DNA of 57,884 nt, counting the filler, from Sphacelaria rigidula (lineage: Eukaryota): assembly GCA_964200075.2 (NCBI GenBank). It is 9 parts of 9 records of this genome, joined end to end, with 100 filler letters (N's around TTAATTAATTAA, not from the genome) between each part and the next. Parts side by side here need not be neighbours in the genome. Positions count along the whole stretch, not along the records: positions 19,330 to 25,672 come from CAXNAA020020652.1; 8 more parts are not named here. One strand, 5' to 3'. Each line of letters starts with the position of its first letter. The stretch's first letter is position 1. The notes beneath the pieces are model-generated. The model made no database searches. It was given only the letters and a program-made list of their open reading frames with translations, and was not told the DNA's origin. Made by a program: the position numbers and the translations under genes. Shown piece by piece: positions 1 to 57,884 of this stretch.

Positions 1-94
1 TAGCAGGTACGGTATTGGAAAGGCGAGCCTACGTCTGTTACCACGGGTTCTTGTTATCGGACTAATGTGCGGAAATAATAATAATAATAATAAT
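1..94 (+). mobile_element. Probable 3' end of a LINE/SINE ending in an (AAT)7 tail
   Basis: (AAT)n run at 74-94 ends a unique segment at the contig start; typical non-LTR tail. Inference only. Confidence 0.35.
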
Positions 95-638
95 GACCAT
101 CCCAAGATTGTCCATACCATTCTCCAGTGTCCAACTCCAAGTATTAAATTGCGAATTGGCCTGCAAACTCTAAATCCGCTTCCAGGCTGGCCCAGCTCGT
201 AGTGCATCGCACTCGTATTTATTATTTACTGCCTATGGGTACACAAAACTCGACTCAACATCAGACAGCGACCCCCCCGCTGGTAGACTGAGATAGATAC
301 TCCACTTTTTGGGTTCAGAGTCATCCCTTTGTCACAACTCCAAACGCCTACTCTACGGCGGAAGGGACCTGGAGTGCATGAGAGGCACCTGGTTGTGAGA
401 GTCGGAGCATAGTCGGTGGTGTGGTTGTCGACCACCTGATTATTACGCCGCTTACTTTTGCTGTGCAGTCTGTGGTGTATCGTGCCGCGGCTGCACGTGC
501 GGTCTGCAGCGTACTGGATCTTACAGTGTTGAACGTGCCGAGTGTAAGCAGCGTGCGTTCGGATATCGCACCATGACTGCCGCCGCGAACGCCCCTAGCT
601 AACGTAGAGCAGTTGCTCGGCGGTGGCAGTCGCCTCAC

Positions 639-705
639 CGTCGAAGTACTTGTCTACATCTACGTGCGAAGGATACTCGTGGCCGCCGCTCGCTTGTTGC
701 GCCAT
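639..705 (-). pseudogene. Isolated start-codon exon MAQQASGGHEYPSHVDVDKYFD(G)
   Basis: gccATGG start context, 67-nt coding part, GTGAGG donor; upstream acceptor (caagcag near 796) and 5'UTR. No recognisable downstream exon. Confidence 0.5.
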
Positions 706-1150
706 GGCGTTTTATACCAGATGGAGGTGTGGAGCTAGTAAGACGCTCAGGGAGTACCGAACAGACAGACACAGTGTGCCGAAAATCCTCAAACACCTGC
801 TTGGTTATATAATCTATGGTTGATTTGGCATGATCAAAATGAGATTTGAGGGTAGACGGCGAATGTGTCTACCAGGTGTTCGCCTCTACCGGAACAAAAG
901 TGCTCATTTTGACGACCGTGATTGGTCAGAATAGTCATCCCGCGTCTCTCGGGCCTCGTGCACGCCTCATAATTCTCCACGGGAAACTTCCAAACACACA
1001 TGGTTGATCCGTGAGCGTCTCCGATGCTCCGCGGAGAGACTCCCCCCCCCCTCAAAGACCACCCTCCCCCGAGCTCTGGAAACCCCCGGATGTCTCGGGA
1101 CTGTCAGCCTGTACAACTGTTCCGAGGCGACGCTCGTCGTCTAAGGGCTA

Positions 1151-1363
1151 ACGGTCGACGAGGGAAAGGGACTGCTGAACTCCTCTCGCGATAAAAACAC
1201 AGTAAAAGGCAAGCACCGTAGAAGGAAGGTGGGATACTAAAAATAAATAAAGATAAAAAGCTCCTGTGTTGACCTTCCTCCTGTGTAACCCCGGCTGGTG
1301 CGCCCACATATACCGAAACGTGTAGACCGGCACCCAGAATAGATGGGACAACAACACACACAC
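1151..1363 (+). mobile_element. 5'-truncated copy of the tRNA-derived SINE at 7350-7711
   Basis: Reverse-complement match to ~7350-7567 (CGGTCGACGAGGGAAAGGG...CCAGAATAGATGGGAC) with a CA-rich tail. Confidence 0.85.
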
Positions 1364-1679
1364 CTCCTCTTGTATCACGGGGGTAGCACGGGGGGTGTTA
1401 TGCTGCGTCACCGGTCAGCTGTAGCAGAGCACACCACTGGAATGACGCAACAAAGGATGTGCTGACCACATGTACTTACGAATTTGGATCAGTGGCAAGA
1501 AAATGGCAGCGAGAGGAGCATTCGAAGCATCAAGCAGCACACCTACAGCATAGGGCAGGCGGCAAAGTATAGGTAGTACATGTACGGTTCATGCAGGGCA
1601 GGATGTACTGCATTGAACTGTACTGTACTGTCGATACTGCAGTACACTGCTATCTTTTGTGATACAGTATAGTTCTCAC

Positions 1680-1772
1680 CGCGCGAACCATCGGCGCCAG
1701 GATGACCTTCTTCCTGTAAAGCCTGTCCGTTGCATCCTCTACGCCACTCTCCTCTCCCGAGACATCCATCAT
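1680..1772 (-). pseudogene. Orphan first coding exon of a tRNA-dihydrouridine synthase (DUS2-like): MMDVSGEESGVEDATDRLYRKKVILAPMVRA
   Basis: YRxKxILAPMVR is the N-terminal Dus motif; GTGAGA donor follows, acceptor at 1800-1801. The expected next exon (GTLPxRLL...) was not found in the contig. Confidence 0.65.
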
Positions 1773-2165
1773 GTTGCACTTTACTTGCACCGAGCATATC
1801 TGATTAACACAACTACGAGAAGTACATACCCGCCCTACGTTTCGCATATACCCTCAATTTGAGGCACGCATACCCCTCTTTTGGACTGCGGAGGGTTGTT
1901 CTTCCTGCGGAGGGGGACCGGGAGGTGCAGCAGCTACGCAGCAGCACGGCGACTACAGCTTTTTGTTGCGTACCTTGCGGAGGTGTTGACGCTGGTTCAC
2001 CGTACTGTGTTATCTGTGATTCAAGCGTAGCTTTATCGAGAGGGAAAATACCGCTCGTGAAGCAAGCTGCGGGCCGGTCCCGAAACAACCACGCCATCAT
2101 CATCGATTCGACTTTTGAACACACTTGCCATATTTGAAAAGAGACGATAGACGAGAAAGTCTAGG

Positions 2166-2220
2166 ATGTCGTACGGCGGCTTTGAATATGGAGACAACCA
2201 AGGAGGCTTCGATGGTGGAG
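2166..2220 (+). pseudogene. Isolated start-codon exon MSYGGFEYGDNQGGFDGG(G), reminiscent of an RPA2-type Gly/Phe-rich N-terminus
   Basis: ATG at 2166, 55 nt, perfect GTAAGT donor at 2221. The product guess is weak. Confidence 0.5.
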
Positions 2221-4501
2221 GTAAGTAGAGTACGCACATAAATACACATTATGGGGTAGGCTGGGCCCGGGAAGACGAACATGCTTGGTGTGTCGCATTT
2301 TGCAGCAGCTTCTACACCTCTGTACTCCTTCTGTCTCTGCTGCTGCTTTCTGTACTGCATGTATCGTTCGTCCCGAACTTTGTGGTGGCAGCATCCTGAA
2401 CTGCGTTGGTTCTGTGCCTCCAGAACGCATGACTGCCGTCCTCACCTCCCTTCTTGAAAGCGAGTATAACACATCCACCCACCCTAGGGATCGTGGAGGA
2501 TGCCGTCAGTTTTGGCATGCATGTACATGTACTACAACAGATGACAGTCGAGATATGACATACCCCGTGCATTTTGAATTGGAAAGTGACGATACTGGTT
2601 GAACCACATGAGATATTTGGCGGGAAGCTGCCGGCACAAAATAAGTCCATCCAAAACTCAAGACACTGGTGCCGGGCCAGCCTGGGCTAGCTAGGGGCTA
2701 AAATAGGAGCTGGCCGCTCGTCCCCGCCTTCTCTTGTGCGCGCATACTTCTGCCAATATATGTAAAGCGTGTGGATTGTCCACTCCAAAATTTAGAGTGC
2801 AGGGTATAGTTACTGTGTGCAGTACTGTCAGGTGATGACCAACACCAACCAGGGCTGTCGGGTACTGTATATGGTGTGTTGTGGGATATAACACCCCCTG
2901 GACACGGTGTTTTTAGCCCACTGTCGACGCTGTCGCTCACCAAGATCTTGTGACAGTCTCGAAAGATCACGCATACTTGAGTGGAACTAGCTTTCAGAAA
3001 AACACTATATTTGCACGAGCACGAAACTTTCGGCGGTGTGATGTGGTGTGGTATCCAGCCGCCATGTGGGAAATCGAACATGCAAAGCTGACTAGTGGGG
3101 GTGTTGTACTCAGGCATCTACTTTTTTTCTTCAAAGAAGCGCATAATTGTCGGTGGTACAGTGTGCAGCATAACAGTCCAGTATAACTTCATTATGCATA
3201 CCAAGGGGCTGCCCGAAAACATTGAGCGATCGGAAAATATTTAGTGATACAAAAAGTACATACGTGTGACACTCCGCAACGCGTTGGTTTTCGCGTGTAA
3301 AAACACGAGTGAACAGCACAGTAGTAGAGTACCGTCTGGATCTGTCGTAGGAGTATAGGGTATCTCTCTTCGGTCGGGCGTCAATAACAGCATGGTTTTT
3401 GTCACACACATGAGACACTTTGTACGATAGCCTTCCCCCCCCCAAACCAGCCCAAAGCTGTCACGAAGAAAATGGCCATACAGCGCCTGATGTTCGGTTT
3501 CAGGCTGCATGATGCGCCTCACACGGCCGACATCAGCAACGATTGAACCAAAGCGTGGGAATTCCCAGCTGGTCGTTGTGCTCGGCTTTTTTCATTTCGA
3601 TCACGTGCAGATTTCACCTCTCTAAACCAGCGACTTCGTTGGGGGGGCTGTCGTGAAGAGTGTCATGATTCATTTTTCATTTTTTTATTTTGTTGCCGAA
3701 AATGCCTCGTCCGCCACCATACTGTCATTTTCCATGCATCCATGCATTTATTCAACGATACCGCGATGGAATACCTTATCATGCGGACCATTCATTTTCT
3801 TCTCTACACGCTTTCAAATGCCCCCGTATTTTCGTAAATTACAGATCCCGCGAGTTTCGGGCGTTGCGCTGAACACTTGACTCCCATTTCCCCAGAGCAA
3901 ACTAGAGCACAAAGCGAGTATGAACAATCGTGAGAGACATTAGAATGTACTACATACGTGAGAGGCAAAGCATAGTCGAAGCTCTGGGCAAAAATAAGGG
4001 AGCGTAGTACCAGGGAGGACGGAATTTATTGCTGCTGTGGTGTCCATCGCCTCGTCAGAGCGGACCAGCTCCATGGTCTTGCGAGAGACTGCGTCTCTCG
4101 TGGTACATCGTTTCCTTCTTCACTGAGGGCAATCCACATATTCTTGGGGTCATCGACATTCTGTTACCAAATATATGGCGGGTTCACATTCACCGTCAAC
4201 TAAACACCCCGGCCGAAGTTCAATAACGTGCCGAGAAAAATAGATCAAAATCCCACTTGAGTTGGCTTCAGTACGAACTATACCTAGGTGGCTACACTCC
4301 GAATACTGTTTGTGCTGACATCAAACGCGTACGTTTTCTGCGTTATGTAGGCTCCTTATACAAGAATATATACTTTTTCGAAGTGTGCATGTACTGTACA
4401 GTGATGTACAAGCCGTAAACAACCTGTTGCAAAATAACAGTTTGATCCTGTTGCAAAATAACAGTTTGATGGGAGTACACATTGCACATGTTCATGCATA
4501 C

Positions 4502-4555
4502 CGCGAATGACAACAAAGCGGCGGAAGCTGCACCACCCTGCATATTCCGGAACAT
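4502..4555 (-). pseudogene. Isolated start-codon exon MFRNMQGGAASAALLSFA
   Basis: ATG, 18 codons, GTATGC donor. Confidence 0.35.
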
Positions 4556-5272
4556 GGAAGCGTACTCGACTTCGCTTTTAGTACACAGCCCGCATCCGAC
4601 ACTGACCGCTGTTGTGCTGGCTTTCAAACACGAAAAAGAAATCTGGTCAACAGAGTCTTGAGCTCCAGATAAGTCCATGAACGACGGGATGTCTTCCTCA
4701 AGTTCGCTACACGGAGATGCACCGATAGTGTAGTGAGAGATTCGTAGAGCTTGGATTCGCCGGCAACAGCCACGTGCGGCGAAACCGTCATGGTTACTAT
4801 GTTGCCTCTAGTGAGCGTTTTAGCCGCGTGATGTGTCCTCAAACCCCCGGTACAGAATTGATGATTTCTCCACTCACACTCGAACCGCACCTCATGGGAA
4901 AACTCGACTTCCTGATTGTAGGGAAGACACATACTCACCAGTACACCGACTTTCACCGTAATGTACCCGTTACCGCAAATGAAAGGCGAGGTTAAAGATG
5001 AAAACCATGAGCAGCAACAATCAAATCGTCTTGTGAAGCTAAGAGCACAATCTTGGCCTTAAACTATAATCGCTAGCATACCCTCCCTACTCGTATGTGA
5101 AGTGACAGTAAATCTTACGCAGTGCAGCGTGAGTGTTGTGCAGTCGCGTTCTGGATTGTGTGTTGTGTGTTGTCGTCCCATTTATTCTGGATTGCAATGT
5201 GGAAAATGACTGTTGTATGAGCATGTTTTTTGTATTTTTTTCTGCTAGCGGCTGGGAAATATCGGTCATTAC

Positions 5273-5326
5273 TTCGTGTGCTACGGTAGGTGTAGTTGAG
5301 CTGATTTTCGTCGAGGAGGCACCCAT
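5273..5326 (-). pseudogene. Isolated start-codon exon MGASSTKISSTTPTVAHE (myristoylation-like MG start)
   Basis: ATG, 18 codons, GTAATG donor. Confidence 0.35.
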
Positions 5327-6089
5327 GAACGTGCCTTAAGTTGGAGGCCAACATGACTCGTTTTATGCTTCATCAAGTCTGCTGAGCCCAACGTGTATTG
5401 TTTTCGAGAGGGGTGGTAGAAAACGTGACACTAAATCAGGCGTCACCCTAAAATAAATCGTTATTATCACGCTTTGTTCAGCATTGGCGTTTTCTAACCT
5501 TACCTGTGAAAAAACGTTACCCCACACTACCTGCAACCTTAACCCCAACGAGCCCCGGGTGTACTTTGGTGGGTGGAGCACAATCTGAGCTTTCTTCGTG
5601 AGAGCGCCTAACCCTATGCGTGTCCTGGCCAGAGCCGGTGTGTTTTGGATTGGCGAGACTGTGCATCAGTCCTACGAGCGTCGTAAGAGCGATGTCATAC
5701 TCCAGTTCATGTCGCAAGATGAATCGAACGTTGTACTTCTCTTCGATCGGAACATCCCCAGATATCTTTTTACATTTTCTACGCTGTATTTTCGTTTCAT
5801 TTTGTCGTATCTTTATGAGTAGTTCGAACAAGTATGACTTGAGATTGACGCCTAGCGCATCGAGAATGGCAAGCTCGGTTTTCTGAGTTGTCATTGCATT
5901 GGCCGACCATTCACACACACACACACACACATGCCCCGGCGGTGTGATGGTCTGACGGTCACGACAAGGGTGGAGAGAATGTTGGTCCGATTCCCGATTC
6001 GCCGCGTTTTCTCTTCGAAGTCTCTGATTTCTACGGTCGGAAGCGTGAGTACGTGAGCAAAAGAAATTGATTGACTGAGTGTGTTCAAC

Positions 6090-6215
6090 CAGAGTCGACG
6101 CGGTGCTGGAGTGCTGATAGTCATGATCCAATCCACAAGACCAAGATGCAAGACGTGTACCGAGGGTAGATGGATTGATCCCTATTAATAGAGACCACGG
6201 ACTCGTCCCGAGGAA
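6090..6215. repeat. Dispersed repeat shared with ~10170-10305
   Basis: TCGACGCGGTGC...TAGTCATGATCCAATCC...TTGATCCCT...TCCCGAGGA occurs in contigs 1 and 2. Confidence 0.75.
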
Positions 6216-6343
6216 GAGGAAGGATTTCAAGTGTGACGGGGAAAAAATGTACGTATATGTAAGGAAGGCGTGTGGCTAGAGTAGTCAGAGACCTACGGGG
6301 GAGACTGCCGTCCTGATGCCGAAGGAACTCCGAGGCTGGCGAT

Positions 6344-6443
6344 NNNNNNNNNNNNNNNNNNNNNNNNNNNNNNNNNNNNNNNNNNNNTTAATTAATTAAN
6401 NNNNNNNNNNNNNNNNNNNNNNNNNNNNNNNNNNNNNNNNNNN
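6344..6443. other. Artificial contig linker 44N-TTAATTAATTAA-44N (also at 12787-12886, 19230-19329, 25673-25772, 32116-32215, 38559-38658, 45001-45100, 51443-51542)
   Basis: Identical 100-bp spacer with a six-frame stop core recurs every ~6,443 bp; intervening segments are 6343 or 6342 bp, i.e. size-sorted contigs. Confidence 0.99.
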
Positions 6444-6517
6444 GTTCCGTGCAAGAGAGATATGCCACTTCAGCCTCATATTTTGTATGAACCCCAAAAA
6501 ATAAAATCGGCTGTTTT
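6444..6517. repeat. Repeat shared (inverted) with the end of contig 6 (38490-38558)
   Basis: GTGCAAGAGAGATATGCCACTTCAGCC...AAAATCGGCTGTT is the reverse complement of the contig-6 end. Confidence 0.85.
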
Positions 6518-6709
6518 ACGGTAAAACAACACGCGACAATTCCTGCGTGGATCTCGTATTGCTGGCGTCCAGCCGGCTGGGTGCATGTGAAACAGATGTT
6601 TCTGTAGGTGATATCATACCAATAATTAGTACAGGGCTTGCTGGGGCACGAGGGAAGGGAGTAGCGGTGCGCTGCGACTGCATGACAGGGTTCCCGACGT
6701 TCTCGGCTA

Positions 6710-7164
6710 AACACGGGATTTTACAAATTGGGTACGGTTTTTCATTGAGGATGAAAACCTGGAGAATTAAAATCTTCGCATCCCCACCAAATCTTCGAAA
6801 TATCGTTCCACTCCTCCTTCACCTATACTGGTAGCTGTCGACAACTACAGTAGTACTACACGCCGTACAAATTTTGATCCTGATAACCGACATGTTAGGG
6901 TCCTAGGTGAATGAAGAAACGATTTTGCGAAATGATCTGATCGGATCATCAAAATTCCCCAAAACTGTTTCTTTGCCTAAAAGCCCAACATGTCGGTTAT
7001 CGGGATCCAAATTTGTATGGCGTGTAGTACTGTAGTTGTCAATGACTACCAGTAGGTGAAGGAATGGAATTATATTTCGATTTGGTGTGTATACAAAGAT
7101 TTTAATTCTCCGGGTTCTCATCCTCAATAAAAAAATCCGTCCCCAATTTGTGAAATGCCGTGTT
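6710..7164. mobile_element. Foldback MITE family A (AACACGGGAT...ATCCCGTGTT), copy 1
   Basis: ~190-bp imperfect terminal inverted repeats around a short core; homologous to 15114-15556, 50814-51261 and 54723-55139. Confidence 0.9.
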
Positions 7165-7349
7165 TCTAGTCCATACCCGCCTACAACAGGTCGGGAGGGA
7201 CGTCTCTAGAAAAAAAGATATCCAGGAAAAAAATAACTGCAAAATCCTGTACACCTCTGGATTTCCCGTCTAGGGTACTCGGTGGATTTTAGAAGCTCTG
7301 TTGTGCCCATGGGCTCTACGAGGCGAGACTGTGTTTTCTTTTAGATACA

Positions 7350-7711
7350 TGTGTGTTGTGTGTGTTGTCGTCCCATCTATTCTGGACACCAGTCTACACC
7401 TTTTTTTGGTATATGTCGGCGCACCAGTCGGGGTCACACAGGACGAAGGTCAAAACAAGAGGTTTTTCTTTTTTACTTGTTTTTAGTACCCCACCTTCCT
7501 TCTGCGGTGCTTGCCTTCCCTTTTCATCGCAAGAGGGGTTCAACAATCCCTTTCCCTCGTCGACCGTGAAGTCGCCTTTTGTGTACCCACGACAGAGCCA
7601 CTCTCCACTGTCAGGCATGGTGTGAAACAATCTCAGATCGCTACGAGAATTGAACCCACTACCCAACCGTCGGAAGTTATCGAGGTTAACAACTGAGCCA
7701 CCGGGGCGACC
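7350..7711 (-). mobile_element. Near full-length tRNA-derived SINE
   Basis: Minus-strand head GGTCGCCCCGGTGGCTCAGTTG (A box)...GGGTTCAATTC (B box); body shared with 1151-1363; CA-rich tail. Confidence 0.8.
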
Positions 7712-9724
7712 GAAACAGATATTTGCGCAGCACGTATCCCGAGTTGAAGTTCCTGAGGAATGATCGACGGAAACGCTGTCTCTGGCGGGTTTTTCCAGTT
7801 CTGCACATCTGATCGAAAAAGTATATTTCGGGGGCAAAAATGTGAAGATATACTTTCCCTAGACTGAAGCCTCACAAACTTTGCGCATGTTGTTGCTCCT
7901 GAGCGCCGCAAACACGGGTTTGATCTCCTCCTTCATTATGGTCAGCTCTTACCAAACATCGTTTCCCCTCCTCCGTAAAACCCCCACCAGGAAGGCTTCA
8001 CCACACCAGACCGACCAACGGTGCAACAGAGAAAGAAAAAAGGCAATAAAAGATAGATCCGCTCGTCCCTCCTTAACAAATAGTATCGACTCAAACACTC
8101 AGGACCTGCCCCCCCCCCCCCGCCCCCCTCCGAAAAAACAAACACAAGCACAACACAAGAACCTTGCGTGGCACGGCACCCTACTGCTGTCATATGCGCC
8201 GCTTGTTGAAATGCTCCCTGTCCATCCGTCTATGACGTATAAATTTCCGCTTTCCATACTGCCCAGCCCGCAACGTCGACCGCAAGATGAAGAGTTTGCG
8301 CGCTGACGTTAACCAAGCATCCACCATCTCAACCGCCAAGGCTGCCCCGTGCAAGAAGGTCGCGCTTATGACCAGCCGTCATGATTACCATACATTCCTG
8401 TATATATAATGAATAATCCGAGTGTCCCATGTACTAAAAAAACTCATCACTTGACCATCAACAGATGAAAAATCGGTCGTATATCTTGCCCAAATACATC
8501 ACGCCAATACAACAGTACATGATCTATGGGATCGGTCAGGACCGATAGGGCTGGAACATGACACAGACGTGGTACTGTAAGGTACGATACAGTTGTCCGG
8601 TACAGCACACCCCCCAGAAGACTCCTAGCGGGAAAAGCGGAGCGAAGGAGGGAAGAAAATAATAGAATAACAAACCTCACAACCAGAAAACAAAAAACCT
8701 TATGCAAGCAACGAAACATGATAATATGTATGATACAGTCAGCAGTGCGTGACTTCTGTCATGCGCAGTCCTCGACCGTTCTGATTTTATGAAATTGATG
8801 GTCCTGTTCGCAACATGCAATCCCTTCCTGTCCCCACACTAACTGCGCAACTCCCCACCTAAAAATTGTATCCTATACGCTATCCAATCGTGGAGGTCAT
8901 GCAGTCAGCAGTTAAGCCATGGCCAAGTCGTAGCAGAGAGAAGGAAGCAAAATATCGTCCTCCTCATGCTATCCAAGTCAGAGGGGGGGGGAAACATGCA
9001 CCAAAAGCAACGACCAAGGGCATGCACAGCAGAATGGCGACTCGTGTCTGCCACCAACAAAACCAAAATCACGTGACGGAGGGGCGCGCGCGTCCAACAA
9101 GCAAACAAAGACAAGCAAAGGCAAGCAAGGAAGCATACGTCGACATCCTACCGACCTGAGCGCAGCGCTAGCTACCCTAACAACTTTAAAAGATACTTGC
9201 CGAGGACCAATCGAAACCCCCCGTATCACTTCACAAAACGTCCCACCACTAAAAATCAATGCAGATACGCATGACCAGACGTGTCGATACTTCCCAACAC
9301 GACCACTAATACAGAAAACGCACTACCATCTTGCCCCCTCCCTCCCCCTTCCGTCTAATTGACACCGTCGTCGTTTCTATTTCGCTTGATGCCCACGCTT
9401 CTCTTGTAGGTGAGTATTTCTTGTGGAGTTATGCGGTCCGGCGCCCAGTTGGCGCTGCTGCCTCGCCGCTGGTATCTGCTCTTCTTTATCTGGGGGAAGA
9501 AGGAAAAATATATATGCAACAACAAAAAACGATACGCATGGGTACTGTCAAAACCCACGCATGCATGCGTTCGATACTTCGTGCCCATAGATCTGCCACA
9601 ACAGCATTCACTGATGTCGATAGCAGAATATTCGGTCCGCGGTGCTATCCACGATATGTGAAGAGACATACCCTAATCGATCGGCACATACCGATCATAC
9701 ATGAACGGCAATTTAGCAAGGTTG

Positions 9725-9961
9725 CAAGGTTGTACTCTGTTTAGACAGGGTACACCCGGAAGTGGGGGATCTTTGGTTAGTATACCAAGCCATACCGGAA
9801 GGTGTACTGAACATTCTGGTATGGTCTGGCAGGACATCGAGCCCTGTTCCGAACAATCCAGTACGGTTTGGAAGGGTATTCAAAGATAAGATACGTATTC
9901 TATACTTGTCTAAATACCCAGTGTTTAGCCGGTAAAATAAACCCTACAGAACACAACCTTG
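9725..9961. mobile_element. MITE with CAAGGTTGT...ACAACCTTG termini
   Basis: 16-bp imperfect TIR CAAGGTTGTACTCTGT / ACAGAACACAACCTTG. Confidence 0.65.
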
Positions 9962-12900
9962 CATTTGAATTAGTACTCACCTTCCCGCGGGGTCTGAATT
10001 AAAAGGGTACAACTAAAAACAGTTAACGCGAAAGAGGTACACTTAGCGCCCAAGAGTGGGAGTTCGATTTCCGGGAGGCGCATTTGGGTCTTTTTCTGAG
10101 GAGTAAAAGTATCTGATTTTCGTGGTTGAAACTGCGGGAATACGAGTAGCGAGCAACTTTTGCTTGACGAGAATCGACGCGGTGCGGGAATACTGTTAGT
10201 CATGATCCAATCCGAGATACCGAAAATGTAAGGCGTGGATCGCGGATACAGTAGATGAGTTGATCCCTTTAGACTAGTGGACTACAGTACATACTCATCC
10301 CGAGGAGGGGGGGGGGGGGATGAAAGTTTTGAGGCCGCTTCTTATGATCCAAGAAAGACTGCAAAAAATCGGGCGACGATCTCTTCCCGACAGCCTTTCC
10401 TCGACGGAAACATTTCCCAAAAACGTCCATTGAAATTCCGGGGAGCGGTCCCGCGGATTGTACACCTAAATTGGGGGGCCCGCCCGCATGACACTTGCTA
10501 TCACACATCTGGGCAAGAAGCAGCGGCTGCTGGACTGTCCTTCGTCTACAGCTACGGACTGTCTGCACTGCCCTGATCCGTGCTTGCATGTACTTTACAG
10601 TGCTGTCTTTGCTGATGTTTTGCATGTGCCGCACGGTATGCAGTACGGTAGCCCTGTGAGTATTGTACAGCTGTCCGTTACAGCGGTGTGTACCGTCTGT
10701 ACTGTTGCACAGCAGCACTTGATGCAATGTTTGCGGCACCGTACACTGTGTATGCTGTCTGTACAGGAGCTTGTTCCGCATTTGATGGAGGGCGCGTTGT
10801 GGACAAACCCTTTCCCCGACAAAATTGATCTCTTCGGAACGGTCTACGTTACTCGACAACAAGGATGAGAAAAGCATCTCTTTGGCAGAAACTCCGGACT
10901 CGGGAAAAATTTCCCCCCAAAGAAGGTGTCACAAGAAAGGGTTTCAGAGACATTATCTGAAAGAATAAAAATATATGTCCAGAGGACTTTTTAGGACTAA
11001 AAGAAACGGTCTGACAAAAAAAAATGTTGAGAAATACCATGATGATGACCATACACAACCTCGTCCCTCACGAAGAAAAAGGAAAGTATACTCGAATAAA
11101 ACAAAATCTTGATGGAAATAAGTAGTACGTACGTTACACACGACAACAACAACCAGCTACGATGAGGATGTACATGTTCACGGAAAATAACGTTGATCTT
11201 GCAGCGCCCAGTCGTGGAGGGGACCTTTCGATGGCCTGGCTATGTTGGGAAGTACGAAATAGCTGTTCTGATTTAATACAAAAAACCTACACAGGATCGG
11301 GGGGGTCTGAGTCCGCTGGGTCGTTGTCACGCACACAAGCGTGTCATCATCGGTAAAGCGAGTACAAAACAGAGTACGGAGTAATCTCCGCAGAATACGG
11401 GGGTGTTGCGGATGCGGGTAATGTGCTGACGGGACCTTCCGTAAATACAGTTCCGAGAGCCATGCTGTGTGCTGCAGACGTCCCGAAAACTCCAACCGAC
11501 CCGCTCAGCCATGGATACAGATTCTACACTTGTCATACTCCAAAGCATAATATTCGTAATTATGTCTGATGTCACGCCCAAGGGCCATAAAAGGGCCATG
11601 CGCACAGAATCATCATACTCCAAATATCCACGGGACAGTCAGGTCTCATTATTGGAACAAAAGGCCTTGATAACCCCGAGAGTTCAATCAATCAGAAAAA
11701 TAAAACGAAATTGTTTTTAAAAAGCAGCTCACATGGAATATCGCCTCGAGATCGCAGGTCACCACCTCGGGGAAGATCGTGTCGGGATCTTGTTTGTCAT
11801 CGCCCGTATACTGCCGGTTCAAGGCCTCGGTCAGAGCAGATCCCTTCGCCCACGACGGGATCTACGGCACGGGACGTAAAACACGATACGGCGGGGGGGG
11901 GGGGGGGTACTGAACACTTCCGGGGTCGTCAAGGCCAAAGTCCTTCGGGCCCAATTCTGGCTTGAATCGAGAAAAAATATATAGTGCAACAGGAAATTTG
12001 GTGGAGACGCCCCAGGTAACTTCTGCGAATCAAAAACCTCATTTCGCTGAAAATTGACCATTTTCTATTCGAATCACCGATTCGGGGTGTTCGAATTTTG
12101 TCATCAAGAAAGCCAAGTCAAAAATCGCATCTCCGCTGTCGAGTTAGAGGGGGTAAGGAAAAGTTTCGGCGGGATCGGGTGAAGGTCGGCTTCGCAAACT
12201 TGAAATGAAGTTTCGGCACTTGAACCGACAGGTCCTGACCAATGCATTCGAATTCAGACCAACTTGCGGGCTGCTGTTGCCCCACTTTTGCATCGGATGT
12301 TACAATACGTTCAGGACTCCAGAAAGTGTCGAAAAATTAGTGCACATCACATTCAACCATAGAGAAAATTCTTCAAAGCATTGGTGAAGTCTCATATGGA
12401 GGTTGGGCCCATGTTTTTTCCAGGGGCAGCAAACTAGCCGTGGCCGGGGGTGATGTCTGACCGTTTTGGCCTGCCAATAAAAGTGAACGGTGGCGCCCCA
12501 CTCTATCCTGGGGGTACATTGGAAGGGTGTCGAATATATTGATGATACCTCTCATCGTGAGGTTAGAAGCATCATGTAGTCCGCTCGCCACTGGCTAATA
12601 CGTCAAATACCACCCCCTCCGGATGAGGATATTTCGAGGAGATATGCCCATCGCTTCGTCGGGGAAGGAGGCCAAGGGTGGTATCAAATCAGCACGTAAG
12701 GTGTAGGCGTTCTGGTGGACACTCGCGTGCCCGTGTAAAAACTCACTCGTCTTCAACAGGCCCTGATGATATATTTCAACCCTAGCNNNNNNNNNNNNNN
12801 NNNNNNNNNNNNNNNNNNNNNNNNNNNNNNTTAATTAATTAANNNNNNNNNNNNNNNNNNNNNNNNNNNNNNNNNNNNNNNNNNNNCCCCCCAACTGGCG

Positions 12901-13436
12901 TGCGGTCAAGCGTGGGGAGGCAGGGGAAGATCGACGACGAATAACACCCCCTAAGTTCATATTGGATCTATCTGGTTTTGCCGCAGCACCGTCCTTGCGG
13001 GCATGTGTGTGACAGGAAAAGTAGTAGCGGTGACGGGAGTATTGCCCAGTTTTTCAACGACATGTTTTTCAGCGCACGGATGTCATGAAGATGCATACTA
13101 GCCTGTTGTCATGCCGCTTCAGACCCGTTGTCGAAGTCTGGCTTTCGGCAATATCGGGAATCCCGGTAATCAAGACTGCAGGTCTGTTCAGAGTTGGTCG
13201 GGTACGGATATGAGCTTGTATATTGGTAAAATATGGCGAGTAGATCAGCTGGAACCGATATAGCTCGCCCATCCTACACACTATCAACTGCCCCTCTATT
13301 GCCCTCCAGCAAAAGAAGTCTAACTATCTGTGAGACGCATTAGTTTGAATTGGACTGATTGAGTAGGTACTGGACTTAGAATCAAGATAATCAAGAGAGA
13401 AGTGAAGAACCTATCGCGTGAGACCCCGTCTGATAT

Positions 13437-14284
13437 TGTATTGAGCTGTGTTCAGCAGTGTGCAGAGCTGTGCCAGCCTGACTGTTGTCCGCTGGCCTTG
13501 TGAATCTGTACCTTGGACTACAACCTGTGTCCTTGCATTATACTGCCGTTTGCTCTTCATTACATCGGCGTTTGACCAAGGAGTTTCTTCTTTGGCTATT
13601 GCGTTTCTTTCTTGTACCGATTTGTGTATCCCTGGCTGCCAGCTGTGTACTCCAGCTTTTTGATCATTTGCCCCTTTTCCCGTCAGGACAATTTTAGTCA
13701 AATCTACCGCCCAGGTAGTCAGTAGCTCTTAAAGTTTCTGCCCCGCGTGTCTCTCGGTAAAGTGTACTCGTGCCTTGCTACTTGCGATTGCTTTAGCGCT
13801 CGACGGCACATCTTGTGTGGCCAACGTGGGGTCAACGCGCACTGCTTGCTATTCTTGCCGTACTGTCAATTTGACATCACCTGCACAAGGCCCCACGGTA
13901 TCACTTACGCCTGCACGGTTTGTACAGAACACCAGTGCACAAAGGCGCACTGTTGTTCATCGTCAGCCGCTGTTCCTGACCTAAGCTCCTGCCAAGCCGG
14001 CACACTGCTGCTCTTATTTTTCCGTATCGATTGTACGCGACTGTTGTATCTTTCCTTCACGAAAATACTGAACAAGTACAACCCGTGCTCACACAGTGTG
14101 GTAACGGACATCTGTACACGAACTTTGGATTGTTCCGGCACTTTACCTTCGGTGCTCGTAGCTACCTTGTTGTTGTTGTAGCTTTAGCTTCGTCGCTGGG
14201 GGCTACTTTGTTGTTGTTGTCCTCTTGTGTACTTCGCACAACCGCAAGGCAACGCGGTACATGACCGTGGTAAGTAACAATACA
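13437..14284 (+). mobile_element. Candidate 5' LTR upstream of the gag-like ORF
   Basis: Bounded by TGTATTG...CAATACA inverted ends; no canonical TGG primer-binding site and no second LTR in the contig. Confidence 0.3.
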
Positions 14285-15113
14285 CAGCATAACGTCCCGT
14301 AAGGTTTTACTCCTTTGATCCCTTCTCGAACGAACAAATTTATTGTTCCGAGACGGTTTCGTTGAAATACTACAGGTTAAAACATTTCGACCTCCGTTAC
14401 GTGCTCATTTGAACAGACAGCACTCGAAATCTGTGCCCCTTGCCTGTGCCCTACAAATGTTTCGGCACCCGCTCTCAGGGTTGCCCCTGTTGTGCATCTC
14501 ATCACCTTTGTTCCGCATAAATACGTTGTCTAAACTTCGTTGGATAACAAGCCTTCGCTCTGCCCTACGCAGTCCGATTTCGCGGTCTACAACCCAAGCT
14601 TTGTAAAAGCTTTTGTGCTACCTTACGCTGCACAGTTTTCGTGCGCATCTGACAATATATATATATCTATATAATTCTTTTCATTTGCACACAGCTAGTT
14701 GTCCCTCAACTTGTGCTGGGGTCATACAGTTATAGTCTGCCCGTGACGCTACACCCGGAACACGTGTAAGTTGTTCTTCCACGTACCAACGCTGCTACAG
14801 ACAATTGGATCCTCGCTTGTCTTCGACAACATACGTCTGTTCTGTGCACAACCCCGTGGTAGCATTTACCGCCACAACTTGAATAAAGTTGTATTCATCA
14901 GACCCCGGACATAGTTGTTACAAACCGCAATTCGCTTGAATAAATTTCTCAAGTAAATCAGGTCCCACGGTTCCCTCAGGCGCTATTAGGCTTCATTATC
15001 CAGTATTTCCGGATACAAGCTTCGGCTTTTGCACTGAGCATCTCTCAGTGTCACGCTCCTTTGATTAGAGCCCGCAGATCAGACATACTGCACCTTCCTT
15101 TTTAAGCACAAAG

Positions 15114-15556
15114 AACACGCGATCTTACAAATTGGGGATGGATCTTTTATTTGGGATGAGAAACCCGGCGGATTAAAATCTTCGTATCCACACCAAATCT
15201 TAGAAATATTGTTCCATTCCTTCACCTACTGATAGCTAGTGATAACTGCTACACGTCAAAGAAATTCGGATTTCGATCACCTAAATTTTGGAGTCCTAGA
15301 TGAAAAACAATTTCGGAACCATTTTGGCGTCCGTTCGGACACCTGAAATTCCCCAAAATTGCTTTTTTACCTAGGACCCCAACATTTCGGTGATCGAAAT
15401 CCATATTTCTATGGCGTGTAGCAGTTGCCAATAGCTATCAGTAGGTGAAGAAATGAAACCGGATTTCGAAGATTTGGTGTGGACACGAAGATTTTAATTC
15501 TCTGGGTTCCTCATCCCCAATAAAAGATACATCCCCAATTTGTAAGATCCCGTGTT
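15114..15556. mobile_element. Foldback MITE family A, copy 2
   Basis: Long TIRs AACACGCGATCTTACAAATTGGGG...CCCCAATTTGTAAGATCCCGTGTT. Confidence 0.92.
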
Positions 15557-15575
15557 AAGGCTGTGTACGATTTTC

Positions 15576-18500
15576 ATGTCGCACAGAAATAACGCTGGCT
15601 CTTCCCCTCAATGGGGAAACCAATCGCTTCGCCGGACTCGGAGCCAGACTACTAGCGCTTCGAAATCTTTCAAGATGAGCGGCACGCCACCTTCAACACA
15701 TCGCCGCACGTATGCGAGCGCTGTTCGTTCTTCGGGATCTGAAGACCAACCTTCGAGCGAAGCTCAATCTTCAAGGCTTGAAGGCCAGACTTTGACGCCG
15801 ACACCTGTTCTCTTACGTTCCGACCCGGATTCAGAGAACATGGTAGTGCAACCGGCCGAGTCATTGGTTCCTGACGCGCGTGTCAGTGAGCCCATAACGG
15901 TGGATTCCGTCGCACACCCCTCGCTGGCCCCTGCTCTCCCGAATCCCATTGTGGAATCCGGAGTTAGGATTGTGCCCTCAGTCGAGTCGTTACCCCTGGA
16001 CACACGTGTCCAGCTCGGCCCTGTCACGGCTGCTTCAACCGTGGCACCCCGTTGCTTGACGGCTGACAACTCTTGAGACGATTCTGTCCCGACGAAGCGC
16101 ATTGCTTCTGGAGCAAGAGACTTTGCCACACGGGCTGCTTCTGTTACGGACCCCTTTCGCACGACTCTTGATATTTCCATGCGCCCTCCTGTGCAGTCCA
16201 ATGTCGGACCTGCAGTTGCGGCCATGCATGCTGCCATGCAAAATCTGCATCGCATCTCCTCGGCGTCGTCGCCATCGCCATCGCCAGCGCCAGCCCTCAT
16301 CGAGGCATTGACGGCTTTTTGCCACGCAACACTCCAAGACCAACCGGCGTCTGCTCATGTGCAATTCAATGATGATTCTGCACCTGCCACGCCCAAACCC
16401 GTACGTCTGGCGACCCGTTCGGCGACACCGCGTCCTCCGTTCGTTACCCATGATAAATTCAACGAACATGAGTCCAGCCCTTCCTCAACGTCGCAGCAGA
16501 GCCATACTCGCGCTTCTGACCGGCGCCGCACACCGAGACTTGGTCATGACGATGTCTCCCATTCTAGCAGTTCTAAGGGCCACTCCCAGCAAAGCTTGAG
16601 TTCATCGCGCGCTTCCACACGCTCGAAGAATATCGCTCATGGACAAAAATATGACGGTAGTTCACGCCATAGTTCCAATTTATCTCGCGCTCCAAAGCGC
16701 CGGGTGAAAGCTAACCATGGCCGTACTCACGAGGATGCCTTGCGGCCCAGATCAAGTTCTTCGCGCGTTAAGTCGCGCTCGAACAACTCCGATCATGCAC
16801 CTTCGCGCATCTCTAATGCTCAGCCTTTGTCACACAACCGTCATTTACGCAATGATAACACTGTACATACTGACGATATCCAAAAAATATTTTCGGACAT
16901 GTCACCGGCTCCGGAATCCTCAATTTCAGGATCCGACCGCAACTCATCGCACAACCGACGACAACGCACTGACCGCCAACCACCGTCTCGTTCCGACGCT
17001 GTGCTTATTCCTTCTCTGCAACAACGTTTGACAGATCTTGAACGACAACTCGCAACAGCAACCATGGACACCAAGTGCACTACCGCTGCTGCTAAGCCTA
17101 CCAGGGAGACCACCAACGCCGCTCCCACTACCGCCCCAGCCGCCACTACCGTGGTCACTGCGCCTTCTGCCGCAGCCACTGCAGCCACGGCCCCAACTCC
17201 TGCTGCCGCCCAGCCTGCAGTAGACACAGATGCGGATAGTGGTCCCACCACTGGCCCTGTGGGGGATGTCTCCGTGCGCTTGCCTCCTTCGGTGAAGGAT
17301 CTTCCTCCGCTCGGCGGCGAGCATTGCCCCACCGGGCTTCTCTTGAGACTATTCCAGGACCGCCCCCGCGCGGAACAAGAACAGCTCATTCATGACTATG
17401 CGTACCAAGCCCCAGCGCTAGCTCGCAACATACTAGACTAGCAACGCAATCCTGACGAGGCTGCCGCCCGCCTTCGTTTGGAGGAACATGCTGCCAAGCA
17501 GAAGAATTTTCAGCGACAGGCTTCACTCGCCCAAGCTACCAAGACGGCGGCGCACAGGGCATTGCAGGAAGGGCAGACTGCAGCCTTGACGGCACAAAGG
17601 AGGGTTCGCGAGCTACAAGATCATGTTCGGCGCACTACGCAAGAAGCCGATTCGTCGATGGCGCGGGTGACTCACCATCAAGCCTCGCCGCCCCCTTCCG
17701 CCGATCACTTGCTTGAAGCTCGACCTCCTCGACAGCCTACGCCCGCCTGGTCCGACTACGAGATACCACGTAAGTCCGACAGGGCGTCATCTGTCGCGGC
17801 CGCCGCCGCCCCCACCCGCCTCGTGCACCTGGCCCGGCGGTCACTGCCAGCCCCACCACACGCTTGCAACTTGCATCACACGAACGAGTGTGGCTTTCTC
17901 GGTCTGCGGCCGATTATACTGACCCCTTTCACCGAAACAATCACTTGCACTGTTCCCGCCACGCTTGGAACACCATATCCCAACGCATGTTAGCCGTAAT
18001 TGGTGGCTACGTGGAACAGGGCGGCTTCTTCCCGGACGCTGGCGTGTCGGCAATCACCTTGGGCCAACTGGTCCTCCAGGCGACAATCGGCGATAGTCCG
18101 CATCTCCACCAGTACGTCGACACTGTCACCCAACCGTTTTGCGGCGCTACGCGCCGCTTCTAACCCTGATCCCGCCGCGACTCTCCCCGACGATGACGAA
18201 GATGAGGACGGGTGGATCACCACGCGTCCAATTGCCGGGGTCACAAGAAGAATCACCGTCGCGATGACGATGACAACAATGGCGGGAATTCACGCCGCCG
18301 CCATGGCTGTGGAGGATCCTCTTCGGGCGGTTCCGGACCAAACCGCTCGCCCCGCAAGCCGAAAGGCAAGCACACCGGAGACAACTCTTCCGGATCGTCC
18401 GCATCGGTCTGGAACCGGTCCGGTACAGCTCTTCCCGCCTCGGGCTCGGAGACCCCCAGGCAAGTGGTTCCTAAGTTGGCTGATGTTTCGGCCCGCATTT

Positions 18501-19157
18501 TAGGTTTGCCCGAGACGGATACACCTGACCGTCCTTTGTCTTCTACTGCAGCCCGCGCCTTAGCAACGGCTGCGGCTGACAAAGAGCGTTCCGAAGCTAG
18601 AAAAAAAGCAGCTTCCGATAGAGCTGAGTCTGCCCGAGTAGCTGCAATACAGAGACAGGATATTCAGATGGATGTGAAAAAACTCTGGCACATCAACACC
18701 ATGCCTGCCGCGGATAACGAAGATTCGGGCCAGTTTACTTCTGCCCTCATCACGTCCATCTGCCGCACTGTTTGTAACATCCTTCACTTGGCGGATGTGA
18801 CTGGCACACAACGTTTCGAAGATTCCGCCTGGGTAGAGGGCTGGCAGACTCCCTTGCATAAAACACTGCATCGATCGATCAGCCGCCGCTCTCCCGACCT
18901 CGCTGCTTCTTTGACGCAGGTTCTTGACGGATTGCTCGCCGAGATGGACCCGGATCGTGCCAAGGTGAAGACAGGCCCGGTATTACTCTCTGATTTGGAG
19001 AGGCGTCTGATCGGTTACTTCGATAAAAGTGACAAGGCTAGTGCCATCCAGAGGCTGAGTTCCTTTGTTGTCGCCTCTGATGTCCCTTTCGCGGACTATC
19101 TCCGGGAATTTAAGCTTTTAGTTTCGGGTACGACGGGAGTCGGACGTCAGAACGGAC
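15576..19157 (+). pseudogene. Decayed gag-like ORF1 of a retroelement (~1,190 codons)
   Basis: ORFs 15552, 16179 and 17478 share one frame, split by single stops (16074, 17439). After one frameshift near 17830-17860, ORFs 17864 and 18212 share a frame (stop 18161). Ser/Pro/Arg-rich start, coiled coil, then a capsid-like segment (AIQRLSSF...FADYLREFKLLV). Intronless; cut by an insertion at 19158. Confidence 0.55.
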
Positions 19158-19229
19158 GAGTCATCCTACGATAGAGGGGGGGGTATTTTGGGCCATTTGT
19201 TGCTCGAAATTTCGAGTGAGAGCGTCGTT
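19158..19229 (+). mobile_element. Terminus of a repeat family beginning GAGTCATCCTAC (second copy 51345-51442)
   Basis: GAGTCATCCTAC(G/A)ATAG-polyG-TATTTTGGGC...CGAAATTTCG ends both contigs 3 and 8; homology starts sharply at GAG. Confidence 0.75.
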
Positions 19230-19329
19230 NNNNNNNNNNNNNNNNNNNNNNNNNNNNNNNNNNNNNNNNNNNNTTAATTAATTAANNNNNNNNNNNNNNN
19301 NNNNNNNNNNNNNNNNNNNNNNNNNNNNN

Positions 19330-19876
19330 CGCTTCCACGAGACATCAACGGGACCCGACTAGATCGCATCCTCCACGGTTCCTACGTTGCCCCTGCTCCC
19401 ACACACGCTGATTTGTTCCACACACTCACCGCTCAGCTCGTTTCCGGCGAGGTTGAGATGCTCCAGGTTCCCAAGCTGCCCGAGGAACGATGGGACATCG
19501 CCTGCACGGTGTTCGAAAGGAGCGTGGACCAAAATCAGATCGTGTTTCCCACCGTCCCTACAACTTTTGTCACGTCTACGCACGGGCGGGACGCGCTTCC
19601 ACGAGACATCAACGGGACCCGACTAGATCGCATCCTCCACAGTTCCTACGTTGCCCCTGCTCCCACACACGCTGATTTGTTCCACACACTCACCGCTCAG
19701 CCGGTTGGAGCTGAGGTTGAGATGCTCCAGGTTCCCAAGCTGCCCTAGGGACGATGGAACATCGCCTGCACGGTGTTGGAAAGGAGGGTGGACCAAATCA
19801 GATCGTGTTTCCCACCGTCCCTACAACTTTGTCACGTCTACGCACGGGCGGGACGCGCTTCCACGAGACATCAACG
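19330..19876. repeat. Tandem 264-bp repeat (72-nt LRR exon + 192-nt intron), just over 2 copies, running off the contig start
   Basis: CGCTTCCACGAGACATCAACG occurs three times at 262-264 bp spacing. Confidence 0.95.
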
Positions 19877-22800
19877 CGACCGCAGTTGGCTTAGTTCGTG
19901 AGGGTTTCAACGTCACCTTTGCTTGTACTAATACGGTGAGTTTTGTTTCCGGGAGTAGCCAATAAAAACGTACACCCCGGGGATCTCGGGAAGTAAAAAG
20001 GAAAGGCATGTCACGTCTCGGGGCGCTCTGTTGCAGGCGCGCTGATTACTTCGAAAACACGTCTAGCGCCCCAGCCCCAAGTGTGTAAGGGAAAGGATCT
20101 CAGACGGGCCATTTGGACAAGAGATCCTGTTTTCCCTTCTGCTCAACATAGATCAACCGTGTAAACTCCACCCGAGCTGCCCTCTCCCACCCGGAAATGC
20201 GATCTCAAGAATGCTCCCAACGAGTTCAAAACGGGAGGGTAAGACCGTATCCTGGGTTCCTCCATATCTCATTACTTCCAACTATAGCACAATCCGTCAC
20301 CGCAAACGATATACGGTACTCGTGAAGGTGTCATCAATCTGCATCGCATGTACCCGAATCAATCTACGCACACAGGCACTAGTGTTCAGGTCGGCAATAT
20401 TCAAGTCAAAGCGACGCTCAAGGTGTCTGGGCAGCATGCCGGACCATTAGTTTTCGTGTTCACGAATGCCACGCGGCTGAACCATGATGTCGAAAATGAG
20501 TGCCTTTCGGAGTATCGGTTTTTGTCAACCACAAAAGGCCGCGACCCAACCACCAACTTGGCCCGTGTACCCGGAAGATCGAACGATGAATACGGAGCGC
20601 TTGCGTGCCGGAGCAAAAGGATCCGACGAACGTGTGTGAACGTTTTGCCGACGCATGGGGTGACACAGCAGACTGTTGCGGGACTCGACAACAAGCATTT
20701 CGTTGAGAGACGACCAAGTCCAGGGGAAGATGACTGCTTTTCCTAGATTTGACCGTTTTTGACCGTTCTCCTCGGATACAAATGCAATTGTGCCAAAAGA
20801 TATTCGTGCACCGTCTTAAAGAGTACAGTAAGTCATTCCAGGACGTGAAACGAAGAAGTAGGACCAACGAGGCATTTTCACAGCATGTTCTTGTTTGTGT
20901 GCCAGAGGGAGCGACCCAAGACGACTCTCACGAAATGCAGTGCCGTACACTTCAATGGCCTTGTTGCTGCTCTACAGTAGTCCATTTCTGCCGGAGACTA
21001 GCTCTCTGCCACCTTGCAAGGCATGCACACTGAGACATGTGGCAGCCTACCTAGCGTGTACCTCTTTCAGCCAAAGAATATGGTGTCTTCGGATGGCTCC
21101 GACACTTGCCATGTATTTCAAACGATTCATTGACAAAGCTACTACAGTAAGCGGATCAGGTCTCGTACAGGGAGTTTCGGAATTGAAAGAAGTCATTCAT
21201 TGATTCCCAATCGTATCTTTTTCTCAAGGGGCTCCACCTTGGGACGTGACGGCACCAGGGCCCCCCATATCGCCGAAATGGTCCTTCGTACACACTACTT
21301 GATGCTGTACCTGCTGCACGACCTTGATGCTGTACTGTACTGACTGTACTGCTGCACTGACCACCGATCGAGCCGCCACTCTTCATCTTTACCAGCTCTA
21401 CCAGGCACCAGCTACCGCTTAAATCAAAACGTCGAAGCGATAGGGCGCAACCATAGCGTCACAAATCTATCGTGGCTCGTGGCGTTCGGTATCGTTCTCG
21501 AAACAGACCGATCACTGTCGCAAGACAGTATAGTAGATGTTGCACAATGGGAGTTCAACCACTAGCTTCTGCAGCAGACAGAACGTCCAACGACAAGAAT
21601 GCTGTTCGGGGCTCCACACTTCGGCCGAACAAAATCAACAAGGCTCTTTCGCAAGCAGAGTGCTGAGGAAATGAAAGAGAGCTGGATGGGCGTGATGGGC
21701 TCGGGGGAGGGATTGCAAAGGCGGTAGAGACCACCGACTGCAAACATGCTGAATCCTGGAACAAAAAGCATGGACCTCTGCGTACGTTGGATGAAACGTA
21801 TCATCTAATTCAACCGCGCTACTGGTGATGTAGCTTGGATCTACTGCGAATTGGTGCACAGGGATTGATTTTGTGAAGTAGAAAAATTTCAAGAGTGGGA
21901 CGATGAGTTTGACGATTTTGGGAACTTATCGGGCCGGATCACGAGCGAAATTTGCATCAAAGATCAGTAATTCGAAATTAAGAGGACTGATCGAGCGCTA
22001 TTTTTATTTGGTAGTTGATAGATGGTCGACACTCTCACATAACACATGACGGCTGGAAACACCGCTGGATCAGAACTGACACATAATACCACACACACAC
22101 TCAGACGAACACACACCGAATCCACTGAAGTGGGGTACTAATAGCTGGGAAAAACGCTCATACGAAATGACATGTCATAATCCCAAATTTTCGGCACGCA
22201 AAAAGGCGTGTGCCGCACCAGCAGATATGCACTGCAACCACTACATAAGGTAGACCTTGAATGACAGAATGATCTCTTATTCAAGGATAGATCCAACCGT
22301 TTTACCGTGATAAAACAAGGAAAGCGCAGCCGCGCTTCCCCGTCCTCCGAGGTGCCCTCGAAAGTTGCTTTTCAGGGTCGAGACCATCACGTATTCGTCT
22401 CACGACACACGACCTAGCTACCCGTCCGTAGAACGGTCGTACGTACATGTTTTGACCCAACACCCTGAACCAGGTGTAGTCAGCCGAGCTGTTTCAACCT
22501 CGTCTACAGCCACCTTGGTTGTTGCCCGCCCTGCTCTTGGGTTGTAACGTTGTCGGTGCTGCAGTCAGAAAATAAGCCATTTTCAACACCATTCGGGTCA
22601 ATATCATAGGATGCCTTCAATCGGGTAATATAACGCTCCCGCGGTGGTTGCCCGGCACATCCCGGCGGTTCAAAATCCTGCACATCCATTTTCGGCGGCC
22701 TACGAACCGCTTCGAAAAGATTTCTTTCGTTAGGCAAGCCGATTCACCTCTGGAGACGCAATGATGTCAATGAGAAACGCCGCGGCTATGGCGACATGCC

Positions 22801-25524
22801 GTCGCGTAAAACCGCTGGGATATACTCCAGAACGCAGTAGTCCTTCACCACCTGTTTCCTGTTGTGCGACTGATCACGTGTAGTTGTTTCGGAGTGATCG
22901 TTCCGCCATACTTGCCCACCACCCACCAACGACCTCACACCTGGGGCCTGCCCCACCGGTCGTTTCGGGTGTCCGGTCCCTCGCAGGCTGGAAATGCGGT
23001 AGTTGAGTCCGAAGTATGGCAAAACGTATGCCCGTGCTACAGGTAGAAGATCCTCAGATACGGTATTTGATGTGCAATCTTGTTTTCGTTATACATCATT
23101 CCAGCCTTGTGGAACATCCAACGGATTTGTGACCCACACGAACACGAAGGGCACGACTTGCGAGTACCTACTCGCAGGCTCCACCTCCAAGACGTCACTA
23201 AAGAGAGCTCTGTCGATCAGTTTACAGGGAAGTTGTTGAAAACGGCGCCCTACAGGACCATTGTTGATGAAGTAGCTGTTTACAGTTACATCAAACTGTT
23301 GGAAAAGAGGCGATCCATTACACATTCCTCGCACACCGCACCAGCGGTGGTACAGTCAGTGATCCATTACCCTTTCCTCGCATATAAGTTTAGTATAGTC
23401 AGTACAACTGTAGTTACGTGAGCGGTACCAAACAGCCGTCAGCTGAAGGAGTAATTGATACGTTTGTCGTTTCGACCCTTATTGCTGGAGTAAAAGTCTA
23501 CTGTTGTCCACGAAATCACGTGTAAACGTTCACCACAGGTCACCACAGGTGGCGCAAGCACGGGATGGTGCTGATGCCTCCATCATCACCTGTACACTAG
23601 ATGATGGTCATGGGTGTATGAACACCCAGGAATTGGTCACGAACTTTGAGCAGGATGTTTTCACGAACAAGGCGGGGCTTTTCTCTAGGAAACATCACTG
23701 CGTTAAGTTTTCCGCCCGATCCTCCAAGTAACTTTCAGACTATATGAAGCGGCCTGAGAGCTCTCGACGAGTCCACACGTCTTAGCTGGAGCCGCAAGAA
23801 TGTCACGGATATGACCACCCGCCAGCGATTTCCCCGTCCAACTCCCAAGTCCCAACCTCGCTTTCATGATGTAACAATCTATTTACCTACGGTGACGGCG
23901 GGACACATGCCTGCTTTTCCGACCTACATTGTAAGAATGTTCCTCGCTGTTCGAATTTGTGGACTCACAATGTGACTCGTTACAGAGGGCGTTCCCCGAG
24001 GGTACGATGGTTGATGTCCGGCAGGTATGTAAGTCAACCCTTGGATGGCCACAGTCGGTCATCCATCGAATCGACATCAGTTTTACTTCCAAAGGGTAGG
24101 CACGATCCAGATGAAATACCCTCACAGTCCATGAGTTAACACAACGGTTGTCTTGTCGAAATTCGGACAAAATGGTTCAGATTTGCCTACGCCTCAACAC
24201 CACCAATCGGCGTGCTTGCCTACAAACCGAAACCGTCGGAACACTTTCTAGCATAAATCTGCCTAGTTCAATACGCACCGGTAAGCTTGTTTTTGTTCAG
24301 CTTCAGCACTTTCAGCTCGTCGAGATCCCCAAGCGCCTCGGGGATGGATCCTGCACAACAAGGAAGAAAGCAGTGGTGAGCATTTTCGACGCAAGCTGAA
24401 TGCTCTTACAAGAAATGACCTGCGATCGTGAGTAGGCCACTTCATATTCTAGGGGCGTAGGTGGCACACGTACGGCACATCTCAATGAAAAACCGTAACT
24501 AATATTGAAAAGACTCACCAGTCAGAGGGAATGAATCTGCTACAACCGAAGATACACCAGGAGTAGAGACTTGCGTGAAATGAAAATCGTTTTCAATACC
24601 ATACACGCGCGAGAAACACTCAAGCTTATCCGAAATGAGCGATCCGAAAAGTACTATTCGCTATTCGATGTTGTTGACTCACCATTCAACTTGTTGTCGC
24701 TGAGGTCGAGGTGCTCCAAGGCCTTGAGATGGCCCAGTTGCGATGGGATGCATCCTGCCGACATGCAAGTCAACACAGGGGTGGTGCAGTCAAAAATACC
24801 AAACATAGGTTGTGTCAATGTCTGTGAGGTCGAGGCGCTCCACGGCGCTGAGATTTCCCAGTTGCATTCGAACGTATCCGACAGACATGCACGTCAACAC
24901 CATGGTACTGCTGTCGGATCCACGGACGATCGGTTGTGTCCCGCCTACGCCTCCAGACCGCCAATTCATCACCACTCACCGGTGAGCTTGTTGTCGTACA
25001 GCTTCAGCACCTTCAGCTCGTCGAGATCCCCGAGCGACTCAGGGATGGGTCCTTAACAAGGAAAAGACGAAATGAGTAGTCAATTGATGACATGTTGCAC
25101 GAAGTGATCTGCAACGGTCAGTATGTTACTTCATATTGTGCAAGTGTAGGCGGGACATGTAGGGTATATCTCCACGAAAAACCGAGAACATTTTACTTCT
25201 AAACCTACGGTAGGAAAGACGTGCCTCAACCCAGGGGATACAACCTGCTGAATCAAAGACGTGCAACTTCATAAAATATTCGATTTCGGTCAACGCACGG
25301 GTGGGGGAGGTCGAGCACTCCACAGGAGAGCATCACGTCCATGTCCATAGGGTAGCCCTTGATATACCTTCAAGGTTGCGGTTGCTCAGATCTAGCTCAA
25401 CCACGCGGCCTTGGTCGTTGACTTTCACCCCATGCCAATCCGAGAGATCGGTATCCGTGTCCCAGTCATACCATTTGATCCCGCCGACCAGACCAAGTAG
25501 TAGGTCACGATCCGTCGGGGCCAT
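19430..25524 (-). CDS. Brown-algal LRR protein (ROCO/LRR-receptor-like N-terminus), 3' incomplete; exons 25368-25524, 24980-25051, 24683-24754, 24279-24350, 19694-19765, 19430-19501
   Basis: Exon 1 is an LRR N-cap (MAPTDRDLLLGL...WDTDTDLSDWHGVKVNDQGRVVELDLSNRNLEG). Five 72-nt phase-1 exons with AG/GT sites each encode one 24-aa LRR: GPIPESLGDLDELKVLKLYDNKLT, GCIPSQLGHLKALEHLDLSDNKLN, GSIPEALGDLDELKVLKLNKNKLT, GDVPSSLGQLGNLEHLNLSSNRLS, GDVPSFLGQLGNLEHLNLAGNELS. Confidence 0.88.
22504..23334 (-). pseudogene. Unidentified intronless decayed ORF inside the long LRR-gene intron
   Basis: ORFs 23089-23334, 22786-23022 and 22504-22737 are in one frame, with 3 internal stops over ~277 codons. Confidence 0.35.
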
Positions 25525-27565
25525 TGCAGAGGACACCTGTGGGGCGCAGAGAGAGAAGGAAGTTGCGGGCAAACGGATAATGCCTGGTATGGCAGCAACA
25601 ACAATAGCATGAACTGAGGAGATTTACACATAGACTTTGCCATTCCACCCAACGACGCAACAACGGTCTGCCNNNNNNNNNNNNNNNNNNNNNNNNNNNN
25701 NNNNNNNNNNNNNNNNTTAATTAATTAANNNNNNNNNNNNNNNNNNNNNNNNNNNNNNNNNNNNNNNNNNNNAAAGCGAATGATCAAAGCCACTCTCAAT
25801 CGTATCATCTACTCTCAATCTCACGAAAACACTGTTATAGCTGGTTTGGGAGTGCACGAAACACTGCAGTTTCGAACATGTGGGCGTCATAGCTGGTGTA
25901 GGACTGTAAGGCGCGTCCTGAACTGGCGATACTGGCGAAAATGACAATAGGCGCGACACCCCCCATGTACTCGGTGCGCGCGGCTTATCTTACTTTGACG
26001 CTTTTTGTGCTGTCCGAAGGTTGGCGATTCGTCATGCGGGCGATGTTCGAGCCGGAGGCACTCAGTTCCCCCTCCTGGGTAGAAGCATGTTCGAGATTCT
26101 GAGGCACTTGCGCGATACAACGCCTCATGTTTGGTTTCAGCCTGCATGAAGCGCCTCATAGAGACGCACTTGGCAACACCGAACCCGGGCCCCGACGGCA
26201 ACTCCCGGCTGCTAGGTATCCTCGGCTTCCTACCTTTCCATTGACGTGCATATTTTGGACTCACCAATCAGCCTTTGGTTTGCGAGGGGCTATCGTTGGA
26301 AGTTCTCTGGGACGACGGCATTATTCTTCATCCACGTGAGTTAGTTTAGCAGCGACTACAGAAGTTGCAACGGAGAATTAATGCTTCATTATATTTGTAA
26401 GAGACAAATCACTATCTCGGCGTCGCCATGGATGCGCATGCAGGACGCCTACCGCTGAATACCTTTCCGTCAATCCATGCAGGGCTCCACGTACACAAAG
26501 AAATCAATAACAACAATGGGGTACCTATTCAAGCCAAGTGGGGGGAAAAAATGTCGCCTTGCGTCGTTTGTCTTCGAGTAGTACCTTGTTAGTGATACGA
26601 TACTACTGCGCAGGTGATATGACCAGACGTTGCGTGATGCGGCGCTACTCTTGGCAACAAAGTCGTCGGCAAAGGCAAAAATACCCGCGCGTTTGTCTCG
26701 AGACATGTACCAACACAACATGCATCGCCTCCCGCTACTTTAGCGGCATCATCAGCTTATACTACTCAGCAGTGCGCCCGGAACCACCCCGAGTCGTGCG
26801 TCGTGTTTCCGAATCTGCTTTGGTGCTCCTCCACTTCCCCGCAGATTCAGCGGTTTTGGGGAATGTCTCTCCAATATCTCGAACCAAGCCGAGTAGGGAT
26901 CCATCCCCTTGCCCGGGGAAATATATGTACCAACTCGATACCTCGTGCTCGAATTCCGAATGAGACAGCCCCGATGCACCCGTTTTGTGTCGCGGCGTGG
27001 TCCAGTATGGGGCGAAGACATAGGCCGTCTGGAAGCCGTATCCATGATTTTGGACGGGTTTGTTCACTCGGAGGCTGCGGGTGAGCGGATGTCCGCGCCT
27101 TACCTCCGTATCGTTGTCATCACCTTCCTCATGCAGGCCCGAAACGAGTGTCTTTCACACGTCGGTTTCTTTACTAGGGATGCGATTGTGACACATCTGC
27201 GTCCGAACTTCTCGTAGAACAGCGTGAATCTTCTCCTGAACAGTGCAGAAAACTTTGCGGGACGCCGACGGAGAGCACTTACAATTTAGGTCCACGACTG
27301 TTGGCGACCGGAGGTACTCATTTGAAACACAGGAATTCACTCGTGGATACCAGCGCGCACATCTCGCCCACGACATGGTCCCGATCCCGCAAACCAGATA
27401 TGTGCCCACTTAAAGAACGCTTGCCGATTGTCCGGCCACCGGCAATCATAGAAACGCGAGCAGTAACATCATGTACGGATTTCGAATGGAACGGGTGATG
27501 CAACTCTTCATACTTCGCAAAGAGAATTTCTACATTAGCCCCTCCCCCCCTCCCCGGTACGGCTA

Positions 27566-27695
27566 GCTTTTACACTGCCTCATCATGGGTGCCTAACCGG
27601 GGAGGGGGTGTACTCATGATCATGAATGACTATTGCATGCATGATCATGAGTACACCCCCTCCCCGGTTAGGCACCCATGACGCAGTGTAAAAGC
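27566..27695. repeat. Near-perfect 130-bp hairpin (small foldback element)
   Basis: TCATGGGTGCCTAACCGGGGAGGGGGTGTACTCATGATCATG pairs with its exact reverse complement; outer GCTTTTACACTGC/GCAGTGTAAAAGC. Confidence 0.9.
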
Positions 27696-28406
27696 CGTGG
27701 CTACCTCTGGAAGTGGCGATACCACACAATAAAGCATGTGATTGTTGCCTGTCATTCAAATGCAAGAATATCAGCACGCTTCGGGCTGAACGATCATAGC
27801 AAGATACAGCTCACACCCTTCATGCGACTCGCCGCACACACCACGGCGCATCGCGCTTCGTGGTTTGAGTGCAAGCCTGGTCCGGCAAAAGCCCGGCGTG
27901 CTCCGTCCCACATTTGTAGGGGGATGCGAGGACAACGGTGTTCTGACTATGGCATGCATGATCATAAGTACACCCGCCGTCTCCCTCCCCCCCCAGCGAA
28001 ATCGACCCACGTTCTCGCGAAATAGATGGTCAAGCCACGCCCGGTATCTGCCGATATGGCCGGGTACGAACCGGGTGTAAATTCCTTTATAGTGGTTTTG
28101 TTCGGCTTTTTTCGGTTAACTTCACGTGCACATTATGCTTCCCCTAAAAAGCCGCTTTTTTGGGAGTGGCGGCTATCGTACAGAGTGTCGAAAGTTGTGG
28201 GTACCCGATCACATCTGACACGCGAGGGGATCCTGGTTTCACAAACCAGATATGTGCCTCATTGTTTCGCCGTTGCCGATAGCCTGGTCATCGCCATTTG
28301 AAAACAGAAGGGAGCGGTGACGCCGTGTCCCTTTTCTGTGTATTAAACGCGCGACGCAGGTTCGACTGTTGGACTATTGAGTAATCACGTACACTGTATG
28401 ATATAC

Positions 28407-31400
28407 TCACATTTGAGGAGGATGGGCGGGGTGTTCAGGGTCGGGCGTGCCGGTCGAGGAACGCTGTATGGTGGGGCTGCATGCGCTGTCGTCGCCGTTG
28501 GTCTCCAGCGTAGTCGGGGGGGCTGTCGATGAAGAGAGAGTGCGGGCAGTGAGATCATCGGCCCTGTCGCCCGCATCTCCGTCGTGAGACGGACTATCAG
28601 GATCCGAAAAAGACGAGTCATCGTCATCTGATGAAAAAACGCGATCGTTTTTGCGTTTTTTCCCGTTCGAGGCGGTGTTGCTGCTCCCACAGGGGCTACT
28701 AGTGGTTCTAATGCCACAGCGATCTCCGCCGCCGTCACTCACGGCAATGACGGAACCTTCACCGCTCGAGTCCCGGATGGACGGAGGGGCTTGTCGACGC
28801 GCTCTGTCGGTGTCGTGGCCTCCTGACCCGTCCCCGTCCCCCTTCTTCCTCTCGCCTGGGCGTGCATCGGCGCTATCTGTCCTGCGAGCGGTATCTCCGC
28901 CTATGACGTCGTGGCCGTGGGCACGTGCACGGCCGGCGTTCACCAACCCGCGTCCCAAGCTACCAGCAGTCCGCTCGCCTCCGACATCGCCTGCGTGTCC
29001 GCCCCTGTCGTCTACGGCGTCGCGCACGCCGTCGCTGTGATCCCCCTTGTTGCGCTGTCGTCCCTGGCAACTGTGGCCGGCGCCGGAGATATCTTCTTTT
29101 GGTTTCGCCCTCGCCTGTGCTTGGCGGTGGAGAATGGTTCCCTGCCGGCGTTATTGACGACACCCGAACCTCCGTTACATGGTCAACGGTTATTATGCAT
29201 ACCGCTGTCGAGACAGTTACTGTAGAATGCTAAACATATCCATAGCTTCGTGAAGTAGAAAGACAGGAGAACGTTATGTCGCTACACAGAATTTATGCCT
29301 ACCTGGAGGTACATTTCTATATTTTTGCGTATGCTCTCCCCCTACGACACGATGTGATGAAATTCCCCCTTCCGCGTTGGATGACGCGCACATATATCCC
29401 CCGTTTTTTTCAGTGACTCCCGCAATCGCGGGGGAGCATACATGTAGCGGTCGAGACCACAGTGTCACACATTCCTGCTTTCTGGAGGCGTGCAGCGAAA
29501 GAAGCAACATATTATGATTATCTCACCACTGGACCTTTTCTTCCACCACTGTCAAGTGCACTACACCATCTGCGCCGCCTATTATTGACTCAAACTGCTC
29601 ACAGATGATCACAGGGATGGGAATCGTCGCTGGCGTGGAGTCGTCGTTGTCTTTCCGGACTGTGACTAATTTCGCCTCGAGTGTTGGACCTGGGAGGAAG
29701 GAAACGAGGGAGTCGCGTGCGAGGGGTTTGAGCTCGGTGGGGGCGAGTAGTGAGTGCAATAGGTATCTGGTGATCATTTCCGAAATGTCTTCAGTCTTTC
29801 GAAGCATGCATCTTCTCCGCGGTGCTGCCAGATGTCGAAAGACACAGAGACTCTCTTGCTTGTAGGATGTCAATGCCATCTGTAACGTTTGCTTGCGTGT
29901 TGACCGATGAATGGGATGTGTGACATTTGTTAAAGCTACCGAGTGGGAGTCGTGCCTACCTGGCGGGCGAGCACACGTTCGTTGAGTTTTACTGTCTACT
30001 ACATGCGGATGTACTCACAAACTCGTAGATGGTGATTGCGTCGAAGGTGAATGGATGTGAGCACATGGACGCATGTGGCAACTGCTTCCACCTCATGTCG
30101 AACTTGAGCTTGCTGCTAAACCGGGCGTTTTTCTTCGCCAGTCGGCCCTGGGCTTTGTTGAGGTTGACGGAGTTCGCCCCCCCACCAGAGAATCCATGAA
30201 CACCTTGTGATATGCGGTATCCATCCAGTCGAACACGTCTCCACTCTCCTGCGTGTCCCTCGCGCGTAGACGACGGTCGATGAGCGTATAGGAGTGAGAT
30301 CTGATCGCCGCACGAGCGTCGGCCGAGTGCACCCACCTCACAGCTTTCTTTGCGAAAGCTATTTGACGTTGCCGCCATTTCACCAGGGCTATTTTTGTGT
30401 TGTGACCATCGGCAACGATGCCCGCCTGGGCGTCACCGTCTTCGTGGGGTGTAGACTTGCCCCCCTCAGTGTCCCCGCCGTCTTGATGGGGTGAAGACGG
30501 CTCCGCTGAGGACTCTTGCTCTCTCTTCAGGTCCCACTGCAATCCGTCGGCGATTTCCAGCAGTTGCTTCGACAATTCCGTCCCGCAGTGCTTTCCCTCG
30601 CAGAACGTGGACGCCACGTCGTGTGCGAGGTGCAACGCCTTGAGTGACCGGGCGAAGGTCATCACCTGTGTATTCACGCCTTCGTCCCTGATGAGGGAAT
30701 GTAGGGTGGCGTTGCATAAGCAGCGCCTTTCGAGGCCGAAGAGGAAGCTGTAGGCGTGGAGGTTGAGCAGCGACGAACTTGGGTTGTTCTGCGGGGTTGA
30801 AGGCACATCAGGATCAATGGCGAGGCGGTATCACATTGTGACCGGAGGGGAAATGTGTATCGCGAGGTACTGTTGTAGACTTGAGTGGAAACGCGCCAAA
30901 CGTACATCGCACGGCTCGGTTGGTTTAGCATTGTGCCGATGGACAGGTGTCGCCATCGCGCGTCCGTATTTTGACATTAAAATGCATTCATTTCCAGGTG
31001 TGTATTTCATCCGTGCTCGACGTTAGGTCACCGAATTGATTAGCGTTACAGGGTCACCCACCTGCTTCATTCCTGCCTCTTCTTCATGCGTGAAGTGCTG
31101 CATCAGAACATCAGCCAGCGGCCAGTCGTCGTGCAGAGCCATCGCGTATACCAGCGTGACGAAGTACTGAAGTTTCTGGGAGGGGGTCTCATCAACCGGT
31201 CTCCCTGTAGAAGTCAGGACGTATTTAACCAGATATTCTTTGACGTAGGTACTAAGCCGACGCCAGATAACGTTCGCGTCATCTTTCTTCTTCTTGTTGC
31301 TTATCGGCGGATTCTCCCATAGCTTCAACCTTCATTGTTCGTCTCCCAGGACGGTGCTCAGTTGCTTCGGAGTTGTCAATTCGTTTCTCAACGACGCCTG

Positions 31401-31587
31401 TCGGATAATGGGTACCAGAATCCCGATCGCCGAGCTCATGCCAGGTTTCTGTCATCGGCGCCAAACACGCGTGACAGAAACCATGGCGGGCATACGCGCC
31501 TACGGTTATCATATGCCGAAGGGAGTGGTACCGTACTGATGGCGATCTATGCTCGCAGATGTTCACGATTTTATCGCCCGAAAACAC
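28407..31587 (-). pseudogene. Multi-exon decayed gene with SWIM-like zinc fingers, possibly Mutator-type transposon-derived; exons ~31587-31062, 30869-30019, 29879-29527, 29219-~28407
   Basis: Phase-compatible GT/AG sites join the long ORFs; the spliced product gives HLTVVEEKVQCNCLDSGMHNNR*PC (SWIM-like CxC..PC). In-frame stops and frameshifts are present. Confidence 0.45.
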
Positions 31588-32029
31588 GAACCCGACGATA
31601 CCAACGAAGGGATGGTACTACATTCAATGAATCACGCACCGTTTTCCAGCGGGCGTGCTCTGTGGCATACGGCTGGTTCGTGGAACCAAGTCTTATGTTG
31701 TGCACGCGAGCAGCAACTGGTGAAGTGGCACAGCAGACATGCTGTATGTGTGAAAGTGGGCTGGTGTGGCGTCTCTCTCGTGAAACAAGGAGAAAAACAC
31801 GGTCGCGCCGACCCTCGGAACAGTGGTGAGATGAGGTTGTACCACGGGGGAGGTGTTGGTGGCGGTATGGATTGTGTGATGTCGTCGGCCGGTTGACCCA
31901 TGCCGGTATTGTGAGGGCCCACGCTCGCGCTACACAAACGTATGAACCCCATTTGACAAAATAGTGCATTTTCCTCCGGCACTTATAAGCAGTGCTGCTC
32001 TTGTAAGTAAACGACACTTTCTATGATAG

Positions 32030-32068
<39 letters not shown>

Positions 32069-32519
32069 ACCCCACCCACCACACCACAACCACACAACCC
32101 ACCCCCACGCCAGGANNNNNNNNNNNNNNNNNNNNNNNNNNNNNNNNNNNNNNNNNNNNTTAATTAATTAANNNNNNNNNNNNNNNNNNNNNNNNNNNNN
32201 NNNNNNNNNNNNNNNAGGGAAAAAGTCGGGGGCCGACAAAAAAAAGGACCCCCCCCCCCCCCCCCCCCCTCCCCCCCACCTCCCATTTTTTCACCTTGGT
32301 TACGTCTATCGTGTGACCCGGCATTCGTTGGCGGATCAATTCCTATGTGACTTTGAAGTCAATCAGCATGATGGTCGGCTTTGAGTTTGGAATATTGCAC
32401 CATGTGTTTTGACCTTGTAGGATGCTCTTGTACTTACTCCAATATTTTATCTTCATATGTTCATGCCGCGTACATCGATAGACCTGGTAAACCAACGCAT
32501 CACGAACGACAACGAACAG

Positions 32520-33147
32520 GCGATCCCCGATATGGACGAGAGACACAGGCGCCTGGTGGAGCTCAACGTGCAGGAGTCGTGCATGAACCTGTTCGCCAAC
32601 CCCATCGTGCAGAAGAAACAGGCCCTGGACGCGATGCCTAAGATCCACGGCTGGGTGTACGACGTAGGGACCGGACTGCTGAAGAGGCTCGACATTGATT
32701 TCAAGGTGCTTGCTTGTATTTGCTTTTCCATGCTTGTTTCTGCTCGTCTTCGCATGCGTGAACGATTTCGATTTGCTTGCTGTTCATGTCGAGTGTCGTT
32801 TTGTGTGTTGTTTTCGCTCCTCCGGAGAAATGATCCACTTATTCCGGGTACCTGCGCACCTCAAAGCGACGAACATGGATTTATGAGGTACAGTTGCGTG
32901 CAGCCTATTGCACATCGTGTACAGTACTGCAGAGCCTGCTGGGGGCTTTTTTTTTTTTTCGCTCGCTGCCAGCGGTGTTACTGTCAAGTCATACAGTAAG
33001 TAGTGGGGGACAAATTTGCTGGGCGTGAAGGTTGATGGTACGAACAGCTTCGTCTTTGAGTTGATTGAAAAGGATGATGGCACAGTGCAATGATTTGCAG
33101 ATGAGTTGGTGTGATGGCGGACAGCCTTAGCTTAGCGTCTCCACTTC

Positions 33148-33179
<32 letters not shown>

Positions 33180-34107
33180 ACGCTTTTTGAGGTCGGGGGA
33201 CAAACACAAAGGACCGAGTAAGAACCCGGTTTAATGGATAGTGGCGAGAGAATGATCGCTATACTAGAAAATGGATAGTGCCCACAGACGGCGAAACAGG
33301 ATGGGGGGATGAGATATGTAGAAGGTTTTTGTGTAATGCATGGAAAAGACGTCATGAACGCCCAAGTGTTGGAGGTGTCTCTTTTAGGAGTAGGAACGGT
33401 GCCTCTTCTCGAAAGGGATGCATGATAAATGGTCAAATGAATACGGCAAGCAACAAACGAGTAAGCCCCCCCTCGCCCCCTATTGCTGACGAGTATTCGC
33501 TGGTGCTACGTGCCAAGGATATCTACGCTAGAGTGCTTGCCCAAATATGCTTCGCTTGCGAGGTTTTGTATTATTTTCTCCAACGAAAAATACATTTGTT
33601 GGAAGATGTTGGTGTCAGTAGGTGAGGGTCCCGAGACAGGACGCTAGCTAGCTCACCATGAGCTGGTGAGCTGTTTTCGTGTGAAAAAAACAACATAAAT
33701 CTGCAGGTGAAATAATGCCTACATAAATATATATATATTATTTTACATGCCGTTTAATATAATTTTGCTTGCTTACTTGATTGGTTGATTGGTTGATCGA
33801 TTAAATGTCGCACAGTAACTGATACGCCACAAATCCAGCAGTGGTCAATTGGAACTAATACTTAGGCTACCCGCCCCTGGCCATCCCCCACCCTCCGCTA
33901 TTTGCACACATGGATCTCTTTCTTGTCACAATTTCCCCGCAGTCGGAGATCCGAAAATACCGGGACGTGTACCGTCTGTACGAGTTCCCCCGACAACCGC
34001 ACAAGGACAACAAGCCCATGGCGCCCAGGAGGAAGAACCCGTCTGCGCGCGTACTTCCCAAGGAGGCCAAGGAGCCGCTTGTTGATTCGATGCCAATCTT
34101 GGACTAG
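32520..34107 (+). CDS. Beta-class carbonic anhydrase, last two coding exons (32520-32705, 33943-34107); 5' part off contig
   Basis: RRLVELNVQESCMNL...PKIHGWVYDVGTGLLKRL is the conserved beta-CA C-terminal motif; phase-0 splice CAG|GCG...AAG|GT and CAG|TCG...TAG. Confidence 0.9.
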
Positions 34108-37064
34108 TTCCAACCAGTTTCAAGTCTATACGCATCGTCGAGCAGAGAGAGACTTGCATGGCGATATTCATATTGTTCTCCTTCTCGGTGTAGGTGTTGG
34201 GAGTACATTCATGACTGAAGGTTTGTGTACACATTTGACGCAGGCTTGCTGTGTTTTTTTTCTTCACCATGCTACGCTTGAATTCGTGCCATTAAAGGAG
34301 GACCACTCCACGCCCACCCTAAACCCCCACCCTCACATCCGCGGCCTGCGCCCCCTCTCCGCANNNNNNNNNNTTTTCTTCCCCCTACACCGCTTGGGTT
34401 CTGCCCTTTAAAAGAGGCCCCCCCCCCCCCCCCCCCTCCCCCTCCCTCCCCTACCCGAAAGTTTGAGTGATCTAAGGTGCGTCTGTGGGGACCGGGCGCA
34501 GCAGGCAAAATTCCAGGATAGCTCGGTTCGATTATTCTCGTTGTCGTTGCCGGTGTAAGAAATAGTTATTTTCCAGGGACTCTGTTGGCCTGTGACGCTA
34601 CTGTCTCGGTCGAAGCGTAGGGTGGAGTGCGGCTGTGCGGTTTTGTTCGGTTCGCGCCGATATGCGTGAAAATTGAAGGGGATTTATTCGTTTTGTTTTT
34701 TAATTTCAATGATTTGTCACGATGATCCCTGTTGAAATCATTCGTCTTGGAAGGCCGCGCAAGCGTCTCCCTCCCCCCGAACACACACCAAACAGGTAGG
34801 TTGCTTGAATCGTCGTGTGGTTTGTCGGGCGTGTGAGCATGGGTGGTACAGTGTTGCGATAGCTGAAGTGATGGAGTGGTCCAACCGGACAGAATTAAAG
34901 TCTCGCGGAAACTTGTTAAAACGCCGAAAATTTGCTTGTTTTTTTCGCGTTCACTGTTATGGCTTTCCATTTGTTGTATTTCAAGTATCCAGTGGCGGGC
35001 CGGGCCCCTCTGCACGATTATGCTGTACTCAGATAGTTTGTCTTCGAATTATTAGCGGTCGCGGAGATCCGTCGACCGCAGTATATTACCTAGTTGAAGT
35101 TGAAAGGATTGAAATGATGAGGAAGCAGTTGAGTACAAATCGCTGCCACCTCGAGTTGGTCCTGAGTTGTTGATATGCCCGCCACGATTACATACGGGGA
35201 TGCGATTGATCATGCTGTAGCTTTTTTTTATTGTTTCATGTCTGCGAGAGGACAAATTACCGGTAGTCACGTAGGTGAAGTTGTACAAGGCATCGTTTCT
35301 GCTGTGTTGACAGATAGTCTACAATATCATCGTTTCAGTTGTATCGGTAGAGTTAATTGGCCATGACCAATGCAAGGTTAATCAAGTGTTTGGGTCGGAT
35401 GTTTCCGTTGCCTCGTGCACGTTCATCTGTCGTCATGAAGTCCTAGGGCTCACAACCTGAAGGCATATCTGACCCTGTTTCTCGTTCCCAAGAAGTTCGT
35501 GAGCACACACATGTCTAGCCCATCGTTTGTGCTTGCGTTCTGTGCTGAGTCGTTCTGACACGGTGTAAATGCTATAGGCCGAGGATTCTATTGTATTGAG
35601 GATATATAGTTTTCATTCGGCATTGTTTCGTGTTTCACTTTGCTGGAAGATTTCTCGTTTTATTTCCGTGTATTGACGGGATTTTTCTCTTGTTCCCTCG
35701 TTTTTTTTTCTTCTCTTCGGTTTTTGTGAACTGGTTTCATTATTCGTTTCACATGTGAGATGTTCGGGTGAAAAGTTGACTATCAAGACTAAATATATAT
35801 ATATTTTGTGCCCCCTCGCTAGCGTTGCTTTTGCCGCAGTTGGAGTACATGATTGTGGGCAGCGGCATGCAGCAACGCCACGAGCGTTCTGATTGCGTGG
35901 GCCCCCGACGTGGATGTTTCACGAATTACTAATATGTAATCTTGGAGCACATGATATAATTAAGGATGGGAGGTAGCGCACCTGACCCGTTGAAATCCTA
36001 TAAATGTACGAGTACAGGATGCTTGTAGACCTTCTGGGCTACCCAAGTACCACTGGCATTTTGTAGATTTGCCATGTTTCCGTAGATTTGCTGGACTTCT
36101 AAACTGGTCAGATGTGACTACCGTCGTCCTGCTTACAAAAAGGCGATTGCGTCTTGTACGATGTCGAGTGTACACTAAGTTGACTATTGTACTCTGATGG
36201 TGACGCCATCAGTCTTCTCAGGCCCGCGCGCAAAGGGGAGGAGAGGGGGAGGGGGGCGGGGGTTAGGCTCAACACAAGGGAGAGTAGTAGTAGCCTTTGG
36301 CTTGCCTGATGTCTGTTGAGAGCACGAGGTGTTGATGCGGAGGCGGGTAGGCAAAGCGTGCGGGGAAATTGCTCAGCATTTCGATCGTTGAGCAATGCTA
36401 CGGTAGGGGAGCACTTTTTTTGCGAAATGTTGTCTGGTTCAGGGGCTCCTGACGATTCTAGACTCACAAGATTATGGGTCAGAGCATGCCCGTTTGCAGA
36501 TTTATTCGGGATACCCCCAGCACATTGTAACGGTAATCCTGGCGTACTCTCGCATATTTTCAGAAGTCGTGTTTTGGATGAGATGAAGGGCTCCTAACAA
36601 TTCTAACCTCGAAAAAAAAATTGTGTCCCCCTACCGCAGCATCAATTTGTTGGAACTTGTGTGTGCTGAGGGACCAAGATCCGACCCCAAGGCGACTGAT
36701 GAATGGTTTTGATGGATTGTTGCACATTCAATTGATCCCCAGGGATCCAGCTGTGGTCACGTATGAAGACGAGCCCGAGATCTTGTTCAACAATACGGAA
36801 ACACTTGCGGAAGGAAAATAAAGAACAGAGAATGAAGCTAAATATTGGAAAAACTACACGTGGTCGGCCTCTGCAACATGGCTTGCGGTGGAGAAGGTTT
36901 CACGATTCGCACGGACATAATCGTGATTATACTCATGTTCAACATTTGGATGAAACAATCATACAATTTGTAAACACAAGATGTGACTTGTGCATTTTTT
37001 GAGTCCGTGGTTCGTACGACACCACGTGGAGTGTATACATTCCCAGTTCGTGATTCGTCCGGTA

Positions 37065-38300
37065 CGCCGTCGAAGGTACATGTTTCCCACGTTCCATTCT
37101 TCGTATGGTGTGGATCATAGGTACGTCTTTCCCAATTTCATTTCACTCACCATGAATCATATGCACGCGTTCCCCACCTCCCGTTCATACGAGGTGAATC
37201 AGGCGTACATGATTCCCAATTTCCGTTCATGCAGCATGAATAATTGTACATACACGTATCCGGCCTTCGAATCATACAAGGTGAATCAAGCGTGCATGCT
37301 TCTCCATTTCTAGATATGCGGCATGAATCGTACGTACATGTTCCCGACCTTCCATTCATAGAAGGTGGATCAAGAATGCAGCATAATAAGTTGTACGTAC
37401 ATGTTCCCCACCTTCGGTTCACATGATATGAGTCATGTGAACATCTTGTTTCCCAACTGTCATCTCATGCGGGGCGCGACTCTTCGGTTGCGCGGCCCTT
37501 TTGCAGGTGGGGGTAGGCCAATAAAAGCGTACAGGTCGCGAACCCCCTGAGAGCCAAATCCGCAACACACCCAATTTCGGATTTTGTACTCGGTCACGTA
37601 ACACATGATAATATGCAGTATTTGCCCCCCACACTAGGCTATTTACAGCCTTTATTGCGATTTCATACTGTGTTCTGTGGTACAGTTGACCTGAACATGC
37701 TGTAGACAATGCCACGAACACTTGCGAAGAACATGGCACCAGCACGAGTCGTCCTTGCACACTCTCGGGACTTTTTCCGGGAAAACTCCGGCAGCGTACT
37801 CTACAGCCCGCGGACAGTACGGTACAGCATGGCACAGCACGCATCTGCGCGCGTAGAATGATTCTTGTAGCTCTTCATTTTCCTTTGATTCACACAGCGT
37901 GAATCCCATGATTCATGTACATGCTTTCCACCTTGCGTTCGTGAGTATGAATCATAGATGCATGTTTTCTACCGTCCATTTATACGAGGTGAATGAAGGG
38001 TATATTATGAATACCGACCTCCTTTCATTCATGCAGCATGAATCACAGGCATACGCTCTGCACCTGCCATTCATACGAGTTGAATCATACGTACATGCTT
38101 CTCGATTCCCGTTCATGTGGCATGAACTATACGCACATGATCTCCGCCTGACATCCATACGAGGTAAATCAAGCGTACATGTTTCCCAATCTCCGTTCAT
38201 GCAGCATGAATCATACGTACATTTTCCCCACCTTCTATTCATACGAGATGAATCGTTCACAGGGGATGAATCGAGTATACATGTTTTCTACCCATGATTC
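37065..38300. repeat. Diverged 42-bp minisatellite (alternating A/B units) in two blocks, ~37065-37465 and ~37898-38300
   Basis: Units such as GTAAATCAAGCGTACATGTTTCCCAATCTCCGTTCATGCAGC and ATGAATCATACGTACATTTTCCCCACCTTCTATTCATACGAG; ORF translations show 14-aa periodicity. Confidence 0.85.
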
Positions 38301-39758
38301 ATAGAGGAATTGTGACTCGTAAATATTTTCCACTCTTGATCCGTGTACACTCTGAGTAGTCCGATCCACGGAAGGTTTAGTGCGAAAAGTACACCCTCGT
38401 TCCCAATCGAAGAAAAAACAAAAAGTGGTGTGAACATACAACAGCGGATCCTGGAAAATGCGGTCCATCTCAAAAATGAACATCAATTAACAGCCGATTT
38501 TATATTTTGGGGTTCAAACAAAATATGGGGCTGAAGTGGCATATCTATCTTGCACGAANNNNNNNNNNNNNNNNNNNNNNNNNNNNNNNNNNNNNNNNNN
38601 NNTTAATTAATTAANNNNNNNNNNNNNNNNNNNNNNNNNNNNNNNNNNNNNNNNNNNNTACAGCATCGTTTCCGATGAAACACAGTTCACACCCGCCCAA
38701 CCCCTTGTGGACTGTACAGTCCAGATAGCACCGTACACGCGCAGCCCAGATAGCACAGATGAGTACACCATTACGAGTACACGGCAGGCTGGGGAGGCTC
38801 CGTACATGTCCAGTTTGCCGTCGCCCATCTAGTACAGATTCGGGCCAGTACAGTATCGATTCGGATGCTGCACAGTTCACACCTACCCGACCCCGTCGCC
38901 CGTACAGTACTCCCAGCACAGTCCACACCCATCCGCCTCGGCCCTTTGCCGCTGGTACAGTACACTGGGAAGCGCAGCACAGTACAAGCGCCGACGAGAT
39001 GCGGCACCGCACAAGTCCTTATGGCTTTCAGCCGCCTGTAGAGTAAAGAGTGGGACCGGCACAAGCACACGTCCACCCAGTCCTTCGACGCCCACACAGC
39101 ATAGGTGGGGGCGTTAGCACAGTACACGTGCGGATGACGCGACGTACACGTCCGTACAGTCCTCACCACATAGTACACGCTCACTCGGCTCGTCCTTTCG
39201 CCGCCGATACAGTACACCTTGGAGCGTAGCACAGGATCAGTGTCACCGAATCGCGGCACTGCACAAGCCCACCTAGCCTTCAGCCGCCGGTCGAGTACAA
39301 CCCGGGACCGGCACAAACACACGCCAGCCCGGTTCTTAGCCGCCCACACTGTACAGGTGGGGGCGTAACAGTACACATGGGATGACGCGAAGCGCAGCAC
39401 TCGCTCGTTTTTTTACCCACGAAGCACCACAGAGCCCTATGTTATGCCAGAAACCCTGCAAACTGCAGTACGCTGAACCCCGACTCAACACGTGACGGTC
39501 CCACAACGTCCATACCGCCCGCTCAGACGTGTTTCGTACCCGTCCAGTCAACCCCTCCATACCAAGTCTGTCTGACACAGCTCATGCGCAGTACTCCGCA
39601 TTTGTACACGCGGTTTGTGAGCACACCAGTCCACCAAGTCTGCTACGTGAAAGCGCGACCGATCCAGCCTGAGAGTTCGACAGCACAACAACAGCCACAC
39701 GACCCGTTCGCCCGATCCGTCCCATGCTGTATCCCCAACTATGTAGTTTGAGCTGAAG

Positions 39759-40529
39759 ATGAGCCAAGCAGCAGCGGACGCTCATCCCCTTAAAGATGCA
39801 CGCTTCACGCCCCTCACGCGAGTCACGGATCAACTCGACACCATGTTCGCCCACCTAGCTGCGATGGAGCGGCTGGCTGAGGGGCAGCCCTTACTCCGTC
39901 GCGAGATGGAGTGGGTGCGGAACCTCCGCAATGATGTTGAGGACAGTCTCGCGCGGCGCTCGCCGGCGTTAACTGCCCTGCTCCTCAACAAACGGTTTGG
40001 TGCCACCTCCTCCCGGCGCTCGCCGGCCGCGAACAGGGCCCTCCAAGCAGAGATAAAGGAGATCGCGACATCCATGGGCGGTAAGCACACTGCCCTGGAG
40101 ACCGCCCCGGGTTGGTGCCCAGACATTCGTGCTGGGGGTGGGCCGAGGGTTCTGCTGAGCCCGCCGACCCAGTACCCCTCCCCTTACCATGTACAGCCGC
40201 CACCCATACATCCACGCCTGCCCTACCAGCAGGCGCCATTTTCTGGCGCCGCCAACCACTATGGCCCCAGTGAACCTTACGCGGTGGGGGGGCGGGGAGG
40301 GAGGCGACAACGAAATACCCGCGTCGGCGGTAGAGGAGGAGGCCGAGCAGGTCCCGGGAGAGGCAGTGGCCGGGGCTCAGGAGCACCACCCCAGTGCCAA
40401 AAATGCACGGACGCGGGTCAACCCGCAAACCATTTATATGTTCACTGCCCGCTGACAGTCTGTTGGCAATGCGCAAAACCGGGACACCTCGCTAAGCACT
40501 GCCCCGGATATGGTAGAATTGAAGTCTGA
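39759..40529 (+). CDS. DIRS gag-like protein, C-terminal part with zinc knuckles
   Basis: RGG-rich tract, then CQKCTDAGQPANHLYVHC and the CCHC knuckle CWQCAKPGHLAKHC. Confidence 0.8.
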   Translation: MSQAAADAHPLKDARFTPLTRVTDQLDTMFAHLAAMERLAEGQPLLRREMEWVRNLRNDVEDSLARRSPALTALLLNKRFGATSSRRSPAANRALQAEIKEIATSMGGKHTALETAPGWCPDIRAGGGPRVLLSPPTQYPSPYHVQPPPIHPRLPYQQAPFSGAANHYGPSEPYAVGGRGGRRQRNTRVGGRGGGRAGPGRGSGRGSGAPPQCQKCTDAGQPANHLYVHCPLTVCWQCAKPGHLAKHCPGYGRIEV

Positions 40530-41449
40530 TTTGTTCAAGATAGTACAGGGTTACCACACCCTGTTTACGGTAGCTTCTGCGACAGGACACTAGGAACGTG
40601 CCGACTCCAGCCTGCACATGTCCTGTTTCATAGGTTAATAGGCAAGACATATCTTGCGTACAGTTTTCAAGAGATGGAATAAACATGAACTGAATACTGT
40701 TTGCTGCTCTGTTGCCCCGATGGCAAGTTCGGCTCGGTTTATTTGTACCACGCGACACATGATGGAGCCCGGTTCGGCGACAGGCCGAACCCACCGCTGT
40801 ATTGCAGAATACCCGAGCGACAGTTTTACTTTCCCCCGCAACAGACAAACATTACACTCTCCTCTCGAAACACCACACCCCGCGCAGCTTGTTCATGTCC
40901 TCTGTATCCTATGAGTACTGAAAAGAAAACCAAGTCGCGGTAACCCAGTCCACTACAGTTGATCCCAAAGTGTCATGTTCACCCTCAAGATGAAATGAGT
41001 GCCGGATGATCTGAAAACGTCATCATCCGACATAACGCAGCCCCAATGCCCCGCCTGCAACCCTTTGAACCTCGCTTTCACTCGTGGCTTGGACTCTGGT
41101 GCGCAGTGGGATACGTGGAAGCGCTCGCTTTGAAAAAAAACAAAAACTGAAATTTCTGTTGGGTCCAAAATATCTATACATACACGACACGTCCGTCCAA
41201 CGATTTTGTATTTGGTTGTATGCTATACGCGTCTACAGGACCAACCAGGCCTGATAGCGTTTCTGGCAGAAAGATCCAGACGTTCGAACGCGGTGCATAC
41301 ATATTTTCGTACGGACCAAACGGATATACGAGGAAATCGAGCTTCAGCCCATAGCGAGTGCATGATCCAGGATCCCTCTGAGAACCAGATCCAGGAAGGC
41401 TGGGTATCAGGAGAACCGCCCCAAGCCCCACGACAAGCCCCCGTAAACA

Positions 41450-42345
41450 ACGAGAAAGGCTTTTTTCCAGGACATCTGAGCACGGCAGTCCCGTTCTGGG
41501 AAGAGGTCATTTTAAAGGACCACATGCAACCCAACTTGTTATTGTCGTGAATTAACGGCGTAGACATACACAAATTCGTCGACAAATCAACGGCAGGAAG
41601 TTTCCAAGGACGCCCCTTTCACGGCGCTGACCTCACGGGTGTGGAGTTACCCAACCACGTGAATCCAGAACACGAACTGTTTGTCGACTGCAAGATCAGA
41701 AAACTTCTCGATAAGGGCTGCGCGTTGCGATGGGCGGAGATAGTAGACGTTCACGCACAACCCAAGCCACGTATGTCTCTCCCGCTCGGAGTAGAGCCGT
41801 CGAAACCACGATTAATCTGGGACGGCCGTTGGCTGACCCTCATGTGCAAGGATATGCCATTCAAGATGGACGGAGTAGGAAAGGTGGCCCAATGCTCGTG
41901 GCAAGGCGCTTCCCAGGTTACGATGGACCACAAATCAGGTTTTCACCATGTGCCCCTCGACCCCACATCGTGGGAGAACTTCGGTTTTCAGTGGAAAGGC
42001 GACTATTACGTCTGGACGGTCCTCTGTTTTGGTTGGTGCAGTTCCCCCTACATCTACCACACCCTGAGCGAGGCGGAGGCACAATACCTACGATCCCGAC
42101 ATGTACCAGTACTGGCGTGGATAGACTATTTCTGGCTGACGGGAGACCGCTCGACAAAACATGACCCACCTAACACGCAAAAACAGGCAACAAGCTCAGC
42201 AGCCCGCATGGCGCTGTCAGTCTTTTATCACTGTGGATACTTCATGCCCGTCTCGAAATGCCAGCTAGAACCCACTACGAAAATTTTGTTCTTGGGGAAT
42301 TCTGTGCGACACAGACAACTGCCGGTTCGAAGTCCCCTAAGATAA
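41450..42345 (+). pseudogene. DIRS reverse transcriptase (inactivated)
   Basis: KPRLIWDGRWL, TMDHKSGFHHV, LCFGWCSSPYIY, ILFLG; the xxDD motif reads WIDY (second Asp lost); stop at 41548 and frameshift near 42300. Confidence 0.92.
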
Positions 42346-43040
42346 GCTCGTCAAGTTAGAGCGCATGTTAGACGACGCCTTTGCTACCGGAACCATCACG
42401 TTCACCATGCTTGAGAAGCTGGCGGGGAAGTGCACAGGCATGTCAGTTGCAGTGCCAGCAGCCAGCTTGTACACGTTTCACATGTACAAACAGATCACGA
42501 TATATATACAGAAAAACGGGAGGAAATCATATCACAGCAACGGTAGCGCTCTCTATCAATGGTGGTCTTCGAAACGAGATAGCTACATGGCGGACACTAA
42601 GAGACAACATGAATGGGGCGGCCTGGTACAGCCCTAGTCACTACATTATCGCCATAAACGGCGCCACAGATGCCTCCTCGCTTGCATGGGGGGGCATTGT
42701 TCGAGGCCCCTCTGGCGTCGCCTTTACAGCGGCCGCCGAATTTCCCGCCGAACGGGTGACAGCACACATCAGTGTCGAGGAAACGTTTGCATTGCACGAG
42801 GTCCTTAGACTGTTCTTCTTAGAGCAAGCTGATCAAGTGGCGGGGACTAGTCTGTCAACAGATGTCGACAACAAAACCATGTACCACGCCTTCAAGAAAA
42901 GTAAAGCCAGGGATGAACGCATGCACACCCTCATCCAAAAGCTCTCCTGGATGTAAGTCAGACAAGACTTCACACTCACGTTACGATGGGTAGACTCAAA
43001 GATGAACTCAGAGGCAGACAGCCTCTCAAGACCAGGGGCC
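42346..43040 (+). pseudogene. DIRS RT connection and RNase H domain
   Basis: ATDASSLAWGG, HISVEETFAL, DVDNKT, RWVDSKMNSEADSLSR; stop at 42954. Confidence 0.88.
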
Positions 43041-43618
43041 AACGAGCACGTGCGACTGAGAGCAGAATATTTTGACCAGTTATGGTTCGAGTGGGGCGGG
43101 TTCGACATGGACCTCATGGCATCCACAGTATCAGCCCAAAAGATTCCAATGAATGCACCGGGTGGAGGAACATCTGTCTTTTTACTCGAGATATCATACA
43201 GCAGGATCACACGGGGTAGACGTCCTTAGCTATGACGTTAGCCGCTCGTCATGTTGGACGCAGCAATGCTTCGGGTTTTGTTTCCCCCCCCCGGTGATGG
43301 TGCTCCGTCTCGAAAGGGATGCGTGGTCAATGGTCACACGACTAAGGCAAGCAACAAATGAGTACGCCCCCCCCCCGGGTGATGGTCGGAGTAGTGCTTC
43401 AGCACATCGCAGATTGCCACGCCCGTGCGGTGGTAGTGGTTCCAGCGAGACCGGCGTCGTGGTACCCTATGCTCACAGAAGCAGCCGTACGTACCGAGCT
43501 TGTATCTAGGAAAGGGGAGAATAGGCAGTTCTTCTGTACCCACCATCAACGAGGACAGGAGGCGTTCGTATTTCATAAATGGGATATGCACGCAATTGAA
43601 GTAGATCTCCAAGCCTGA
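43041..43618 (+). pseudogene. DIRS N6-adenine methyltransferase-like domain
   Basis: WGGFDMDLMAS; FYSRY...GVDVL; FCFPPP|VMVGVVLQHI...AVVVVP..ASWYPML; frameshifted and split by an 85-bp insertion. Confidence 0.75.
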
Positions 43619-43621
43619 TGA

Positions 43622-45000
43622 ATGAATGATATTCGGCATGACCCTTTATTGCAAAGTTTCACAAGAGATGCTCTGCCCTCTAAGACGACAATTACCACAC
43701 GAGAAGTATCTGAGAACCACCTGACGAATGCTCTTATCGCGAGACTATTCCAACACATCCAGGCGCTCCAAATTCTCCTCGCTTTGGTGCAACCGTTACT
43801 AGTACGGATAACAACGATACTTGCCCACCTAGGCTACAAGCGCAACCCGCCCAGCCACAGCTCGAGTACGACTCGAGTCTCCGCCTCGCGAGCAAGAGTG
43901 CTATGCCCCGACTGCCATGGGGAGAACGACGAAGATTTTCAATACTGTCAATGGTGCGGCACAAGGAGTTCGATACTGGCTACGAGAGTAACGCAAGAGG
44001 CGACATTAAAAATCGATGAGGAAGCTATATAGAAACGACACATTCAGTTTACGCTAGCCATGGCAGCGTCAGCCTCAGCAAAGAGACAGGATTCTACAAC
44101 AGAACTATCTAATAGATTCTTAGCTTCACGACCCGGGTCCGGCCCCAAATATTGGACCGCAGCGCAACCGACCGACATTGTAGCCTTTCTGTGCTGGCTT
44201 GATGCATGTGGGAAAAGACGTACGGCAGTACATGCTATATACTGCGCTGCAGTAGGTACCCCCGGACTCATCGACTACTCAACGCAACAAGGGGAATGTA
44301 CCTATAGATACGCACACGATTCCTTACGGACGAATTATACGTCGAAACTGGCGATGGCCTTCAAGAACGAGCTCGGAACGAACTCCGACTGGAACGATGC
44401 ACTACGGATAGGAAACCCAGTCCGCAGCAACCTCGTGGCACAATATGCGATGTTCATCAGGGAAGAACAGAAGAAAGCAGGAGTGCTAGTAAACCAAGCA
44501 CCGATTCTACTACACAGCCACCTTCTTGAATTCATCACCCCATTGAGGTCAGCTCTACAATGTACTAGAGACGCTAAGGAGCAGGTACTCCTGGCCCGAG
44601 ACATCGCCCTGTTCACAGTAGCATTTAGCACCACTAAGCGCGGCGACGAGCTCACAAGGACCCTCATCCAACGCATTCTCAGACTCCCCAACCACAGTGG
44701 TTTCATGTTCAACTTCCAATGGGGGAAAACACTACGAGGAGGCGCAGACCATCTACTCACTGTACCGTACGATGAGCTCTACCCCGCGACATGCCCTGTC
44801 CGACCAGTGGAGCAATGGGTGAAGGTAGGGACATCAATGGGTCGGAATATGACCCAAGGCTATCTCTTTCCCTAGATTGACACGTCGACAACAACCCCGA
44901 CACGAGGTTCGACACCGATGCCGGCCGCTCAGATGACGGCGACCCTCAGACAACGAGGAAAGGATGCTGGAATAAAGTGCCCGTTCTCTATGCATTCGTT
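43622..45000 (+). pseudogene. Tyrosine recombinase with N-terminal Zn ribbon and ALOG DNA-binding domain, truncated at the contig end
   Basis: CPDC..CQWC ribbon; ALOG-like DIVAFLCWLDACGKRRTAVH...GNPVRSNLVAQY...EEQKKAGV; catalytic RDIALF..TKRGDEL, WGKT, CPV and terminal MHS; same frame across stops at 44030 and 44873. Confidence 0.88.
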
Positions 45001-46119
45001 NNNNNNNNNNNNNNNNNNNNNNNNNNNNNNNNNNNNNNNNNNNNTTAATTAATTAANNNNNNNNNNNNNNNNNNNNNNNNNNNNNNNNNNNNNNNNNNNN
45101 GTTCGTCCTCTTCGTCGGCTGGGTGCGGTTCGGGTGCGTGTGTGTGGCTGGGGGGGTGGGGGGCGGGGGGGGGGAGGGATAGTCCTAGTGCCGTGATTTC
45201 CCGATGTGGGGCCCCTTGGTAGTTCGATAAGTTTTTCAATGTGGATTGACCGTACATGATGGGGCGGGCGGGGGTGGGGGGTGGAAGCTTTTAGCTTGTA
45301 GCTTGCCGGGTGAGAGGCCAAAGCGTGCAATGCCCTGTGTCCAGAGGCTGAAATACTCTACTCCTGTATTATGTATCATGAGTGTAGGGGCATCTGTTGT
45401 TTTTGTACGTGAGTTAGGGTGTAGGTGCGCAGGTTGTGGCCTTCAACCTCAATGACTGATGAAGAGCTTAATTTTTCAGTTTAAAAAAAACTCAACAAAT
45501 TCGAATACCCAACTTGTCATCTTGTCCCCATGCTAGAAGGCGCGCCTCGCGAGGAGATACTGCCCCAACGCCATAACAAGAACGGGAATAAGCCGCATAC
45601 AGGGCGCATAATTTGCGCTGAAGAAGCTTACATGTATATATGTTCGAGCTTAATTAAAAAAACAAACAAACGCGCAAACAGAACTAAAGCCTAGAGCAGG
45701 GATGGTGGCAGGGAACAGTTGAGGTGTACATCCAAGTTGAGATGTACATCCAAGTTGGGTTTGAATTCATCGACCATTAAATTTCAGGATGGAGATTTGC
45801 ATCGTGGGTAAGACACCGGAACATGATATGTTCGTGTCCACGGCAGTTAGTCTAACTACGGCTGCATTCCTGAATCAAGTGCTTGAAATTGCGAAGCACT
45901 ATTCGCCCCACCAAGTTAGATTCCGATAACCGATCTTGTGAAGCTCTGTGGGCAAGAGCACTGTACCACTCACATGGCGCTCCGTGCGGTGCTAAAAAGT
46001 GCAACCGTCTCTGGTAGGGCGTGCTGTACTGACTGTCTAGTACCGAACATGCCGCAGATATTGCTGCGACGCACGGTTGAGAGGGCGAGCGGAGTGCCCG
46101 GTCGTTTGACAGACGGTCG

Positions 46120-47691
46120 ATGCGATCATCACGATCCCCCCCCCACCGGATGTTACCCATACTGTTTCTCCTATCGTCGTGCATACCATCGGGTGCAGGT
46201 GGGAACGATTGGGGCGGAGGACCACGGCGCGTCGGTGAAGAGGGGCCGCCACCTCCTGTGCCAGGAGCGGTACACCCCACGTGCGAACCCGACTGCATGG
46301 CGACGGATGACAGCATGCACGCGGCGGTCCGGCGTTCGCCCCAGTTTGCCCAGTCCAATCGTGACGCCACTTCCGGCGATGAACCGTCGCCGGGTAGCAC
46401 CAATCACGGTACGCCGGTCGCCGGCGGCGAGCGCCTACCGTCGTCGGCGGGCGGCACCCGCCCACGCACTCGCCGACAGTCTGCAGCGCTAGGGGGGGAT
46501 AGCTCGGGAATGGTGGCGGGTGTCTTGTTGGGGGCGCAACGGCCAATGCCAGCCACCTGTGCAGAAGAACCGCGTGCTGGGCAGGCCGACGTGCAAACCC
46601 CCAAGAAGCGAAAGCGTGCGACGCTATTATGCGGAAAGGCGCCTTGTGGCTCCACGGAAGCGTGGCCGACGCCGTGCCCGGTGTGTCCTGGTAGTCCCGT
46701 GCACTCCGGCGATTTGTTGTGCTGCGCGTGCCACCGGCGACCACCGGACGCACGAGGCGCCGAACCCTTATTTCGGCATCTTGCCAATGACGCGGCGGTC
46801 GCCGATGCGGCGGAATTTTGGGAGAGGATGTCAGCCGCGGGCGTAGCGGCACAGACGGCAGTTGTCAAGGGTTGGGTGCCAAGCCGCGGTTGTCTGTGTC
46901 CCGCTCCCGATTGCTTCTATTCCGTAATGAGGACGGAGAAGCGGAAGGAGCAGCGGGCGGCGGCGAGGTGCGTAGCATGTGGGCGGGCGCCGAAGACGGC
47001 GTTAAATAGAGCCGGGGAAAAATATCGACTCCTGGAAGAATTCTTTCGAGCGAGTGATTCTACGGCCAAACACCCGGGTGGGCACAGTATCAATCTAGAC
47101 GCAGACAGCCGCCTCTGCTCCGCCTGCCTCTGGGCCTTTCACAAGGAAGGGGACAACACGTTGTTTAAGAAGGGAGCGGACGGAAAGTGGACGGTTCACC
47201 AATACCTCCTGCACCTCGACACCTCCGACGCTCCTGGGGCAGGGGTGGTCACCGCTGCCTCTCACATTGCTACTCGAGACGTGGTCGCCGAGATTGCCGC
47301 CGGGCGCCTCGTCGATCTGGATGAGGCCATCAATATCATACGGCACGCGCGTCGCCGAGAGGGGCTACACGACGTTGGCGCCCGGGCTTTGAGTAACGAC
47401 GCTGCGAGAATCCTGGACCGAGTCGCATCTGCTGTCAGCGGCGTTCGCGACCTCTCCTTCTCTGGGGGTGACGTCCATCAAGACCGCAGGCTGAAATTTA
47501 GGGTGCTGATGCCGCTCGTGTTCGATGAATGGTGGATTGCGAATATCTATGCCAGCGAGCGCGAGCTTCAGCGCGAGAAGAAGCAGCGGGAAGCGGCGCT
47601 TTCGTGTGCGGCGGGGGAGGGGGGAGGAGTTGATGCTCAGGAGCAACGTGAGGCCGGCGGAGGAGACGGAAATACGGGGGTGATGAGATAA
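46120..47691 (+). CDS. Hypothetical Cys-rich 523-aa ORF, probably transposon-associated
   Basis: Longest intact ORF in the window, GC-rich and intronless, with several CxxC clusters (CPVC, CCAC, CLCPAPDC, CVAC, CSAC) and a coiled-coil-like end; no family recognised. Confidence 0.55.
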   Translation: MRSSRSPPHRMLPILFLLSSCIPSGAGGNDWGGGPRRVGEEGPPPPVPGAVHPTCEPDCMATDDSMHAAVRRSPQFAQSNRDATSGDEPSPGSTNHGTPVAGGERLPSSAGGTRPRTRRQSAALGGDSSGMVAGVLLGAQRPMPATCAEEPRAGQADVQTPKKRKRATLLCGKAPCGSTEAWPTPCPVCPGSPVHSGDLLCCACHRRPPDARGAEPLFRHLANDAAVADAAEFWERMSAAGVAAQTAVVKGWVPSRGCLCPAPDCFYSVMRTEKRKEQRAAARCVACGRAPKTALNRAGEKYRLLEEFFRASDSTAKHPGGHSINLDADSRLCSACLWAFHKEGDNTLFKKGADGKWTVHQYLLHLDTSDAPGAGVVTAASHIATRDVVAEIAAGRLVDLDEAINIIRHARRREGLHDVGARALSNDAARILDRVASAVSGVRDLSFSGGDVHQDRRLKFRVLMPLVFDEWWIANIYASERELQREKKQREAALSCAAGEGGGVDAQEQREAGGGDGNTGVMR

Positions 47692-49395
47692 TTTAAAATA
47701 TCACCAGTCCTCTACATTACGTAAGGCATCTCGTAACGCAAACTTGATTTAGTAAAGACTCCGTCACACTTGTGTTGACCGGCCTTGTGCAGCCCGCACC
47801 CACAGTACAGGATAGTGCTGCGTTGAGATGGTATCGAGGACAAGAACGCCCCGACAAGTGGTAAATTGTCTTTCTGTATACGGGTTGATGCACCCAACGT
47901 ACGCGATGTATCCAACGTTCACTATGAGCGTTGTCGTGCCTGCGGTATGGTTGCGGTAGCCGTGGTTGACACGACAACGCTCCTCCTGTATCCTTCTTGC
48001 ACGGCTTTGGATATGGGGCATGAAATACGATGGTGCTGTCGTCGCCGTTGTGCGTTGTTTCATGCTCCCGGGCGGCACAACCCGGAGAAAATGATTATAT
48101 CGGCATCAATACTGCTGGATCCCTTTTGTTGGCCGTCGTGCTTTTGTTCTGGATGGCTCGTGTTGACCCGTGCCGTACGGACAGTACCCACGCAATGCCC
48201 AGGGTTGGTGCATCTTGCGGTAAAGATACAGTCCGTATCCCGATAGAAATTATATAGAGGTGCGATGGCGAAGACGACCAAGCACTCTACACAACGGATA
48301 TCGTACAGCTAACGTAACCATGTATCTTTCATGCGTGTGCGATCCCGTGTGCTAGAGCACCGCCCTTTTCTAAGGTATACCGTAAGCTTGCTTCATGATG
48401 ACATGGTGCTTGTGAAGATATCTCATTGATACACTGTACTGTCCTAAGCTGTAGCAAGCTGGCGGAGGGAAATGAAGCCCCCACGGGGCCTGGACAAAAC
48501 AAAAAACCAAACATTTCAATCTTGTTGACCTCTCTGCGGTACATCAGGCTCGAGTAGTGCACGTGTGTCCACGAACACAAGAATCCCAGGTGAAATCCGT
48601 TCAAGAATAATGGAAAACAACGAAGAAATAGCTGATTTCATTATAATTACTACAGAACGACCCGTACCTATGAACTAAGTGCCGAAATCTCAGGTGAAAT
48701 CTGTTCGAGAATCGTGAAGAACAAAAAAATACGAGAGTGATTTTTGAACGAAGAGTCGAGATGCCATTGGTAATTCGAAGAGTTGGGCGCTGAAATTTTG
48801 ACACATCCCTATCAATCCGCGCAACCCTATTGGAGGTGCAGAGGAAAAAAGACGGGATGTTAGAGCGAGTTGAAGTTTCAGCAACAAAAGGGAAGATGCT
48901 GTAACTTCCCTCAAAATTGACAGGAAACCACGAAAACGCTCTCATACATACGGGCACTCACGTCAACAACATTCTGGTGAAGTTTCGGCCAAAAATACCT
49001 CAAATTGAGCGCGACATCGCACTTTTCATGTGACAAGGCCGCGCCCCTTTAACTCGAGCGATACAGGAAACTTCAATTATGGAGGTCATGAGTTCCAATC
49101 CCGACAGATTCTCTTGTTTTTCCGTCTGTCTTTTAAGGTCATTTAGTATACAGTACATTTTTTTTCTTCATTCAGCGGCAGTGCCGTGTTACCGAGTTGG
49201 TTTATGGTTTACAGCGATATGCTCAAGTCGTGCTGATTTGGAAAACTTGACTAGTTGTGGTCTGGAAAGTGATTGCGGGATTGACTGCTGGCTCAGCTCA
49301 TAGCTGATTTGAGTGTATTCATCATATAACGACCCGTACCCATGAACTCGGTGCCAACCGCGGTGGTGGGTTCCGCGAAGACTTGACTTCAAGCA

Positions 49396-50233
49396 CAGTG
49401 GGGGGCTCTCAGTAGTGCCGGTATGTGCCCACCACGGACACCGGCACTACTCTGAAAAGTGCCAAAACAGGTGCAATTGAGGGCTCTGAATATCTCAGTA
49501 GTGCCGGTTCTGGCACTACTGATGACCGTCCGTTCGTACAATGCTACGCTTGCCCTTCGTGGGACCAACGGAAGCACAAAACGGACGAGGGCCTTTGTTT
49601 CAAGCGGTTTCGATAGGATACGTCACGTAAGGTTTCGGGGTAGCACAACTAAACCCGATGTTCTTTGTTCTTCACATTCAACTTGATTGGTCCTGTTCAC
49701 AGATTGATCATTTCCTTCCCTACTAGCAAAGCAGCAGCAGTACGGCCACAAAAGTTGCCCCGATCCAGCACCCTCGGATGAAACTTTTGTGCGCTTGCTC
49801 TTTTTTCAGGACACTTGCTGCAGATGCGGTGCATTTCGTTGTCGCCAAACTGCTGCCGCAAATACCGTGGAGCCTCCCGCCACATGTTCCCTGACAACCG
49901 TGGCCATGACGACCTTCTGGCGTCGTGGCCTGCACCAGGCACAGTTCACCTTCCGCACAAAGCATGTTGTGTCCCTATGTTGCAAGGTCTGCACCAGCAC
50001 GTACCTTGCTGTACCCCTACTGGTGCTTGGTCGGTGGGGGGTAAGGCGTGCGTGAGGGTGTCCGGAACCGGCACTGTTGAGGGTACAAAACCCTTCAAAC
50101 TGGCACTACTGAGGGTCATCTGTCAGTAGTGCCGGGCGGCACTACTGCGAGCTCTGACTGTGCCCGGAGATTTTACCGGCATTATATAGGTCGTTGGTAC
50201 TATTCAACCGGCGCTACTGAAAGCCCGCCACTG
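49396..50233. mobile_element. Internally deleted hAT-like DNA transposon
   Basis: ~27-bp TIR CAGTGGGGGGCTCTCAGTAGTGCCGGT / ACCGGCGCTACTGAAAGCCCGCCACTG; many subterminal CCGGCACTACTG motifs in both orientations; BED-finger-like remnant on minus strand (VNCAWC...VREHVAG). No TSD visible. Confidence 0.65.
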
Positions 50234-50482
50234 TATTTTACACACGCAGCCATCCGGCTACCCCCACAAATACTCTGTTCCGGTGAACTTTTCGAGCCTC
50301 CAGAGGAATTGAACGCCTCCAGGGGGCGTGCGGCCCTCCAGAGGGGTGGGAGAGCCCCTCACTGTATTTTACACAAGCGGCCATCCTGCTACCCTCACAA
50401 ATACTCTGTTCCGGTGAACTTTTCGAGCCTCCAGAGGAATTGAACGCCTCCAGGGGGTGCGCGGCCCTCCAGAGGGGTGGGA
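50220..50482. repeat. Tandem duplication of a ~131-bp unit
   Basis: CACTGTATTTTACAC...CCTCCAGAGGGGTGGGA occurs twice. Confidence 0.9.
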
Positions 50483-50813
50483 CCACACGCCTCCAGAGGC
50501 TTGTCTTGCCTGTGGAGGGCCGCGCACCCTCTGGAGGAATTTAGAGGATGCGCTGCCCTCTAGAGCACCACCGTTTTGTTACTCTCGAGGGATTCAGACC
50601 TCGGCAGTCACCGGAGAATCACATGCCCTCCCGAGGATTCGTTTATGACCGCACCTTGGGATGAAATACCCTCTTGAGGGTATTTTACCCTCGAGACGAT
50701 CAAAATAGCTACATCACTTTCATGTGGGTAGATGAATGGCCGGGTGTATAACCCTCGAAGGCGAAAGCAGGTCATCTGCTGAATCGGCACCGATTTCACT
50801 TGAAAATGTTTTG

Positions 50814-51261
50814 AACACGGGATCTTACAAGTCGGGGATGGATCTTTTATGTTGGGGATGAGAAACCCGGAGAATTAAAATCTTCTTACCCGCACTAAAT
50901 CTTCGAAATATGGTTCCATTTCTTCCCTTACCGATAACTATTGACAACTGCTACACACCATCGAAGTTTGGATGTCGATCACCGAAATGTTGGGGTCCTA
51001 GGTGAAAAAACAATTTCGGAACCATTTTGGCGTCCGTTCGGACACCCGGAATTCCCCCAAACTGGTCTTTCACCTGGGACCCCAACATTTCGGTGGTTGA
51101 AATCCAAAATTTTATGACGTGTATAGCAGTTGTCAATAGTTATCGGTAGGTGAAGAAATTGAAGCATATTTCGAAGATTTGGTGTGAATACGAATATTTT
51201 AATCCTCCGGGCTTCTCATCCCCAATATAAGATCCATCCCCAATTTGTAAGATCCCGTATT
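50814..51261. mobile_element. Foldback MITE family A, copy 3
   Basis: Same TIRs and core (GGAACCATTTTGGCGTCCGTTCGGACACC) as 15114-15556. Confidence 0.92.
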
Positions 51262-51344
51262 TATGCGTGATCTAAATGGACTAGAGTACCCGCATCGCAG
51301 TCTGTAACGAAATTACGCCGTTACGTTGAGTTGGTAGTGATGAA

Positions 51345-51442
51345 GAGTCATCCTACAATAGGGGGGGGGGTATTTTGGGCTATTTGTTGCCCGAAATTTC
51401 GCGTCAGATCGTCGTTGAAAGCAGCAACGGGTGTTCGAACAA
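51345..51442 (+). mobile_element. Terminus of the GAGTCATCCTAC repeat family
   Basis: Matches 19158-19229. Confidence 0.75.
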
Positions 51443-51542
51443 NNNNNNNNNNNNNNNNNNNNNNNNNNNNNNNNNNNNNNNNNNNNTTAATTAATTAANN
51501 NNNNNNNNNNNNNNNNNNNNNNNNNNNNNNNNNNNNNNNNNN

Positions 51543-52167
51543 GGTTGTCAGTAGCTACCAGTAGGTGAAAGAAATGAAACCATTGTCTCGAAGATTTGAA
51601 GATTTGGTGTGGATCCGAGGGTGCACGAAAAGTCAAATCCCGCATATCTACGTACCCCACTCCCCTACTCCCCCGGAGGGCCGAATTAGAAAACTCCTTC
51701 TTTTTTGTTTTCGTCGATTTTACCAATTGTTTCGCCTGTATATAGTGCCAAATACGACTCGTACTCGTCGGGAACACCTGCGTGCTGTCGAGGGGTGGTT
51801 GGCATGGCTTCACCCGACGATTGTTGTAGCCGGAGACAATCCTCGAACATGACCACCCCCGGCGGGAACCTTGGGCAAAAGTAATGCTAACCCCCCTCTT
51901 ATCAAGGGGGACACCCCTCCCCCCACCGTTGCGCCATTTTGCATGGGATTCAATATAGCATCGGTTTATGTGGGAGTTTGTATAGCGTTTTAGGGGGGGG
52001 GGGTGGTCTAGTACCCTACCCCCCCCCCGAGAGGTCCAAAATAAACAAATGGGACACAGGTGTGCGAGTTTTTTTCCGTGCACCCCTAATGGATCAAAAG
52101 GTTTTAATTATCCCGGCGCAGGTACTCGAAATAGTAAATCCACATCCCACTTGTATAACCCCGTGTT
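51543..52167. mobile_element. Right arm of MITE family A, split by a nested insertion
   Basis: 51543-51614 matches the right TIR up to GATTTGGTGTGGAT; the arm resumes at ~52089 and ends CCCGTGTT at 52167. Confidence 0.75.
51617..52088. mobile_element. Nested hAT-like MITE
   Basis: TIR GAGGGTGCACGAAAA / TTTTCCGTGCACCCCTA; imperfect 8-bp TSD GTGGATCC / ATGGATCA. Confidence 0.65.
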
Positions 52168-52248
52168 TGACGTACTACGAGCGCAAGTGCAGCTTTCATA
52201 ATGACACGCTCTATCTTCCGCCGATTTGCCGTTCCATGTGTGCTGCAG

Positions 52249-55200
52249 ATGGTGTACAATATTTTCCGCTCGTCTGATGCGGTGGCAGCCTCTGGCCGCC
52301 CCCCTCCAAAGTATTCATACTTCACCTCGGTGTGGAAGCACAACTGCCCTCACATCAAGCTGAAGAAAACCATGCGCTTCACCAAATGCGATGTTTGCAC
52401 TATTGCCGACGAGAGCCTCGACGTACAGCGCAGAAAGGGAGGCTCGGGGTGGCTCACGGAGGAGATTGCGGAGATAAAAATTCACCTCCGAGATCACTAC
52501 GAGGTGTGCACGTATGGCGTTTTTCGTACCGAAGTAGGAAAGGTTGAACCTGATGACGTCACCCTGCTTGTATCGGGGGGAGGATGTGGCGAGGGGTGGG
52601 GGGGGGGGGGGGGGGGGGGGGGTGGTGGGGGGTGCAGGAACGAGCCTGTGGTTTGTCGGTATTTGTGAGTGGTTCGAAACCAAGCCCGTGGCAAGTTCTC
52701 ACTGAATTGAATCTAGTGCGTGGATGGGTGCAAGCACGCCACTGTGCACGACTGTGCTGCTGCCCGATGATGACACGTTCGAATGCGCTTTGATGCCCGA
52801 CTACGGTTGGTTCTGCGTCATTGAATCTGTGTACATATAGTTGTGACCCCGAAATGACAACGCCTGGTAACATGACAGATCCTTATTTGTCCGGCCGCGT
52901 CATCTGTTACATGGTTTGGCCGTGGACTTCTCCAGGACGTGAAGAGGTCGAGAGGGGTGTATATGGCAGCCAAGACACGTGCAAAGGCTTCTCCGGACGA
53001 GTTGCTGTGCATAGCGATCGACGGGAGCGACCAGTCAAGCTACGCCACACCGTACTTTAGGCAGGAGACCAAAGACACAAGCAAAGGGTGGAAGGTAACA
53101 CGCTGTAGTAAACAAATATTCCGAAATGGCATGGTGTACAACCACTCAGTCGCCGCTCGATGTAATAGCGAAGGTACAAGTTTGCAGTCAATAAGGAGAT
53201 GGTACGTACAAATGGCGACACTCTGTCCCCGTATGGCGCCCCATCGCTTCGATACCCTCCGACTACTACATCAGTATTTATGCGGGAGTCCTGTGTAGAA
53301 GCGAAGATGATCGCGCATCTGCATTGTGGTAGCTTTGAACCGGTTTCAATCGAAAGACGTTGTTGTAACGATGTAGCGATATAGGCTAAGTAGGGATGTT
53401 TTTTTGGGGGGGTCGGGAGATGTGGGCCGCCAGTGTTGTATAATGCAACCCAATCTAATGCATCACCTCCTGCGCCTGCAACGTCACAGATGAGATTGAA
53501 ACTCATAGGCGCTCTCGTGAGCGGAAGGATGTGCATGTTCTACACGCTGGGTTCGAATTGGGAATCAGGTGAGTTCGATCTGGATCCGGACAGACACGCA
53601 AGTCCTCGCACTCGCCTGTACCGTGCATGACAGGTGGATCGAAGAAAGTCAGTATACTCCCCCTACGTGAAAAAGGGGGGGGGATGCTGCGTGGAGGGCG
53701 GGGGCACTGAGGGGAAGGTGGCGTGAAATTTTGCCCATATATCGACCAGACTGTGCGTCGACCATTATGTGGTCGCTGCTCCCGTCCCGTGACGCCACGG
53801 ACCAGGACACTTCGATCAAATATTAGCGGCGACACCTTGCGTTTACCGAGGGCGCTTTGACTGGCACTTCGTCCTTGCTTCCGCGTGAAATCAGGGTCGA
53901 ACCTCACCATCCAAGTCCTCCACGCCACGCTAACGGAGGTAACGGACAGACTCAAAGAAGGCAAGACACTCCCTCGAGCTCTGCACCTGCAGATGGATAA
54001 CTGCTCAAGGTAAATGCATGACACGTGTGAGGTGGGGGTAAGAGAGACCGGGGGTTGGTACGTGCTCATACCGATACCCCGATCGCATTATTCCCTCTCG
54101 CCCCGCGCCCTATGGACCTTTCATTTGCCGAACAGGGAGAACCAGAACCGGATCTTCCTCGCATTCTTGCATATCCTGGTGTACCATGGTATCTTCGATT
54201 TCATCGAGCTGCACTTCGGACTGAAGGGTCACACCCGCGATGGTGAGACCGCGCGGTGTAAAAGGCAATGAGGCAAACGTTTCCCCCTTCCGTGGATACC
54301 AGTCGCTGCCTGAGTTGTCGAATTGGTAGAGTAGCACACAGTATTTTTTGTGGCCTATACTGTCGTGCTTTATTCTTACGTGTACTCCTACCCCACGCCC
54401 TCGACCTCCCCCTGCACCCAGTCCCGCGCTACGCCAAAATAACGTACATCCCCGCAACTGCGTATGCTGTGATGGGTGCTGGCTGGCGGACCACATGCGC
54501 GCGTCGGTGCTGGCGCCTTTGACCTCTTCAGAGATAGACCAGGTCTTCTCCAGGTACGGGGCCTCGTCTCCATGCTGTCCTGAGTTTTCGCCCAAAACAC
54601 GGGATTCTACAAATGGGGTAGGGATTTTTATTGGGTATTGGCGCCGGGAGAAATAAAGAGATAGATAACGTCTTCACCACGTAGGGGGACTCGTCTCCAT
54701 ACTGTAGCGAGTTTTTACCCAAAACACTGAATTTTACACATGGGGTATGGATTTTTTATCGGGTATCTGCGCTGAAAATACTCGTAGCCACGCCGAATGT
54801 TCGAAATATGGTCCCATTTCTTCACCTACAGATCGTTATTGACAACTACAACACGCCATACAAATTTGGATTTCGAAAACCGAAACGTTGGGGTCCCACA
54901 TGAAAAATCTATTTCAGCGTCCATTCGGATCGGCGAAACACCCCGGAATTCGGTTTTCACCTCTGGGACCCCAACGTTTCGGTTTTCGAAACCCAATTTT
55001 GTATGTCGTGTAGTTGTTGTCAATAACGATCAGTAGGTGAAGAAATGGGACCATATTTCGAACATTCGGCGTGGCTATTAATATTTTAAGCGCAGATACC
55101 CAATAAAAAATCCGTGCCCAATTTGTACAATCCCATGTTCCAAGCAGAAGAGGCTTGCGTCACCTTGTGCCTAGAGAATATCATAGCACGGCATCTTCGA

Positions 55201-57192
55201 ACAATTCCCAAGGTAACCTAGAGGATAATGTGTTGGGAAGAAATTTTCATACGTGCAGTCCCCTACAGAGGTTGACATTACACAACAGGCGGCGGCACCT
55301 TTGAGGATTGAGTCCCTGGATTATTACATTTGTTTCTGACGGATAGGGTGGGAGCCGGCCTCAAGAGGACGGACGTCGCAACTCGGACCCTTCTCGGTCT
55401 ACGTGTCTTGGAGTCCTACAGGGCGGGGCAACCCAACTTCCACGTCGGCCTGACGCACTTGAACAACTGTGCGAATATGCGGGACCTTCTCGTCGGCTGC
55501 ATGTATCCGATTCCCTCTGTCACGAAGCCGCAGGCGTTCAAGGTGCCGAGAGATCCTACGGACGGCTTGGTCAATATGCAAGTTCAGGAAAGAAGCTACA
55601 GGGACGATTGGGGCGTGATCAACAGGTGTGTCGTGTAGGATAGCATCCGAGGATTGAAATATATATATATATATATATATATGTTCGCAGCTTCTTCAGG
55701 TTTGCTTTCACAACTAGTCGCGGTTGCTCTTTGAGGATCGAAAGACAGGGTCCGATGAGAAAGGGTTGAGCATGGAGCATAATATATATGAATGGTGCAA
55801 ACCGTGACCGTCCGCTCGTTTGTGATGCTTCGAAAAAAAGGAACGGCGAGTACAGCGAGGGGTACATAACCATCATGAAGAGCTGGCCTGACCTGCGGGA
55901 TACACCTAATCGCCCACGGAAAGTGGTGGACGACCACACCCTGAACCGGCACCGCTTGTGCATCGAGGCTTCCGAGTGACGGATCGAGACTTACTGCCAC
56001 AGCGTCGGTGAGTGTCTGAGCATCCCAATTACGGTGGTGCCTGTGCGGCCGCTGGAAATTGCACGGGTGATCTTGGTGAAGCATCACTCAAGCACCCCCT
56101 CCACCGAGAAGTCTTAGTCATGACTTGGCCCAGTTGGTCAGTGCCATGCGTCACGGTATTGCGAAAAAGGATAAAGTTGTCGTATTTGCTATAGACACGG
56201 GTAGGCACTGATTTTTACACTCGCTGGAACAGGGACCCTTGTACGTACGGCGGACCATCTTGCACGGGCCACCCACGTCGCGTAATGGATAGTCGCGCTG
56301 CGTGTGTCACGTTTTCGTACACGAACTCCCGTAATTCACCCGCACGGTGATTTTTCTCGATAGGACAGTGCTTTCCCATCTCATCATTAATGGAGGCTGC
56401 ACGCACCGTACTATGCGCCAATATACCGTCTATTAATAGGACAGGTGAGCTGCCGGAGGGGTTGTCGGCGAACCAATATCACAGGGCGTTGATGTCGGAA
56501 CTGGCGTCAAGCGTTATCGACGTTGGGAAGTCGACGCCTGTTCCTTTCGACTGGAATCTGTCCCTGTATAGTAGGCCCGAGTCAAACGACAACACAGATG
56601 GTGATGGCGGGGCTTCGGACTCAGGTACACGCGATAGCACGGGTGATGCGGCTCGGACTCTTGGAGTGAGGAGCGATCCGTCTTCTACGGTGGGGGACAG
56701 AGTTTCCGGGAGTGCAGTAGCGACTGGAGCTTCCCCTGTCCCACAAGGAGGGGGGGGGGAGGAGGCGCGGCCTGAGTAAAACGGCGGTGCCGCTATTCAG
56801 GGTGGAGGTTGGAGAGTTTGTTGCTTTTTCGCAGCCGAAGAGCTTGCCGTTGTCGGTCTGTGTCGGGAATATTTAATCCATGAAGAAGGAGGTAGATGGG
56901 GACGAAGTGGAACTTCAGTGGTACATGCCAAAGAAGGTAGATGCCAACGCATCACGGTCAAGATATGGGAGGGGAGGGTGGACCCCCGAGTATCGCATGG
57001 TAGACGGGAAACGGGTACGCTCGATTTCCTTCGAGCACGTCGCAGCAATAAGCTGCAAATTCGCTAAGCTTCCCACATCCACGGAACTTCCGCATCATGT
57101 GTGGTCCACTATTGCAGAAACTACACAAGCATAAAACGCTATAGCGAACGTGGGGGATGAAGATATGGGTGTCGGAGATGAAGACGAGTGAT
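52249..57192 (+). pseudogene. Intron-rich Sola-like DDD transposase, decayed; exons 52249-52503, 52936-53094, 53490-53568, 53895-54009, 54136-54242, 54532-54553, 55347-55625, 55841-56007, 56445-~57192
   Basis: Spliced product: YSYFTSVWKHNCPHIKL..RFTKCDVC; CIAIDGSDQ (D1); GSNLTIQVLH; LHLQMDNCSRENQN (D2); GHTRDEIDQVFSR (D3); C-terminal VGEFVAF...VELQWY. All intron phases are compatible; in-frame stops at 55977 and ~56874. Confidence 0.8.
54723..55139. mobile_element. Foldback MITE family A (diverged subfamily) in a transposase intron; duplicated partial left end at 54596-54644
   Basis: Long near-perfect TIRs; flanks CCAA|AACAC...ATGTT|CCAA. Confidence 0.9.
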
Positions 57193-57884
57193 AGGCAGAG
57201 AGTTGACCGACACCCGGCGTTCGGGGCTTGTCATGTGTAGCCATTCCCGTCGCACCACCGGTTTTGTCCGGCTGTGTACTGGCTTCAATTCGCGCGCATG
57301 ATAGTCGTCTTGTTATCGGAAATATTGTGCAGCTATATAGCTGTCGATATGGTCTTGCTCGCGGTTGGTTACAGCTTCTGCGTGTATCAAGTTGTGCAGC
57401 GTTTTCGGGAATACAGGCGGTTCGGCCGCAGGCGCAATAATTACAATCCTTGCAACACAACATCTCTCATAGGAGGGATTGTTTTCATGACTTGGCCCAA
57501 AATGTCGTTAACAACTACCTGCTGATGACAAAATACTCTTTTCCATCGCAAAAGCGAACAAACCTGGAATTCGCTCACGACAAGGCGGCTTGTTTGTAAG
57601 ACATTAGTGGCATATGTATCGCGGGCTGAGGGTTTGTCCCTCGTGATATACAGTGTTGACTTGATACTCGGAACAGTTGCGATACTTCATCTCTGCACTT
57701 GTCGAAACATTTTTCGAAACTTGTCCTGTTACTGTTGTTAGCGGAGTTTGCAGCCAAAAGCGGATGAATAAACACTATCCTCTAGAATGTCTCGGTTTTC
57801 AACCAATGTCCTACCCAAGCATCTTCCTACGGAGATTAGGGAAGTATCAACAGTTACCGCACCAGGATTCTCCAACGTCGCGAC

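Follow-up and report, generated by a model that had tools for sequence, protein, structure and literature searches.

One 11-nt patch holds almost all of the excess divergence between two near-identical LRR exon cassettes of Sphacelaria rigidula

In a 57,884-base window of Sphacelaria rigidula DNA, two neighbouring LRR exon cassettes, A and B, were found on the minus strand, which follow each other with a start-to-start spacing of 264 nt (one LRR exon and its intron). Units A and B are 94.5% alike across 290 nt, intron included, and 7 of the 14 substitutions between them lie in a single 11-nt patch, from which the xx and x residues of the LxLxxNxL motif are translated. This patch most likely, and most economically, goes back to a stretch exchanged between cassettes, since seven point changes within 11 nt are improbable at the divergence seen in the introns.

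The two cassettes and their divergence

The window consists of nine pieces, each of about 6343 bases, which are joined by linkers of 44 N, TTAATTAATTAA and 44 N, and both cassettes are located at the extreme start of the fourth piece (19330–25672). In the preliminary description the beginning of the contig inside the repeat was taken as a sign of collapsed cassettes. Because the window is made of nine joined pieces, position 19330 is the edge of a fixed-length excerpt, and this argument for assembly collapse has to be dropped. The visible sample comprises two units only, and no further copies of the intron repeat were detected in the remaining eight pieces of the window. The elements of the two units are the following, in the direction of the gene:

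19766–19881, minus strand: acceptor-side repeat segment 5′ of exon B, with the boundary of the repeat at 19881
19694–19765, minus strand: cassette exon B (upstream), 72 nt, AG/GT borders, (G)DVPSSLGQLGNLEHLNLSSNRLS
19702–19712, minus strand: divergent 11-nt patch of exon B, codons AGC TCC aac CGG
19502–19693, minus strand: B–A intron, 192 nt, GT–AG, which together with one exon makes up the 264-nt unit
19430–19501, minus strand: cassette exon A, 72 nt, AG/GT borders, (G)DVPSFLGQLGNLEHLNLAGNELS
19438–19448, minus strand: divergent 11-nt patch of exon A, exon bases 54–64, codons GCC GGA aac GAG
19330–19429, minus strand: donor-side intron 3′ of exon A, cut by the excerpt edge, with 1 substitution in 100 bases compared with 19594–19693

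Exons A and B differ at 10 of 72 positions (bases 8, 16, 20, 54, 55, 57, 58, 59, 63, and 64), and seven of these differences fall within the codons AGC/GCC, TCC/GGA, and CGG/GAG, the second of which is changed at all three bases. The flanking introns of the two units show 4 substitutions and two one-base indels in 216 aligned bases: the donor side has a single substitution in 100 bases, while the acceptor side has three in 116 aligned bases (at −114, which is the repeat edge, −22, and −13) and both indels (at −67 and −33). The exon and intron differences had already been counted in the preliminary description, and its coordinates and counts proved correct when they were counted again. The exons are significantly more divergent than the introns (10/72 vs 4/216, Fisher p=2.3e-4), and the presence of 7 of the 10 exon differences inside a single 12-nt window is not expected by chance (permutation p=0.0016). 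When the maximum chi-square method was applied to the 288-column unit, it delimited a block at exon bases 45–64 containing 7 of the 14 substitutions, a result that was reached in none of 2000 permutations. The patch itself carries 7 differences in 11 bases against 7 in the other 277 of the unit (Fisher p=3.4e-8), whereas the exon without the patch is indistinguishable from the intron (3/61 vs 4/216, p=0.18). The excess divergence is therefore almost wholly contained in one 11-nt patch, exon bases 54–64.

The Nei–Gojobori comparison of A with B gave pS=0.170 and pN=0.136, that is, a ratio of 0.78, and because of this value diversifying selection is not demonstrated by the A/B pair alone. The amino acid residues differ at positions 6, 19, 20, and 22 of the 24-residue repeat; two of these four, 19 and 20, are among the sites that were published as positively selected (15, 17, 19, and 20), while positions 15 and 17 are identical in the two cassettes. 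The earlier designation of the changed triplets as hypervariable surface codons is not supported by two copies with a pairwise dN/dS of 0.78, and it is too broad for an exon whose part outside the patch behaves like the intron.

The gene around the cassettes

Upstream of the cassettes, the same piece contains further parts of the putative gene:

25368–25524, minus strand: first coding exon, MAPTDRDLLL...WHGVKVNDQGRVVELDLSNRNLE(G), sharing the phase of the LRR exons and followed by a GT donor at 25367
24980–25051, minus strand: LRR exon E1, PIPESLGDLDELKVLKLYDNKLT, an older duplicate of E3
24807–24878, minus strand: inactivated 72-nt LRR remnant in the E1–E2 intron, YVRMQLGNLSAVERLDLTDIDTT, without AG acceptor and without GT donor
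24683–24754, minus strand: LRR exon E2, CIPSQLGHLKALEHLDLSDNKLN
24279–24350, minus strand: LRR exon E3, SIPEALGDLDELKVLKLNKNKLT
19882–24278, minus strand: inferred 4.4-kb intron from E3 to cassette B, with short dispersed repeats inside

The exons E1, E2, E3, B, and A are all 72 nt long, bordered by AG/GT, and phase symmetric. No LRR-like frame was found in the 4.4-kb spacer, and the Pfam search with its 15 ORFs gave nothing below E=0.045 and no match at the curated cut-off. LRR exons were also looked for on the non-coding strand of the 6.3-kb piece and none was seen. At 19330 the piece breaks off within the LRR array, so the domain 3′ of the LRRs lies outside the window. Elsewhere in the window, the Pfam search with 13 long ORFs identified RVT_1 and ALOG only.

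E1 and E3 offer a second pair for comparison within the gene. Their exons are alike at 63 of 72 positions, their upstream introns are about 70% alike (by eye), and their downstream introns are unalignable; the residue changes include the xx positions of LxLxxNxL (YD vs NK). E1/E3 represents the ordinary pattern of divergence, against which the A/B pair stands out.

A conserved RNA element in the intron was considered and found unsupported, as the Rfam search of the piece gave no match with E up to 1, and the predicted fold of the 192-nt intron showed no excess over shuffled sequences (z=+0.78). The scan of the unit for bacterial promoters and terminators gave 0 sites, as expected in a eukaryote.

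The cassettes belong to the brown-algal type I LRR exons

The type I LRR exon was defined by Zambounis et al. (2012; PMC3341825) as 72 nt long and encoding the motif GxxPxxLxxxxxLxxLxLxxNxLx. Both exons described here are exactly 72 nt long with equal phase at their two ends, and their bases 3–71 make up 23 residues, namely DVPSSLGQLGNLEHLNLSSNRLS for exon B and DVPSFLGQLGNLEHLNLAGNELS for exon A. Exon A, read as G-DVP-SF-L-GQLGN-L-EH-L-N-L-AG-N-E-L-S, matches the motif at all fixed positions. The assignment of A and B to the LRR exon cassettes of brown-algal type is thus well supported, and the earlier comparison with the one-LRR-per-exon cassettes of Ectocarpus was borne out by the exon length, the motif, and the 23-residue reading of bases 3–71. 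Such an exon-cassette system is already known from brown algae, and the present locus is a local example of it.

In the available text of the same paper, inactivated LRRs are described in introns, often on the non-coding strand, together with traceable intra- and intergenic recombination in Ectocarpus; positive selection was assigned to sites 15, 17, 19, and 20 on the concave face, and somatic recombination in Ectocarpus was put forward as a hypothesis. Type I LRR exons were confirmed in four brown algae by Teng et al. (2024; PMC11378527), whose available text adds alternative splicing and states that neither somatic recombinant ROCO loci nor site-specific recombinases have been reported in brown algae. 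The locus described here resembles the published type I exons, as far as the available texts describe them, in the length of 72 nt, the motif, one LRR per exon, the dead intronic LRR, and the variation at positions 19 and 20. It differs from them in that the repeat extends over the intron, which is about 98% identical between the units, and in that a single 11-nt patch accounts for the divergence; in addition, no LRR exon was seen on the non-coding strand of the piece, the one inactivated remnant being on the coding strand. Neither the homogenised intron nor the restriction of the divergence to 11 nt was seen described in the available published texts, and "gene conversion," "conversion," and "unequal" are absent from the main text of PMC3341825.

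Since the piece ends within the LRR array and the ROC-COR region would lie outside it, the locus is classified here as a gene with type I LRR exon cassettes rather than as a ROCO gene. The exon type cannot decide the ROCO identity either, because type I exons are present not only in ROCO genes but also in five LRR-kinases and 46 other loci, as given in the available text of PMC3341825.

The unit probably belongs to a high-copy family, with exons spliced in RNA-like contigs

About half of the sampled words of the piece were present in nine public sequencing runs from three studies, which are labelled "organism A" or "algae metagenome." None of the nine runs is listed as RNA, and the RNA nature of run X5 is a guess of the software. 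Logan contigs of four runs (X1, X3, X5, and X8) were placed on 19330–20600 at a likeness of at least 85%, and the summed word depth was compared between 13 cassette bins (19330–19888) and six flank bins (19889–20146). In the DNA-like runs the following values were obtained:

X1 (DNA-like): cassette bins 14,897–78,514; flank bins 205–1,301
X3 (DNA-like): cassette bins 2,342–11,618; flank bins 57–210
X8 (DNA-like): cassette bins 1.87–10,646, with 12 of the 13 bins at 619 or above; flank bins 64–116

In these runs the intron was covered about as deeply as the exon, and in X1 and X3 the depth summed over both units was roughly even between the two. Summed contig depth does not equal copy number, however, and the flank has variant contigs that are deeper than the exact ones. 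At the exon site 19455, 28 different contigs of X1, 21 of X3, and 11 of X8 carried a letter other than that of the window. The unit as a whole, together with its intron, thus seems to be one of many family copies, which number in the tens at least. A transposable element residing in the intron was rejected as the source of the high depth, as the depth in X1 and X3 is even over exon and intron. The earlier expectation that more cassettes exist is supported by the many distinct contigs placed on the unit and by RNA-like contigs in which an A-like exon is followed by another exon of this type.

Exactly these two exons are unconfirmed in X1, X3, and X8: none of the counted contigs of X1 and X3 has the window letter at 19455 and 19719, and in X8 this letter has depth at 19719 only. 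In X5 it has depth at both sites. Among the 40 of 114 differing places that were listed for the contigs of at least 85% likeness, none was located within the 11-nt patch. Joints in the register of the repeat were also detected, at 19877>19352 in X1 and X3 and at 19881>19632 in X8; the listed contig piece beside the 19877>19352 joint has 15 other letters in 116 in both X1 and X3, and these contigs are possibly paralogues.

In the RNA-like run X5, the bins containing exon reached depths of 21,150–596,771, compared with 859–5,119 in the pure intron bins. The joint 19500>19693 (cut +1), carried by two contigs, excises exactly 19502–19693, and loose contig ends were found at all four exon borders, at 19429 (25 contigs), 19502 (50), 19693 (15), and 19766 (1). 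The loose letters before 19429, read in the sense direction, resemble the start of another exon of the same type, and in the single contig that extends past 19766, 29 of 30 loose letters match 24280–24309 (by eye), which points to an E3-like exon joined to a B-like exon. The exon borders and the gene model may therefore be regarded as supported at the level of the family rather than of the exact locus, as the X5 contigs are possibly paralogous.

Relatives in protein and metagenome sequences

The plus strand, antisense to the gene, has a frame that is open across 139 codons of the repeat, and the full HMMER search with this ORF gave four matches (P0021, P0022, P0023, and P0024). P0022 and P0024 are long repeat proteins and were judged spurious from their own sequences. 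P0021 and P0023 are short ORFs of Logan assemblies, each the sole member of its cluster, and their alignments span both exon and intron parts of the unit. P0021 matches the antisense query at 17 of 33 positions in the donor-side intron and 13 of 24 in the exon, while the values for P0023 are 13/32 in the donor-side intron, 10/24 in the exon, and 8/26 in the acceptor-side intron. Because both sequences align through exon and intron alike, cassettes with related introns occur in other sequence sets. An even spread of the variation over exon and intron, which the preliminary description had named as the finding that would speak against it, is weakly indicated by these two translated antisense sequences. 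The intron thus reads as not specially conserved in the long term, and the near-identity of A and B as a reflection of recent homogenisation or duplication and not of the whole family.

No meaningful Pfam match was obtained for the plus-strand ORF or for P0021 and P0023. When the sense ORF over unit A was compared with longer proteins in a word-index search, generic plant LRR proteins and unnamed ENA records were the only matches, the best having 68% identity over 31% of the query. Word-index searches gave no match for the first-exon peptide (40 candidates) or, among proteins of near length, for the plus-strand ORF (47 candidates), and two exact 20-nt intron patterns had 0 matches each in metagenome_contigs.

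Origin of the patch

We moderately favour the reading that A and B are neighbouring members of a homogenised array, and of a genome-wide family, of 264-nt cassettes, whose likeness is maintained through unequal crossing-over or gene conversion, and between which the patch was exchanged. The cassettes would sit in the LRR domain of a receptor-like gene of brown-algal type on the minus strand. Misaligned repeats would undergo unequal crossing-over and gene conversion, by which the units, including their introns, would stay alike (concerted evolution, known as high internal conservation, HIC, in the repeats of fungal NLRs), and the near-identical intron flanks would provide the homology for the exchange. 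The patch would have been acquired as one stretch from another member of the family and not by seven separate point mutations. If the donor was otherwise identical, the exchanged stretch would measure at least 11 nt and at most about 104 nt, being bounded by exon base 20 and intron position +53. Selection for different ligand-facing residues may afterwards have retained the patch. The encoded protein would form a solenoid with a concave face that varies between repeats, and the number of exons could change without breaking the reading frame. The clustered multi-base changes had been ascribed to short-patch gene conversion or targeted diversification from the outset; the clustering is statistically real and exchange would be its likeliest cause, but the stretch need not have been short, and no observation argues for targeted diversification. 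No donor with either version of the 11-nt patch was found, with two units visible. A small inversion or a template switch was also considered for the origin of the patch and discarded, as no convincing inverted match was seen by eye.

That a recent tandem duplication was followed by point mutations, which strong diversifying selection fixed at the three surface codons with no exchange at all, is in our judgement unlikely. It would agree with the fact that residue positions 19 and 20 are published positively selected sites, that the older E1/E3 pair differs at both of them too, and that the LRR scaffold residues are untouched by any change of the patch. However, the Poisson probability of at least seven changes in 11 nt at the intron divergence of 4/216 is 2.4e-9 under neutrality and 5e-3 at an omega of 10, and it rises to 0.12 at 20, so such a cluster becomes likely only at an omega of about 20 or more; moreover, one codon (TCC/GGA) was changed at all three bases, and the pairwise dN/dS is only 0.78. 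The latter value, being near 1, would fit with decaying or unused exons that evolve almost neutrally in a gene being remodelled, where the patch would be a functionless relic of an old mosaic. The dead LRR remnant within the same gene, the equal divergence of exon and intron in the distant copies, and the 4.4-kb gap between E3 and the cassettes point in the same direction. We nevertheless consider decay improbable, as both exons have retained their open frame, all scaffold residues, and their AG/GT borders, and these borders are used in the spliced X5 contigs, one of which links a B-like to an E3-like exon.

An artefact of assembly or polishing, by which multi-mapping reads drag the introns to the family consensus or by which the units become a chimera of several loci, seems just as improbable as decay. 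The unit is apparently high-copy, it is broken into short contigs of 70–250 nt in the public runs, and the counted contigs of X1 and X3 without the window letter at 19455 and 19719 are what such an artefact would leave behind. Yet two private one-base indels and four intron substitutions remain, which indicates that any flattening would have been incomplete; both exons are intact, in frame, and provided with correct splice sites, and the window letter does have depth in X5 (19455 and 19719) and in X8 (19719). We give the least credence, and very little of it, to a programmed, possibly somatic copying from donor cassettes with the conserved introns as guides, comparable to the lamprey VLR or to gene conversion in chicken immunoglobulin genes. 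It has the shape of the data alone in its favour (a variable patch between flanks that are conserved, and many possible donors), besides the hypothesis of somatic recombination for Ectocarpus in the available text of Zambounis et al. (PMC3341825). Against it, somatic recombinant ROCO loci and site-specific recombinases are unreported according to the available text of Teng et al. (PMC11378527), and the cassettes are ordinary spliceable exons. Going beyond the exchange between family members that we favour, the near-identical introns might be the homology arms of a conversion system which shuttles short ligand-face patches among hundreds of LRR cassettes, perhaps also somatically, but this extension is very unlikely in our estimation.

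Likeness to other repeat systems

Brown-algal receptors have been likened to the HIC repeats of fungal NLRs and termed "weak HIC" in the available text of PMC13449251 (2026). Fungal HIC repeats, for example, the WD40 repeats of Podospora HNWD, are described there as 80–100% identical with few hypervariable, ligand-facing positions, which the text proposes to explain by unequal crossing-over of repeats that are misaligned. The cassettes resemble them in that the units, being 94.5% alike across 290 nt, fall into the 80–100% range, while the exons alone are alike at 62 of 72 positions. In contrast to the fungal WD40, ANK, or TPR repeats, which by the same text are contained in one exon, each repeat here has its own exon together with a homogenised intron.

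The tandem intragenic arrangement of LRR exon plus intron units is shared with the group III LRR genes of Tetrahymena, whose units can likewise be recognised in the nucleotide sequence and for which the available text of PMC6564038 proposes expansion by unequal crossing-over. In this ciliate, however, an exon of 90 bp is combined with an intron of about 257 bp, and the units are linked to the REP non-LTR retrotransposon, whereas no association with such an element was seen at the algal cassettes. The VLR genes of jawless fish, as presented in the available text of PMC3341825, have LRR cassettes, variable residues on the concave face, and many potential donors in common with the locus. In the VLR system an incomplete germline gene receives cassette copies somatically, whereas here normal exons are joined by splicing: a donor of VLR type would be a cassette without splice sites, and in A and B the AG/GT borders are intact and the X5 contigs are spliced.

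Significance for the receptor repertoire of brown algae

Short-read assemblies of such cassette arrays are likely to contain errors. On the other hand, the intron flanks of the family seem sufficiently conserved for use as shared priming or capture sites, by which sequencing of the repertoire across tissues, clonal lines, and individuals would become practical. [quoted passage not shown] (2024; PMC11378527). The locus described here leaves this question unanswered, but it provides a clean case, in which the near-identity of the units makes a single 11-nt replacement visible. If the introns did act as homology arms for conversion, one primer pair could read the entire repertoire, as the introns are conserved, and the receptor repertoire would change faster than point mutation permits.

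Composition of the window and open frames outside the receptor-like gene

The window was chained from nine pieces, all of equal length (about 6343 bases) and joined by linkers of the form N44-TTAATTAATTAA-N44, and the adjoining of two pieces does not imply their adjacency in the genome. A gap of 10 N at 34364-34373 is distinct from these linkers.

Linkers and open frames (coordinates, strand, description)
6344-6443, 12787-12886, 19230-19329, 25673-25772, 32116-32215, 38559-38658, 45001-45100, 51443-51542: linkers
16077-17441, plus: long open frame of 454 codons, third piece
18206-19174, plus: long open frame of 322 codons, third piece
41551-42345, plus: ORF matching reverse transcriptase in Pfam (RVT_1, E=6.5e-7, slightly above the Pfam cut-off)
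44033-44875, plus: ORF matching the ALOG domain in Pfam (E=3.1e-6, likewise slightly above the cut-off)

The last two ORFs, in the seventh piece, are probably parts of a retroelement, and the Pfam search with the two frames of the third piece returned no match.

An older exon pair and an LRR remnant

Upstream of exons A and B in the same minus-strand gene, the LRR exons E1 and E3 form an older duplicate pair, and an LRR remnant is located inside the E1-E2 intron.

LRR exons and remnant (coordinates, strand, description)
24980-25051, minus: E1
24279-24350, minus: E3
24807-24878, minus: LRR remnant of 72 nt, YVRMQLGNLSAVERLDLTDIDTT

E1 and E3 are alike at 63 of the 72 positions with a dN/dS of 0.36, and the residue differences between them include the xx positions (YD vs NK) that also differ in the A/B pair. 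Their upstream introns can still be aligned, whereas the downstream ones cannot. Neither the AG acceptor nor the GT donor is retained in the remnant, which corresponds to an "inactivated exon" as the term is used by Zambounis et al. (PMC3341825).

Exons A and B and the adjoining intron

In exon B (19696-19715, minus strand), the conserved L22-S23 codons include GCTGAG, whose exact reverse complement, CTCAGC, makes up the L17-S18 codons. Thus, a perfect 6-bp inverted repeat, read directly from the sequence, flanks the patch of main A/B differences, while only four of the six bases are present at the corresponding place of exon A. The repeat in exon B may be due to chance.

The 264-nt exon-intron unit has a length divisible by three, and an antisense open frame spans exon and intron:

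19332-19748, plus: antisense open frame of 139 codons

This frame is shared by P0021 and P0023, two ORFs that were called on contigs from Logan. Since the frame had no match in Pfam, it was taken as a by-product and not a gene.

Within the 4.4-kb intron between E3 and exon B, the summed contig depth at 20147-20189 and 20319-20447 was 10- to 100-fold above the surroundings; these short stretches are probably a small dispersed repeat. In the DNA-like runs X1, X3, and X8, numerous contigs broke off at 20404, 20414, and 20448. The stretch 19847-20600 was covered by one 1523-nt contig of X5, a presumed RNA run, with a depth of 1072, which differs from the window at 57 letters and has a further 24 letters in gaps; therefore, the X5 sample contains an abundant and possibly transcribed copy related to this "intron" stretch.
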